Source: Balanoglossus misakiensis
Lineage: Eukaryota; Animalia; Hemichordata
Assembly: GCA_040954595.2 (NCBI GenBank)
Contig: CM082594.2
Span: 8,945,612-9,009,611 of the forward strand
Direction of reading: 5' to 3'
DNA length: 64,000 bases
In this document: positions 1 to 64,000 of the stretch, piece after piece
Numbering within the stretch: the first letter of the stretch is position 1
Layout of the letters: every line of letters begins with the position of its first letter
Made by a program: the position numbers and the translations under genes
Notes under the pieces: generated by a model
Databases searched by the model: none
What the model was told of the DNA's origin: nothing
What the model saw: only the letters and a program-made list of their open reading frames with translations

Positions 1-174
1 ATTTACTGAAGTTGGGAGAAGTTCCTGAATGTATACTAGATTGTCAAACCATTTTTATGCAAAATTGCTCTTTAAAATTTGAAACTTAAATAGTGACTAG
101 TTTCTTATGGTCCTCCCGGTTAAATGAGTTGACAATGACACTTCAATTGTGAATGATGTACTAAATATTCTCAC

Positions 175-3100
175 CAACACAATGCGTTCCATTTCCGGTA
201 AAGCCACTGCTACAAGTACACTCGTAAGACCCGGGGGTGTTGCTACATATGGCACTTTCATCGCAAATGGTTGGATTCTCTTGGCATTCGTCGATGTCAA
301 CGCATTCCTCCCTGCCATAGGAGCGGTACCCCTCTTGGCAGGTACACAGGTAAGTGTAGTCGATGTTCTGGCAGACTGAATTGTTACCACAGTTGTTGGC
401 GTTTGGACTGGAACATTCATCGATGTCTGTGTATTGAAAATTGTCAAACAATCAAGGTTTGAGACGTGTTATAAGCAAAAGGAATAATACCAGGTAATAT
501 AACAAGAACTATTACATTTATCTGATATGTAAATCATTGAACAATCGACATGTATCACTTATCAGCCTTTCATTCTTTATTTACCTGCGCAGTGAGTTCC
601 ATTGCCATGGAAACCAACCGGACAGTCACAACGATAACTTCCAGCTGTGTTGTTACATGTTGCTATGGCATCACAATCCGCTTTCCTTGGGTCATCCGCT
701 TCCAGATTACACTCGTCAACATCTGGAAGAAAAAGAAGACAAAAATTTCAATCATGGCTCAGTTGGTCACCAAGAAAGTTACTTCACTTAAGCTAAAGCA
801 TAGATCATCTCAGCATCGTGTACGTAACATCAGTACATCAATGCAAGCAGGAACTCTTTATAGATTGCCAGCAAATAATATCCATTTGCTAAATTCCGGT
901 AAAGTTTCATAGCTAAGATTAATATAATATTACCTAAAATGCACAACATAGACCACTTACCAAAGCACAGCGCCCCGTCTCCCTGGAAACCAGGATTACA
1001 AACACAAGTGTAGGATCCAATATTGTTTGTACATCTGGCATCTGAATGACAGTTATCCAAACTCTCACTGCATTCATCAATATCTGGAATTAAAGAGAAT
1101 GAATTCTGAAGTCAGCCAGGGGTTCATTGAGTATAGTATTCAGAAGAATCTCAAGAAATACTGACTGTGTTTCTTGCGTTTACTGTTATCATTGCCAATC
1201 TTCAATACACACCAAATTCTTTTGGCCAGTTCTACGACTACTTTGAAATGAAACCAATGAACTTCATGAAGTAAATATGCCATACCTTCACAGATCAGTC
1301 CAGTCTTGAGATATCCATCTTTGCAAGTACAATTGTATGATCCAATGGTATTTTCACATTCAGCATTAATGTCGCAAGGTGATAGAAGGTTGCATTCATC
1401 AACATCTGAAAAGCAATTAAAAATAAAAACCTGTTGACCATGCACAAAGAACAACACAAAAGCAAGTACAAGCTCTGCTGTGAATGTTAGTGAGTGTTGA
1501 TGTGGTTATTCTTATGTGAAGCGTATACTTACCCTCGCAGGTGAATCCGTCGCCAAGGTAACCATCCATACACTCACAGAAGTACGATCCAATGGTGTTG
1601 TTACAAACGGCATTGGAACTACAGCCTGGGTCCCCATCACTACATTCATTGAAATCTATAAAACAATACATTCATAAAAGTGACATGTGATGTTTATACT
1701 GTACCAGTACAGGTACCTTCAATCCTATGTTTTATCAGTACAGAATATTGTGTGGTTGCACATCATCCAAAGGGGCATAAAAGCTCAGTCCCAATACAAA
1801 CAAGAATGACAGTATACCTTGACATATTCCTGTGACGTTTGTATACCCAGTATCACATACACATTGGTAGCCACCATACATATTGACACACACTTCATTT
1901 TGATCTTGTTTGCAATCATCTGAATCATCTTGACACTCGTTAATATCTGCAACAAAGATTAATTAAGATAATGAACTATCCTATGATAACTTACAGTAAA
2001 TACACAAATGGGTACACAAATGTCGAAAAGAGAATGGCCTGATCAAGGAATGATATCGTTCCTCACCTTGACAAGATCGTTGGTCTGAATTCAGCTTGAA
2101 TCCATCATAGCAGCTACATGTATATCCGGGAACTGTGTTTGTAACGATTTGCTCACAGCTGTGAGGATGATCAGGATCTACTGATTCATCAATATCTGAA
2201 AGAGCATTTTTGAAAATAAAATAAATTAAATGCATGCATTCTTCCTGGATTTACAGATGTGCATGTATGTATGAATAGAAGGCAATGCTACAATGTTCAG
2301 ACAAAACTACAATAGAAGATTATAGTCTTACCGATGCAGATAGAACTACTTCCGTTTTCAAACTCGTACCCATTATAGCACAGGCACACTTCATCACCAT
2401 TCACCACATAGCAGAATCCATTTACACATGTCTGGTTCCCACAACTTTCCAGAGCTGCAATACAAACAGAGAAAGAATGAAGACGGGAAATATAATGCAA
2501 TTTACTTTTTAACTATATAATCTTCCATACTATTCATGTCAATTCCTGCTTACTAGTTTGCCAGGTTTTGAGAACTTTTACTTACGCTGACAGACACCCT
2601 GATCATCTGCCTGGAATCCTTCGTAGCAGTAACAGCTGTAATCATTGCCTACTGTGTTGTTACATCCCTGGGAGCAATTAGCAGTATCCAAGTAACATTC
2701 GTCAATATCTGTAATTTAAAAAAAATATTATAATTTTTAAATTTGATAGATAGCTACATAAAAGATAGACAGATAGATCAATAGATAGATTATAGTCAAC
2801 ATAAAGTGAATACACACCATTGCAAGTTATTCCGTCATCATCCAGGATATATCCGGAACGGCACGAACACTGATAGCCACCCACCATATTCTCACACAAC
2901 GGATGATCACAGTTTCCATAGTTTACCAAACATTCATCAATATCTGTCAAAATAAAAGAGATTTCTTTTATAAATGGCACAGAATATTAAATGCCATGAC
3001 GACCATCTTGGGACAGAAACTGCTTGTCTTCAGTAGATCTGCAGGCGATATACAGCAGACCTCGTAAATTAAGAATATGCAAGTTACATAACTCTCTACT

Positions 3101-5332
3101 ATTACCTGTGCAGTTGATTCCGTCTCCTTGGTAACCAGCAATACATTCACACTCATAACCTCCCAGAGTATTCAAACAATTCCCGTATTCGGTATTGCAG
3201 TCAGTTTTCCAGGGTGTACGACACTCATCAATATCTGTAGACAGAATAACATTTTCATTAATTTTCTCAGAGGGCCAATTTGATTCTGTTAAGTATGAGT
3301 ATACTTTTAGACTTGGTCAACATCAGCTTACATAGTTAATACCTGTTCATCAATCGTGAGAGTTTTGCTCTACCAAATAAATTGTCAATTTTGATTGCCA
3401 ATTTTATCATGATTTTATAAGTATTTTAGTCATATTTTCACATTGTTTTACTTTAATTCCAACTTACCATTGCAGGCAAATCCATTGCCAGCATAGCCAT
3501 CAATACACTCGCACACATAAGATCCCTCAGTATTGATACAAGTACTGTACTGTGAACAAGACGCTAAACCTTCTTCGCATTCGTTGACATCTGCAAGAAA
3601 ACTTTTCTCTTAATACCATCTTTGCTTCATTTTCAAAACATTAGGTGTTGAACGAAAATGGAACATGATGTTTCAGTAGGCAGAATGACGCAATGATATC
3701 CTTCTTACCTGAGCAATTGAAGCCATTGCCTGTGTAACCAGCCTTGCATTCACAAAAATACGATCCCTGTGTGTTAATGCATGTGGCGTCATCCACAGAA
3801 CAAGAGTGGTGGCCAGTCTCACATTCGTTGCAATCTGTGTGAACAGATCAGACCAGATGATGATTCAGAATCATGGAAATGCAATGTAACAAATCAATTC
3901 ACCAGAATAAGTAGCCATGAATCTGTGTTAATTGTCAAACATCATACACAACTCAAGAAAATGACTATTTCAGTGTTTCTAATTGTAGAAAGCAAAAAAT
4001 TATTTTAAGAATCAAATTTGTCCTGTCTGAAGAGTGAAATGTATGTACACTAAAATCATTTTTACCTTCGCAGATAATACCATCTCCTGCATATCCATCG
4101 TTACAAAAACAGATATAACTGCCGACGACATCAACGCATGTAGCTCTTGGATGGCAGACATTCAAATTTATGTCATCACATTCGTTGACATTAGTACAGT
4201 TTTTACCATCACCTCTCCAACCAGCGTCACATTGACAGATGTATGAGCTGATAGTATTGGTGCAGGTTGCATGTAAGTCACAATCATCCAGGTGTCTGCC
4301 ACATTCGTCGATGTCTGCAAGGGATAAATGTGATGAAATGGTAACCTTAATGAAATATATGAAATATACTTGGTAACCGTATCATTGACATGCACATATT
4401 TGCAATCTCTTAGTTGCCATAGTTACCTGTGCATTCCACACCAGACCCTTCATATCCATCACTGCATATGCAAATGAACGACCCATCTGTGTCTTCACAA
4501 TCAGCGTTTTCGTCACACTGAGGGGCCTCAATACACTCATTGATATCTGAGGGGTAAAAAGACAACAACGTCACAATACTGTACCGCATAAAGTAAAAGA
4601 CATCGCCATACCCTACATCTGATTTTAATCAGATTGATAGTAACATGTTATGTACACCAGATTGACTTACTCTCGCACAGTTTTCCGTCTCCATTCACAT
4701 CGCTGTAACCAGGGTAACAGGTACAATTGAATCCTCCATCTGTGTTGCTACATGCTGACCTGGGGTCACAGTCGTCGATGTTCAAATAACATTCGTCTAC
4801 ATCTGTGTACGATACCAATGGATATTAAGGATTTAATGATAGCAATAGTATACAGAGTTGATGAACAGTTGATTTTGAAAGGACAGAAATGTCTTCAGCA
4901 AATTGAAGATATATGCCTGGAGTATGCTGTGTATCTGTCGTAATAAAATCTTTCTGTGAGGTTCGGTGTGGTCTTACCAATGCAGTTGATACCATTTGGA
5001 TGAAGTTGATATCCATCGTTGCAACTGCATTCGAAACTTTCGTATGTATTGGTACATATCTGGTCACATATGCTGCCATTATTGAAGTCTCTGCCTTCAA
5101 AACACTCATCAAAATCTGGTGAAGAAATGGTACAGTTTGTTACAAAAGACTATAAACAGATAGTTCCACAATGACTGTACATTAAACAAGTTTTCAATGA
5201 TGCACATACATACATACATACATACATACATACATACATACATACATACATACATACATACATACATACATACATACATACATACATACATACATACATA
5301 CATACATACATACCCCGGGGTACATACATACA

Positions 5333-5366
<34 letters not shown>

Positions 5367-5404
5367 CATACATACATATATACATACATACATACATACA
5401 TACA

Positions 5405-5438
<34 letters not shown>

Positions 5439-5726
5439 CATACATACATATATACATACATACATACATACATACATACATACATACATACATACATACA
5501 TACATACATACATACATACATACGAAGAGTATAAGAACCACCCACCGTAACATTTAAAACCATTGCCAACCAATCCTTGTGGACATGGACCACACCTCAC
5601 ACCAACTTCTGGTGCAATGTTATCAAAGCAGAGCACACCAGGATAACAAGGTTCATCCAAGCACCCTTCATAATCTTCTTCACAAAAGTCTCCCGTGTAG
5701 GCAAGGGGGCATGTACAAGGAACCAC
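175..5726 (-). CDS. Mucin gene: downstream EGF/calcium-binding EGF array (~20 modules over ~18 exons), continuing off the window
   Basis: Repeated exons starting D(I/V/F)(D/N)EC with C-x-N-T-x-G-S-Y-x-C-x-C-x-x-G-Y/F, e.g. 175-426, 594-722, 961-1083, 1286-1405, 2067-2195, 4066-4313, 4978-5115. Confidence 0.9.
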
Positions 5727-8700
5727 CTGTATGATGAAAACAAATGCACCAATTAATGCACAGTAATTCCACATTGTACCAGTATTTTTTGTTAAATCAT
5801 TGAATCATACAACTTAATGCAAAGAAATGAAAACAAACATAGGAGCACAGTGGTATATAATGTGTTTAGTGAGTCACTGTCCACAAACCCTTACAAAAAC
5901 ATTCCATAGGCATCTATAGAATTCTATAGGTTACTGAATTTCTATAGAAGTTTATAGAATTTCTCGACGTCTATAGATTTCTATGAAGTTTTGGACCCCT
6001 TTTCTATTGAGCAGCAGTATAGTATAGTATTTTAACCAGGAAAACTGAATCTAGTGTATGACGTCACTTACAGCAAATTTATAATCAACAACGTCACTTC
6101 CTTCGACATATTCTGCATAGTTACAGGTACCGTTGTTTTGGCACTGGCAGAGTCGAACTTCGGGTATTAAGGTAGAGAGTGCTTGACCATCTGATGCTGT
6201 GTAGCCTATACGGACAGGGTCCAAACTTTCTGGTGTCCATACAAAAGTTCCATCTGTGAAATATAAAATAACAGTTGCATGGAAAAGATCTTCTACCAAA
6301 CAGTGTAGTGGAATATCATCGCTATGTCTGCCTACAATATGGGCCAGTCTGGAGATCTACTCCATGCTGTTGTTCCATGCAAAACAGCCAAAACAAGCTA
6401 GAGATATTGTCAAACCTGCTTTCGTGTAAAGTTATACAACTGAGTAGATAGCTACAGCTTATGCTGTGGTTTCTGTATGGAAATAATGAGTCTATCTAGT
6501 AGGTGTACCAGTACTTACTTGGATATATAGTTGCATTTTGTGGAACTGGACTTTTCAGAGAATATTCAATAAAGCTACCCTCGACATCAGTGGCGTACAC
6601 GTCAATGACAACCTGCTCGCCAACGCTGGCATTGATAACCGTGTTAGCATATAAAGATGGTGGATAGTTCACTGTGGAAAAAATAAAGTTCTGGTTTAGC
6701 ATATATCAGTATTCCCCATTGTATAGGTCATTACAGTCTGGTCTGTGTTTTATTTCACATTGTAATGACTCACAGATAGACAATCTTGAGAATCTGCGAC
6801 AACTGACTGAAACAATGTGCGCACAATAAGTGGTTGGAGAAAGTTAATACCATCATACCTAGATCTTCTGAGTCCTTTTGTAACTGTTCCGAGGTGATTT
6901 TTGTGGCTTCTCCAACAAGTGGGTTACTAGTTGTCAACGTGTCGTACAAACATTGCAGGTTGCTTCCACAGACTTCTTCAGCAACTTGAATAATTGTGTC
7001 TGGACTGGCTTCCCTGACTTCGTCAAAAAATGCTGGCACGAAATCGTTAACGTTGTATGTTTCCCATGACGTGCCATTATCGTAGATGAAAAGGGATTCT
7101 GTTTCTGTAACTTTCCCTGCAAAAGGCAAACATGATAGATTACAGTCTGTCGTTTTACAAGTTCGCAATGAAAATTACACCTGCACCACATCGGAAACAA
7201 GCTATCACATTTCCCATTAAGCACCTGCTAACGACTTAATCTGTGTACCCCACAGGGGATTAAGTTGATAAAGTAAACTTGCAAGAAGCAGTACTCAGTG
7301 TATATGCTATCATTCATGTCAGAAAGACTTCCTGCATATGGCTACCTACATGTTTGTCCAAATTTAAAGTAGTCCGCCTCGGTCAAATTTTGTCCGGCTT
7401 CCGACGGTTGCTGATATGTCCCGTTGCGCCTAAGGAAGTCATCGGCCGGGTTGTCATTCCACACACCGAGAAGTCCCCTTGTTTTGTTTTTGTATGGGTC
7501 AGGTGCTACAAGTGCAGCATCTAACATTCCCTCTGTAATGCACACAGACACACCAATGCCAGAGGAAAACACTGCCATTGTCCGAGTGAGATTCGATGGT
7601 ACTTCTACTTTAAGGTAAAACTGGACATCGATGAATTCATCAGAAGAAAACACATCTGCAATACAAGCATACAGTGCACAGTATAACTTTACAGTTTGAG
7701 ATACTTAAAGGTATATGGCTACCTGTACAAATTTAGCATCACAAACTGTCAACTGGATGCCCGTGAATAAAAGCCCCACATTGCCGTTAGAAGACTTGCA
7801 AGATACATGTATTGTCCTTTTAACCATACAGGAGCAAGTGACAATTAAAGATGATTGTATTCCTTTAATGCATACCTTCTGAAAGTGCACTCTTATTGAA
7901 CTCCTTGCCATCAACTAAGATGCTGTAATCCGTACCATTTTCATCCATTGTGAATTGCACCTGTGCATGATTGGGAAATAATCAAATGACAAAATGATCG
8001 GCATAGCTAGTTGTGTTCTGCAGATATGTGAATTATAATTTGATGTTTCCAAAATGAAGGTCAGAAATTCAACCAAGACTTGTCGTGTTTACGATATACT
8101 TACGATCGAAGAGCCATTCTGTTGAGCGACGAAGGCTGTAAAGATGGTAGCATTAGACTGTTCGCCACTTGCAGTTCTAAATCTTGACGTCCTGGCTTGC
8201 AATGTAAATTCGCCAGTAATGACTTCCACCAGTATGTATTCACCCAAACCATTAAATGTGTACGTCGCATTGTCAAGTGTTGTAATGTGTGGATCACCGA
8301 ACATAAAGCCTGCAAAAAATCAAAGTGGAAGAGTTTAATGCACCCAGCACATCAACTTTATTTTCAAGTTTACCGACCTTTATTAGTACAGTAACACATA
8401 CAATGGAAAGCAAACAAATCACTCTGAATAAGAATTGTTGATTTACTGAATTTTTATCCGAAGTTCCTGTGTACAGTTGGAGAGAAATACCATGTTTCAG
8501 CAATCCTACCTATTTTAGGAGGCTTATAACCAGTACAGCTTCCTCTTGGACGTTTCTCTTCATACATCTCACAGAAGGCAGGATCGCTTGAGGCGTTGCA
8601 ACAAAAATATCGCGGCAACACATCTTCATCTGATAAAATTTAGAACAGTAGAAAATTGACAATGTAATAAAGCTTTTGCTGTACTAAGTTTAAGGCGGTC

Positions 8701-11700
8701 CAAATAGTTAAATTTTAACAGTCTCGCATTTAGAATGAGTCAATATATACCGGCACTATGAATGTGTTATAAAAATATCCATTTGCAATTTTTCTAAGAA
8801 TCCTTACCAATCCACTGGAGGTATGATGTGTAATCAAAGAATCCAGCTCTGTTTATCCATTGGTAGCGCTCCATGTAACTGCTTTCCCACAAAGTCTCGT
8901 AGCCATCAATGAAGGAGTGGTCGTCACGATAACAACACCGCTGTCCAGCACCAAAGGCATTTGAAAATGACGTCTGCAGACAGAAACCTTGACCTGGAAA
9001 GTGGACAAGGATTATAAATTTTGTAGTGTGTTTGCAATCGCTACTGAATTTGTAAAACTCAAATATTCCTAAATACAGCTGTGTGGAAATCTTTGCAGTA
9101 GTGTATTACAATTACCTTGCAGTAAATCTATTACTCTCATCAGCCGGCGATCGACGCCCATTATATTGCCATTGCTGAACAGTCTGTCGGTCAATGCTTC
9201 ATCGCCACGACGACCTCTCCCGAAAGCTGCGTCATTACGCCCTTGGCCAAAACCGCACGGACAGAATCCCAAGTCGTCATTCCAATCACTGGGATCAGGC
9301 TGCTGATTGTACCAGTTCAGACACTCTTGCTTCGCGTTGAAAGTATCCGGTACATTATCCTCAACGCGGAATATCCAACGACCTTTCAATCCAGTATTTC
9401 CGTCAAACTGGTCCGGTCTGTACCGCTCATCAATCCCATTAAAATTCAACTGCGCATTTTCAATCTCACTCTCTATTCCTCTGCCACTGTTGTAGCCAAT
9501 AATGGCCCGGTTCAGGCTTGTGTATCCTCTGACATTGTAAAGCCAACGCATTTCATCTTCCATAAAGTTTATCAACACAAAACCGTACTTCCCATCCGTT
9601 GCCAATATTCCCTGAAATGTATTCGGCTAAAACGGGAGAAAAGGAAGACGACATGTATAAAGGTTTCTGAAACAATACAAACATTTATTACCAGAACACT
9701 CATAATAATTTGCCCTCTAGACTCACCGAATCTTTGGTATATTCAGCGAAAAAAAGCGGGACCTGGTACCAGGTAATCTTTAGAATCCAGCTGGCCTCAA
9801 AGCTGGCGAAGTCAGAATCAGGTTGATCGACACTGGGATATTGTGACTGGATTCTTGTATTGACGTCTTTCACCATGGCAACATCTTCATCTGACAAAAA
9901 TGCTGATGTATCATATTCCTGCAGCACAAGAATGCAGCTGTTACTTATCACGAAGTAATGCGTGTGCGTGTATGTACATTTTATGTTGCATGAATTGTGA
10001 CAATATACCTTATAGTACACCGCTCCGGAGTCAGCAAGTCCCAAGTCCACATCATCCCAGAATATTGCGATCATTGGTATTTCTTGATCTGTTGTAAAAC
10101 CATCAGGAAACGGATACGGGAAGGGATACTTGTCGCCATTTTCATTGATAAATACGATCAGACCATTGTCTGTAAACTGCAGCAATGAAAGACAAGTAAA
10201 CATGATTTACGGATAGATATATGATAACCTATTCTATGTATAAACACACATGAAAATGTTGACTATGAAAATAACATTAATACCAAGGCTATTGTACTTT
10301 GTCAAATGAACGCAAATACAGTATACTTACATACAAACTGTAGTAAAACTCTCCCCAGAATGGAAAGCCAAGTGGTGGGTTTATTGTCGGGGACACCAAG
10401 TCAAACATTCTGTTGGATCTTCTATCTTCTTTCATTTCACGAAGAGTCCAATCCCCATTCTCTGGTCCAAAGGGGAACATAATGATTTCTGAAAAAAGAA
10501 GTAATTATTTTTCCATCGGATGTTTTGGCATACAATGCTGAACATGTTTTTATGTTCCAATAAGTTGCATATTACATGTAAAATACTGTGAAATTGGCGA
10601 TATATACCTTTGCATGCAAAGCCATCTCCTCTATAGCCATCAACACATGTGCAGTTATAGTCCCCTAGAGTATTGGTACAATTTGCTTTGACGTCACACT
10701 TCGAAACACCAAGTGCACATTCATCAATGTCTGAAAAGAAATACAAGCATCTGTCTTACTTTGAGGAAGTTGTAACAATAAAATACCCATATTTCATTGC
10801 TTTAAAAAGCTGTGTGTGTGTATGTAAATCTGTGCAAGCAAAGTATATGTGATGTGAACAGACAGGCAAAAGATAAGAACCTTGTTCACAGCTGGATCCT
10901 GTCCATCCGTCTTTACAAAAGCACTGATAGCTGCTGATGTAGTCTTTGCATGTTCCACCATTTTCACATGGAGTAGATTCACATTCATTGATATCTGTAA
11001 GAAGCAATATTAAAAAGTAATAGAGACAGTATAGCAGAATGGCAAATTGTAAAATTAAATAATCAGAAGTAGCATTTGGAAAATAAACATTTCTGTTAAG
11101 TGTCTATGTAGTGCATCTCACCTGTACATGTAACGTCATTTGCATGCAGACTGTAACCATCGTAGCATTGGCATGTGTATCCATTATCAGTAACTGTCGT
11201 GTTAACATTGATGCATATTTGATCGCAGTCATTCAAAGTGATACTCCCACACTCATCAATATCTGTAAAGAAATGAGAGCAAGAATAGAAGATTTTGTCT
11301 TTACCAACTGACACACACAGATCTATATCTAGTACCACACAGGCTAATTTTAGTCCTAAAGATGTGTTTTGGATTCATATGAACAAAATATAGCTGCAGA
11401 ATAAACATAACCAGCTCAACACATTACATTTAATACAGACTTAGACTAAAGTCCTCTGCACAATTACCTTGGTGACAGTAGGCGCCAGTCCAACCAGGAT
11501 CACATTCACATCTGAACATGTCTATCATATTAATACATTTACCAAACAGACACGGATCACTGGCACATTCGTCGATTTCTGCGGAGGAAATAAACACCCA
11601 ACCTTATCAGTTTCTTGTTTGAGCTACAATCACACAAGATGTAAAATCAGAAGAATGTGTCATTCAAGTTTATTCAAGCACTACATGCTTACCTATATCA

Positions 11701-14700
11701 CAGTCGACACCAGTAAAGCCACCAAAACAGCTACAATTATACGCATTGACGTCGTCGATGCAGGTTCCATATATGCATGGTTGGCTGTCACATTCGTTGA
11801 TTTCTGAAATGGTACAGAACCATGAATATATTCAACTTGACTTGTTTAAACAGACATAAAATATACATCCCAAATATCAATGTACATGCAGTACACCTTT
11901 TTAAATCAGACTGTTCTTGGATAAAATACTTGTGATGAGGTAAATAAGATGATTGTTTACCGATTTCACAGTTGATACCAGTAAATCCTTGGTCACACGT
12001 ACAGATGTACCCATTAACAACATCATCACAGTTACCATAGATGCAAGGACTGCTCTGGCATTCATTGATTTCTGAAATAAAACCATGAAAATTAATTAAA
12101 TCATCAATCTTGTTTTTCTAGTACATTCAAAAGCACTAAACTTTCTCTATGTAAATAATCGGATGCCGTACTATTACAGTGTATTCTTTGCTTGTTTAAA
12201 GTGACATAGAAAGTCTCCATTGAAAAGACATCTTGGGATACAAGAATACTGAGTACTTACCAATACAAGTTGCTTGGTCTGTAGTGTTTAGTATATATCC
12301 AGCATTACATTGGCAATTATATGTGCCAGGCAAGTTCTGACAGCTTTGGTCACATAAACTGCCATCTAAGCATTCATTGATATCTGTTAAAAGAAATATT
12401 TCATTGTCCAGTTGTTCATGTTATTTGCAAACATGCATGTTCTGTTGTCCACCAACTTAATTTCATCTGTTGCATAATGAGAAGACTGTAATGCCATCAT
12501 CAAATGTATAGAAATTATCCTGTTATCTGTCAACTGAAAATCTTAGTGATACTGCAAAATATACTCACCTTCGCACAGAGAGTCACGAATTGGGTTCAAC
12601 TGATATCCACTATCACAGAAACATTCCTGCTGTCCGTTATTAACACTGCACTGACCCTTGAAACATTGTTTTGTACAAGGGATAATAGCTGTTGAAATGA
12701 CAATTAAGTTTATTATAAACTCACTATATGATCATCAATATAATCATCTTATACAATGCCATGTATTGTTATGAAGTCATGCAGACTTTTTGCTGTACTG
12801 TGTAAAACTTCAACTTCAAGGGAATTCTGCATACCTATACATGTACGTTTGTCTTCGCCAAGAACAAAGCCTTCTCGACACACACACTCATAGCTACCAT
12901 AGGTATTCTCACAAAGTTGACTGCATCCGTTGCTGGTACTGTCACATTCATTTATGTCTACATGATAAAAGTATTATAGTTACATGAGTGATGATTATCC
13001 ATAGTGTCCAGTGAAGCAATATATCGATCAAACAAATTCAGCTATTCAGACTTTAAATACAGCAACATGAGAAATGCAACAAAGTGAAATTGGTGTCTCA
13101 CCGTCATTACAGGTTACTCCATGGAAATTATCTGGGCATTTACAAATTGGCCCATCACCACAATTTAAGCATATTCCACCATTGTTGCATGGTTGCACAC
13201 AAACATCTAAAAGTGAATATAAGAAAAAAAACTAAATATGTTAAGTATAAATCCCTTATGGTAAGGACACTTGTATTACATATTGTAGCTGCATGTCCAC
13301 ATTGATTCAACAAATCTTTGAATTATAAAAAGAGTAAGTTACCACTAAAGTATAAATGTACAATCTTACCAGACTGACATCTTGGGCCGGAAGGTGATTC
13401 TGAGGTTGCCGTCTCATATACAGTATCTTTGAAAGTTGTTGTTTCAAGAAATGTTGCGCTTTGATAGTGTTCTTCTGTGATGCCAGCATAGCTAGAACTC
13501 TCAGTTGTCAATTCACTGGTTGTTACTCGTTGTGTTTGAGAAGTTTCAATAGTACGTACATTGGTTGGTCTTGTTTCAGTCCCTGTTGGTGCAAAGCTAT
13601 CAGATTCTGTGCTTGAAATAACTTGCAAATGTCTTGTGGAAACTTCTTCCTCGATATCAGTTGTCAGAAGAAGAGGTGTTGCTGTAAACTTGTCTTCTGT
13701 TGCAATAAGTTCAGATGACTCATATTGCGTGCTGGTAACTGCGAATGTTGGAAGGTCTCTTGGCATAGTCTGGTCAGTGGTGACATACATTGCAGCTGTT
13801 GAAGTAACCTGTTTTGTAGCTTCATTCTCAATGCCGTCTACTGTTCTTTCGGCTGTACTCAAGCTATGACTTGTTGTATATGTATTTTCCTCTAATGTCA
13901 AAGTTGACCTATCATCTGTCTGAGAAGCTTGTGATGTAGATCTGGGAGTTATTTGTCCAAATGTTCCAAGCATATCTGCTGTTGATGGCTGCTCAGTTGA
14001 TGTAAACCCTTCTATTGCAGTGACAGTTTCATACTCAGATGATGTAGTTTCAATATCTTCTATTGGTGTGAAAACATCTGCTGTTGATGGCTGCTCAGTT
14101 GATGTAAACCCTTCTATTGCAGTGACAGTTTCATACTCAGATGATGTAGTTTCAATATCTTCTATTGGTGTGAAAACATCTGCTGTTGATGGCTGCTCAG
14201 TTGATGTAAACCCTTCTATTGCAGTGACAGTTTCATACTCAGATGATGTAGTTTCAATATCTTCTATTGGTGTGAAAACATCTGCTGTTGATGGCTGCTC
14301 AGTTGATGTAAACCCTTCTATTGCAGTGACAGTTTCATACTCAGATGATGTAGTTTCAATATCTTCTGTTGGTGTAAAAACATCTGATGTTGATGGCTGC
14401 TCAGTTGATGTAAACCCTGCTGTTGCAGTGACAGTTTCATCCAGGGATGTTGTAGATTCTACTCCTTCTGTTGCTGTTAACACACCTGCAGTTGATAGCT
14501 GCTCAGTTGATGTAAACCTTGCTGTTGCCGTGACAGTTTCATCCAGGGATGTTGTAGATTCTACTCCTTCTGTTGGTGTTAACACACCTGCAGTTGATGG
14601 CTGCTCAGTAGATGTAAACCTTGCTGTTGCTGTGACAGTTTCATCCAGGGATGTTGTAGATTCTACTCCTTCTGTTGATGTTAACACATCTACTGTTGAT

Positions 14701-17700
14701 TGCTGCTCAGTTGATGTAAACCTTGCTGTTGCAGTGACAGTTTCATCCGGGGATGTTGTAGATTCTACTCCTTCTGTTGCTGTAAACACACCTGCTGTTG
14801 ATGGCTGCTCAGTAGATGTAAACACATCTGCTGTTGATGGCTGCTCAGTTGATGTAAACCTTGCTGTTGCTGTGACAGTTTCATCCAGGGATGTTGTAGA
14901 TTCTACTCCTTCTGTTGCTGTTAACACACCTGCAGTTGATGGCTGCTCAGTAGATGTAAACACATCTGCTGTTGATGGCTGCTCAGTTGATGTAAACCTT
15001 GCTGTTGCTGTGACAGTTTCATCCAGGGATGTTGTAGATTCTACTCCTTCTGTTGATGTTAACACATCTGCTGTTGATGGCTGCTCAATTGATGTAAACC
15101 TTGCTGTTGCAGTGACAGTTTCATCCAGGGATGTTGTAGATTCTACTCCTTCTGTTGATGTCAACACATCTGCTGTTGATGGCTGCTCAGTTGATGTAAA
15201 CCTTGCTGTTGCAGTGACAGTTTCATCCAGGGATGTTGTAGATTCTACTCCTTCTGTTGATGTTAACACACCTGCTGTTGATGGCTGCTCAGTTGATGTA
15301 AACCTAGCTGTTGCCATGACAGTTTCATCCAGGGATGTTGTTGATTCTACTCCTTCTGTTGATGTTAACACACCTGCTGTTGATGGCTGCTCAGTTGATG
15401 TAAACCTTGCTGTTGCAGTGACAGTTTCATCCAGGGATGTTGTAGATTCTACTCCTTCTGTTGATGTTAACACACCTGCTGTTGATGGCTGCTCAGTTGA
15501 TGTAAACCTAGCTGTTGCCATGACAGTTTCATCCAGGGATGTTGTAGATTCTACTCCTTCTGTTGATGTCAACACATCTGCTGTTGATGGCTGCTCAGTT
15601 GATGTAAACCTTGCTATTGCAGTGACAGTTTCATCCAGGGATGTTGTAGATTCTACTCCTTCTGTTGATGTTAACAAACCTGCTGTTGATGGCTGCTCAG
15701 TTGATGTAAACCTAGCTGTTGCCATGACAGTTTCATCCAGGGATGTTGTAGATTCTACTCCTTCTGTTGATGTTAACACACCTGCTGTTGATGGCTGCTC
15801 AGTTGATGTAAACCTTGCTGTTGCAGTGACAGTTTCATCCAGGGATGTTGTAGATTCTACTCCTTCTGTTGATGTTAACACACCTGCTGTTGATGGCTGC
15901 TCAGTTGATGTAAACCTAGCTGTTGCCGCGACAGTTTCATCCAGGGATGTTGTAGATTCTACTCCTTCTGTTGATGTTAACACACCTGCTGTTGATGGCT
16001 GCTCAGTTGATGTAAACCTTGCTGTTGCAGTGACAGTTTCATCCAGGGATGTTGTAGATTCTACTCCTTCTGTTGATGTTAACACACCTGCAGTTGATGG
16101 CTGCTCAGTAGATGTAAACCTTGCTGTTGCAGTGACAGTTTCATCCAGGGATGTTGTAGATTCTACTCCTTCTGTTGATGTTAACACACCTGCAGTTGAT
16201 GGCTGCTCAGTTGATGTAAACCTAGCTGTTGCAGTGACAGTTTCATCCAGGGATGTTGTAGATTCTACTCCTTCTGTTGCTGTTAACACACCTGCAGTTG
16301 ATGGCTGCTCAGTAGATGTAAACCTTGCTGTTGCAGTGACAGTTTCATCCAGGGATGTTGTAGATTCTACTCCTTCTGTTGCTGTTAACACACCTGCAGT
16401 TGATGGCTGCTCAGTAGATGTAAACCTTGCTGTTGCAGTGACAGTTTCATCCAGGGATGTTGTAGATTCTACTCCTTCTGTTGATGTTAACACACCTGCA
16501 GTTGATGGATGCTCAGTAGATGTAAACCTTGCTGTTGCAGTGACAGTTTCATCCAGGGATGTTGTAGATTCTACTCCTTCTGTTGATGTTAACACACCTG
16601 CAGTTGATGGCTGCTCAGTTGATGTAAACCTAGCTGTTGCAGTGACAGTTTCATCCAGGGATGTTGTAGATTCTACTCCTTCTGTTGCTGTTAACACACC
16701 TGCAGTTGATGGCTGCTCAGTAGATGTAAACCTTGCTGTTGCAGTGACAGTTTCATCCAGGGATGTTGTAGATTCTACTCCTTCTGTTGCTGTTAACACA
16801 CCTGCAGTTGATGGCTGCTCAGTAGATGTAAACACATCTGCTGTTGATGGCTGCTCAGTTGATGTAAACCCTGCTGTTGCAGTGACAGTTTCATCCAGGG
16901 ATGTTGTAGATTCTACTCCTTCTGTTGATGTTAACACATCTGCAGTTGATGGCTGCTCAGTAGATGTAAACCTTGCTGTTGCAGTGACAGTTTCATCCAG
17001 GGATGTTGTAGATTCTACTCCTTCTGTTGCTGTTAACACACCTGCTGTTGACGGCTGTTCAGTTGATGTAAACACATCTGATGTTGATGGCTGCTCAGTT
17101 GATGTAAACACATCTGCTGTTGATGGCTGCTCAGTAGATGTAAACCTTGCTGTTGAAGTGACAGTTTCATCCAGGGATGTTGTTGATTCTACTCCTTCTG
17201 TTGATGTCAACACATCTGCTGTTGATTGCTGTTCAGTTGATGTAAAAACCTCTGCTGTTGACGGTTGCTCAGTTGATGTAAACTTTGCTGTTGCTGTGAC
17301 AGTTTCTTCCTGTGATGTTGTTGATTCAACTCCTTCTGTTGATGTCAACACACCTGCAGTTGATGGCTGCTCAGAAGATGTAAATCGTGCTGTTGCAGTG
17401 ACAGTTTCATCCGGGGATGTTGTTGATTCTACTCCTTCTGTTGCTGTTAACACATCTGCTGTTGACGGCTGTTCAGTTGATGTAAACACATTTGATGGTG
17501 ATGGCAGCTTAGTTGATGTAAACACATCTGCTGTTGATGGCTGCTCAGTTGATGTAAACCTTGCTGTTGCAGTGACAGTTTCATCCGGGGATGTTGTTGA
17601 TTCTACTTCTTCTGTTGATGTCATCACATCTGCTGTTGATTGCTGTTCAGTTGATGTAATCACATCTGATGTTGATGGCAGGTCAGTTGATGAAAACACA

Positions 17701-20700
17701 TCTGCTGTTGATTGCTGCTCAGTTGATGTAAAAACCTCTGCTGTTGATTGCTGCACAGTTGATGTAAACCTTGCTGTTGCAGTGACATTTCCATCCGGGG
17801 ATGTTGTTAATTCTACTCCTTCTGTTGATGTCAACACACCTGCTGTTAATGGCAGCTCAGTTGATGTAAACACATCTGCTGTTGACGGCTGTTCAGTTGA
17901 TGTAAACACATTTGATGGTGATGGCAGCTCAGTTGATGTAAACACATCTGCAGTTGATGGCTGCTCAGTAGATGTAAACCTTGCTGTTGCAGTGAAAGTT
18001 TCATCCAGGGATGTTGTTGATTCTTCTCCTTCTGTTGATGTCAACACATCTGCTGTTGATTGCTGCACAGTTGATGTTAACACATTTGCTGTTGATTGCT
18101 GTTCAGTTGATGTAAAAACCTCTGCTGTTGACGGTTGCTCAGTTGATGTAAATCTTGCTGTTGCAGTGACAGTTTCATCCAGGGATGCTGTTGATTCTAC
18201 TCCTTCTGTTGATGTCAACACATCTGCTGTTGATTGCTGCACAGTTGATGTAAACCTTGCTGTTGCAGTGACATTTCCATCCGGGGATGTTGTTAATTCT
18301 ACTCCTTCTGTTGATGTCAACACACCTGCTGTTGAAGGCAGCTCAGTTGATGTAAACTCATCTGCTGTTGATTGCTGTTCAGCTGATGAAAACCTTGCTG
18401 TTGCAGTGAAAGTTTCATCCGGGGATGTTGTTGATTCTTCTCCTTCTGTTGATGTAAACACATCTGCTGTTGATGGCAGCTCAGTTGATGTAAACACATC
18501 TGCTGTTGATTGCTGTTCAGCTGATGTAAACCTTGCTGTTGCAGTGAAAGTTTCATCCGGGGATGTTGTTGATTCAACTCCTTCTGTTGATGACAATTCA
18601 TCTGCTGTTGATTGCTGTTCTGTTGATGCAAACACATCTGTAAGTGATGGCAGGACAGTTGATGACAACACATCTGCTGTTGATTGCTGCTCAGTTGATG
18701 TAAACACATCTGCTGTTGATGGCTGCTCAGTTGAAGTTAACCTTGCTGTTGCTGTGACAGTTTCATCTGGGGATGTTGTTGATTCTACTCCTTCTGTTGA
18801 TGTCAACACATCTGCTGTTGATTGCTGTTCAGTTGATGTAAATACCTCTGCTGTTGACGGTTGCTCAGTTGATGTAAATCTTGCTGTTGCAGTGACAGTT
18901 TCATCCAGGGATGCTGTTGATTCTACTCCTTCTGTTGATGTCACCACATCTGCTGTTGATTGCTGTTCAGTTGATGTAAACCTTGCTGTTGCAGTGACAG
19001 TTTCATCCGGGGATGTTGTTGATACTACTCCTTCTGTTGATGTCAACACATCTGCTGTTGATTGCTGCTCAGTTGATGTAAACACATCTGCTGTTGACGT
19101 CTGTTCAGTAGATGTAAACCTTGCTGTTGCAGTGACAGTTTCATCAGGGGACGTTGTTGATTCTACTACTTCTGTTGATGTCAGCACACCTGCTGTAGAT
19201 CGCAGCTCAGTTGATGTCAACACATTTGCTGTTGATTGCTGTTTAGTTGATGTAAAAATCTCTGCTGTTGACGGCTGCTCAGTTGATGTAAACCTTGCTG
19301 TTGCAGCGACAGTTTCATCCGGGGACATTGTTGATTCTACTCCTTCTGTTGATGTCAACACACCTGCTGTAGATCGCAGCTCAGTTGATGTCAACACATT
19401 TGCTGTTGATTGCTCTTCAGTTGATGTAAAAATCTCTGCTGTTGACGGCAGCTCAGTTGATGTAAACCTTGCTGTTGCAGTGACAGTTTCATCTGGGGAT
19501 GTTGTTGTTTCTGCTCCTTCTGTTGATGTCAACACACCTGCTGTAGATCGCAGCTCAGTTGATGTCAACACATTTGCTGTTGATTGCTGTTCAGTTGATG
19601 TAAAAACCTCTGCTGTTGACGGTTGCTCAGTTGATGTAAACCTTGCTGTTGCAGTGACAGTTTCCTCCGGGGATGTTGTTGATTCCACTCCTTCTGTTGA
19701 TGACAGCACACCTGCTGTTGATTGCTGCTCAGTTGATGTAAACCCTGCTGTTGCAGTGACAGTTTCATCCGGGGATGTTGTTGATTCTACTCCTTCTGTT
19801 GATGTCAACACCCCTGCTGTTGATTGCTGTTCAGCTGATGTAAACCTTGCTGTTGCAGTGACAGTTTCATCCAGGGATGTTGTTGATTCTACTCCTTCTG
19901 TTGATGTCAACACACCTGCTGTTGAAGGCAGCTCAGTTGATGTCAACACATTTGCTGTTGATTGCTGTTCAGTTGATGTAAAAACCTCTGCTGTTGACGG
20001 TTGCTCAGTTGATGTAAACCTTGCTGTTGCAGTGACAGTTTCCTCCGGGGATGTTGTTGATTCCACTCCTTCTGTTGATGACAGCACACCTGCTGTTGAT
20101 TGCTGCTCAGTTGATGTAAACCCTGCTGTTGCAGTGACAGTTTCATCCGGGGATGTTGTTGATTCTACTCCTTCTGTTGATGTAAACACATTTGCTGTTG
20201 ATTGCTGTTCAGTTGATGTAAACCTTGCTGTTGCAGTGAAAGTTTCATCCGGGGATGTTGTTGATTCAACTCCTTCTGTTGATGACAACACACCTGCTGC
20301 TGATTGTTGTTCAGTTGATGTATACACTTCTGCTGTTGATGGCTGCTCGGTTGATGTAAACCTTGCTGTTGCAGTGACAGTTTCATCTAGGGATGTTGTT
20401 GTTTCTACTCCTTCTGTTGATGTCAACACACCTGCTGTAGATCGCAGCTCAGTTGATGTCAACACATCTGCTGTTGATTGCTGTTCAGTTGATGTAAAAA
20501 CCTCTGCTGTTGACGGTTGCTCAGTTGATGTAAACCTTGCTGTTGCAGCGACAGTTTCATCCGGGGACATTGTTGATTCTACTCCTTCTGTTGATGTCAA
20601 CACACCTGCTGTAGATCGCAGCTCAGTTGATGTCAACACATCTGCTGTTGATTGCTGTTCAGTTGATGTAAAAACCTCTGCTGTTGACGGTTGCTCAGTT

Positions 20701-23700
20701 GATGTAAACCTTGCTGTTGCAGCGACAGTTTCATCCGGGGATGTTGTTGTTTCTACTCCTTCTGTTGATGTCAACACACCTGCTGTAGTTCGCAGCTCAG
20801 TTGATGTCAACACATTTGCTGCTGATTGCTGTTCAGTTGATGTAAAAATCTCTGCTGTTGACGGCTGCTCAGTTGATGTAAACCTTGCTGTTGCAGTGAC
20901 AGTTTCATCTGGGGATGTTGTTGTTTCTACTCCTTCTGTTGATGTCAACACACCTGCTGTAGATCGCAGCTCAGTTGATGTCAACACATCTGCTGTTGAT
21001 TGCTGTTCAGTTGATGTAAAAACCTCTGCTGTTGACGGTTGCTCAGTTGATGTAAACCTTGCTGTTGCAGCGACAGTTTCATCCGGGGACATTGTTGATT
21101 CTACTCCTTCTGTTGATGTCAACACACCTGCTGTAGATCGCAGCTCAGTTGATGTCAACACATTTGCTGTTGATTGCTGTTCAGTTGATGTAAAAATCTC
21201 TGCTGTTGACGGCTGCTCAGTTGATGTAAACCTTGCTGTTGCAGTGACAGTTTCATCTGGGGATGTTGTTGTTTCTACTCCTTCTGTTGATGTCAACACA
21301 CCTGCTGTAGAACGCAGCTCAGTTGATGTCAACACATCTGCTGTTGATTGCTGTTCAGTTGATGTAAAAACCTCTGCTGTTGACGGTTGCTCAGTTGATG
21401 TAAACCTTGCTGTTGCAGCGACAGTTTCATCCGGGGATGTTGTTGTTTCTACTCCTTCTGTTGATGTCAACACACCTGCTGTAGATCGCAGCTCAGTTGA
21501 TGTCAACACATTTGCTGTTGATTGCTGTTCAGTTGATGTAAAAATCTCTGCTGTTGACGGCTGCTCAGTTGATGTAAACCTTGCTGTTGCAGTGACAGTT
21601 TCATCTGGGGATGTTGTTGTTTCTACTCCTTCTGTTGATGTCAACACACCTGCTGTAGATCGCAGCTCAGTTGATGTCAACACATCTGCTGTTGATTGCT
21701 GTTCAGTTGATGTAAATACCTCTGCTGTTGACGGTTGCTCAGTTGATGTAAACCTTGCTGTTGCAGCGACAGTTTCATCCGGGGACATTGTTGATTCTAC
21801 TCCTTCTGTTGATGTCAACACACCTGCTGTAGATCGCAGCTCAGTTGATGTCAACACATTTGCTGTTGATTGCTGTTCAGTTGATGTAAAAATCTCTGCT
21901 GTTGACGGCTGCTCAGTTGATGTAAACCTTGCTGTTGCAGTGACAGTTTCATCTGGGGATGTTGTTGTTTCTACTCCTTCTGTTGATGTCAACACACCTG
22001 CTGTAGATCGCAGCTCAAATGATGTCAACACATCTGCTGTTGATTGCTGTTCAGTTGATGTAAAAACCTCTGCTGTTGACGGTTGCTCAGTTGATGTAAA
22101 CCTTGCTGTTGCAGCGACAGTTTCATCCGGGGACATTGTTGATTCTACTCCTTCTGTTGATGACAACACACCTGCTGCTGATTGTTGTTCAGTTGATGTA
22201 TACACTTCTGCTGTTGATGGCTGCTCGGTTGATGTAAACCTTGCTGTTGCAGTGACAGTTTCATCTAGGGATGTTGTTGTTTCTACTCCTTCTGTTGATG
22301 TCAACACACCTGCTGTAGATCGCAGCTCAGTTGATGTCAACACATCTGCTGTTGATTGCTGTTCAGTTGATGTAAAAACCTCTGCTGTTGACGGTTGCTC
22401 AGTTGATGTAAACCTTGCTGTTGCAGCGACAGTTTCATCCGGGGACATTGTTGATTCTACTCCTTCTGTTGATGTCAACACACCTGCTGTAGATCGCAGC
22501 TCAGTTGATGTCAACACATCTGCTGTTGATTGCTGTTCAGTTGATGTAAAAACCTCTGCTGTTGACGGTTGCTCAGTTGATGTAAACCTTGCTGTTGCAG
22601 CGACAGTTTCATCCGGGGATGTTGTTGTTTCTACTCCTTCTGTTGATGTCAACACACCTGCTGTAGTTCGCAGCTCAGTTGATGTCAACACATTTGCTGC
22701 TGATTGCTGTTCAGTTGATGTAAAAATCTCTGCTGTTGACGGCTGCTCAGTTGATGTAAACCTTGCTGTTGCAGTGACAGTTTCATCTGGGGATGTTGTT
22801 GTTTCTACTCCTTCTGTTGATGTCAACACACCTGCTGTAGATCGCAGCTCAGTTGATGTCAACACATCTGCTGTTGATTGCTGTTCAGTTGATGTAAAAA
22901 CCTCTGCTGTTGACGGTTGCTCAGTTGATGTAAACCTTGCTGTTGCAGCGACAGTTTCATCCGGGGACATTGTTGATTCTACTCCTTCTGTTGATGTCAA
23001 CACACCTGCTGTAGATCGCAGCTCAGTTGATGTCAACACATTTGCTGTTGATTGCTGTTCAGTTGATGTAAAAATCTCTGCTGTTGACGGCTGCTCAGTT
23101 GATGTAAACCTTGCTGTTGCAGTGACAGTTTCATCTGGGGATGTTGTTGTTTCTACTCCTTCTGTTGATGTCAACACACCTGCTGTAGATCGCAGCTCAG
23201 TTGATGTCAACACATCTGCTGTTGATTGCTGTTCAGTTGATGTAAAAACCTCTGCTGTTGACGGTTGCTCAGTTGATGTAAACCTTGCTGTTGCAGCGAC
23301 AGTTTCATCCGGGGATGTTGTTGTTTCTACTCCTTCTGTTGATGTCAACACACCTGCTGTAGATCGCAGCTCAGTTGATGTCAACACATTTGCTGTTGAT
23401 TGCTGTTCAGTTGATGTAAAAATCTCTGCTGTTGACGGCTGCTCAGTTGATGTAAACCTTGCTGTTGCAGTGACAGTTTCATCTGGGGATGTTGTTGTTT
23501 CTACTCCTTCTGTTGATGTCAACACACCTGCTGTAGATCGCAGCTCAGTTGATGTCAACACATCTGCTGTTGATTGCTGTTCAGTTGATGTAAATACCTC
23601 TGCTGTTGACGGTTGCTCAGTTGATGTAAACCTTGCTGTTGCAGCGACAGTTTCATCCGGGGACATTGTTGATTCTACTCCTTCTGTTGATGTCAACACA

Positions 23701-26700
23701 CCTGCTGTAGATCGCAGCTCAGTTGATGTCAACACATTTGCTGTTGATTGCTGTTCAGTTGATGTAAAAATCTCTGCTGTTGACGGCTGCTCAGTTGATG
23801 TAAACCTTGCTGTTGCAGTGACAGTTTCATCTGGGGATGTTGTTGTTTCTACTCCTTCTGTTGATGTCAACACACCTGCTGTAGATCGCAGCTCAGTTGA
23901 TGTCAACACATCTGCTGTTGATTGCTGTTCAGTTGATGTAAAAACCTCTGCTGTTGACGGTTGCTCAGTTGATGTAAACCTTGCTGTTGCAGCGACAGTT
24001 TCATCCGGGGACATTGTTGATTCTACTCCTTCTGTTGATGTCAACACACCTGCTGTAGATCGCAGCTCAGTTGATGTCAACACATCTGCTGTTGATTGCT
24101 GTTCAGTTGATGTAAAAACCTCTGCTGTTGACGGTTGCTCAGTTGATGTTAACCTTGCTGTTGCAGTGACAGTTTCATCTGGGGATGTTGTTGTTTCTAC
24201 TCCTTCTGTTGATGTCAACACACCTGCTGTAGATCGCAGCTCAGTTGATGTCAACACATCTGCTGTTGATTGCTGTTCAGTTGATGTAAAAACCTCTGCT
24301 GTTGACGGTTGCTCAGTTGATGTAAACCTTGCTGTTGCAGCGACAGTTTCATCCGGGGATGTTGTTGTTTCTACTCCTTCTGTTGATGTCAACACACCTG
24401 CTGTAGATCGCAGCTCAGTTGATGTCAACACATTTGCTGTTGATTGCTGTTCAGTTGATGTAAAAATCTCTGCTGTTGACGGCTGCTCAGTTGATGTAAA
24501 CCTTGCTGTTGCAGTGACAGTTTCATCTGGGGATGTTGTTGTTTCTACTCCTTCTGTTGATGTCAACACACCTGCTGTAGATCGCAGCTCAGTTGATGTC
24601 AACACATCTGCTGTTGATTGCTGTTCAGTTGATGTAAAAACCTCTGCTGTTGACGGTTGCTCAGTTGATGTAAACCTTGCTGTTGCAGCGACAGTTTCAT
24701 CCCGGGATGTTGTTGTTTCTACTCCTTCTGTTGATGTCAACACACCTGCTGTAGAGCGCAGCTCAGTTGATGTCAACACATCTGCTGTTGATTGCTGTTC
24801 AGTTGATATAAAAACCTCTGCTGTTGACGGTTGCTCAGTTGATGTAAACCTTGCTGTTGCAGCGACAGTTTCATCTGGGGATGTTGTTGTTTCTACTCCT
24901 TCTGTTGATGTCAACACACCTGCTGTAGATCGCAGCTCAGTTGATGTCAACACATCTGCTGTTGATTGCTGTTCAGTTGATGTAAAAACCTCTGCTGTTG
25001 ACGGTTGCTCAGTTGATGTAAACCTTGCTGTTGCAGCGACAGTTTCATCCGGGGATGTTGTTGTTTCTACTCCTTCTGTTGATGTCAACACACCTGCTGT
25101 AGATCGCAGCTCAGTTGATGTCAACACATTTGCTGTTGATTGCTGTTCAGTTGATGTAAAAATCTCTGCTGTTGACGGCTGCTCAGTTGATGTAAACCTT
25201 GCTGTTGCAGTGACAGTTTCATCTGGGGATGTTGTTGTTTCTACTCCTTCTGTTGATGTCAACACACCTGCTGTAGATCGCAGCTCAGTTGATGTCAACA
25301 CATCTGCTGTTGATTGCTGTTCAGTTGATGTAAAAACCTCTGCTGTTGACGGTTGCTCAGTTGATGTAAACCTTGCTGTTGCAGCGACAGTTTCATCCGG
25401 GGACATTGTTGATTCTACTCCTTCTGTTGATGTCAACACACCTGCTGTAGATCGCAGCTCAGTTGATGTCAACACATCTGCTGTTGATTGCTGTTCAGTT
25501 GATGTAAAAACCTCTGCAGTTGACGGTTGCTCAGTTGATGTAAATCTTGCTGTTGCAGTGATAGTTTCATCTGGGGATGTTGTTGTTTCTACTCTTTCTG
25601 TTGATGTCAACACACCTGCTGTAGATCGCAGCTCAGTTGATGTCAACACATTTGCTGTTGATTGCTGTTCAGTTGATGTAAAAATCTCTGCTGTTGATGG
25701 CTGCTCAGTTGATGTAAACCCTGCTGTTGCAGTGACAGTTTCATCTGGGGATGTTGTTGTTTCTACTCCTTCTGTTGATGTCAACACACCTGCTGTAGAT
25801 CGCAGCTCAGTTGATGTCAACACATTTGCTGTTGATTGCTGTTCAGTTGATATAAAAACCTCTGCTGTTGACGGTTGCTCAGTTGATGTAAACCTTGCTG
25901 TTGCAGCGACAGTTTCATCTGGGGATGTTGTTGTTTCTACTCCTTCTGTTGATGTCAACACACCTGCTGTAGATCGCAGCTCAGTTGATGTCAACACATC
26001 TGCTGTTGATTGCTGTTCAGTTGATGTAAAAACCTCTGCTGTTGACGGTTGCTCAGTTGATGTAAACCTTGCTGTTGCAGCGACAGTTTCATCCGGGGAT
26101 GTTGTTGTTTCTACTCTTTCTGTTGATGTCAACACACCTGCTGTAGATCGCAGCTCAGCTGATGTCAACACATTTGCTGTTGATTGCTGTTCAGTTGATG
26201 TAAAAATCTCTGCTGTTGACGGCTGCTCAGTTGATGTAAACCTTGCTGTTGCAGTGACAGTTTCATCTGGGGATGTTGTTGTTTCTACTCCTTCTGTTGA
26301 TGTCAACACACCTGCTGTAGATCGCAGCTCAGTTGATGTCAACACATCTGCTGTTGATTGCTGTTCAGTTGATGTAAAAACCTCTGCTGTTGATTGCTGC
26401 ACAGTTGATGTAAACCTTGCTGTTGCAGTGACATTTCCATCCGGGGATGTTGTTGATTCTACTCCTTGTGTTGATGTCAACACAACTGCAGTAGATCGCA
26501 GCTCAGTTGATGTCAACACAACTGCTGTTGACGTCTGTTCAGTAGATGTAAACCTTGCTGTTGCAGTGACAGTTTCATCCGGGGACGTTGTTGTTTCTAC
26601 TCCTTCTGTTGATGTCAACACACCTGCTGTAGATCGCAGCTCAGTTGATGTCAACACATCTGCTGTTGATTGCTGTTCAGTTGATGTAAAAACCTCTGCT

Positions 26701-29700
26701 GTTGACGGTTGCTCAGTTGATGTAAACCTTGCTGTTGCAGCGACAGTTTCATCCGGGGATGTTGTTGTTTCTACTCCTTCTGTTGATGTCAACACACCTG
26801 CTGTAGATCGCAGCTCAGTTGATGTCAACACATCTGCTGTTGATTGCTGTTCAGTTGATGTAAAAACCTCTGCTGTTGACGGTTGCTCAGTTGATGTAAA
26901 CCTTGCTGTTGCAGCGACAGTTTCATCCGGGGATGTTGTTGTTTCTACTCCTTCTGTTGATGTCAACACACCTGCTGTAGATCGCAGCTCAGTTGATGTC
27001 AACACATCTGCTGTTGATTGCTGTTCAGTTGATATAAAAACCTCTGCTGTTGACGGTTGCTCAGTTGATGTAAACCTTGCTGTTGCAGCGACAGTTTCAT
27101 CTGGGGATGTTGTTGTTTCTACTCCTTCTGTTGATGTCAACACACCTGCTGTAGATCGCAGCTCAGTTGATGTCAACACATCTGCTGTTGATTGCTGTTC
27201 AGTTGATGTAAAAACCTCTGCTGTTGACGGTTGCTCAGTTGATGTAAACCTTGCTGTTGCAGCGACAGTTTCATCCGGGGATGTTGTTGTTTCTACTCCT
27301 TCTGTTGATGTCAACACACCTGCTGTAGATCGCAGCTCAGTTGATGTCAACACATCTGCTGTTGATTGCTGTTCAGTTGATATAAAAACCTCTGCTGTTG
27401 ACGGTTGCTCAGTTGATGTAAACCTTGCTGTTGCAGCGACAGTTTCATCTGGGGATGTTGTTGTTTCTACTCCTTCTGTTGATGTCAACACACCTGCTGT
27501 AGATCGCAGCTCAGTTGATGTCAACACATCTGCTGTTGATTGCTGTTCAGTTGATGTAAAAACCTCTGCTGTTGACGGATGCTCAGTTGATGTAAACCTT
27601 GCTGTTGCAGCGACAGTTTCATCCGGGGATGTTGTTGTTTCTACTCCTTCTGTTGATGTCAACACACCTGCTGTAGATCGCAGCTCAGTTGATGTCAACA
27701 CATTTGCTGTTGATTGCTGTTCAGTTGATGTAAAAATCTCTGCTGTTGACGGCTGCTCAGTTGATGTAAACCTTGCTGTTGCAGTGACAGTTTCATCTGG
27801 GGATGTTGTTGTTTCTACTCCTTCTGTTGATGTCAACACACCTGCTGTAGATCGCAGCTCAGTTGATGTCAACACATCTGCTGTTGATTGCTGTTCAGTT
27901 GATGTAAAAACCTCTGCTGTTGACGGTTGCTCAGTTGATGTAAACCTTGCTGTTGCAGCGACAGTTTCATCCGGGGACATTGTTGATTCTACTCCTTCTG
28001 TTGATGTCAACACACCTGCTGTAGATCGCAGCTCAGTTGATGTCAACACATCTGCTGTTGATTGCTGTTCACTTGATGTAAAAACCTCTGCTGTTGACGG
28101 TTGCTCAGTTGATGTAAACCTTGCTGTTGCAGCGACAGTTTCATCCGGGGATGTTGTTGTTTCTACTCCTTCTGTTGATGTCAACACACCTGCTGTAGAT
28201 CGCAGCTCAGTTGATGTCAACACATCTGCTGTTGATTGCTGTTCAGTTGATGTAAAAACCTCTGCTGTTGACGGTTGCTCAGTTGATGTAAACCTTGCTG
28301 TTGCAGCGACAGTTTCATCCGGGGATGTTGTTGTTTCTACTCCTTCTGTTGATGTCAACACACCTGCTGTAGATCGCAGCTCAGTTGATGTCAACACATC
28401 TGCTGTTGATTGCTGTTCAGTTGATGTAAAAACCTCTGCTGTTGACGGTTGCTCAGTTGATGTAAACCTTGCTGTTGCAGCGACAGTTTCATCCGGGGAT
28501 GTTGTTGTTTCTACTCCTTCTGTTGATGTCAACACACCTGCTGTAGATCGCAGCTCAGTTGATGTCAACACATCTGCTGTTAATTGCTGTTCAGTTGATA
28601 TAAAAACCTCTGCTGTTGACGGATGCTCAGTTGATGTAAACCTTGCTGTTGCAGCGACAGTTTCATCTGGGGATGTTGTTGTTTCTACTCCTTCTGTTGA
28701 TGTCAACACACCTGCTGTAGATCGCAGCTCAGTTGATGTCAACACATCTGCTGTTGATTGCTGTTCAGTTGATGTAAAAACCTCTGCTGTTGACGGTTGC
28801 TCAGTTGATGTAAACCTTGCTGTTGCAGCGACAGTTTCATCCGGGGATGTTGTTGTTTCCACTCCTTCTGTTGATGTCAACACACCTGCTGTAGATCGCA
28901 GCTCAGTTGATGTCAACACATCTGCTGTTGATTGCTGTTCAGTTGATATAAAAACCTCTGCTGTTGACGGTTGCTCAGTTGATGTAAACCTTGCTGTTGC
29001 AGCGACAGTTTCATCTGGGGATGTTGTTGTTTCTACTCCTTCTGTTGATGTCAACACACCTGCTGTAGATCGCAGCTCAGTTGATGTCAACACATCTGCT
29101 GTTGATTGCTGTTCAGTTGATGTAAAAACCTCTGCTGTTGACGGATGCTCAGTTGATGTAAACCTTGCTGTTGCAGCGACAGTTTCATCCGGGGATGTTG
29201 TTGTTTCTACTCCTTCTGTTGATGTCAACACACCTGCTGTAGATCGCAGCTCAGTTGATGTCAACACATTTGCTGTTGATTGCTGTTCAGTTGATGTAAA
29301 AATCTCTGCTGTTGACGGCTGCTCAGTTGATGTAAACCTTGCTGTTGCAGTGACAGTTTCATCTGGGGATGTTGTTGTTTCTACTCCTTCTGTTGATGTC
29401 AACACACCTGCTGTAGATCGCAGCTCAGTTGATGTCAACACATCTGCTGTTGATTGCTGTTCAGTTGATGTAAAAACCTCTGCTGTTGACGGTTGCTCAG
29501 TTGATGTAAACCTTGCTGTTGCAGCGACAGTTTCATCCGGGGACATTGTTGATTCTACTCCTTCTGTTGATGTCAACACACCTGCTGTAGATCGCAGCTC
29601 AGTTGATGTCAACACATCTGCTGTTGATTGCTGTTCACTTGATGTAAAAACCTCTGCTGTTGACGGTTGCTCAGTTGATGTAAACCTTGCTGTTGCAGCG

Positions 29701-32700
29701 ACAGTTTCATCCGGGGATGTTGTTGTTTCTACTCCTTCTGTTGATGTCAACACACCTGCTGTAGATCGCAGCTCAGTTGATGTCAACACATCTGCTGTTG
29801 ATTGCTGTTCAGTTGATGTAAAAACCTCTGCTGTTGACGGTTGCTCAGTTGATGTAAACCTTGCTGTTGCAGCGACAGTTTCATCCGGGGATGTTGTTGT
29901 TTCTACTCCTTCTGTTGATGTCAACACACCTGCTGTAGATCGCAGCTCAGTTGATGTCAACACATCTGCTGTTGATTGCTGTTCAGTTGATATAAAAACC
30001 TCTGCTGTTGACGGTTGCTCAGTTGATGTAAACCTTGCTGTTGCAGCGACAGTTTCATCTGGGGATGTTGTTGTTTCTACTCCTTCTGTTGATGTCAACA
30101 CACCTGCTGTAGATCGCAGCTCAGTTGATGTCAACACATCTGCTGTTGATTGCTGTTCAGTTGATGTAAAAACCTCTGCTGTTGACGGATGCTCAGTTGA
30201 TGTAAACCTTGCTGTTGCAGCGACAGTTTCATCCGGGGATGTTGTTGTTTCTACTCCTTCTGTTGATGTCAACACACCTGCTGTAGATCGCAGCTCAGTT
30301 GATGTCAACACATTTGCTGTTGATTGCTGTTCAGTTGATGTAAAAATCTCTGCTGTTGACGGCTGCTCAGTTGATGTAAACCTTGCTGTTGCAGTGACAG
30401 TTTCATCTGGGGATGTTGTTGTTTCTACTCCTTCTGTTGATGTCAACACACCTGCTGTAGATCGCAGCTCAGTTGATGTCAACACATCTGCTGTTGATTG
30501 CTGTTCAGTTGATGTAAAAACCTCTGCTGTTGACGGTTGCTCAGTTGATGTAAACCTTGCTGTTGCAGCGACAGTTTCATCCGGGGACATTGTTGATTCT
30601 ACTCCTTCTGTTGATGTCAACACACCTGCTGTAGATCGCAGCTCAGTTGATGTCAACACATTTGCTGTTGATTGCTGTTCAGTTGATGTAAAAATCTCTG
30701 CTGTTGACGGCTGCTCAGTTGATGTAAACCTTGCTGTTGCAGTGACAGTTTCATCTGGGGATGTTGTTGTTTCTACTCCTTCTGTTGATGTCAACACACC
30801 TGCTGTGGATCGCAGCTCAGTTGATGTCAACACATCTGCTGTTGATTGCTGTTCAGTTGATGTAAACACATCTGTTGTTGATGGCAGCTCAGTTGATGTA
30901 AACCCTGCTGTTGCAGTGACAGTTTCTTCCTGTGATGTTGTTGATTCTACTCCTTCTGTTGATGTAAACACATCAGATGTTGATGGCTGCTCAGTTGATG
31001 TAAACCCTGCTGTTGCAGTGACAGTTTCATCCAGGGATGTTGTAGATTCTACTCCTTCTGTTGCTGTTAACACACCTGCAGTTGATGGCTGCTCAGTTGA
31101 TGTAAACCTTGCTGTTGCTGTGACAGTTTCTTCCTGTGATGTTGTTGATTCTACTCCTTCTGTTAATGTAAACACATCTGCTGTTGATGGCTGCTCAGTT
31201 GATGTAAACCCTGCTGTTGCAGTGACAGTTTCATCCAGGGATGTTGTAGATTCTACTCCTTCTGTTGCTGTTAACACACCTGCAGTTGATGGCTGCTCAG
31301 TTGATGTAAACTTTGCTGTTGCTGTGACAGTTTCTTCCTGTGATGTTGTTGATTCTACTCCTTCTGTTGATATCAACACATCTGCTGTTGACGGCTGCTC
31401 AGTTGATGTAAACCTTGCTGTTGCAGCGACAGTTTCATCAGGGGACCTTGTTGATTCTACTCCTTCTGTTGATGTAAACACATCTGCAGTTGATGGCTGC
31501 TCAGTTGATGTAAACTTTGCTGTTGCAGTAACAGTTTCATCCGGGGATGTTGTTGATTCTACTTCTTCTGTTGATGTAAACACATCTGCAGTTGATGGTT
31601 GCTCAGTTGATGTAAACCCTGCTCTTGCAGTAACAGTTTCATCCGGGGATTTTGTTGATTCTACTTCTTCTGTTGATGTAAACACATCTGCAGTTGATGG
31701 CTGCTCAGTTGATGTAAACCTTGCTGTTGCTGTGACAGTTTCTTCCTGTGATGTTGTTGATTCTACTCCTTCTGTTGATGTAAACACATCTGCTCTTGAT
31801 TGCTGCTCAGTTGAAGTAAACCTTGCTGTTGCTGTGACAGTTTCTTCCTGTGATGTTGTTGATTCTACTCCTTCTGTTGATGTCAACACACCTGCAGTTG
31901 ATGGCTGCTCAGTAGATGTAAACCTTGCTGTTGCAGTGACAGTTTCATCCTTGGATGTTGTTGATTCTAATCCTTCTGTTGATGACAGCACACCTGCAGT
32001 TGATTGCTGTTCAGTTGATGTAAACACATCTTCTGTTGAAGGCAGCTCAGTAGATGTAAACCTTGCTGTTGCAGTGACAGTTTCATCCGGGGATGTTGTT
32101 GATTCAACTCCTTCTGTTGATGACAACACACCTGCTGCTGATTGTTGTTCAGTTGATGTATACACTTCTGCTGTTGATGGCTGTTCAGCTGATGTAAATC
32201 TTGCTGTTGCAGTGACAGTTTCATCTGGGGATGTTGTTGATTCAACTCCTTCTGTTGATGACAACACACCTGCTGTTGATTGCTGTTCAGTTGATGTAAA
32301 CACATCTGCTGTTGATTGCTGCTCAGTTGATGTAAACCCTGCTGTTGCAGTGACAGTTTCATTCGGGGATGTTGTTGATTCTACTCCTTCTGTTGATGTC
32401 AACACACCTTCTGTTGATTGCTGCTCAGTTGATGTAAACACATCTGGTGTTGATGGCTGCTCAGTTGATGTAAACCCTGCAGTTGCAGAGACAGTTTCCT
32501 CCGAAGATATTGTTGATTCTACTCCTTCTGTTGATGTCAACACACCTGCTGTTGCTTGCTGTTCAGTTGATGTTAACCCTGCTGTTGCAGTGACAGTTTC
32601 CTCCGGAGATGTTGTTGATTCTACTCCTTCTGTTGATGTCAACACATCTGCGGTTGTCTGCTCCTTCGTTGATGTAAACACATCTGGTGTTGATGGCTGC

Positions 32701-35700
32701 TCAGTTGATGTAAACCCTGCAGTTGCAGAGACAGTTTCCTCCGAAGATATTGTTGATTCTACTCCTTCTGTTGATGTCAACACACCTGCTGTTGCTTGCT
32801 GTTCAGTTGATGTTAACCCTGCTGTTGCAGTGACAGTTTCCTCCGGAGATGTTGTTGATTCTACTCCTTCTGTTAATGTCAACACATCTGCGGTTGTCTG
32901 CTCCTTCGTTGATATAAACATATCTGCTGTTGATGGCTGCTCAGTAGATGTAAACCTTGCTGTTGCAGTGACAGTTTCATCCGGGGATGTTGTTGATTCC
33001 ACTCCTTCTGTAGATGTCAACACATCTGCTGTTGATGGCTGCTCAGTTGATGTAAACCCTGCAGTTGCAGAGACAGTTTCCTCCGAAGATATTGTTGATT
33101 CTACTCCTTCTGTTGATGTCAACACACCTGCTGTTGCTTGCTGTTCAGTTGATGTTAACCCTGCTGTTGCAGTGACAGTTTCCTCCGGAGATGTTGTTGA
33201 TTCTACTCCTTCTGTTAATGTCAACACATCTGCGGTTGTCTGCTCCTTCGTTGATATAAACATATCTGCTGTTGATGGCTGCTCAGTAGATGTAAACCAT
33301 GCTGTTGCAGTGACAGTTTCATCTGGGGATGTTGTTGATTCCACTCCTTCTGTAGATGTCAACACACCTGCTGTTGATGGCTGCTCAGTTGATGTAAACC
33401 TTGCTGTTGCAGTGACAGTTTCGTCCGGGGATGTTGTTGATTCTACTCCTTCTGTTGATGTCAACAAATCTGCTGTTGATTGGTGTTCAGTTGATGTAAA
33501 CACATCTGCTGTTGATGGTTGCTCAGAGGATGTAAACCTTGCTGTTGCAGTGACAGTTTCATCCTTGGATGTTGTTGATTCTAATCCTTCTGTTGATGAC
33601 AGCACACCTGCAGTTGATTGCTGTTCAGTTGATGTAAACACATCTGCTGTTGATGGCTGCGCAGTAGATGTAAACCTTGCTGTTGCAGTGACAGTTTCAT
33701 CCTTGGATGTTGTTGATTCTAATCCTTCTGTTGATGACAGCACACCTGCAGTTGATTGCTGTTCAGTTGATGTAAACACATCTGCTGTTGATGGCTGCTC
33801 AGTTGATGTAAACCTTGCTGTTGCAGTGACAGTTTCATCCTTGGATGTTGTTGATTCTAATCCTTCTGTTGATGACAGCACACCAGCAGTTGATTGCTGT
33901 TCAGTTGATGTAAACACATCTGCTGTTGATGGCTGCTCAGTTGATGTAAACCCTGCTGTTGCAGTGACAGTTTCATCTTTGGATGTTGTTGATTCTAATC
34001 CTTCTGTTGATGACAGCACACCTGCTGTTGATTGCTGCTCAGTTGATGTAAACCCTGCTGTTGTAGTGACAGTTTCATTCGGGGATGTTGTTGATTCTAC
34101 TCCTTCTGTTGATGTCAACACACCTTCTGTTGATTGCTGCTCAGTTGATGTAAACACATCTGGTGTTGATGGCTGCTCAGTTGATGTAAACCCTGCAGTT
34201 GCAGTGACAGTTTCCTCCGGAGATGTTGTTGATTGTACTCCTTCTGTTGATGACAACACACCTGCTGTCGCTTGCTGTTCAGTTGATGTCAACACATTTG
34301 CTGTTGATTGCTGTTCAGTTGATGTAAAAATCTCTGCTGTTGACGGATGCTCAGTTGATGTAAACCCTGCTGTTGCAGTGACAGTTTCATCCGGGGATGT
34401 TGTTGATTCCACTCCTTCTGTAGATGACAACACATCTGCTGTTGATGGCTGCTCAGTAGATGTAAACCCTGCTGTTGCAGTGACAGTTTCATCTGGGGAT
34501 GTTGTTGATTCCACTCCTTCTGTAGATGTCAACACACCTGCTGTAGATCGCAGCTCAGTTGATGTCAACACATTTGCTGTTGATTGCTGTTCAGTTGATG
34601 TAAAAATCTCTGCTGTTGATGGCTGCTCAGTTGATGTAAACCCTGCTGTTGCAGTGACAGTTTCATCCGGGGATGTTGTTGATTCCACTCCTTCTGTAGA
34701 TGACAACACATCTGCTGTTGATGGCTGCTCAGTAGATGTAAACCCTGCTGTTGCAGTGACAGTTTCATCTGGGGATGTTGTTGATTCCACTCCTTCTGTA
34801 GATGTCAACACACCTGCTGTTGATGGCTGCTCAGTTGATGTAAACCCTGCTGTTGCAGTGACAGTTTTATCTGGGGATGTTGTTGATTCCACTCCTTCTG
34901 TAGATGTCAACACACCTGCTGTTGATGGCTGCTCAGTTGATGTAAACCCTGCTGTTGCAGTGACAGTTTCATCTGGGGATGTTGTTGATTCCACTCCTTC
35001 TGTAGATGTCAACACACCTGCTGTTGATGGCTGCTCAGTTGATATAAACCCTGCTGTTGCAGTGACAGTTTCGTCCGGGGATGTTGTTGATTCCACTCCT
35101 TCTGTAGATGTCAACACACCTGCTGTAGATCGCAGCTCAGTTGATGTCAACACATTTGCTGTTGATTGCTGTTCAGTTGATATAAAAACCTCTGCTGTTG
35201 ACGGTTGCTCAGTTGATGTAAACCTTGCTGTTGCAGCGACAGTTTCGTCCGGGGATGTTGTTGATTCTACTCCTTCTGTTGATGTCAACACACCTGCTGT
35301 AGATCGCAGCTCAGTTGATGTCAACACATCTGCTGTTGATTGCTGTTCAGTTGATGTAAAAATCTCTGCTGTTGATGGCTGCTCAGTTGATGTAAACCCT
35401 GCTGTTGCAGTGACAGTTTCATCCAGGGATGTTGTAGATTCTACTCCTTCTGTTGATGACACACCTGCAGTTGATGGCTGCTCAGTAGATGTAAACCCTG
35501 CTGTTGCAGTGACAGTTTCATCTGGGGATGTTGTTGATTCCACTCCTTCTGTAGATGTCAACACACCTGCTGTTGATGGCTGCTCAGTTGATGTAAACCC
35601 TGCTGTTGCAGTGACAGTTTCATCTGGGGATGTTGTTGATTCCACTCCTTCTGTAGATGTCAACACACCTGCTGTTGATGGCTGCTCAGTTGATGTAAAC

Positions 35701-38700
35701 CCTGCTGTTGCAGTGACAGTTTCGTCCGGGGATGTTGTTGATTCTACTCCTTCTGTTGATGTCAACAAATCTGCTGTTGATTGGTGTTCAGTTGATGTAA
35801 ACACATCTGCTGTTGATGGCTGCTCAGAGGATGTAAACCTTGCTGTTGCAGTGACAGTTTCATCCTTGGATGTTGTTGATTCTAATCCTTCTGTTGATGA
35901 CAGCACACCTGCAGTTGATTGCTGTTCAGTTGATGTAAACGCATCTGCTGTTGATGGCTGCTCAGTAGATGTAAACCTTGCTGTTGCAGTGACAGTTTCA
36001 TCCTTGGATGTTGTTGATTCTAATCCTTCTGTTGATGACAGCACGCCTGCAGTTGATTGCTGTTCAGTTGATGTAAACACATCTGCTGTTGATGGCTGCG
36101 CAGTAGATGTAAACCTTGCTGTTGCAGTGACAGTTTCATCCTTGGATGTTGTTGATTCTAATCCTTCTGTTGATGACAGCACACCTGCAGTTGATTGCTG
36201 TTCAGTTGATGTAAACGCATCTGCTGTTGATGGCTGCTCAGTAGATGTAAACCTTGCTGTTGCAGTGACAGTTTCATCCTTGGATGTTGTTGATTCTAAT
36301 CCTTCTGTTGATGACAGCACACCAGCAGTTGATTGCTGTTCAGTTGAAGTAAACACATCTGCTGTTGATGGCTGCTCAGTTGATGTAAACCCTGCTGTTG
36401 CAGTGACAGTTTCATCCGGGGATCTTGTTGATTCTAATCCTTCTGTCGATGTCAACAAACCTGTGGTTGATTGCTGTTCAGTTGATGTTAACTCATCTGC
36501 TGTTGATTGCTGCTGAGTTGATGTAAACCCTGCAGTTGCAGTTACAGTTTCATCCGGGGATGTTGTTGATTCTACTCCTTCTGTTGACGTCAACAAATCT
36601 GCTGTTGATTGCTGTTCAGTTGATGTAAACATATCTGCTGTTGATGGCTGCTCAGTAGATGTAAACCTTGCTGTTGCAGTGACAGTTTCCTCCGGGGATG
36701 TTGTTGATTCCACTCCTTCTGTTGATGACAGCAAACCTGCTGTTGATTGCTGCTCAGTTGATGTAAACCCTGCTGTTGCAGTGACAGTTTCATTTGGGGA
36801 TGTTGTTGATTCTACTCTTTCTGTTGATGTCAACACACCTTCTGTTGATTGCTGCACAGTTGATGTAAACACATCTGGTGTTGATGGCTGCTCAGTTGAT
36901 GTAAACCCTGCAGTTGCAGTGACAGTTTCCTCCGGAGATGTTGTTGATTCTACTCCTTCTGTTGATGACAACACACCTGCTGTTGCTTGCTGTTCAGTTG
37001 ATGTTAACCCTGCTGTTGCAGTGACAGTTTCCTCCAGAGATGTTGTTGATTCTACTCCTTCTGTTGATGTCAACACATCTGCGGTTGTCTGCTCCTCAGT
37101 TGATGTAAACATATCTGCTGTTGATGGCTGCTCAGTTGATGTAAACCCTGCTGTTGCAGTGACAGTTTCCTCCGGGGATGTGGTTGATTCAACTCCTTCT
37201 GTTGATGACAACACACCTGCTGTTGATTTCTGTTCAGTTGATGTAAACACTTCTGCTGTTGATGGCTGCTCAGAGGATGTAAACCCTGCTGTTGCAGTGA
37301 CAGTTTCCTCCGGAGATGTTGATGATTCTACTCCTTCTGTTGATGTCAACAAATCTGCTGTTGATTGGTGTTCAGTTGATGTAAACACATCTGCTGTTGA
37401 TGGCTGCTCAGAGGATGTAAACCTTGCTGTTGCAGTGACAGTTTCATCCTTGGATGTTGTTGATTCTAATCCTTCTGTTGATGACAGCACACCTGCAGTT
37501 GATTGCTGTTCAGTTGATGTAAACATATCTGCTGTTGATGGCTGCTCAGTAGATGTAAACCTTGCTCTTGCAGTGACAGTTTCCTCCGGGGATGTTGTTG
37601 ATTCTAATCCTTCTGTCGATGTCAAAAAACCTGTGGTTGATTGCTGTTCAGTTGATGTAAACTCATCTGCTGTTGATTGCTGCTCAGTAGATGTAAACCT
37701 TGCTGTTGCAGTGACAGTTTCCTCCGGGGATGTTGTTGATTCCACTCCTGTTGATGACAGCACACCTGCTGTTGATTGCTGCTCAGTTGATGTAAACCCT
37801 GCTGTTGCAGTGACAGTTTCATTCAGGGATGTTGTTGATTCTACTCCTTCTGTTGATGTCAACATACCTTCTGTTGATTGCTGCTCAGTTGATGTAAACA
37901 CATCTGGTGTTGATGGCTGCTCAGTTGATGTAAACCCTGCAGTTGCAGTGACAGTTTCCTCCGGGGATGTTGTTGATTCTACTCCTTCTGTTGATGACAA
38001 CACACCTGCTGTTGCTTGCTGTTCAGTTGATGTTAACCCTGCTGTTGCAGTGACAGTTTCCTCCGGAGATGTTGTTGATTCTACTCCTTCTGTTGATGTC
38101 AACACATCTGCGGTTGTCTGCTCCTTCATTGATGTAAACATATCTGCTGTTGATGGCTGCTCAGTAGATGTAAACCTTGCTGTTGCAGTGACAGTTTCCT
38201 CCGGAGATGTTGTTGATTCCACTCCTTCTGTTGATGTCAACACATCTGCTGTTGATTGCTGTTCAGTTGATGTAAAAACCTCTGCTGTTGACGGTTGCTC
38301 AGTTGATGTAAACTTTGCTGTTGCTGTGACAGTTTCTTCCTGTGATGTTGTTGATTCTACTCCTTCTGGTGATGTCAACACACCTGCTGTTGATGGCAGC
38401 TCAGTAGATTTAAACCTTGCTGTTGCAGTGACAGTTTCCTCCGGAGATGTTGTTGATTCTACTCCTTCTGTTGATGTCAACACATCTGCGGTTGTCTGCT
38501 CCTTCATTGATGTAAACATATCTGCTGTTGATGGCTGCTCAGTAGATGTAAACCTTGCTGTTGCAGTGACAGTTTCCTCCGGAGATGTTGTTGATTCCAC
38601 TCCTTCTGTTGATGTCAACACATCTGCGGTTGTCTGCTCCTTCATTGATGTAAACATATCTGCTGTTGATGGCTGCTCAGTAGATGTAAACCTTGCTGTT

Positions 38701-41700
38701 GCAGTGACAGTTTCCTCCGGAGATGTTGTTGATTCCACTCCTTCTGTTGATGTCAACACATCTGCGGTTGTCTGCTCCTTCATTGATGTAAACATATCTG
38801 CTGTTGATTGCTGCTCAGTTGATGTAAACCTTGCTGTTGCAGTGACAGTTTCATCTGGGGATGTTGTTGATTCCACTCCTTCTGTTGATGACAGCACACC
38901 TGCTGTTGATTGCTGTTCAGTTGATGTAAACCTTGCTGTTGCAGTGACAGTTTCATCTGGGGATGTTGTTGATTCCACTCCTTCTGTAGATGTCAACACA
39001 CCTGCTGTTGATGGCTGCTCAGTAGATGTAAACCTTGCTGTTGCAGTGACAGTTTCATCTGGGGATGTTGTTGATTCCACTCCTTCTGTAGATGTCAACA
39101 CACCTGCTGTTGATGGCTGCTCAGTAGATGTAAACCTTGCTGTTGCAGTGACAGTTTCGTCCGGGGATGTTGTTGATTCTACTCCTTCTGTTGATGTCAA
39201 CAAATCTGCTGTTGATTGGTGTTCAGTTGATGTAAACACATCTGCTGTTGATGGCTGCTCAGTAGATGTAAACCTTGCTGTTGCAGTGACAGTTTCATCT
39301 GGGGATGTTGTTGATTCCACTCCTTCTGTAGATGTCAACACACCTGCTGTTGATTGCTGTTCAGTTGATGTAAACACATCTGCTGTTGATGGCTGCTCAG
39401 TAGATGTAAACCTTGCTGTTGCAGTGACAGTTTCGTCCGGGGATGTTGTTGATTCTACTCCTTCTGTTGATGTCAACAAATCTGCTGTTGATTGGTGTTC
39501 AGTTGATGTAAACACATCTGCTGTTGATGGCTGCTCAGTAGATGTAAACCTTGCTGTTGCAGTGACAGTTTCATCTGGGGATGTTGTTGATTCCACTCCT
39601 TCTGTAGATGACAGCACACCTGCTGTTGATTGCTGTTCAGTTGATGTAAACATATCTGCTGTTGATGGCTGCTCAGTAGATGTAAACCTTGCTGTTGCAG
39701 TGACAGTTTCGTCCGGGGATGTTGTTGATTCTACTCCTTCTGTTGATGTCAACAAATCTGCTGTTGATTGGTGTTCAGTTGATGTAAACATATCTGCTGT
39801 TGATGGCTGCTCAGTAGATGTAAACCTTGCTGTTGCAGTGAAAGTTTCATCCGGGGATGTTGTTGATTCTACTCCTTCTGTCGATGTCAAAAAACCTGTG
39901 GTTGATTGCTGTTCAGTTGATGTAAACATATCTGCTGTTGATGGCTGCCCAGTAGATGTAAACACATCTGGTGTTGATGGCTGCTCAGTTGATGTAAACC
40001 CTGCAGTTGCAGTGACAGTTTCATCCGGGGATGTTGTTGATTCTAATCCTTCTGTCGATGTCAAAAAACCTGTGGTTGATTGCTGTTCAGTTGATGTAAA
40101 CATATCTGCTGTTGATGGCTGCCCAGTAGATGTAAACCCTGCAGTTGCAGTGACAGTTTCATCTGGGGATGTTGTTGATTCCACTCCTTCTGTAGATGTC
40201 AACACACCTGCTGTTGATGGCTGCTCAGTTGATGTAAACCTTGCTGTTGCAGTGACAGTTTCGTCCGGGGATGTTGTTGATTCTACTCCTTCTGTTGACG
40301 TCAACAAATCTGCTGTTGATTGCTGTTCAGTTGATGTTAAACCTGCTGTTGCAGTGACAGTTTCATTCGGGGATGTTGTTGATTCTACTCCTTCTGTTGA
40401 TGTCAACACATCTGCTGTTGACGGCTGTTCAGTTGATGTTAAACCTGCTGTTGCAGTGACAGTTTCATTCGGGGATGTTGTTGATTCTACTCCTTCTGTT
40501 GATGTCAACACATCTGCTGTTGACGGCTGTTCAGTTGATGTAAACACATCTGCTGTTGATGGCTGCTCAGTAGATGTAAATCTTGCTGTTGCAGTGACAG
40601 TTTCCTCCGGGGATGTTGTTGATTCCACTCCTTCTGTTGATGACAGCACACCTGCTGTTGATTGCTGCTCAGTTGATGTAAACCCTGCTGTTGCAGTGAC
40701 AGTTTCATCCTGGGATGTTGTTGATTCTACTCCTTCTGTTGATGTCAACACATCTGCTGTTGACGGCTGTTCAGTTGATGTTAAACCTGCTGTTGCAGTG
40801 ACAGTTTCATTCGGGGATGTTGTTGATTCTACTCCTTCTGTTGATGTCAACACATCTGCTGTTGACGGCTGTTCAGTTGATGTAAACACATCTGCTGTTG
40901 ATGGCTGCTCAGTAGATGTAAACCTTGCTGTTGCAGTGACAGTTTCCTCCGGGGATGTTGTTGATTCCACTCCTTCTGTTGATGACAGCACACCTGCTGT
41001 TGATTGCTGCTCAGTTGATGTAAACCCTGCTGTTGCAGTGACAGTTTCATCCGGGGATGTTGTTGATTCTACTCCTTCTGTTGATGTAAACACATTTGCT
41101 GTTGATTGCTGTTCAGTTGATGTAAACCTTGCTGTTGCAGTGACAGTTTCATCCGGGGATGTTGTTGATTCTACTCCTTCTGTTGATGTCAACACACCTG
41201 CTGTTGATTGCTGTTCAGTTGATGTAAACAAATCTGCTGTTGATGGCTGCTCAGTTGATGTAAACCCTGCTGTTGCAGTGACAGTTTCATCCAGGGATGT
41301 TGTAGATTCTACTCCTTCTGTTGCTGTTAACACATCTGCTGTTGACGGCTGCTCAGTTGATGTAAACCCTGCTGTTGCAGTGACAGTTTCATCCAGGGAT
41401 GTTGTAGATTCTACTCCTTCTGTTGCTGTTAACACATCTGCTGTTGATGGCTGCTCAGTTGATGTAAACCCTGCTGTTGAAGTGACAGTTTCATCCAGGG
41501 ATGTTGTAGATTCTACTCCTTCTGTTGATGTCAACACATCTGCTGTTGATTGCTGTTCAGTTGATGTAAACAAATCTGCTGTTGATGGCTGCTCAGTTGA
41601 TGTAAACCCTGCTGTTGCAGTGACAGTTTCATCCAGGGATGTTGTAGATTCTACTCCTTCTGTTGCTGTTAACACATCTGCTGTTGACGGCTGCTCAGTT

Positions 41701-44700
41701 GATGTAAACCCTGCTGTTGCAGTGACAGTTTCATCCAGGGATGTTGTAGATTCTACTCCTTCTGTTGCTGTTAACACATCTGCTGTTGATGGCTGCTCAG
41801 TTGATGTAAACCCTGCTGTTGAAGTGACAGTTTCATCCAGGGATGTTGTAGATTCTACTCCTTCTGTTGATGTCAACACACCTGCTGTTGATTGCTGTTC
41901 AGTTGATGTAAACAAATCTGCTGTTGATGGCTGCTCAGTTGATGTAAACCCTGCTGTTGCAGTGACAGTTTCATCCAGGGATGTTGTAGATTCTACTCCT
42001 TCTGTTGCTGTTAACACATCTGCTGTTGACGGCTGCTCAGTTGATGTAAACCCTGCTGTTGCAGTGACAGTTTCATCCAGGGATGTTGTAGATTCTACTC
42101 CTTCTGTTGCTGTTAACACATCTGCTGTTGATGGCTGCTCAGTTGATGTAAACCCTGCTGTTGAAGTGACAGTTTCATCCAGGGATGTTGTAGATTCTAC
42201 TCCTTCTGTTGATGTAAACACATCTGCTGTTGACGGCTGTTCAGTTGGTGTAAACACATCTGCTGTTGATGGCTGTTCAGGTGATGTAAACACATCTGAT
42301 GTTGATGGCTGCTCAGTTGATGTAAACACATCTGCTGTTGATGGCTGCTCAGAAGATGTAAACCTTGCTGTTGCAGTGACAGTTTCATCCTTGGATGTTG
42401 TTGATTCTACTCCTTCTGTTGATGTCAACACACCTGCAGTTGATGGCTGCTCAGAAGATGTAAACCTTGCAGTTGCAGTGACAGTTTCATCCAGGGATGT
42501 TGTTGATTCTACTCCTTCTGTTGATGTCAACACATCTGCTGTTGATTGCTGTTCAGTTGATGTAAAAACCTCTGCTGTTGACGGTTGCTCAGTTGATGTA
42601 AACCTTGCTGTTGCAGTGACAGTTTCATCCAGGGATGTTGTAGATTCTACTCCTTCTGTTGATGTTAACACACCTGCTGTTGATGGCTGCTCAGTTGATG
42701 TAAACCTTGCTGTTGCAGTGACAGTTTCATCCAGGGATGTTGTAGATTCTACTCCTTCTGTTGCTGTTAACACATCTGCTGTTGATGGCTGCTCAGTTGA
42801 TGTAAACCTTGCTGTTGCAGTGACAGTTTCATCCTGGGATGTTGTTGATTCCACTCCTTCTGTTGATGTTAACACACCTGCTGTTGATTGCTGCTCAGTT
42901 GATGTAAACCTTGCTGTTGCAGTGACAGTTTCATCCTGGGATGTTGTTGATTCCACTCCTTCTGTTGATGTTAACACACCTGCTGTTGATGGCTGCTCAG
43001 CTGATGTAAACCTTGCTGTTGCAGTGACAGTTTCATCCTGGGATGTTGTTGATTGTACTCCTTCTGTTGATGTTAACACACCTGCTGTTGATTGCTGCTC
43101 AGTTGATGTAAACCTTGCTGTTGCAGTGACAGTTTCATCCTGGGATGTTGTTGATTCCACTCCTTCTGTTGATGTTAACACACCTGCTGTTGATGGCTGC
43201 TCAGCTGATGTAAACCTTGCTGTTGCAGTGACAGTTTCATCCTTGGATGTTGTTGATTCTACTCCTTCTGTTGATGTAAACACACCTGCTGTTGATTGCT
43301 GTTCAGCTGATGTAAATCTTGCTGTTGCAGTGACAGTTTCTTCCACAGATGTTGTTGATACATGTAGCATGGTAGTTTCCATTGCTGGTGTGCTACTTTT
43401 TAACGACACTTGTTCATCTGTTACTGTATCTGTAGTTAGTGTCTTGATTCCTGTTATCACTGTAGATTCCAAACTTTCATACTCTGCAGTTGTGATAGCT
43501 TGTGTTTCAGTAATTTTGTACTCCATATTTGTAGTCGGTATTGCACTTATTGTACTGGCATGAGTATCAGTTTGAGTTGAAGTATCACTTGCACTATTGT
43601 TGTGAAAGTGTGTAGAAAGGATTTCAGATGTCACAATGGCATCTCCTGTGCTCACTTCTGGCACTACCGACCTCTCCTGTGTGGTATGACTCATTTGATC
43701 ACTTTCTGTAGTATTATAGAATGCACTTGTAGACGTCGCATAGTGCGATGTCTTGTCCACCCTGGACAGTTCTGTTGAAGTTGGTGCATCCGTTGTGCGA
43801 AATAAATCTTCAGTTGTGTGTTCTGTAGTTTTGTTTTTCAACGTTGACAATATTTCTGATGTTTCTGCTCTGTCTGTGGTTGTATGCCAATCCACAGTCT
43901 GTGACGATGAAGTAACTGTGTTTGTTGGGTTTTCTGTAGTCTCCATATTGGTTGTTGTTTCTTCTGTAGTCTGATCATCTTCTGTGTAATTTTCTGTTGT
44001 GCTATCAAGCATCTCAGTTGTTGATTCGTCTGTAGTGGAGCTTGCCTCGGTTGTTGTTTGTACGGTGTGCAAAAAGGTCGTCGGGATTGTGCTTTGTTCA
44101 GTTCTGACAGAATATATGTACGTTGTTTCAACAAAATCATCCTCTATTGTCTCTTCTGTTGCAGTGTAAAAGTTAACAGTACTGGAGTGTTCGGTTGATT
44201 GTGAAATTTTTTCAGTAGTTTGAAAGTAGATAGTTGTTTTATCTTTAGAGTCAGCTGTGCTTTCATTTACAGCAGTGACATATTGAGTATTATTGGGTAG
44301 AAACCCCACCAAAAATAGTAAAATTATAGTGCACAAACTGTCACTCCACCTCCAGTGGTGACTTTTTCTAAAGAAAAATATGACTATTGATAAATATAAT
44401 GAGTTATTAAGCACTGGGCAATAAGAAACATTTTCCAAAATTGTAAATGACGATGTCTTGCCTCTTTGTGAGTATTTCAAGCGCTTGGAGTCGTACAAAG
44501 GCCTCTTTACATCCTGCTGTGAACTGTGGCTTTGTCCTCCCTTGTGGAATATTATACTGTAAATATCTGAAAAAAGAAACCAATAAAACCAAGATTTTTA
44601 TTTTTGAACAGCGCTCGTACAAGTAAAAAAACCCATAGAGGTTCGGTATCACTTAAACATTAAAGTGAAAGATGTCTATGGCATTTGGTCACAAACAAGC

Positions 44701-47700
44701 AATTACATGCAATTAAAGCCAAACCTTCTTATTGAGATTCCTGTGACAGATGAACATCTTAAGTTGTTCTTGACACTTTGCTTAAAAGAGTAAGGCTTTG
44801 TGTGTGCAATATATCTAAAACAAATAATGTTACAGTAGAAGGACAGTGTAATACAATACTGTCAAACATTACAGCGGCATAAAAACACTTTGACCAGTTT
44901 TGGCAACACCCACTGTCTCAACAATGTATTGTCAGAGAAATGTGGCTATGTGGCTAGAAGATCACAGAAAAGATAACTAGACATTCTTTTTCAGTTGAAA
45001 TGGACATGTTCCAGATATCACACTGTATATTCCAGATATAACAATATATAACAACTGTTGCTCTGGTGTCTATTTTGCACAGCGCGCAGGTTAAGTCACG
45101 CCCCACGACAAATACTTGGGCATGAATTCTGTCAAAATACCACTGGGGGCGCTATTTTAACCCCCCCCCCCCCCTTTAAAATCGATGGTTTGCACGAAAC
45201 CTTAACACTCATCACTGCACACTGACCTTGCTTTGATTGGTGTGAGTCAATGGAGCTTGGGTCGCCGAATGTTATCAAATAGGAATATTGAGTTAAACGT
45301 TACCACTGTTGCCTCTAGATTCCTGGGCCACATATGCGGTTGCTGGGAGGGGCCCATCGGTTGGCAACGCGCGTACGTCCACGTGCACATTGAAATCGAC
45401 TTGCACTTGTGTCGGTATGTCCTGACTGTCCATCGAGAAGTATTCCGTATTCAGAGATGACAGCCTCACCGAGTTTGTTTCTAACATAACTCATCGTTCA
45501 TCAATGTTATCTTCTCTACGAATGAGAACGAAGATCACCAAAGCGATGTTCAGACGAGCATGACGACGGAGACATTTGTTGTCCAGCGGTACAGCATGGA
45601 CTCGCAAACTGTTGTTGAGGTTGCAATGTACCTTACCAACATCTTGAAAGATGCTCCTTGACATTGTCATCCATGTCTACCAGACCGGACCATCCGAAAA
45701 AGACCTGTGTACCTTTGTTCATATATCATATTTTCAATGTCTGTCCAGGCCAAAGGTTACCTCGGGCCACCGCCATTGTTCTGACACCCTAAGTCAATAA
45801 CTATAAATCTGTATGAGACTACCCAATATAAGTAAAAGGCACTCCTAATCATATGGCCCTATAGATCTTCATCACTGACTTTATGAACAGACAATCTTCG
45901 TAGAAACTTACATATAATGCCATGATGGTTTTTAGAAAGTTTTAAAATGGAGAATGTGTTCCTAAGGTTCCTACTCTGAATATAATATTTTTTGTACACG
46001 CCGATATCCACCAAAAGCCAACAGTGTTTTTGAACTATCTGTACTGTCTCCACATTCCCTTTCTCAAACATAGGTGTGGACGTGTACCGAATTCTTTCGC
46101 CGCCAACAGATATTACCTATTATTACGCAGGTGTTACTTCTACATTTCGAAACATTGTTGAGCTCTGTCGTTTATTTTCCCTGTGTACACCTTTGCTTTG
46201 ATAATTACGTCACGAAAGGGAGTGTTGCACAAATAGTGTTGGTTTGGAAACTACCACTTTGGGCACTGTGTGGATTAACTTTGATCGTTGGCAGAATTTT
46301 TCAAATTCCTTTGAGTGTAGAACCATGGACAGTCAACTCAGTTGCCAAGATCACATAATCCGTGTACCATTTGAAATAGTGAATTCGAAATGGCATAACC
46401 TGACAGAATAGGACCTACAACGAAATTTTCCCATTTTTTTCAGTTTCGACTTCGTTCTCCTGAATTCGCTGATTTTCTTTTATTCTTGTTTTTTTTAAAA
46501 ACTCAACTGTAACGTTGATTGTAGGCAAAATACACTTCCAATAAAGTTCTCACTTTTTCCTCTTCCCATTTTAAAGAAAATCCAATCATTCCAAATAATG
46601 TACATTCTACAGGTGAAATGACGCCATTTTGTTTATTTAGCCTTTGGGTCTCTGCCGCCGGAAGCATCAACAATCGGCAGATATGTCCAGAACAAAGAGA
46701 AATGCAACCGACACTGTAACAAATGTAAGTAGAAGAAGTCATTCGACTTTGGTGTTATCCCACCCTGAAAGTAAATAACTGGCGGGAGTTGTTCTTTTGG
46801 ACAATACTTAGTGAATACAAGATACATGTATATACTTGCTACAGGCTGAGTTTTGCATCACCACGACTTTTAAGCGGAATACCAGCAGGCAATACCAATA
46901 CAACTTGAAATGAGTACATTTGTATTTATAAAACTTGAACCAATATTATAATTGACACACCATCTGTCACGTATTTAAAGATGAGGCATATAGCACTGTT
47001 GACAATTACACTGTACTAGTTCAGGTGCGTCCCTTCTCTGAATTCAAGTTGTAACGTTTGGCTCCTGGCAAAACGGAGCAGCAATGGGCCTAGGTGGATG
47101 AGAGTGGGTGGGTGGGTAAGGGGGTTTCGATTACCACTGTGCAACGGGACCACAACTACATACAGATCACCTTGTTTTCTTTTGTACAGCCATTGTCAAA
47201 TTTAAGATGGTGGATAAGAAAGCCGGACACCTTCTTATCTTGTAGCTCTGAAGTTCCCTTTCTTTATGCAAAGCGCGGTGGACTTAACAAACACAAACGA
47301 ACATAATTACTCCATTAATACGTATACAAATTGAGAGAAATCCTGTTTTCTCTCGTCAGAGGCGGTGGCGACATAGAACGTGGTGCCACAGACGTATTTT
47401 ATAAATATGCGTCGACGGCTGTCCAATTTAGAGCTAGTTGCCCCTAATGCATGCACAACTTGCAGCGCCAGCTTAGAAAGTGACACAACCAGTCTCAGGT
47501 CATGATTCAGGGTTTAACTTTTACACATACACCTTCGTGCGAGGATGGGAGAACAGAAAACAATCTTCTGCTTTTAGACCCCCCCCCCTCCCACACACAC
47601 ATACACGCATGCCTTTACCTTTCATGTTGGTCTAACCCACACAACGTACTTTTGGAATACAATTTGCGCTTTCATACCTGTGTTCACTGACGTAAGACTT

Positions 47701-48376
47701 TCATGCACTTTAAGTATAATCTTCCAAGAGCTACTTAGTCAACTCATTCCACACGTTAGATGGTTATTGAACTTGAAGTGGATGATTGTTTAGCAGAAGT
47801 GGTGACAACCAGAATTCTCCAAATTCAAGCCTCTAGTACAATACATGTAAGGGATTACCACTTTCATGGCTTTTTACTAGACCGCGTGGACTATATATTT
47901 GGAAGGGCAATCAATATTGTGTTGGTACGTATGTCCGAATGGGAAAAGAATCAGATTTTACAAACGGCAACAGAAAATGTTCTTCTACTTTCCACAATTA
48001 GACAAAAAATGGATCGTATTCACATAGAAGATCATGTACTAGCGAATACGTGTCGACACGTATTATGGGCGTATACCAGATTCTCCTAAGTGGCTTTCTA
48101 TCAGCCTTATTGCCACAATGAATTTATCATTAATTATGTTTACACTTTCCACGGGCAAACAGTGCAAATGTCAACAGAATCAGGATTTCTCCATTATGCC
48201 TTGGTCTAATACAACCCGACCTACAAAAGACCATCTTTGCAATTTGCTAGTCTTTGTTTCTAGGTTTTGAGAGGCCGACAGGACTTACGCAATACATGTA
48301 AAAAAATGAAGAAACCAGAACTTAAAAGCACGAGTATCACCAGTTGTACATTCTGCAGAGTGTCCCATGGGCGCAT
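175..48376 (-). CDS. MUC4-like giant mucin (signal peptide - PTS repeats - EGF x10 - NIDO - AMOP - VWD - EGF/cbEGF array); multi-exon, 3' end beyond the left window edge
   Basis: Consecutive GT-AG exons on the minus strand encode DI(D/N)EC...C...C cbEGF units, NIDO ([36 protein letters not shown]), AMOP (CLNWY...CPC, QRCCY, YFCC), and VWD ([21 protein letters not shown]). NIDO-AMOP-VWD after a PTS region is the MUC4 architecture. The exon-1 assignment is less certain than the rest. Confidence 0.9.
5204..5523. repeat. Intronic (CATA)n microsatellite, ~320 bp, with a few TATA variants and one CCCCGGGG interruption
   Basis: Directly visible; it generates the spurious MYVC/HTYI ORFs. Confidence 0.98.
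6072..8308 (-). CDS. Mucin gene: VWD domain (GDPH autocleavage motif) plus following Cys-containing and beta-rich exons
   Basis: [26 protein letters not shown] (8103-8308), [16 protein letters not shown] and FGQT (7350-7656), [10 protein letters not shown] (6859-7117), NYPP...DVEG (6519-6671), GTFVWTP...CQCQNNGTC (6072-6252). GD/PH is the known autoproteolytic site of MUC4-type VWD domains. Confidence 0.85.
8509..10487 (-). CDS. Mucin gene: NIDO and AMOP domain exons
   Basis: Translations [10 protein letters not shown]...[24 protein letters not shown]...[34 protein letters not shown]...[16 protein letters not shown]...[18 protein letters not shown]...CEMYEEKRP. Confidence 0.85.
10608..13206 (-). 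CDS. Mucin gene: ten single-EGF/cbEGF exons between the PTS and NIDO regions
   Basis: Exons near 13102-13206, 12834-12956, 12569-12688, 12261-12383, 11961-12071, 11693-11803, 11468-11578, 11122-11263, 10881-10994 and 10608-10730, each with six-Cys EGF spacing and phase-1 junctions (boundaries approximate). Confidence 0.85.
13370..44566 (-). CDS. Giant PTS/mucin exon (up to 31,197 bp, ~10,400 codons, phase 1-1)
   Basis: Frame is open from the acceptor at 44566 to the donor G|GTAAGA at 13370/13369 and includes track ORF 13323..44498. The first ~300 nt may contain small introns, so the true exon start could be as low as ~44255. Confidence 0.85.
13975..43345 (-). repeat. Coding tandem-repeat array built from a 36-nt module (e.g. 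[12 protein letters not shown]) and a 66-nt module ([22 protein letters not shown]), giving mainly 102-, 138- and 174-nt units
   Basis: Measured periods: 102 nt (15121 to 15223) and 174 nt (21601 to 21775). All length variation is in frame. Confidence 0.97.
48289..48376 (-). CDS. Putative first coding exon of the mucin, signal-peptide-like [29 protein letters not shown]
   Basis: ATG at 48376, 29 codons with a hydrophobic core, then a strong phase-1 donor C|GTAAGT (intron starts 48288). Phase 1 matches the acceptor TTTTTTCAG| at 44567/44566, which leads in frame into the giant ORF. Not in the ORF track. Confidence 0.55.
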
Positions 48377-49113
48377 CACTAAAGCTTGGTGTCGTATTGT
48401 ACACAGAAAAGCAACACGTAGTACACAAAGAGGAAAGAAATGCGGACCAGTTGACCGTCGACTTGGTGTTGGCCCATTCGCTGCAGTATGACCTCAGGCT
48501 GACATCGCAATGATAAATTTCGAAAACAGGATCACCCTCCACACAGTGTTCTCCCCAAAGCAATGGGAAACTCATTAGCAGAACAGTTATTTGAATTGTT
48601 ATGCAAAATAACCACTACTTTATCAGAGATTCCTGGGGGACGCTATACCTGTTAACCGAACAAGGGGATTAACTATGAACAAATTGGAGAGAGTCCATTT
48701 TCTGACTGCCTGCTGAATAACGGGTGACGACGTCAAAAGTTCATTGTCTGATAAAAACCATAATTTGCCAACATTCCCCAACCCTCCAACTCCCATAAAA
48801 TTTAACTGATTTATATTGAACTGACTTCAAGTCTCCTTCAGTTTCAAATAAAGCAAATTATGACCCAGTCAGGGTTTTAATTGAATATAGAAAACATTAA
48901 ATCTAACATGAGATTACATCATGCGTCAGTACAGGTGAATTTTCCTGCACACAGAGGTTCAAAGAAAAACACATTTCAGATTTTAAAAAATCAAATTTTC
49001 GATTTTGACTTGCATTTGGTTAATCGTCGGAATTGATTACACGCGGAACTGAACACGAATGATCATGACGCAATTACGGTATAAAGGCTGGTGCGATGCT
49101 CGCTGGCTTCAAA

Positions 49114-49220
49114 TCACGTGACCGTAAAAACAACGTCTTTTGTCAAGGGAGAAGACATTGGGCATTGCCGAACGCAGTTGAATAACCGAGATTATCCTTG
49201 TTTACAGTGAGGTCACGTGA
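49114..49220. promoter_or_regulatory. Pair of extended E-boxes (TCACGTGAC 49114-49122; GTCACGTGA 49212-49220) ~750-850 bp upstream of the putative mucin exon 1
   Basis: Motifs seen directly and match the USF/MiT-TFE GTCACGTGA consensus. Function is untested. Confidence 0.3.
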
Positions 49221-51010
49221 GTTATAATTTCGTTTGTTTATCGCAAACTTGAAGTGACCCACCAACCCACGGTAGCGTTCAACCACGTCCAGCAGATTCT
49301 CCATTCATTCAGAAGTCAGAGCGCGCGGGCGCTTAGTGAACTTTTAGAATAAAGGTTTTCATCCTGATTTTGCAGTCGTTATATTAAAAAGTGAGGCAAG
49401 ACACTAAGGCGAAGTCAGTCCAACCTTGTGTATGTATATTGTACAGTTGATTTACAGTGTTAAGTTGGCGTAGAAAACTTCAAAGTAATTAAAATTCAAT
49501 TTTACGCATAAATCATTTTTCGCGATAATGAACTGAAAGTGGTGATTTCTGCAAAACTGATTTGCTATGGCATTAAAGTGTGTTTTTAAAATAATATAGG
49601 ATGAGGAGAAATTGCAAACCATATGCTACCTATACAGTGCTCACCTGTTGCCGATCCCGACGTGTATCCCTGGGGTGTGGTCGTCAAATTTTCGAAAATC
49701 GTCGACATATCCGCGAATTGATCAGTGCGGATGAAATTACAGTGTCTCTGAGTATGTCCTTTCGGGTTAACCGAATAATTGTTTCTTTTTGTAGATATTT
49801 TTCCTACACTTGTAAACTTGGTACAGCTTGAGATGATCAGTGCAATAATCAAGGCCGTGCACACCGGAGCAAAGTAAATTATCTTTGCCATTCTGCCACA
49901 GAATGAATGAATTTTTTCCACGTGAGATGAGTTGACGCTACTAGGATTTCAAATTCGTTGTTTCGTATCCCGGCGATGGACCTGGATAAATTTGAGAGAT
50001 GAGCACTCCAGTTTTATACGCTCGAACCGAGACATTCTCCTCCAAGACGGGCGACCCCAAGTGAAAGTGAAGCGTCGAGCTCACTTATTTGAGTAGACTG
50101 GTGTTCTTTCTGGGTTACGTAAGGATATGCGTAACGAGGATAAACCCTGCGCCAAGTGGGTGTAGCTTTGCGCGAAAAAGTTACTCTGTGAGAAAGCCTG
50201 TGGGCCAATTGAAAGAAGCCTAACAAAGGTGTTCTCGCCGCGATAGGCTGAGACAATTAGCAGCATGGGTCTTGGATGAGTTTGGGTGTTGTCTGTATCG
50301 TCGCAGTTCTCTCGCCAATAAGCCGCACTATTTTCTTCTCGGCTGGATTCAAAGTTTCCTTTAGTTTTCGAACTTTGAAAACTTCTCTGAAAATTGCAAA
50401 GCGAAAAAATCGCTTCTGCCATTTCATATGAATGTCAAATATTCAGCGAAGTCATCTTCATCCAGCCATTTTGTAATTTGTGAAGTTCTCTATTAAAGGG
50501 ACACTTTGCCAATACATTTGCTCCATGGAACTAGGTGGTCTCGCTGTAACACGTGTAATTATAGGAGCTCATCCGGGGACTCATCCATAGGCGTATACCA
50601 AGAATGCATGGGATTACAACGTGTTTTCTTTGTTACTATGGGGGAATTACTTGGTGGAATAGACTTCGGATGCTAATCGGTGCATGGGATTCTGCGTGGT
50701 CCACGACAAGAGTATTATCACAAGAGTAAATACTGGAACGGCCATCATAGGCAGATCGATACGGTCAAGGGGAAGGTTTCGGGGGAGGGGGGGAGGCAAA
50801 CCCAGGCTTTGTGCCGACACTTATAGGGCTGGATACACGAAGAAGCAGTTCCGAATGCATACGAATTTTGCCTATTTGCTCCTTGTAACTGACACGTGTG
50901 CCATTATGCAAACAATTGTCTATATGCCAAAAACAATATGCTTCAGACATGAATGCAACAGAAGACAATAATATTTCCTAGGTATGCAGCTGAACACTAT
51001 GCAAAGTATG

Positions 51011-51016
51011 TTTATT
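51011..51016 (-). terminator. Polyadenylation signal AATAAA of EctC-like paralog A
   Basis: TTTATT on the + strand, ~130 nt past the stop codon. Confidence 0.55.
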
Positions 51017-51145
51017 TTCCAATACTACCATTATTAACATGACAATGCTGTATACGGATATAATACCATTCTTCTTTCATTTCTAAGACCTTGTGTTTTC
51101 TCTCAAGAAGGGGAGGGGGCGTTCATAGCCCTTTAACAGTCATGG

Positions 51146-51895
51146 TTATTCAGGAAGTTCATATGAGGAATATCCCTCACTCCATACATGTCTCTCCAAT
51201 CCTGTTATAGTCGGAGAGAAAACGCATATGCATAAACTAGTCTCTGCTGCCACAGCTTCGTGTTTATCGTGTTGGTCCATAATGTAAGCGGTTCCATTGA
51301 CATGAGATTCAACCGCTTTAGCGCCCTCATCCCATTCATACGTCACCTTCCCAGCGAAGTAGTAAGCGGACTCTAAGTGGTTCAGGTAGACCATTCTGGA
51401 GCTTGTTCCGCCCCTGACAAGGGTGTTTGTCAAGCTCACGGGGAACCCGTCTGATTTCAGCAGGAAACGCCGACTGTCCCCGGAGCCCCAGTCGACGCTT
51501 CTCTCGGTGCCGATGATTTCCGACAGGGACCGACAGACAACACGGTCTTCTTCTGGCTTGATATCTTTGCAGTATACCACATACACGCGAATGCGTGACT
51601 CCACCAATAACTTGGCTGAGATGCCAGAAGAAAACGCCATCATTTGATCCGCATCCACTTTGATCGACTGACCACCAGGAATCTGCACACTACCTGTGCC
51701 TGATATGCAGTAATACATGTGATTCAACTTTTCCACTTCCGACGATTTCAGGTTGACAGTTTCGCCAGCCTCGATGAAGACCTCATAGGCTGTATGATTC
51801 ATGTTGTCAGCCTCTGCTACCAATTCTTTACCCTTCAATTCTGTGTTTGGAAGGACAGTGGTGGCAGACACCTCTTCAGAATGACGCGTAATCAT
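51146..51895 (-). CDS. ectC-like: Ectoine synthase (EctC)-like tandem double-cupin protein, paralog A (249 aa), CDS intronless
   Basis: C-half RSLSEIIGTER.VDWG.G.SRRFLLKSDG...YLNHLESAYY...GTAYIMDQHDKH...CVFSPTITGLERH matches recalled EctC motifs (YxNHLE, GTxYxLDxHDxH, CVFNPPxTGxExH). N-half MITR...EAGE...YYCISGTGSV is a degenerate second copy. Start context GCCATG. Confidence 0.88.
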   Translation of the reverse strand: MITRHSEEVSATTVLPNTELKGKELVAEADNMNHTAYEVFIEAGETVNLKSSEVEKLNHMYYCISGTGSVQIPGGQSIKVDADQMMAFSSGISAKLLVESRIRVYVVYCKDIKPEEDRVVCRSLSEIIGTERSVDWGSGDSRRFLLKSDGFPVSLTNTLVRGGTSSRMVYLNHLESAYYFAGKVTYEWDEGAKAVESHVNGTAYIMDQHDKHEAVAAETSLCICVFSPTITGLERHVWSEGYSSYELPE

Positions 51896-51916
51896 GGCTA
51901 CTGGTCTTTCTGTAGT

Positions 51917-52900
51917 CTGTCAAATAATTAAAATGACTGAATCAAAAAACTAGTATATAGCCATCGCTCATTTTTTCTGGTCGTGTTTCCCGTGGCTAGT
52001 GCATGTTCATGCATGTAACAAACGAACTTATCTAAACGCATGAATGGTATACAATCCCCCTTTAAAGTTCATGGATTCGCCTGGTGCCTGGACCGTCCAG
52101 CAAGTCAGCAGAACCGCGTGTGCATTGTGTTTTCTTGGTGTGGCCCCATTAATTATAAATAAGTCACGCGAGCTACTTGGCCTACAGACTGACAGATAAG
52201 CATGCAGTCCAAAGACATCTGGTAAAATTAAGCAGTTAAAAGTGGCAGTTAACGTTCCTCGTACATTACGGAAACAGATTCAACCAATTAAAAATAGTTT
52301 GCGAACTAATCACCGATTCTTTCAAATAATTCTAATCGTGGACAAAGTGGGCGTGTCCCCAGCGCGGTAGGCGACTGGCAGCCATGGCCATACTTAACCT
52401 TTATAAGCCATCAGAACAAGTGAAACAACGGCTGTTATTAAGAGTTTTCGTGGTCGTCGTAGGTCCTTTGTGGCTCTATTGTGATGTCGTTTCATTTCAG
52501 TCCTGCCTTTTAGATCCATGGTCCTGCTAACACCACGCTCGCTCGTACCGAACCAAGTTTTATCCGGGCTATGAGCTGCGCTGATAACCTTCGGGCGGAT
52601 CGCGAAAATTACGGGCCGAAATCTACACAGGCCGAAACAACCAGTTTACCGAGGGTCCATGGTCAACTATGCGTCTCATTAAACAACCTACCTCCTGATC
52701 GGTATATTCCCAAATCCTCCTTATAAGCAATTCGCTCCGCGTAAGTACGCTGCCACAGACTATCAGATAGTTACGTCACTGACCTGGTTAACTGCCCTAA
52801 TCCTATTTGCCCAGGGACCTTGTTAGCATACTGTCAGTTGTCATTCAAAGTAGGTAGACTTAATTTTAGCCTCATTGTGAAGAGGAGAACCAAATTGTAC
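51917..52900 (-). promoter_or_regulatory. Paralog A: 5'-UTR intron (51917-52691), non-coding exon 1 and putative proximal promoter
   Basis: Acceptor TTATTTGACAG| 21 nt before the ATG; donor GAG|GTAGG at 52692/52691. Segment 52695-52895 aligns by eye with 54215-54435 of paralog B. Confidence 0.65.
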
Positions 52901-52990
52901 GTGATGTAACTTGCAAAAAATATATGATACAGGTACTGCGTGTGTGAATGAAATATTGAAGTAAAAGGCTTACTTATGATGCACTGTCAT

Positions 52991-52996
52991 TTTATT
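52991..52996 (-). terminator. Polyadenylation signal AATAAA of EctC-like paralog B
   Basis: TTTATT on the + strand, ~136 nt past the stop codon, an equivalent position to paralog A. Confidence 0.55.
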
Positions 52997-53131
52997 TTTA
53001 AGTTAACATCGTGGTAACATATTCACAAAATTTACAAGGCCAACAAGGACATGAAATGTCGGGGAGACACTTATTATGCCCTTTCGGTATCCAATGGTAT
53101 ATATGTCATCGTTTCATTTTCATGACCACTG

Positions 53132-53890
53132 TTATTCAGAGGGTCCAAAACCAGAATAGCCACCATGGAATTCGTGATTCTCAGAGCCAACCAAGACGGG
53201 GTGGAAGACGCAGAGACAATAACAGTCTTCTGAGGCCACCAATTGATGGTTATCATGTTGGTCCATGTTGTAGATTGTGCCCTGGTTTGGTCCAACACGA
53301 GATTCTACCACTTTAGCGCCCTCATCCCATTCATATTTAACTTTCCCGGCGATGTAGTAGACCGATTCCAAGTGATGCCTGTAGCCTAGCTTGGAACCAT
53401 GACCACCTTTGGCATAGGTGTTATTGAAGCTCACGGGGAACCCGTCTGACTTCACCAGGAAACGACGACTGTTTCCGCGACCCCAGTCGATGTCCCTTTC
53501 AGTGCCAATGATTTCTGACAGGGACCTACAGACAACACGGTCTTCTGCTGGCTTGACATCTTTGCAGTAAACCACATAAAGGCGAATGCGAGACTCTGCC
53601 AATAACTTGGCTGAGATGCCAGAAGAAAACGCCATCATTTGATCCGCATCCACTTTGAACGACTGACCAGCAGGAATCTTCACACTACCTGTGCCTGATA
53701 TGCAGTAATACATGTGATTCAACTTTTCCACTTCCGACGATTTAAGATTGACAGTTTCGCCAGCCTCGATGAAGACCTCATAGGCTGTATGATTCATGTT
53801 GTCAGCCTCTGCTACCAATTCTTTACCCTTCAATTCTGTGTTTGGAAGGACAGTCGTGGCAGACACCTCTTCAGAATGACGCGTAATCAT
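53132..53890 (-). CDS. ectC-like: Ectoine synthase (EctC)-like tandem double-cupin protein, paralog B (252 aa), CDS intronless
   Basis: Same architecture as paralog A: GTERDIDWGRGNSRRFLVKSDG...YRHHLESVYY...GTIYNMDQHDNH...CVFHPVLVGSENH. Confidence 0.88.
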   Translation of the reverse strand: MITRHSEEVSATTVLPNTELKGKELVAEADNMNHTAYEVFIEAGETVNLKSSEVEKLNHMYYCISGTGSVKIPAGQSFKVDADQMMAFSSGISAKLLAESRIRLYVVYCKDVKPAEDRVVCRSLSEIIGTERDIDWGRGNSRRFLVKSDGFPVSFNNTYAKGGHGSKLGYRHHLESVYYIAGKVKYEWDEGAKVVESRVGPNQGTIYNMDQHDNHQLVASEDCYCLCVFHPVLVGSENHEFHGGYSGFGPSE

Positions 53891-53915
53891 GGCTACTGGT
53901 CTTACGTACTGCAGT

Positions 53916-54440
53916 CTGTCAAATAATGAAATGTTAAAACATTATCAATATTGCTATTATTCTATTTTTTCCGGTCATTATAACCGTCCAATGTCAGGCG
54001 ATGTGCTGGAAATTTCGGTTAGTAGAGTGTGATTGATTACACGAGACTTGTATAGCCTTATCTCAAAGAGGCAGTAACCCCAGACGATTACAAATTTTAC
54101 CACCGAACTTGTTAGCCAAAATAGGCAATTTCAATGTCAGTATTGAACATTTTGCCATCCGTGAAACATACGTTGTATTTGAATCATAATGAATAACTTA
54201 TTACCTCTACTTAAATGATCGGTAAATTCCCAAATACTCCTGACAAGTAATTCGCTCCAGATATGTACGATGTGCTGTCTGGCCGTTTGTCACAGAAAAT
54301 GGCACAGCTCAATAGCAGTGCGACCTAACCTTTTTGCCCCGCAGGACCTTTGTAGCATGGTCACGTGCACGTTACTAGTCAGCTGTCACTCTAACCTAGG
54401 TAAACTTTAGCCTAGTTATGAAGTGGAGAAACAAACCGAG
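53916..54440 (-). promoter_or_regulatory. Paralog B: 5'-UTR intron (53916-54204), non-coding exon 1 and putative proximal promoter
   Basis: Identical acceptor TTATTTGACAG|; donor GAG|GTAAT at 54205/54204. Shared blocks with paralog A (+ strand): TGATCGGTAwATTCCCAAATmCTCC, AATTCGCTCC, GGACCTT, TTTAGCCT, TGAAGwGGAGAA. Confidence 0.65.
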
Positions 54441-55792
54441 CGTGCAGAGGTAAACTGCAAAATCTATACAATGCAGTTTATACGCCCAGAAGAGCACATT
54501 GGTAAACAGGTAATGAATTTGTGGCTGGTATGTTATGGTACATGGTGCGCGCATCAGGTGCAAGTGGGGCTGGTATAGTGAAGTTTGCTCTCCCCAATCA
54601 CAACCTAGAACAATCTGACTCCGTTATTGCCACAAGGTGACCCCTGGCCAAAGATAAGGTGACCTCTGTCTGAAGGAAATGGCCGTCCTCTAAGTACTGT
54701 GGACAATATCGACAAGGTGGGTGCCAGTTTCAAGCTGACACCTGTCTGTTTCAGTGTTTGTTTTCTGCAAAAAAATGGCAGGCGTCTGTCTGAAACTGAC
54801 ACCGACCTTGTTGATTTCATCTATGGTATCTAAGCGACTGAAAGGCTGCTAAGTAATGAATTCTTTTATTCCTGTCATGTCTAAGAGACTAAAACTTTAT
54901 TTGATTGCAAATCCTTCTCTTTGAGAAGCAGTTTTTATATGGTACAAGACACTCACATGACTTGAGCAGAGTTCAAGAATATATATATAACCTTTATTGG
55001 TGCAATCATATCATTTATTCAATGCATGATACATAAATTCTGTAAAAAAAGTGTTGATAAAATTGCTTGAAAAGATAGCATTTGACCCAGCAGCCTCTAA
55101 GTACATAAACTATGTGAATAACCACCAGACATGTTCATCTTCTGATACTTGAAACCTTTCCATCCCCATTTCCTTAGTTTCAATTCTCATTATTATAAAA
55201 GTGAAGGGTATCAAAATAAACTTCCCACATCATGGTGCAGAATCATCTGTGAATTTTACAGCCACAGACTACTTCTATGTAAATAACTCACAGTAGATGG
55301 AGTTGTTTATATAAAGAAAAAAATTAGCACCTACCCAATCAAATATCTTTGTACATGTTAAAATAGCATTTCTGCTTGTGTAAAATTTTGAAATATGAAA
55401 ATAGAAACACAGATATTGTTGTTGTGTTACATTATCACCATATTATTGAATCCAACTATTTTTGTTTGTTAGTGTCAACTACCATAATCCCACATTAGTT
55501 GATTTGTACATTAGCTTATTAATCCGATAATCAATTTCTGTACTGGTTATGCTAATACCAGTCCACACAAATGCAAATTTCAAAAATGGCAGTAGAAATT
55601 GCATTAATGTGTTAAAAGATCAACCAGTTCACTCTAGAGTTACACATTCTATCACTGGCTTGTGTTGTCAATGAAAACATGATCTCGCCACTGACTACTG
55701 AACTCTATAGGTATCCCTAATTTCTTGTTAGAGCTGTACCATACCCAACTTCACTGGAAGACATTCAATGTGATTGTTGTTGTTAAGAGGAT

Positions 55793-56677
55793 TTAGGACT
55801 GGTTCTCTATGAACGATGTGTGTGCTTCATTGGGTAGTGTATTTTCATCAGTGTCAGGTAGGGTCACATCTGTAGCAATCTCTCCGGTCACTTCAACCAC
55901 ATCATAAGCGCAGAAGTCTTCCAGATCCAGTTTGGAACACAGCCAGCCGTAGAAGCCCTTCTCAAAGTCTTTGAAGTCTCTTTTCCAGGATGTGAAAAAC
56001 CAGGATATTTGGACAAACGCAGCGTACAACGCAATGCCTAATGTCAGTAGGACTATGGCTGGCGGGTAGAAAATGATGAGCACTGGACACAGCAGTATTC
56101 TGTACGCGATACCTTTGTCGTCGTAATAATGAACAAAAACACCGTACCATGTGATGGTTCCCAGGTAACCAGAAACGACAAAAGACGTGACGAAGGCAAC
56201 CGGAATGCACAGTAAACTAAAAAGGAAGACATGAATGCCCTTATCAAAGCCCCAGACACAATCATCCGGTGTGTCCTCGTGAGTCAGTGATTTCAGATTA
56301 TCTTCCGAAATAGTGACTTGGATATCTTGGATTTTCTTTCCGCGTCGAATCGTTCCCGTCAGCGTAATGCTTTTCCCACCGACAGATGACGTTGTAGTGT
56401 TGATGGTATCTCTACTCTGACTCAGTTCTTCAATAGTATCATCATGTCGGCTTACTGACGAATCGTTCAGAGTGTCGCGCCAATACTCCGATGAACCCTC
56501 CTTCACTTGATTATCTGCTGCTTGTTTCTCAAGTAAATGCACATCGCTTTCCTTTACGGTCTGTGCTTGTTCCTCTGCATTTCTTCTTTCTCTTTTCAGC
56601 TTTTCTTTTTTGATAATCTTCTCAGCTGGGCTTGGCCCATGTTCTCCCTGCTTGCTTTTATCAGGTGACTTTGGCAT
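55793..56677 (-). CDS. TMEM169: Transmembrane protein 169 (294 aa), single coding exon; 5'-UTR intron ~56715-57127
   Basis: Motifs ITLTGTIRRGKK, GTITWY, CPVLIIFYP, LYAAFVQISW, EKGFYGWLCSKLDLED match recalled TMEM169. First ATG (MPKSPDK) is at 56677; the track start at 56704 is a TTG. Acceptor TCTCAG| at 56715 and donor CAG|GTAAAA at 57127. Confidence 0.92.
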   Translation of the reverse strand: MPKSPDKSKQGEHGPSPAEKIIKKEKLKRERRNAEEQAQTVKESDVHLLEKQAADNQVKEGSSEYWRDTLNDSSVSRHDDTIEELSQSRDTINTTTSSVGGKSITLTGTIRRGKKIQDIQVTISEDNLKSLTHEDTPDDCVWGFDKGIHVFLFSLLCIPVAFVTSFVVSGYLGTITWYGVFVHYYDDKGIAYRILLCPVLIIFYPPAIVLLTLGIALYAAFVQISWFFTSWKRDFKDFEKGFYGWLCSKLDLEDFCAYDVVEVTGEIATDVTLPDTDENTLPNEAHTSFIENQS

Positions 56678-57127
56678 GATGATAATATATGCAGTGTCTT
56701 TCAAACTTTCTAACCTGAGAATACAAACATATTATTGGAGTGATGTCATAGTTCTTTGGCAGGAGGCAGAACCAAACCTATAACCCTGTTATGATCTTTC
56801 CATTAGACACTGCTTTCTGTGCCATGACAATGTGACCATGGAAGTACCTTTCAATGGCGTGGCCATGGATGATGACCGGCTACTTCCATTCAGGGTCACT
56901 CCACACCACACACACTGGACTGGTATCTGATTATGGATGTGTACTATAATCAGACTGTACATCCATGGTCTAAAGTAGACGACCCCAACATCATGCAAGT
57001 TCACAGCTGGGTTTGACATTCTAAATAAGATTGAGAAGACATCCCACAATCATATTGACATTGGTTAGGTTCATTGAGTTCATGTTTAACGCCCTGTTTT
57101 CAATAACAAATACTCTTTCACTTTTAC

Positions 57128-57551
57128 CTGTCAGCCGTCAGACGGGGAGATCGGATCAGACACCGTTCTCTGGCATAACTTCCTGTTTGTAAACTTGTTC
57201 TGTCGGAAACAGAAGCACCTTGAGGACAAAGACCAACTTCCTTAGGTGAGTGATGTCTTAGGAAAAGTTGCACAAAAATAAAGGAAAGTCACATTTGACC
57301 TACGTTGCGACATTTCCATTAAAAGAGGGTGTTGGATAAATATGATTGTGATGCGTCTAGTTTAACGCCATTGGATGATGCTAAAATAAATTCCTTGCAT
57401 AGTACAGTAAATAATAATACAATTTGCACATCAGTTTTGTTCAAACAATCGCCACAAATAGCGTCTAAATAAAAATTAACTTCCGACCACCCCTCGACAC
57501 TTTGGTTTGGTCCGGTTGGGGTCACATCCACATCCGGGTAACATAGGAATC
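57128..57551. promoter_or_regulatory. Putative bidirectional promoter between TMEM169 exon 1 and MLX
   Basis: Head-to-head first exons about 0.4 kb apart; ETS-like cores ACTTCCTG (~57178) and CATCCGGG (~57531). Confidence 0.55.
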
Positions 57552-59716
57552 ATGGCGGACGACGATGATAGCATTTGGAGAACTACCCAAGATCAACAAC
57601 AGGTAACTTTCGCGTAAATCGTTCGTACTTAAAGCATACCAGTGAATGTCATGGATCCCATAGAATTTGTGCTAGAGTTAAATGACTTTGCGCGAGATTT
57701 TTTAACGTTCGTAGAAGACTTTGACCTGGCACATGTATATGTAGTTCGTTGCCACATTGGTCTGATCGCACGTACGACACAACAATAACACAGCCCACCA
57801 ATGGAAACAATATTGAGCTGAAGGTCTTCTCATTATAACGACTTGTGCTCATGTCGTAACTAGTCGGTTACGTGTCCTGATAACATTCTCCATTTTCTTA
57901 CAGACTACAGGGTTTATTGTCGGCGGCGATGGCTTGGGCGACTCAAGTTTTGACAGTACGTAAAGAAAGAATAAGTTTGATATTTACATCATTCTATTTC
58001 CGGTCAAAATAATATCAAAAATTCTGATATAGACTCACTGTAGATTGTTATCAGGGTTTCTGAGATACTTGACCTGTGTCAAAAAATAATCTCAAGATAC
58101 ATTTGCATCTCGTGCAATAATGATTGATGTTCAATGACGTATACATGTACATTACAATTTACATCAAGTCAGCGATATTGACACCCCACAGTGTGTTTGT
58201 TCTGCATGCAAGCATTCCAGATTACAGGCTTTGCTTACTGTCAGAAATTTTGTCTGTGTGTATTCAGTTGACTTGATTAATGGAGAGATGAAAATCGAAG
58301 CAACCAGTCCGACTGCTGTGGGAAACCAAAATCAGACCAGGTTTAATCTGGGCAGAAATAGTACTAGTAGCAGTACATCATTGACTCAGAATGACAGTAA
58401 TGCATCCCTTATACTGACAGGTAAGGGTGTCTGTGGGCATGCTGATAAAAATGTAAACGGAAAGAAATACGCAATTCTTTAACGTCTAAGCAGGCAAGAC
58501 ATGTCTGTATGAAATTTGTACTGTGACCAGTCCATGTTTCTTCATAACCTGTTTTTCTGTCATCTGTTCAAACTGGTAACCATACTCTTTTCTTCTTTCA
58601 GATGATGACGATGATGACAATACAGCCAATGTGAAAATGTACAGGGATAAAAGGAGGAGTGCCCACACTGCAGCTGAGCAAAAGAGAAGGGATGCCATCA
58701 AGGTAATGGAGATAATAGTAGCGCTGTCTGCATTACATTGTTGTATGAAAATGCTGCTAACACAGTGCAGGCACGTTCATTGGGTCCTGCTGTCAGTGTC
58801 ACCATACTCTAAGCGTGTGAAAAATTGTGAGTACAGTGTATTATGTGTGAATATGGATGTTTTTTGTGTGATTTTATCAGAAAGGATATGAAGACCTGCA
58901 GAACATAGTACCAACATGTCAACAAACAGACGCAGTGGGATCACAGAAGCTAAGCAAAGCTGCCATCCTGCAGAGGTCAATTGATTACATCAAGTTTTTG
59001 GGTCAGCAGAAAAAGAAACAAGAAGATGAACTTAGCGCACTTAGGAAAGAAGTCATGGCACTGAAAATCATGAAAGCGTAAGTGTCCATCCGTTAACGGT
59101 CAAAGATCGAATGATGCAAGTGTTCATATGGTCACTCTCCACCCAATTTGACACTCGTCAAAGTGAGAATAATTTTTAATTTTTTCCTATTCAGGAATTA
59201 TGAACAGATTGTAAAGGCTCATCAAAACACACCGGCAAGTGGCAGGAATCAGATATCAGATGAAGTCAAATTTCAAGTGGTGAGTAGGATTTCGCATTTG
59301 TAGCATTACAGCTCCTCACAAAGAATATCATTGAATCTGTATGTGATGGTTATTACACATCCCATTGACATGTTGACATTCTTTTTTCCAGTTTAAATCC
59401 ATAATGGATGCTCAGTTCCAGTCCTTCAACGCATCAATATCAGTGGCCAGTTTCGCTGAACTGTCAGGATGCGTGTTCCATTGGTTGGAGGAATGCTGCA
59501 AACCACAGGTTGGTGTCCAAACTAAATTTCATATACATGTACATGCTATCAGCACATAGATGCACAGCTCACAATCCATGCCTGCACAGAAGTTTTCACA
59601 GTGATATCCACAGTATTTTACTCCAACACTTACATTTTTTCTATTTTTAGGCACTTCGGGAACTGGTCCTTGGTGTTCTGCGAGCCACAAACCATCAACT
59701 TTTCAGCAATGTGTGA
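57552..59716 (+). CDS. MLX: Max-like protein X, bHLH-Zip; 8 exons: 57552-57602, 57904-57955, 58268-58420, 58602-58702, 58881-59077, 59195-59279, 59392-59508, 59651-59716
   Basis: Basic region RRSAHTAAEQKRRDAIKKGYEDLQNIVPTC, HLH KLSKAAILQRSIDYIKFL, zipper LRKEVMALKIMKANYEQIVKAHQ, and C-terminal VKFQVF...FAELSGCVFHWLEECCKPQ. All junctions are GT-AG and in phase. Confidence 0.95.
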
Positions 59717-60874
59717 TCAACTGAGAGGAAAACCTTGTATATTTTATTATATTTAATTGTGAATACTTTGTGATGGTCATTGCCAAGTGATAGTGAACAT
59801 CAGTAAATCCCCTTCAGAGTCCAGTGGAAACCATGTTCAGTGAAAGTCATCATAAACCAACACCTGGTACCAATGTACTGGGAAAAACGGATCATGGTTT
59901 TTTCTGCACTTGATTATTCATTTTGTTTCTGAAATTCAAATGAATACGAATACACATGTACAGATTACACGGTTTAAATATTCCTTGTCTGGTTTACAAA
60001 GTTTTCATTTACTATCCAATCAAATTAATTCACCGAATGAAACGTTTTTATCCTGACTGCAAAAGTGCAGGAGTACAATTTGAAATATTTATTGCCAATT
60101 TTGGTTTGAGAAGCAGAGTACTGCTTTCTTACTAAGCCTTCCTGAAATGACGGTTGAAGATTTCCTGTAATCACAATTGTAACCGCACAATCACACTTAA
60201 AATGAAACTATTTGTTGAGGAAGCCATTTTATAGGTTTACCAATGGAATTGACCAGCTAAGCAACTTGGATTGCATGGCATGTCTGTTGTGTATTTTAAT
60301 TTTGTGCTATTATTTCTAAAGAATCATTGATAAATGATCATGTGTATTGGCAAGACTTCGATACAAAGATAAATATTTGCTGCTGCATGTCAGAAAGTTT
60401 GTTGTGATTATCTTGAGAATGGCTAAATGGGAAAAAAAAACTTTGGAATAAAATCAGAAGAGTAATCTTAACCAACCGTAACATGTCCTTTCTTTCATTA
60501 TTGTGACAAGAAAAATAAAATGTAAATATTTGATTTGATTAATATTAATTGCCATTGCTACGTGTATGTATGAAGGTGGTGTGTGTATTACCCAAATGCA
60601 TAGGTAAGTGTGCTATTATCATGATCAAACATATAATAATTCCCACGCCTTTTAAAAATATAAATATGTAAATAATCTTGTCCATATATGAGTAGCTTTG
60701 GATAAATGACCACTGTAAGACCTTGTGTATTGTCCTACACTGATCTGATATCTTGATAACTTTGCTTTCGTCAAGATATCCATACTCTATTATAATAGCA
60801 AATGGCACATCATGTTATTGTATGGAGTTGTTTGTAGATCTCATGTGACAGGCATATCCACAATATTGTTGACA

Positions 60875-63800
60875 TCACAGATGTTCGAGAGCATTTCTGA
60901 GTCGTCTCATTCCTTGCAGGGTTACAATGCCGAGATGTTGAACGACGTAGTTATAGAAAAACTCTGGAGCCTACAAATGACAACAGAATAAAATCATTTC
61001 AGAATTTTGCTGATAAAATTTGAATCATTAATTGAATGTGAACAGATGCGAATCAATATTAAAAATCGATTCTGAGTATGACCTGATTCTCAAATAACAG
61101 AGCAACATTTGTGAATTAAACGTGTCTGACCTATGTTTCACTCATGACCTTTTAGCAGTGTAAATAAAACAGAATGAGTCAAGCAGAGAAAGGTGGGTAC
61201 AAATGTGATAAATGACAGGATGTATTCTTGGTCGGAGTCAGATTACATTTTTTGTAACTCACAAAAGACCGGACAGCTGTGCAGTGCTGATACAGACATT
61301 TTGTTCACATATTTCATATTTACCTCTTCTCTAAGTTTCATTAGGAATATGAGGTCTTCTCCAGTGATTGCTTGCTTGGATTTTCTGAAATGAACAAATA
61401 GCAATTGCGATGACATTCAGTGATTTAGGATAACAGTAAGTTGAAGAGTATGTTGAGGTTTGAGGTTTGTCGACATAAGATTTGCACTAACAACATCAAT
61501 ATGCAATAGGCAAGAGAAAATGTCATCATTAAAGTGTGTGACTGTAGTGATGATGATGGTACTCACAGTTCGATGCCGTTGTCTTTCATCCAATTTTTGA
61601 CCTCACTTTCACTCCACTTGTTGGCCGGGTGAGAAGCAGTTGTTGGTCTGCCAGTCGACACAGCTGAGGTCGCTGCAGCCACAGTTTCACTTTCCACAGC
61701 AGAGACAGTAGCTCCGCTGTTCACTGGTTTCGCTCCCATCTTGCCTCGTTCTCCGAGCTCTCTTACAAGTTGCTTCATGCACGTGCCAAAGTTAGCGCCC
61801 CTTTTCGCTAGGTTGATGTAGAATTTTGTTCCCACGATTGCGCCTAGCCATCCACTGGGTTTATATCGCTCTTCAACCATGAGCGGAACCACATCCTTCC
61901 TCAGTTGAAACGCATACTCTGCCTCTGTGAAGAGAAATGCCAAATTATCGTTCGACTTGCCATCCACAAATACACAATAAAACATTGTGCAACTGTATCA
62001 CCTACAAGTTGATGAATGAACAAAATGAGAATCTAAACAGAGATGCAGTAGATCAACACCACTTCGACCTAAATCACAAGCGAATGAACAATATTCATCA
62101 CTTTGCAATTTCAAATGGCAAAATCCATTAAAAATGTTTTGAATGTCATTGATAGATTTATGATTATGGGCAATATACTGACCTACTCTACAATTTGGAC
62201 TGTCTTTATATTTCTGTGACACACACATCAAGACTACTGCAGCATTTTCAACTGCGTCTGCCATTGCCTGCAATGTTGATCCTCCCATCTGCTCCAAGTC
62301 CATCCAAACTCGGTAGCCATTCTTTTCCAGGTGCTGTTTTACTTTTATCATCAAATTCTGCACATCCCATTGGTAGCTGATCATCACGTGTTGACACTCG
62401 TCACGTGTTTCCGCTTCCTCTCCGTGTTTGTCTGCATGTTTGATGATGATGATGATGATGATGGTGGTGGAAATAGAAAAGGGTCATTGCGGTAATTATA
62501 TGCCATTTCATTTTATCTATTGCAAACTATTTATCTCATTGTTCTTGAAAATGAAACACGACAATTAAAACTGTGGAAGGGGAAGAAGACATTCCTGCTT
62601 ATCAGTTGTGCCTTACCTCGTAATTCTTTTTGGCCTTCAAGTACCCACAATGCACCATTTGCTGCTTTCTGCACATCCTGACTTGGGTGAGTCTTCAGTG
62701 ATTCAATCTTTTCCATGGCGCCCGGTTGCTGTTTAATTTTCTCTCTGCTGTCGTCATCGAACGCCAGGTTCCAGATAGTTTTGACGGCGAACAGCTTTTC
62801 CTTCTCGTCGCCTTCGTCCATGAGGTTGACAAGCAATGGCAGAGTCCCCGCCTCGATTATCTTTGGTTTGTTTTTGTCGTTGTTGGCAAGACATGAGAGC
62901 GCTTGGGCGATCTCCTGTAAAACATATGCGGTCAAAATAACTGAGTATTCTTAGCCCGGCATAACACACAGCAGAAAGGAAAATACATCCCCTAAAAAAC
63001 AAGGACACCAGGCCAAGAGACTGGGCTCGCTCATCAGACAAAAATCTCTCCTACTCTTAGCCTTACCTCGGCCGATATTCCAGCGTCTGATGACGTCTTA
63101 TCCGTCGACCTCAACGCCTTTTTCAAATGAAGGCTCAGGAATGCGATGATGTTATCATCGGCTGCGATGATATCACTCTGCTCATCGTCTTCATCCACCA
63201 GATAAGCTAGAGCCATGTATGTAATAGATTTGCGCATAATTTCCGACGACTTTGTGTACGGCACAAGGGCTTTGATTGTATCGTGTTCCGCGAAAAATTG
63301 GCGGCTCACGCCACCTTTTGCACAGTTGCTCACAATGGATAAACATGTCACCACGAAAACAGAGTCGATCTGTAAAGTAAGAAAAGGAAATAACATTTAG
63401 TGGCCTAGAACGTTACGTATAAACTGTACATGTATGTCACTTCTAACGAGCAAGTTTAATTGAATGTTGTAATAATTTAAGGCATTCCTGCTTAATATCA
63501 AGAAAGAAATGAACAAAAATAAGTAAAAAGTATACAAACTTAACTTAAAAAGCCAACAATGCCAAGATACAATGAGAATATAGGGAAGGACCTCAAAAGA
63601 AGGAAGTAACCCAGTGGGCCATATGTCTTACCTGGTTCAAATGAGGGCTATTGTTATTGATGCATTTCTCGTTCTTCAAATGTTGTATAATCATTCCTAA
63701 AAATCCTGTTTCCCGACACTGCTCACAAATCAGTGAACTCCTGTCCGAAAGAGAAGTGATGATGTCCGCACAGTTGATGTAAGTGATGAAAACTTGCTGG

Positions 63801-64000
63801 TTTCTGTCCAAGGGCCCCGTGTTTTCCAACGCCTGGCAGTACCTGTTGATGGTGTAGACAAACTTGTCATACGCCAGCTGGTCACAGAGGAGCCGACGCT
63901 GTTCTTTACTTCTGTAGGTCATAGCAGGTGACCTGACCTTTACGTCAACTTCATTGTACACCTTCTCCAAAGAATCGGAAGACGCTGGGTTTTCACAACA
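60875..64000 (-). CDS. ARM-repeat / TIR / SAM-like protein, 5' end outside window; exons >64000-63632, 63369-63067, 62914-62617, 62431-62183, 61924-61567, 61384-61324, 60970-60875
   Basis: ARM repeats (ALSCLANNDKNKPKIIEAGTLPLLV, TIWNLAFD, AANGALWVL); TIR (HVMISYQW...GYRVWMDLEQMGGSTLQAMADAVE...SQKYKDSPNCRVEAEYA...VPLMVEERYKPSGWLG); SAM-like tail (WSESEVKNWM...ITGEDL...LRNALEHL*). Exon phases are consistent. Confidence 0.88.
62441..62470. repeat. Short intronic (GAT)n/(GGT)n microsatellite next to the TIR-exon acceptor
   Basis: Directly visible. Confidence 0.8.

Follow-up and report, generated by a model that had tools for sequence, protein, structure and literature searches.

Why does an animal genome carry two neighboring genes that resemble bacterial ectoine synthase, EctC, and do they give the animal ectoine? 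Animal ectC-like genes have been in print since 2016 for Branchiostoma and Saccoglossus (PMC4987115), as a preliminary description of the present locus had stated. Harding et al. listed ectC alone, with a degenerate ectD, for both genera, and PF06339 occurs in two coral genera (PMC11639872). Databases label the animal two-domain proteins L-ectoine synthase, and reviews take animal ectC as a hint of animal ectoine while calling for proof. Simakov et al. 2015 are said perhaps to count ectoine synthase among deuterostome novelties; two spreadsheets of that study gave 0 matches to it.

Two intact EctC-like genes among animal genes

The window, a 64-kb stretch of hemichordate DNA, contains two intact, neighboring minus-strand reading frames, genes A and B (Table 1). 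Both lie well above the PF06339 cut-off of 27 bits (E 9e-34 and 2e-29; 117 and 102.6 bits), which bears out the EctC homology and tandem duplication proposed in the preliminary description. Its reading of intronless coding sequences, GCC-ATG starts and AATAAA signals also agrees with the sequence. Within the window, tblastn found no third copy of the gene, and ectA, ectB and ectD had no match at E<=1, in line with the earlier statement that ectA and ectB are absent there.

Table 1 Features of the locus and the evidence for each.
Feature	Coordinates	Strand	Evidence and remarks
Gene A CDS, two-domain EctC-like	53132..53890	-	252 aa, intronless ORF; X3 contigs
Gene B CDS, two-domain EctC-like	51146..51895	-	249 aa, intronless ORF; X3 contig
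Gene A N-domain, aa 1-112	53555..53890	-	HH profile comparison; AF2 model
Gene A C-domain, aa 118-252	53135..53539	-	residue alignment; residue roles from PMC6344544
Gene A predicted 5'-UTR intron	53916..54204	-	289 nt, GT..AG; sequence alone
Gene B predicted 5'-UTR intron	51917..52691	-	775 nt, GT..AG; sequence alone
Gene A first exon (predicted, non-coding) with its upstream region	54205..54480	-	homology to gene B counterpart
Gene B first exon (predicted, non-coding) with its upstream region	52692..52960	-	homology to gene A counterpart
AATAAA 3' of gene A	52991..52996	-	sequence; X3 contig extends to 53027
AATAAA 3' of gene B	51011..51016	-	sequence; X3 contig extends to 51071
TMEM169 neighbor	55793..56677	-	PF15052, E 1.7e-49
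Spliced bHLH-ZIP neighbor, MLX-like	57500..59800	+	PF00010; 7 GT..AG joints, run X3 only

The neighbors are animal genes: TMEM169, a bHLH-ZIP gene that is MLX-like by its motifs and whose frame stays open across the X3 splice joints, and a giant exon rich in Thr and Ser, which precedes NIDO, AMOP, VWD and EGF exons. A and B are genuine, intact host genes in an animal setting, as first described. They are probably transcribed. Contigs from run X3, which is filed as 'DNA?' and was taken as RNA from its splice joints alone, match gene A at 53027-53469 and 53663-53824 and gene B at 51071-51663, with 0 differences in each case. Of the 5'-UTR introns in the preliminary description, the GT and AG sites are present, but the junctions 54205^53915 and 52692^51916 remain predicted. 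The X3 contigs stop short of both, and the missing cover of the 5' exons is uninformative either way. The upstream blocks are homologous (54216-54272 in A versus 52696-52752 in B, 82% over 57 nt), and looser similarity continues farther upstream.

Bacterial contamination or a false duplication in the assembly could be suspected from the protein identity of A and B over codons 1-70 and from the missing single contig across both genes. Against such an artefact, their C-halves are only 65% identical, each gene has its own zero-difference X3 contigs, overlapping X1 contigs of flat depth lead from the gene A start (53874) into the bHLH gene (58439), and other hemichordates also carry orthologue pairs. 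We regard it as wholly improbable.

A two-domain architecture with an altered pocket

EctC (EC 4.2.1.108; PDB 5ONM/5ONN/5ONO, 5BXX) is a single cupin of ~130 aa that forms a homodimer, whereas A and B are bicupins of ~250 aa, double the EctC size, with two domains per chain. Pairwise BLAST gave no match between N-half and C-half; it took profiles to relate them. When the N-half profile of the family was compared with that of single-domain EctC carrying Trp21, the HH probability was 99.4, indicating that the N-domain is EctC-derived. All three iron ligands and the C-terminal lid are gone from it; in gene A, His stands at Glu57, Met at Tyr84 and Ala at His92.

The C-domain shares with EctC the Glu57/Tyr84/His92 triad (E175/Y207/H215 in A, E175/Y204/H212 in B), together with Ser23, Arg25, Thr40, Tyr52, His55, Phe106 and the ExH lid. 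Gene A has 9/10 and gene B 8/10 of the catalytic-core residues listed in PMC6344544, besides His55 and the lid Glu and His. Residues S141, R143, N156, T158, Y170 and F229 and the lid pair E237/H239 are present in A, which thereby retains every one of Ser23, Arg25, Asn/His38, Thr40, Tyr52 and Phe106; B differs by Thr at Asn38. Both have Gly at the Trp21 position (G139 in A, with W136 three residues earlier). Across 38 aligned two-domain proteins, this Gly is found in 38/38, and E175, H215, Y170, E237 and H239 are equally invariant (38/38). The Tyr84 ligand is variable (Tyr in 13/38, Phe in 16/38); A and B retain Tyr.

AlphaFold2 modeling gave one compact bicupin (pLDDT 91.5, pTM 0.90) with Trp136 across a predicted hairpin from the Trp21 position. 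The best whole-chain fold matches of the model are also bicupins (top Z 24.1, rmsd 2.5, 216 aligned residues), namely the (S)-ureidoglycine aminohydrolase, YlbA and DR1152 proteins (Z 22.7-24.1). Identity is 11-14%, and the bicupin fold that they have in common shows no function. A search of the Atlas returned generic bicupins only.

Both proteins fall below the NCBIfam NF009806 cut-off (120 and 110.3 versus 128 bits). Judged from their sequences, A and B are a two-domain, orphan-type variant rather than the plain bacterial-type EctC of the preliminary description. Orphan EctC proteins of bacteria (PMC5924519, PMC6344544) resemble A and B in a W/F18-x-x-G21 hairpin motif and in having no adjacent ectB, and the two-domain profile scores nearer to them than to the Trp21 types (HH score 252.9 versus 220.3). 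They are, however, single-domain proteins of ~127 aa outside the two-domain clade. The animal database entries named 'L-ectoine synthase-like' are orthologues of A and B that carry automatic names only, and the animal proteins appear to be a separate subfamily, marked by two domains and a changed pocket.

The two paralogues have diverged unevenly. Between A and B, dS is 0.10 in the N-half and 1.16 in the C-half (Fisher p 6e-12), and dN/dS is ~0.27 and ~0.23, respectively. An AU test on the C-half did not reject an A+B clade (p 0.11). Gene conversion would hold the N-halves alike while the catalytic halves diverge, and this pattern of conserved N-halves and diverged catalytic halves suggests that A and B likely differ in preferred substrate.

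Inheritance within animals and a likely bacterial origin

Full-length two-domain relatives occur in hemichordates (Ptychodera, Glandiceps, Saccoglossus), lancelets (Branchiostoma), echinoderms (Asterias, Acanthaster, Amphiura), an annelid (Owenia) and Nematostella; the search found no shorter homologues. The best matches to A and B are animal, with 43-64% identity among deuterostomes, against 32% for the representative of the Mesorhizobium cluster. In the tree, which was rooted manually on a single operonic EctC, the animal clade (99/92) is sister to the bacterial two-domain clade (99/89), with single-domain bacterial forms outside; 22/54 rows lack a taxon. Within the animal clade, 15/34 rows are without a named taxon, and some of these could be protists or bacteria. 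Deuterostomes (100/99), hemichordates (99/99) and the window pair with Ptychodera (98/90) are each recovered, and A and B nest with full support with hemichordate, lancelet and echinoderm orthologues. The two-domain clade also stands apart from all single-domain loci (SH-aLRT 99; 100/99). Figures for the 141-row tree are those of a quick tree. A profile search returned 3 two-domain proteins of the clade in 22 matches, a recovery which implies that the taxon range is under-sampled.

One animal clade across phyla argues that the family is old in animals and was not captured recently. On the phylogeny, its descent inside the animals goes back to the deuterostome ancestor or further, probably to the cnidarian-bilaterian ancestor. 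Transfer later than the deuterostome ancestor is refuted by the nesting among hemichordate, lancelet and echinoderm orthologues. That nesting and the animal best matches also weigh against a recent, lineage-specific capture from bacteria or several independent late transfers, as does GC3 (0.51-0.54 in A and B versus 0.46 in TMEM169). The intronless coding sequences and the patchy presence in animals would fit such transfers, as would the pairing of Nematostella with Owenia, which contradicts the species tree in not placing Nematostella outside all bilaterians. This grouping requires either paralogy that has gone unrecognized or several acquisitions. Overall, we consider late transfer very unlikely.

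We favor a single bacterial transfer that preceded the cnidarian-bilaterian split or fell close to it and that would have been followed by inheritance, patchy loss and repeated duplication. Of the horizontal acquisition first proposed, a bacterial origin of the animal family is likely; within animals, descent is vertical, contrary to part of that proposal. Purifying selection has probably acted on the family in animals for more than half a billion years, an age that reflects the phyla in which the family occurs. We also considered a giant-virus origin for one AT-rich sequence (P0067) and found no relative among viral contigs.

Bacterial gene clusters and possible chemistry

The bacterial two-domain proteins, exemplified by Mesorhizobium WP_210168689 (named 'ectoine synthase' in the database), appear from their residues to share the dead-N/active-C layout and the motif of A and B. 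They differ in that Phe replaces Tyr84 and Cys replaces Asn38, and in their gene cluster. At 9/9 loci from four independent groups, the gene precedes genes for a diamine N-hydroxylase of the DesB/AlcA type and an NIS synthetase of the DesD/AlcC type; at 8/9 a 2OG-Fe oxygenase gene also follows. We found no characterization of these proteins in the literature. The two-domain form, at a query cover of at least 80%, was found in 0/121 plasmid records and 0/4 phages; it was present in 0/401 Rhizobiaceae genomes and in 3/401 genomes of the order containing Rhizobiaceae. None of 3 sister-clade genomes had ectB over the cut-off. A sister clade in a siderophore-type cluster, in genomes lacking ectB, counts against an ectoine role and weakens the earlier suggestion that the animal makes its own osmolyte.

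If A and B were nevertheless true ectoine synthases, host acetyltransferases and aminotransferases would stand in for EctA and EctB to give an animal ectoine osmolyte. The core residues of gene A speak for this, and Trp136 might, in the model, replace Trp21. An orphan EctC from Pseudomonas syringae reportedly restored function to an ectC mutant (PMC5924519). The pocket, however, argues the other way: changing Trp21 to Ala leaves EctC with 9.7% (PMC6344544) or 26% (PMC4795551) of its activity. Trp21 is present at 14/14 ectB-linked loci, while W18/G21, the motif of A and B, is found at 32/32 loci with no ectB in the fetched flank, although 12/32 of these were fetched by a Trp-containing pattern and many are from related rhizobia. 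Together with the NF009806 scores, the lack of ectA and ectB in the window and that of ectB in the sister-clade genomes, these differences make genuine ectoine synthesis unlikely.

Alternatively, the two-domain clade may tailor another metabolite, such as an N-hydroxy- or N-acyl-polyamine derivative. The bacterial clusters point in this direction, as do the varied clusters around single-domain orphan genes, and an amidine product does not seem obvious from the hydroxamate-type gene content. Replacing the iron ligand Tyr84 with Phe reduces EctC to 29% activity and 9% iron (PMC4795551), and since Tyr84 is nonetheless variable in the two-domain family, that family may use other chemistry. Against this, A and B themselves retain Tyr84, Ser23, Arg25, Thr40, Tyr52 and Phe106, the window holds no animal partner enzymes of the bacterial cluster, and the four bacterial groups, 61-69% alike in the two-domain protein, may represent one inherited cluster. 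We therefore treat different chemistry as possible but not favored. A role for the bacterial gene as an N-N bond-forming cupin is conceivable; our literature search on such cupins turned up no mention of ectoine synthase.

Our preferred reading is cyclic-amidine chemistry on dietary precursors. We give about even chances to A and B being two-domain EctC relatives that likely act as iron-dependent cyclic-amidine enzymes outside any ectoine pathway of the animal's own. EctC itself accepts various ring analogues, including glutamine/ADPC and homoectoine, and can act on them in both directions (PMC5924519). One single-domain W18/G21 gene adjoins an ectoine hydrolase that exceeds its own cut-off, a neighborhood showing that the W18/G21 type can occur in ectoine-type metabolism. 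Only the C-domain, with its iron-binding residues, would be catalytic, and the N-domain would be a catalytically dead, built-in partner that does duty for the second protomer of the head-to-tail EctC dimer. The reaction may be the closing or opening of a cyclic amidine ring, with an N-acylated diamino acid or a comparable amide of an amino acid as substrate, and the invariant Arg25 suggests a substrate carboxylate. The substrate would probably come from microbial food, a source that is pure inference.

That animals have ectC-like genes was already known; the architecture, range and sister clade appear to be new as far as our literature search showed. A and B are small, intronless and easy to express, and together with the bacterial sister gene, whose cluster can be deleted, they offer a direct handle on the questions of animal ectoine and of orphan EctC function. 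A more specific proposal, which we put forward tentatively and think doubtful as a whole, is that a single transfer from a bacterium before the cnidarian-bilaterian split gave marine invertebrates a single-chain, pseudo-dimeric enzyme that makes or recycles an unrecognized ectoine-type cyclic amidine, with paralogues diversifying the catalytic domain alone. If this were true, anemones, worms, sea stars, acorn worms and lancelets would run a cyclic-amidine metabolism hitherto considered microbial.

Two intact genes in an animal neighbourhood

Two adjacent genes, A and B, encode EctC-like proteins. Both match the Pfam ectoine synthase profile above its cut-off (E 8.7e-34 for A and 2.4e-29 for B), in two stretches per protein. 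The splice signals, GCC-ATG and AATAAA listed for them in the preliminary description are present in the sequence, as is their setting among clearly animal genes. The blocks 5' of the two splice donors are homologous between A and B (82% over 57 nt). The 64-kb window lacks a third copy and, as had been noted for ectA and ectB, contains nothing that matches EctA, EctB or EctD at E<=1. A and B are real, intact host genes.

Features of the window around genes A and B
Feature	Position	Strand	Description
Mucin-like gene			NIDO, AMOP, VWD and EGF exons
Stop-free frame	13323-44597	-	10,424 codons, ~31 kb; Thr/Ser/Glu-rich; tandem repeats of 36/102/138/174 nt; upstream of the NIDO, AMOP, VWD and EGF exons
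Gene B ORF	51146-51895	-	intronless, 249 aa
Gene A ORF	53132-53890	-	intronless, 252 aa
TMEM169			beside A/B
bHLH gene			spliced; 7 GT..AG joints in X3
ARM-repeat and TIR_2 gene	61566-64000	-	exons; layout as in a SARM-like or TIR immune protein

Together with the exons downstream, the long stop-free frame, an exon of unusual size, makes up a MUC4-like membrane mucin.

Three public sequencing runs (X1-X3), from one sample and one study, contain the stretch; they are possibly the window's source and are not independent. In X1, a chain of overlapping contigs links position 53874 to 58439. Of 30 bins, 29 have a depth of 38-63; the remaining bin (98.8) is where the similar N-halves of A and B pile up. 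X3 covers 11 of the 30 bins of 44001-64000. Its contigs match B at 51071-51663 and A at 53027-53469 and 53663-53824 with zero differences, and the bHLH-gene joints seen in it are absent from X1 and X2. These joints and contigs lead us to infer an RNA origin for X3 and probable transcription of both A and B. Their 5'-UTR junctions, beyond X3 contig cover, are predicted.

The presence of ectC-like genes in animals was already known. As the preliminary description stated for Branchiostoma and Saccoglossus, genes related to ectC are noted in B. floridae and S. kowalevskii (PMC4987115), and PMC11639872 has PF06339 in Seriatopora and Favites. The two-domain orphan-type form is distinct; in the literature searched, mostly outside subscription papers, neither this form nor its range across animals, its sister cluster in bacteria or any assay of it is described.

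A two-domain variant of EctC

Compared with EctC, the A and B proteins are doubled in length. AlphaFold predicts a confident two-cupin chain (pLDDT 91.5, pTM 0.90) whose best whole-chain structural matches are bicupins. The family's N-half profile matches single-domain EctC with a probability of 99.4, including the MIVR start strand; in A and B, however, the iron positions of this half carry His, Met and Ala, and there is no lid. EctC subunits form a head-to-tail dimer, strand 1 from one of them pairing with the Tyr84 strand from its partner (PMC6344544), and we therefore infer that the dead N-domain would replace the second subunit.

Solved EctC structures align to residues 120-250 (E 1e-18). 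This C-domain retains the iron triad (Glu57, Tyr84, His92; EctC numbering), together with Ser23, Arg25, Thr40, Tyr52, His55, Cys104 and Phe106; position 38 is Asn in A and Thr in B. At Trp21 both proteins have Gly, with a Trp three residues before, the W18/G21 motif of bacterial orphan-type loci. Trp21 occurs in 14/14 fetched bacterial loci with adjacent ectB, and W18/G21 in 32/32 without it (flanks 1.5-7 kb), although that Trp was part of the pattern used to fetch 12 of these 32, and related rhizobia account for many of the loci. Trp21-to-Ala variants of EctC retain 9.7% (PMC6344544) or 26% (PMC4795551) activity. The earlier term "bacterial-type EctC" does not fit the two domains, the Gly at Trp21 or the NCBIfam ectoine synthase score, which falls just under the cut-off of 128 (A 120, B 110.3). 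A and B are a distinct two-domain orphan-type variant.

Origin of the family and history of the A/B pair

A first homology search gave 21 matches; all 15 named ones were deuterostome (Ptychodera flava at 64%, Glandiceps, Saccoglossus, Branchiostoma, Asterias and Amphiura). A 50%-cluster search found 272 proteins, 150 of them among the matches listed; 30 of these were looked up, and the five with a taxon came from Acanthaster, Glandiceps, Mesorhizobium, the annelid Owenia and the cnidarian Nematostella.

In a quick C-domain tree (141 of 170 rows, 127 columns, 29 near-copies or very divergent rows removed), 43 rows of two-domain proteins and fragments stood apart from all single-domain loci (SH-aLRT 99). 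A more careful full-length tree (LG+G4, 54 rows, excluding fragments and a long-branched third Glandiceps copy) was rooted on one operonic EctC, with outgroups occupying less than half of the columns. It placed 19 named-animal and 15 unnamed rows in a single clade (99/92), sister to six bacterial and five unnamed rows (99/89). Deuterostomes (100/99), hemichordates (99/99) and the A/B pair with Ptychodera (98/90) were recovered within it, placements that make an acorn worm the likely host. For the proposed horizontal acquisition, a bacterial origin is likely, and the nesting of A/B in the hemichordate and deuterostome clades rules out a transfer that was late and confined to one lineage. The tree suggests that a single early transfer into animals is likely; the pairing of Nematostella with Owenia, and the separation of echinoderms from hemichordates, speak against a simple history.

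Other double-domain EctC-like proteins (P0054/P0066 type) form their own clade in the C-domain tree, so the doubling seems to have arisen at least twice. P0045 and P0057, two-cupin proteins with hydrophobic N-terminal leaders resembling signal peptides, have C-domains that cluster with single-domain orphans, which suggests another separate fusion. Six homologues (P0018-P0021, P0038, P0039) all end just past the Thr40 strand, as if a prokaryotic gene caller had cut them at a shared intron; such a coding intron, absent from A/B, may be present in some lineages.

The tandem duplication previously proposed is supported. Identity between A and B is 94% over residues 1-117 and 65% over 118-248. In the latter region each is about as close to Ptychodera (62 and 65%). 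Between A and B, dS is 0.10 in the N-half and 1.16 in the C-half (p 6e-12 by Fisher's test, with synonymous counts rounded), and dN 0.026 and 0.26. The pattern is consistent with an old duplication, gene conversion confined to the scaffold domain and purifying selection throughout; in the C-half tree an A+B clade was not rejected (AU test, p 0.11). For codons 1-70 a collapse in assembly keeps a small probability, but in an X3 contig the C-half of B is continuous with N-half residues specific to B, starting near codon 78.

Bacterial gene clusters and candidate chemistry

Nine bacterial two-domain loci, which DNA identity sorts into four independent groups, share a downstream arrangement: after the gene come a diamine N-hydroxylase (PF13434), whose best matches among solved proteins are hydroxylases of the desferrioxamine pathway and of putrescine, and an NIS synthetase (PF04183) matching DfoC, AlcC and DesD. 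A 2OG-Fe oxygenase also lies downstream in eight; the ninth contig ends early. No ectB exceeded the cut-off in three whole genomes carrying the gene. Tyr84, an iron ligand fully conserved across 582 EctC-type proteins (PMC6344544), is Phe in the bacterial two-domain proteins and is retained in 13/38 members of the family. Given this cluster, the lack of ectB in these genomes and the variable Tyr84, the two-domain clade probably does not belong to the ectoine pathway. The run at L079:9099-14413 (likewise L048-L053, L080 and L081) is accompanied by MFS exporter and FabH-like genes on the opposite strand, and its scanned ORFs include no DesC/AlcB-type acyltransferase; its product is possibly an undescribed, hydroxamate-type compound.

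Single-domain orphans keep other company. At L005:26-2261 a W18/G21 gene adjoins a eutC fragment and the ectoine hydrolase doeA (TIGR02993, 634.7 bits against a cut-off of 613). Related M24 hydrolases lie near the orphan gene in L003, L004, L006, L008, L009 and L011, hinting at a recycling role for some orphan proteins. The review PMC5924519 reports complementation of an ectC mutant by an orphan EctC from P. syringae; with L005, this makes the W18/G21 motif compatible with ectoine chemistry. Orphan genes at L001:3081-6168 and L015:5112-10122 have genes for an acyl-CoA dehydrogenase and an AMP-binding enzyme as neighbours, joined in L015 by carrier-protein, transglutaminase-like and maleate-isomerase-like genes. 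In P0052 an EctC-like domain is joined to one resembling arylmalonate decarboxylase. The mycobacteriophages Gaia and Nebkiss (KJ567043.1) have a fusion of an ectoine synthase-like part with ParB, next to a PAPS reductase-like gene.

EctC also cyclises glutamine and hydrolyses ring-size analogues (PMC5924519). By analogy with EctC (PMC6344544), the C-domain iron would polarise the carbonyl of an amide, which an amine would then attack as water is released, or the reaction would run in the opposite direction. A carboxylate on the substrate is likely, since Arg25 is invariant. True ectoine synthesis by the host seems improbable, and some other cupin chemistry somewhat unlikely. There is perhaps an even chance that A and B carry out amidine chemistry on a non-pathway substrate, likely derived from the animal's food.

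Follow-up and report, generated by a model that had tools for sequence, protein, structure and literature searches.

Why should two neighboring genes be almost identical over their front halves and strongly diverged over their rear, catalytic halves, and do the two enzymes differ in what they do? The question is raised by genes A and B in a 64-kb stretch of the genome of the hemichordate Balanoglossus misakiensis (64,000 nucleotides, here called the window), of which an initial annotation had been made from the letters alone.

Two tandem genes for double cupins

Genes A and B form a tandem pair on the minus strand with their ATGs 1995 bp apart (Table 1), and a tblastn search of the window found these two copies only. 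Both reading frames are intact, gene B having a deletion of three codons relative to A. Non-homologous DNA begins 14 nt upstream of the ATG, and the intron interior and the 3' flank cannot be aligned. The introns had initially been described as largely unalignable (775 versus 289 bp), and indeed their best local alignment has a score of 21, no better than those of 200 shuffles (mean 19.7, maximum 27). The global-alignment identity of the promoter regions (177/233) was discounted because the unrelated 3' flank also reached 104/157. Neither ectA nor ectB was found among the six neighboring ORFs scanned.

Table 1. Features of genes A and B, in positions of the window
Feature	Position	Strand	Description
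Gene A, coding exon	53132..53890	-	252 aa; double cupin with EctC domain; "N/H-type" pocket: N156, A160, G247-F248
Gene B, coding exon	51146..51895	-	249 aa; double cupin with EctC domain; "T-type" pocket: T156, V160, S-Y at A-numbered 247-248
A, inferred gene-conversion tract	53528..53903	-	13 nt before the ATG plus codons 1-121, the degenerate front cupin
B, inferred gene-conversion tract	51533..51908	-	limits as in A
A, catalytic EctC-like domain	53132..53527	-	codons 122-252; predicted iron ligands E175, Y207, H215
B, catalytic EctC-like domain	51146..51532	-	three predicted iron ligands as in A
A, codons 154-169	53384..53431	-	strand with the Asn38/Thr40 equivalents and the next hairpin
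B, codons 154-169	51389..51436	-	hairpin equivalent to that of A
A, predicted 5'-UTR intron	53916..54204	-	289 bp, GT..AG
B, predicted 5'-UTR intron	51917..52691	-	775 bp, GT..AG
A, putative non-coding first exon and promoter	54205..54480	-	homologous to B: blastn match of 57 bp, 82%, E 2e-9
B, putative non-coding first exon and promoter	52692..52960	-	homologous to A
A, candidate poly(A) signal	52991..52996	-	
B, candidate poly(A) signal	51011..51016	-	

Both proteins contain two barrels per chain, a degenerate front cupin followed by an ectoine synthase (EctC) domain. PF06339 is found above its gathering score in both (117 and 102.6 bits, cut-off 27), the curated cut-off of NCBIfam PRK13290 (128 bits) is missed by both (120 and 110.3 bits), and the rear domain matches EctC at E 1e-18. 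The Pfam EctC match begins at residue 121, and the first rear-domain strand of the model is 119-123. In a profile comparison the front domain matches the rear domain with a probability of 98%, the iron ligands E/Y/H of the rear pairing with H59/M86/A94 of the front; Y37 and R103 of the front half are invariant across the family. By fold, the whole chain matches bicupins (1sfn: Z 22.8, rmsd 2.8, 217 aligned), and EctC chains are absent among the matches listed, which is no argument against kinship. A single-sequence structure model of B has a pLDDT of 40, and the ESM Atlas returned generic bicupins and, at rank 15, a 51-member bacterial "putative ectoine synthase" cluster, which is a lead only.

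The reference for the rear domain is bacterial EctC (PF06339; Paenibacillus lautus 5ONM/5ONN/5ONO, Sphingopyxis 5BXX), which is a single cupin of about 130 aa forming a head-to-tail homodimer and is usually encoded in an ectABC operon, whereas A and B are double cupins of about 250 aa with a degenerate front barrel. The front barrel is very probably a copy of the EctC barrel that has no iron and takes the place of the second subunit in the bacterial dimer, and it would for this reason be interchangeable between paralogs. The equivalents of Glu57/Tyr84/His92, Ser23, Arg25, Thr40, Tyr52, His55, Cys104, Phe106 and the lid Glu/His are kept in A and B. The two differ from EctC in falling below the NCBIfam cut-off, in the Gly at the aligned Trp21 position and, in B, in the Thr replacing Asn38.

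Front and rear halves within one exon

On recount, the numbers of the initial annotation proved exact: 7 amino acid differences in codons 1-132 and, in codons 133-252, 48 differences over 117 aligned codons together with an indel of three codons. The accompanying statement that there are very few synonymous changes holds up to codon 121 and not to 132, since codons 1-132 contain 13 silent differences, 6 of them in codons 122-132, which puts the break at the DNA level at 121/122. Silent differences number 5/109 before and 33/77 after this change point (support 118-125). The change-point statistic was reached in 0 of 5000 permutations for either silent-site set, and a Sawyer-type statistic in 0/5000 and 14/5000. 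The nucleotide identity of A and B is 96.1% in codons 1-121 and 68.8% in the rear domain; the contrast between the halves is beyond chance. The silent-site break falls at the domain boundary and within one exon, so that introns cannot account for the limit of conversion.

Silent divergence climbs along the gene (pS 0.065, 0.23, 0.52, 0.69). At four-fold sites a smooth increase from 5' to 3' is as good a fit as a step (logL -36.8 vs. -37.3); for codons of the same amino acid the step, which has one more parameter, beats the gradient (logL -72.9 vs. -76.0). The front halves differ at 14/363 nt, of which 6/291 are in codons 1-97 and 8/72 in codons 98-121. For the rear half, dN is 0.30 and dS 1.24, and the dN/dS of about 0.24 shows that the rear domain is under purifying selection, with no sign of positive selection in the rear half of this pair.

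Collapse of two copies during assembly had been named as an observation that would overturn the initial annotation, and it is not borne out by the contigs of public data (three runs of one sample, possibly the source of the window). They fit a true two-copy repeat, in which the front-half letters of each gene are bridged to their own rear half without differences (X1 record 5 = 53103-53628; X3 record 17 = 51071-51663). Both intron contigs stop exactly 30 nt inside the shared sequence (k-1 for 31-letter words), as is expected from such a repeat. It should be noted, however, that among the contigs listed no single one runs from the intron through to the rear half. One X1 contig is A-type except at codons 74 and 78, where it has the letters of B, a mixture that graph simplification could also yield. 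Other-haplotype letters in B that equal A (codons 104, 112 and 174) were considered as shared polymorphism and rejected, because a retained ancestral base gives the identical pattern.

Active sites and paralogs in other deuterostomes

The metal ligands had been regarded as fixed, and they are: the equivalents of Glu57, Tyr84 and His92 are E175, Y207 and H215 in A, with the aligned residues in B the same. The substrate/product contacts examined were Ser23, Arg25, Asn38, Thr40, Tyr52, Phe106 and Trp21; five of the six that can be mapped are also identical in A and B, only the Asn38 equivalent differing (N in A, T in B), and in all eight of nine mapped ligand positions agree. At the Trp21 position there is Gly, with W136 three residues earlier; two-residue shifts of Trp21 in some orphan EctC proteins are noted in passages of the orphan-EctC literature. 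The motifs quoted in the initial annotation as changes in predicted pocket strands (SLTNT/SFNNT, SRMVYLNH/SKLGYRHH, AYIM/IYNM) are present, but the differences between A and B show no enrichment in the pocket (1/9 for the ligand set, 4/12 for the second shell, 10/16 for the lid and 30/87 for the rest, the sets being drawn from EctC papers and strand alternation and not from distances). Nor are they enriched in the hairpin 154-169 (10 of 45 differences, 8.0 expected, P = 0.19).

Other species were compared by means of 22 selected proteins, 15 of which were used for separate trees of the two halves. The closest relative of the A and B proteins is from Ptychodera flava. The rear halves of A and B are 60% identical, and that of A is 59-62% identical to those of Ptychodera, of four Glandiceps proteins and of one of three Saccoglossus proteins; the enzyme halves of A and B are no closer to each other than those from different genera. 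The front halves are only 39-67% identical between species and thus show no special conservation. The trees, which had been proposed as a check, are in conflict: A and B are united at 99/98 by the front half and not joined by the rear half. This does not mean that the rear tree establishes a duplication before the species split, because A and B as one rear-half clade are not rejected by the AU test (p = 0.11). The ratio of rear to front distance is 8.2 for A/B, whereas 202 non-independent between-lineage pairs do not exceed 1.33 (median 0.82).

The same polarity, alike in front and diverged in the rear, is found in close paralogs of seven out of seven genomes (A/B and six other deuterostome genomes). 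With one close same-contig pair per genome the rear/front ratios are 2.0-14.2, whereas 10 close pairs from different species range from 0.55 to 1.27 (Mann-Whitney p = 5e-5, or 0.007 with the least favorable Glandiceps pair). Of six Glandiceps pairs, one is reversed in polarity (ratio 0.5). The pairs in the other genomes were compared as proteins only, their tandem layout being deduced from shared contigs and adjacent accessions. In six genome-pair quartets, which are not independent, grouping by paralog type is backed by rear-domain sites in 21 cases and contradicted in 4, the counts for front-domain sites being 3 and 2; the type labels were picked from site 156 after the alignment had been viewed, and this site makes up 2 of the 21 concordant counts.

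Differences are concentrated at 154-169 in two Glandiceps pairs (8/14, P = 0.0004; 12/36, P = 0.001) and in an amphioxus pair (10/26, P = 0.002). The concentration is missing in two of six other pairs tested (P = 0.76 and 0.56), and one more pair is weak (P = 0.037). Glandiceps 992714 and 992188 are the same at nearly every residue from 170 to 230, and their differences at 154-165 and 247-248 run in the same sense as those between A and B. Out of sample, the sea-star H-type proteins have V or L at 160 and mostly Y248, and the brittle star is without a T-type. Paralog-type residues near the substrate-binding strand (154-160) and in the lid tail (247-248) recur across genera, a pattern that selection against conversion would give, but in echinoderms they are only partly upheld.

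Conversion, selection and chance

That gene conversion acts on the 5' coding sequence, as initially proposed, is well supported by the silent-site break, the unalignable flanks, the free divergence of front halves between species and the reality of the two-copy repeat. We are highly confident that the duplication of A and B is old and that the identity of the front halves stems from recent, repeated non-allelic conversion. On balance we favor that this conversion homogenizes a probably non-catalytic front domain and that selection removes tracts which overwrite two differently tuned active sites. Duplication of a double-cupin gene would have given A and B in tandem, repeated conversion would have kept the front domains alike, and tracts entering the rear domain would have been lost by selection, preserving two active sites. 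That selection and not chance confines conversion to the front domain is likely. The support for this part of the initial proposal is indirect, coming from the other genomes and not from the dN/dS of A/B.

The strongest competitor, although unlikely, is neutral: conversion covered the whole gene until the rear half by chance passed a divergence threshold, to which the 9-bp indel or a gradient of conversion from the 5' end contributed, and A and B do the same job, differing if at all in expression. This would agree with the rise of silent divergence along the gene and the fit of a gradient at four-fold sites, with ligand residues almost all common to both, with diverged promoter regions and introns, and with the lack of pocket enrichment in A/B. 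It would not predict a break at the domain boundary, the same polarity in seven of seven genomes, or the Glandiceps 992714/992188 pair with its differences left at 154-165 and 247-248. Moreover, the front-half identity is not eroded next to the non-homologous DNA 14 nt upstream of the ATG, and edge effects therefore do not explain the asymmetry.

Quite improbable is one recent event, a single long conversion or double crossover that replaced the front half of an old paralog, with no ongoing homogenization and rear halves that are simply old. The better fit of the step to same-amino-acid codons and rear halves as distant as between genera would be accommodated. However, conversion requires long near-perfect homology, so that one exchange between sequences about 69% identical is unlikely; the uneven divergence within the tract (codons 1-97 versus 98-121) and the mixed X1 contig, if not a product of graph simplification, also speak against it. 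That the front halves are alike through strong purifying selection or assembly collapse can hardly be maintained in spite of the invariant Y37 and R103 and the lack of a listed contig joining intron to rear half, because silent sites are homogenized too, front halves diverge freely between species and differ here at 14 nt, and the bridging contigs and k-1 contig ends fit a real repeat.

It is plausible that A and B might serve two substrates or reaction directions, as had been suggested, but among the mapped ligand contacts the pair differs at the Asn38 equivalent only. Enzymes cannot shift an equilibrium, and opposite directions could therefore only mean different substrates or compartments. 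Tentatively, with chances slightly below even, both enzymes may use Fe(II) to close or open an amidine ring in metabolites of the N-acyl-diamino-acid type, not necessarily the ectoine precursor, and differ in the substrates they prefer, as determined by residues 154/156/160 and the lid tail. A wider view is doubtful: invertebrate deuterostomes might possess bacteria-related, single-chain, pseudo-dimeric EctC-like cyclases making non-ectoine cyclic amidines, with N/H- and T-type pockets side by side since before the acorn-worm families split, possibly since the deuterostome ancestor, and with conversion repeatedly rewriting the scaffold domain. If there are two such old pocket types, the surviving differences would show which residues govern specificity in orphan EctC enzymes and would hint at a small-molecule pathway in animals that is as yet unknown. 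The A/B pair is a natural swap experiment, with a near-identical scaffold and two catalytic domains, and several genomes nominate a few candidate specificity residues (154, 156, 160, 247 and 248). The question of substrates can therefore be put directly to just two small proteins. The pair also illustrates cleanly how gene conversion can halt at the border of a protein domain within one exon.

Selection opposing non-allelic gene conversion has been described for the R/S paralogs of ATP1A1 in Leptodactylus (bioRxiv 10.1101/2020.08.04.234435), whose copies, like those of A and B, lie in tandem and point the same way. There, most sites group by species and a few paralog-distinguishing residues are common to several species, these being 12 experimentally tested sites scattered along the gene. 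In A/B, by contrast, a whole domain escaped conversion, and the cross-genus sites are fewer, less strict and known from sequence alone. Orphan EctC-type genes without ectAB, of function stated as unresolved, and ectC-like genes in Branchiostoma and Saccoglossus are mentioned in passages of three papers that suggest related substrates (PMC4987115, PMC5924519, PMC6344544); these passages describe no double-cupin architecture, paralog families, conversion or pocket types. The word "ectoine" is absent from the main text and two supplementary files of the hemichordate genome paper (PMC4729200), although the gene may appear in its image tables or other supplements, as one GenBank entry carries the name "ectoine synthase-like 155." The conversion process is already known and ectC has been reported in these animals, whereas for the double-cupin architecture and domain-bounded conversion no account was listed in a literature search of sources outside subscription journals.

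Bacterial double-cupin EctC-like proteins were found in Mesorhizobium, Stappia and Granulosicoccaceae. They share the two-domain layout of A and B and form one clade with the animal proteins by their rear domain (SH-aLRT 100 in a quick tree, from which three near-duplicates and three proteins with degenerate catalytic residues had been dropped). Their genes sit in clusters of the secondary-metabolite type, apparently biosynthetic operons, and not beside ectAB, with one copy per locus fetched, unlike A and B. The Mesorhizobium protein has Cys at the Asn38 position, where bacterial EctC-like proteins with a single domain show all of N, T, H and C.

Mosaic structure of genes A and B

The window DNA is animal, and the genes A and B, which encode double-cupin EctC-like proteins, are arranged head to tail on its minus strand; no third copy was found in the 64 kb. 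Their putative first exon/promoter regions are homologous (57 bp, 82%, E 2e-9). In both proteins the Pfam Ectoine_synth match begins at residue 121, both match Paenibacillus EctC structures (E 1e-18), and both narrowly miss the NCBIfam cut-off. Among 21 relatives the closest comes from Ptychodera flava (64%), followed by Glandiceps and Saccoglossus, which makes an acorn worm the probable source of the DNA.

Features of the window and of bacterial loci (L numbers) carrying related genes
Feature	Position	Strand	Remarks
Gene A	CDS 53890-53132	minus	252 aa, one intact coding exon
Gene B	CDS 51895-51146	minus	249 aa, one intact coding exon
5' introns of A / B	upstream of each CDS		289 / 775 bp, GT..AG; homologous position, judged from sequence only
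TMEM169 family ORF, one stretch	55796-56731	minus	upstream of gene A
Short exon	58580-58700	plus	weak helix-loop-helix match, E 0.09
ARM-repeat + TIR-domain protein exons	61566-64000	minus	Arm E 2e-7, TIR_2 E 7e-17
Single stop-free reading frame	13326-44597	minus	10,424 codons
Conserved four-gene cluster, double-cupin EctC-like included	L001, L003, L007, L008, L009, L011: about 6000-11300		Mesorhizobium, Stappia
EctC-like gene + amino-acid adenylation protein	L013 2920-9692; L014 2326-6462; L015 977-4196; L016 2087-9081		

The initial annotation counted 7 differences in the first 132 residues and, in the remainder, 48 differences over 117 aligned residues together with a 3-residue indel. These counts are exact and the mosaic contrast holds, but silent sites put the break earlier than residue 132. 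Of the codons specifying the same amino acid in A and B, 5/109 differ up to codon 121 and 33/77 beyond, with the best change point at 121/122 (support 118–125), which 0/5000 permutations reached; four-fold sites (4/54 versus 20/34) break at 124/125 (0/5000). A step model beats a gradient on same-amino-acid codons; the two tie on four-fold sites. Nucleotide identity is 96.1% in the front half (codons 1–121) and 68.8% in the rear half, the EctC domain (codons 122–252). The mosaic is real and statistically strong. For the intron interiors and 3' flanks, alignment does not exceed that of 200 shuffled controls, and codons 133–252 (dN 0.30, dS 1.24) are under purifying selection.

An assembly collapse as the source of the 5' identity, which the same annotation named as a refuting outcome, is contradicted by contigs of three public runs (one sample, possibly the window's own source) aligned to the locus. 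Difference-free contigs link the rear half of each gene with its own front-half letters (53103–53628; 51071–51663), and contigs of both introns end 30 nt into the common stretch, which is what two entries into a single repeat should produce. None of the contigs listed from the three runs covers a complete gene. Other-haplotype variants of B (5 within 51562–51629) are about as dense as A/B differences (7 positions in 51562–51603), so that the front halves are about as similar as alleles. Record 6 of the contig set X1 (window 53625–53824; depth roughly 1.5–2x that of its neighbours) resembles A at codons 48, 49, and 71 and B at 74 and 78, either as a mosaic allele or as a result of graph simplification.

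Probable gene conversion and likely selection

The near-identity of the front halves very probably reflects gene conversion rather than constraint. Other species are 39–67% identical to A in the front half, similar to the rear half (41–62%), and the rear/front distance ratio is 8.2 for A and B, the median across 202 between-lineage pairs being 0.82. Rear-half identity between A and B (60%) is no closer than that of A to Ptychodera (59%) or Glandiceps (59–62%). Separate trees of the halves (15 proteins), proposed at the outset as a check, make A and B sisters by the front half (support 99/98; alternatives rejected, AU p = 0.012); by the rear half they are not sisters, yet this grouping is not rejected (p = 0.11).

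Theory covers divergence peaks and neutral escape from conversion. In tandem duplicates selection against conversion is established, the closest case to A and B among the sources consulted being Leptodactylus ATP1A1 (bioRxiv 10.1101/2020.08.04.234435). Literature searches listed nothing on EctC-like double-cupin architecture or on conversion among such proteins; ectC-like genes of Branchiostoma and Saccoglossus are mentioned, in the available parts of the papers, without animal experiments (PMC4987115, PMC5924519).

It is likely that selection acts on the catalytic domain; most of the evidence is from other genomes, compared as proteins only. Close same-contig paralogs share the polarity of A and B, with rear/front ratios of 2.7 in Glandiceps (range 0.5–3.3, six pairs), 2.3 in Saccoglossus, 2.3 in B. 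lanceolatum, and 14.2 in a Branchiostoma hybrid, with Patiria (2.5) and Amphiura (1.6–2.4) found later, versus 0.55–1.27 in close between-species pairs (n = 10; p = 5e-5, or 0.007 using the worst Glandiceps pair). Older same-genome pairs show slight or no polarity (0.84–1.8), and Glandiceps paralogs pair differently in front and rear trees.

Judged by residue 156, an N/H-type and a T-type paralog occur together in the window and likewise in each of Glandiceps, Saccoglossus, and B. lanceolatum. Over six non-independent quartets, rear-domain sites agree with this label 21 times and disagree 4 times, versus 3 and 2 in the front domain. The recurring sites are 154, 155, 156, 160, 247, and 248; residues 154–160 form the strand bearing the equivalents of Asn38 and Thr40, which in EctC touch the substrate carboxylate and alpha-amine (PMC6344544, in part). 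Differences cluster at 154–169 in 3/7 pairs (P 0.0004–0.002) and weakly in one more (0.037); clustering is absent from three, the window pair included (0.19). In two sea stars the T-type carries T154-T156-V160 and S247-Y248, but the small residue at 160 is missing from their H-types, most of which have Y248, and no T-type was found in the brittle star. The pocket types, defined after inspection, are real in part.

Catalytic residues are substituted in five proteins from Glandiceps, two sea stars, and further contigs (P0044, P0235, P0237, P0060, P0066), suggesting non-catalytic or re-purposed paralogs. Two Branchiostoma proteins (P0032, P0033), in which a repeat-rich N-terminal region is joined to the double cupin, are possibly merged gene models.

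Architecture and predicted activity

The AlphaFold2 model of A is a double cupin (19-sequence alignment, pLDDT 86, pTM 0.88), best matched by 1sfn (Z 22.8, rmsd 2.8, 217 aligned). A comparison of front- and rear-half profiles gives a match (hhalign 98%, E 3e-14) in which the rear iron ligands Glu/Tyr/His align with front-half H59/M86/A94. The bacterial enzyme forms a head-to-tail dimer (PMC6344544), whereas A and B have two predicted barrels in one chain; the front one, we infer, is an iron-free substitute for the partner subunit. The start of the second barrel coincides with the conversion break.

EctC-type Fe(II) amidine cyclisation is the predicted activity of A and B, because they agree at all three iron ligands and at the equivalents of Ser23, Arg25, Thr40, Tyr52, and Phe106; the mechanism is from PMC6344544 and the mutant data are from PMC4795551. 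The only mapped contact that differs is the Asn38 equivalent, a position occupied by H, T, N, C, or S in single-domain proteins of bacteria. EctC itself shows weak glutamine cyclisation and hydrolysis of ring-size analogues (PMC5924519, in part). A and B might act on distinct substrates. They are filed as EctC-like, not as ectoine synthases, since they fall outside the single-domain and NCBIfam definitions and their activity is only predicted.

Bacterial relatives and other features of the window

The family extends beyond deuterostomes to Owenia and bacteria. By rear domain, the double-cupin members fall into a single clade separate from most single-domain EctC (SH-aLRT 100, quick tree). Sixteen bacterial loci were fetched and selected ORFs scanned in 10. 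Directly downstream in 6/6 Mesorhizobium/Stappia loci lie a lysine/ornithine N-monooxygenase, an IucA/IucC synthetase, and a 2OG-Fe(II) oxygenase. In four other loci (L013–L016), possibly of a pyrrole-amidine pathway, the adenylation protein is upstream; three (L013, L014, L016) also have a PigA/RedW-like prolyl-carrier dehydrogenase gene below the curated cut-off, L014–L016 a TrpF-like gene, and L016 TrpA- and TrpD-like genes. No ectA- or ectB-type match was found among the ORFs scanned in the 10 loci. These gene neighbourhoods raise the odds that the substrates of double-cupin EctC-like enzymes are acyl-diamines different from the ectoine precursor.

The long reading frame of the window (27% Thr, 15% Ser) is composed of tandem units of 36/102/138/174 bp and is apparently a single mucin-type exon of ~30 kb, after which come many EGF-like exons.

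Follow-up and report, generated by a model that had tools for sequence, protein, structure and literature searches.

A probable single-chain pseudo-dimer of the EctC family with one predicted metal site per chain in the hemichordate Balanoglossus misakiensis and in bacteria

In a 64,000-nucleotide stretch of Balanoglossus misakiensis DNA (the window), two tandem genes each encode a chain with two barrels of the ectoine synthase (EctC) family, only the second of which holds a set of metal ligands. We estimate at about two in three the probability that these proteins are single-chain EctC pseudo-dimers that form or open amidines at one Fe(II) site, architecture and chemistry being taken jointly. 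Animal ectC-like genes, labeled “L-ectoine synthase-like,” are already published for Branchiostoma floridae and Saccoglossus kowalevskii (Harding et al. 2016, PMC4987115) and belong to the same family as the window genes, as their orthologues or paralogues; the passages of those accounts that deal with them make no mention of doubling, a dead N-half, cnidarian or annelid members, or bacterial fused relatives. The genes reappear in PMC5796728 and PMC5924519, which in the relevant sections call orphan EctC function unresolved. What orphan EctCs and animal ectC-like genes do is a question posed in ectoine reviews, and the fused subfamily bears on it. In the literature searched, whose coverage of subscription journals is thin, we found no account of a double EctC whose N-half is dead. 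Pseudo-dimeric bicupins as such are well known. The apparent recent homogenization of the two copies’ N-halves is new here. Our data present the animal proteins labeled “L-ectoine synthase” as a distinct fused subfamily with one predicted site per chain, whose interest lies in the reaction, a testable bacterial cluster, an early transfer and gene conversion restricted to one half.

Table 1. Features of the two double-EctC genes in the window
Feature	Position	Strand	Remark
Copy 1, double-EctC bicupin ORF	53132..53890	-	252 aa, intron-free within ORF
Copy 1, N-half, aa 1-112, cupin derived from EctC, lacking metal ligands and lid	53555..53890	-	HMM, Pfam, fold
Copy 1, C-half, aa 119-252, orphan-type EctC barrel	53135..53536	-	P. 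lautus EctC alignment
Copy 1, putative conversion tract (~40 nt upstream plus codons 1 to ~117)	53540..53931	-	inferred
Copy 1, pyrimidine-rich stretch ending AG, 25 nt 5' of ATG	53916..53930	-	read from sequence
Copy 1, AATAAA, ~135 nt past stop	52991..52996	-	read from sequence
Copy 2, double-EctC bicupin ORF	51146..51895	-	249 aa
Copy 2, putative conversion counterpart	~51545-51932	-	inferred
Copy 2, AATAAA, ~130 nt past stop	51011-51016	-	read from sequence
Upstream non-coding blocks	54216-54272 vs 52696-52752		82% alike
Upstream non-coding blocks	54378-54476 vs 52833-52932		70% alike

The C-terminal half is the EctC-type catalytic barrel. Against PF06339 (gathering cut-off of 27), it scores 117 bits in copy 1 (residues 119-246) and 102.6 bits in copy 2, and the copy 1 half aligns to P. 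lautus EctC with an E value of 1e-18. An earlier note, made from the sequence alone, had put both proteins at ~250 aa, as the ORFs bear out, and had the Glu, Tyr and His ligands kept in this half; they are indeed kept in both copies, with Glu175, Tyr207 and His215 of copy 1 aligning with the P. lautus iron ligands Glu57, Tyr84 and His92 (mapped after PMC6344544, section 9). Equivalents of Ser23, Arg25, Asn38, Thr40, Tyr52, His55, Glu57, Tyr84, His92, Cys104 and Phe106, and of the lid, are retained in copy 1, whose pocket comprises a shifted Trp136, Ser141, Arg143, Asn156, Thr158, Tyr170, His173, Glu175, Tyr207, His215, Cys227, Phe229 and the lid pair Glu237/His239; the substrate residues Ser23, Arg25, Asn38, Thr40, Tyr52 and Phe106 and the C-terminal lid are all present. 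Trp21 in W-x-S-R-R is absent: its column holds Gly139, and Trp136 sits three positions earlier, a shift described for orphan EctC-type proteins (PMC6344544). Compared to EctC (EC 4.2.1.108; P. lautus 5ONM/5ONN/5ONO and S. alaskensis 5BXX/5BY5), the C-half shares the barrel, the Glu/Tyr/His iron site, the substrate residues and the lid, whereas the window proteins differ in that (i) they have two barrels per chain and one ligand set; (ii) the Trp is shifted by three positions (WGxGxSRR); (iii) their family carries a new Tyr179/Tyr186/Trp188 signature, with Tyr186/Trp188 present in the copy 1 C-half; (iv) ectAB is not adjacent; and (v) the Glu-to-His spacing is 40 and 37, compared to 36 in 39 of 48 single EctCs. 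Both copies miss the NCBIfam PRK13290 ectoine synthase cut-off of 128 (120 and 110.3 bits for copies 1 and 2). Copy 2, which is 78% identical to copy 1 and lies on the same, minus strand, has Thr at the Asn38 position, a 3-aa deletion ahead of the Tyr-ligand strand and a divergent lid.

The N-terminal half, read in the earlier note as a degenerate EctC cupin, is EctC-derived. An HMM of 26 single-domain genomic bacterial EctCs gives it 27.3 bits in copy 1 and 22.7 bits in copy 2, against 8.1 bits for the top of 1,000 shuffles; its own top Pfam match is PF06339 (E of 2.4e-5; 25.1 bits, below the cut-off of 27); and the AF2 model of this half alone (pLDDT of 92) finds EctC chains in the first 8 Foldseek rows, overlaying 5BXX with a Z of 15.0 and an rmsd of 1.9 over 104 aligned residues, where the next non-EctC row has a Z of 12.4. 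HMM, Pfam and fold matches agree on a cupin related to EctC. The ligand positions hold His59, Met86 and Ala94, the three residues named beforehand, when counted from the conserved YC and the strand anchors, the HMM alignment being gapped just ahead of His59. Also missing are the Trp/Ser/Arg substrate residues and the C-terminal lid, a loss that the earlier note did not mention: the PF06339 match runs only to position 108 of the 127 in the profile. Among the N-halves of 31 animal-type and 21 bacterial-type rows, none has Tyr in the Tyr84 column and a single one has His in the His92 column; mean N-half identity among the animal-type rows is 30%.

Structure prediction suggests that the N-half replaces the usual partner subunit. 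EctC is a homodimer of ~130-aa subunits, whereas each window protein is a 250-aa two-barrel chain, which AF2 models as a bicupin (pTM of 0.85, with low confidence at residues 128-146, the Trp136 loop) matching the bicupin 1sfn across both barrels (Z of 21.2, rmsd of 2.9, 211 residues aligned). Folded as two chains, the halves pair with a score of 0.90 compared to 0.00 for the best of three controls; of 78 solved complexes, 51 attain the mark for this score, as do 2 of 108 mismatched pairs, and the pass may stem from resemblance to the solved EctC dimer. Contact agreement in these runs was at least 97% and partner pLDDT at least 90. The closest predicted contacts, residues 205-208 with 2-6 and 120-124 with 83-87, correspond to the pair of contacts that the N-terminus and strand VIII make in the EctC homodimer (PMC6344544, section 8), and thus the head-to-tail strand pairing of that dimer is likewise predicted between the halves, with the N-half bracing the strand that bears the Tyr ligand. 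Residues 2-5 form a strand when the whole chain is modeled but not in the model of the N-half alone. Columns conserved in at least 85% of the 52 animal-type and bacterial-type rows number 5 in the N-half (Met1, Asp30, Tyr62, Gly66 and Ala87) compared to 23 in the C-half; apart from Gly66, the five fall in the predicted interface, where Tyr186 and Trp188 are also located. The models are thereby consistent with the single-chain pseudo-dimer that the earlier note had proposed. Two barrels in one chain, packed like a monocupin dimer, are the hallmark of bicupins such as (S)-ureidoglycine aminohydrolase/YlbA (1RC6, 4E2Q, 1SFN) and pirin, which nevertheless share 10 to 15% identity with the window proteins and arose by fusions of their own, from other cupin families that differ in ligands and reactions. 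Bicupins such as YlbA and pirin have one metal site per chain.

The two copies diverge very unequally along their length. Their dS amounts to 0.097 for codons 1-117 and to 1.16 for codons 118-252, with synonymous differences of 5 in 105 in the N-halves and 33 in 81 in the C-halves (Fisher P = 1.4e-9), and the tree path between them is 0.057 for the N-halves and 0.71 for the C-halves, the latter being like the path from the copy 1 C-half to other hemichordate genera (0.62-0.69). Because paralogous non-coding blocks precede both copies (Table 1), the duplicated unit includes upstream DNA. We read this pattern, from the sequences, as a duplication of old date followed by recent N-half conversion, or else as a recent chimera. 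Homogenized N-halves beside diverging pockets are what would be expected of an interchangeable scaffold, and the pair would offer a natural experiment, with near-identical scaffolds and two different pockets, and apparently a clear case of gene conversion limited to the non-catalytic half of a pseudo-dimer. A similar step is seen in the Glandiceps proteins P0004/P0005 (96% identity over residues 50-155, 69% over 156-246) and is absent from the Saccoglossus P0006/P0008 and Branchiostoma P0013/P0014 pairs. That the two C-halves are ancient paralogue types found throughout deuterostomes was considered and set aside, the tree being unresolved on this point (AU P = 0.239 for the copies as sisters).

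The fused subfamily is older and wider than deuterostomes. A homologue search gave 21 matches, with Ptychodera, Glandiceps, Saccoglossus, Branchiostoma, Asterias and Amphiura among the genera, and a profile search of 1.84 billion representatives, for which 30 rows were looked up, added Acanthaster, Owenia, Nematostella and Mesorhizobium, so that the double-EctC architecture spans hemichordates, amphioxus, echinoderms, Owenia, Nematostella and Alphaproteobacteria (Mesorhizobium, Stappia). When the Mesorhizobium protein was the query, 41 of 49 matches, Stappia and a Salinarimonadaceae bacterium among them, spanned at least 99% of it. The bacterial fusion is rare among the genomes searched, with 3 of 401 for the order, 2 of 202 for the genus and 0 of 401 for the class. 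A tree of 97 C-halves and single EctCs (129 columns) places the C-halves of the animal-type (28) and bacterial-type (21) fusions together in a single clade (100/99) nested in the WGxG orphan EctCs, in line with the orphan-EctC donor suggested earlier; type labels were given by similarity for 9 of the 26 animal-clade rows of the full-length tree and 17 of 21 bacterial-type rows, P0039, P0055 and P0060 (degenerate C-halves) and P0268 were left out of the trees, and 6 near-duplicate single EctCs were left out of this one. The orphan EctCs (Czech et al. 2018, 2019) have the shifted Trp and the lack of an ect cluster in common with the fused clade nested among them, but those described are single-domain proteins and, according to PMC6344544, all have three iron ligands, whereas the fused clade often replaces the Tyr.

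Trp188 is found in 21 of 21 bacterial-type, 28 of 31 animal-type and 0 of 48 single EctCs, Tyr186 in 21 of 21, 27 of 31 and 0 of 48, respectively, and the animal-type and bacterial-type N-halves are each other’s best profile match (99.8%). The longer two-cupin proteins P0050/P0057, which lack Tyr186/Trp188, were treated as a separate fusion and served as an outgroup. In the full-length tree (51 rows), 26 rows, including all 17 that come from named animals or the window, form a clade (95/91) that is sister to the bacterial-type rows plus two further rows (91/96), and the window copies are sister to Ptychodera within hemichordates (98/92). Over the 129 columns of the catalytic half, an alternative in which the bacterial fusions join a single-domain orphan, and not their animal counterparts, is not rejected by the AU test (P = 0.155). 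Since derived residues are shared across animal and bacterial members, a single origin of the fusion is likely, in an orphan-EctC lineage and ahead of its entry into animals; in the simplest reading, a fusion made once in bacteria would have passed early and a single time, probably in this direction, into animals or their ancestors. The search for bacterial double EctCs that the earlier note had suggested for dating the fusion thus points, through Mesorhizobium and Stappia, to an old fusion shared with bacteria and not made in the window lineage. As to its mechanism, the internal duplication proposed in that note and a fusion of two ectC paralogues are indistinguishable, because hhalign places the N-halves closer to free EctCs (98.5-99.5%) than to their own C-halves (40-88%). 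The bacterial double EctCs P0062, P0072, P0128 and P0136 likewise have two PF06339 domains per chain, but both halves score high and the lid region is kept, unlike in the window N-half; as they lie outside the clade and lack Trp188, we regard them as a separate fusion.

Several observations were made in passing. Animal-type P0020-P0023, P0049 and P0051 end near residue ~165, suggesting an intron there in other lineages, unlike in the window genes, and P0039 (from Glandiceps), P0055 and P0060 have also lost the C-half ligands and pocket residues and may be pseudo-enzymes with both barrels dead. Other EctC fusions (P0056, P0077, P0106, P0115 and P0123) involve a EutA-like racemase, formyltransferase-like domains (two), a PhyH dioxygenase and a GNAT acetyltransferase. 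In a Methylobacter MAG (L001:3019-6103), genes for a PigA/RedW-like prolyl-carrier dehydrogenase and an adenylation enzyme come after an orphan ectC. The ESM Atlas yielded nothing specific, its matches being generic bicupin clusters from bacteria and a single cluster of 275-aa ectoine synthase. The TAL-effector and VEGFR rows that came up when the PDB was searched by sequence had no passing stretch or weak scores and were attributed to chance.

The bacterial relatives provide a genomic context. At all five bacterial loci, which represent two lineages only, the double-EctC gene is accompanied by a DfoA/DesB-like diamine N-hydroxylase, a DfoC/AlcC/DesD-like ligase, a 2OG-Fe(II) oxygenase and an opposed MFS gene. 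The fusion is the sole PF06339 match in each of the five genomes, and none has EctA over the cut-off. A hydroxamate acyltransferase (PF13523) was not found in the cluster at any of the five loci; elsewhere in the genome it is over the cut-off in four of the five, and the fifth (G181) has none over it genome-wide. The location of the fusion in a desferrioxamine/alcaligin-type cluster without ectA hints at a substrate other than ectoine’s precursor, and the compact five-gene cluster would make the reaction accessible to expression. In the 64-kb window, no partner gene of this cluster was matched. At L037-L039 and L042-L043, the desferrioxamine/alcaligin-type cluster combines the double-EctC cupin with a WelO5-like 2OG oxygenase and lacks the acyltransferase; the oxygenase match in G245 carries an internal TGA.

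From these results, we propose the following mechanism. With two EctC barrels and one ligand set per chain, as sequence and fold indicate, N-half residues 2-6 would pair with C-half residues 204-208, which bear Tyr207, and C-half residues 120-124 with N-half residues 83-87, as in the head-to-tail EctC dimer. By analogy with EctC, Fe(II) on Glu175/Tyr207/His215 would polarize an amide carbonyl, an internal amine would attack and water would leave, so that a cyclic amidine is closed (or opened); the substrate is likely an N-acyl-diamine or a diamino acid other than, or besides, N-gamma-ADABA. EctC itself also makes ADPC from glutamine and hydrolyzes homoectoine and DHMICA, as PMC5924519 recounts, suggesting that the site tolerates related amides. 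The fusion, formed in the orphan-EctC lineage and shared with Alphaproteobacteria, would have entered animals before the cnidarian-bilaterian split and been inherited vertically with losses; tandem duplication would then have yielded two pockets of different specificity, conversion keeping the scaffold halves interchangeable. The Tyr ligand of the C-half is kept in only 12 of 31 animal-type rows and is Phe in 21 of 21 bacterial-type rows. The corresponding Tyr is strict in the 582 EctCs surveyed in PMC6344544, and Tyr85Phe in S. alaskensis EctC leaves 29% of the activity and 9% of the iron (PMC4795551, Table 1), so that the chemistry of the fused family may have left that of EctC. A bolder and distinctly doubtful version holds that the one-site pseudo-dimer is a separate enzyme class, which would replace the acyltransferase of an alphaproteobacterial desferrioxamine/alcaligin-type pathway by an acyl shift or ring formation via a cyclic amidine, and which, captured once before the cnidarian-bilaterian split, would make cyclic-amidine metabolites in marine invertebrates; there the catalytic half would diversify, with the scaffold half held uniform by gene conversion.

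A plain, if fused, ectoine synthase that makes the osmolyte ectoine from N-gamma- (or N-alpha-) ADABA supplied by food, gut bacteria or an unrecognized animal route is possible, since copy 1 keeps the lid and all the P. lautus core residues bar the shifted Trp. The orphan EctC of P. syringae complemented an H. elongata ectC mutant, according to the account in PMC5924519, and some single-domain relatives adjoin ectoine-catabolic or amidase genes: L005 lies beside DoeA (over the cut-off) and a EutC-like gene (under it), and P0056 is fused to a EutA-like domain (under the cut-off). We nevertheless hold this reading to be doubtful: ectA and ectB were not found in the 64-kb window, Harding et al. 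(PMC4987115), in the part on Branchiostoma and Saccoglossus, list ectC-like and degenerate ectD-like genes and no others, the closest bacterial fusions sit in a siderophore-type cluster without ectA, both copies fall below the ectoine synthase cut-off, and pocket residues vary between paralogues, with position 38 being His in 13, Thr in 12 and Asn in 6 of the 31 animal-type sequences.

Besides serving as a scaffold, the animal N-half might hold a ligand-sensing (allosteric) pocket, which we consider unlikely. His59 (29 of 31), Tyr61 (29 of 31), Tyr37 (25 of 31) and Tyr/Phe108 are conserved in the animal-type rows, although a pure scaffold would not need the first three; as these residues are not in the interface, they should line the barrel lumen, whose mouth may be open without a lid. 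Yet bacterial-type rows differ (Gln in 16 of 21 at position 59, His in 14 of 21 at position 61), mean N-half identity is low, bulky aromatics may merely fill a dead cavity and the two local N-halves are interchangeable.

We give a similarly low probability to chemistry outside the EctC type, such as the rearrangement of an N-hydroxylated, ligated intermediate in the manner of cupin hydrazine synthases or an acyl shift in place of the hydroxamate acyltransferase, kept in animals for some metabolite. N-hydroxylase, ATP-dependent ligase and cupin together follow the gene logic of cupin N-N bond formation as laid out in PMC8664883, PF13523 is absent from the cluster and, over the cut-off, from all of G181, and, where EctC has Asn38 and Tyr84, the bacterial type invariably has Cys and Phe. 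However, zinc cupin hydrazine synthases (PyrN, RHS1) have an Asp-x-His-x3-Glu...His site (RHS1 residues from PMC8664883) and a MetRS-like partner, whereas the fused proteins, by inspection, lack the Asp-x-His-x3-Glu motif and have the EctC motif His-x-Glu, with an NIS ligase as the bacterial partner. PF13523 is, moreover, available elsewhere in most of these genomes, the window lacks matches to the cluster partners, and its copies retain the Tyr ligand.

Bacterial contamination or an assembly artefact, to which the intron-free ORFs and near-identical N-halves might point, is very improbable given the intron-rich animal genes on the flanks, a GC content of 47-48% similar to that of the TMEM169 ORF (44%), and closest relatives that are hemichordate proteins on multi-megabase scaffolds in a tree that follows animal kinship. 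The best database match is a Ptychodera flava protein (64%), and the window DNA is animal, with EGF, NIDO and vWD exons, a TMEM169 ORF and TIR/ARM exons. At both start codons, the sequence reads GCC-ATG. Copy 2 has a counterpart to the upstream AG of copy 1 at 51918-51917, 21 nt 5' of the ATG, and these AGs may be splice acceptors in the 5' UTR; the AATAAA motifs could be poly(A) signals, although they are weak evidence in AT-rich DNA. The wider window showed further features. Upstream of the EGF/NIDO/vWD exons (1-13300) lies a single unbroken ORF of 10,391 codons with Thr/Ser/Glu-rich repeats (13323-44498, minus strand), which together with the flanking exons reads as a giant mucin-like gene with a 31-kb exon. 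The TMEM169-family ORF (55793-56704, minus strand, 303 aa) is immediately upstream of copy 1. A short exon at 58631-58891 (plus strand), which has no Pfam family at an E value of 0.001, resembles a bHLH basic region. At 61563-63970 (minus strand), ARM-repeat and TIR_2 exons make up a TIR-ARM gene that is cut by the window end.
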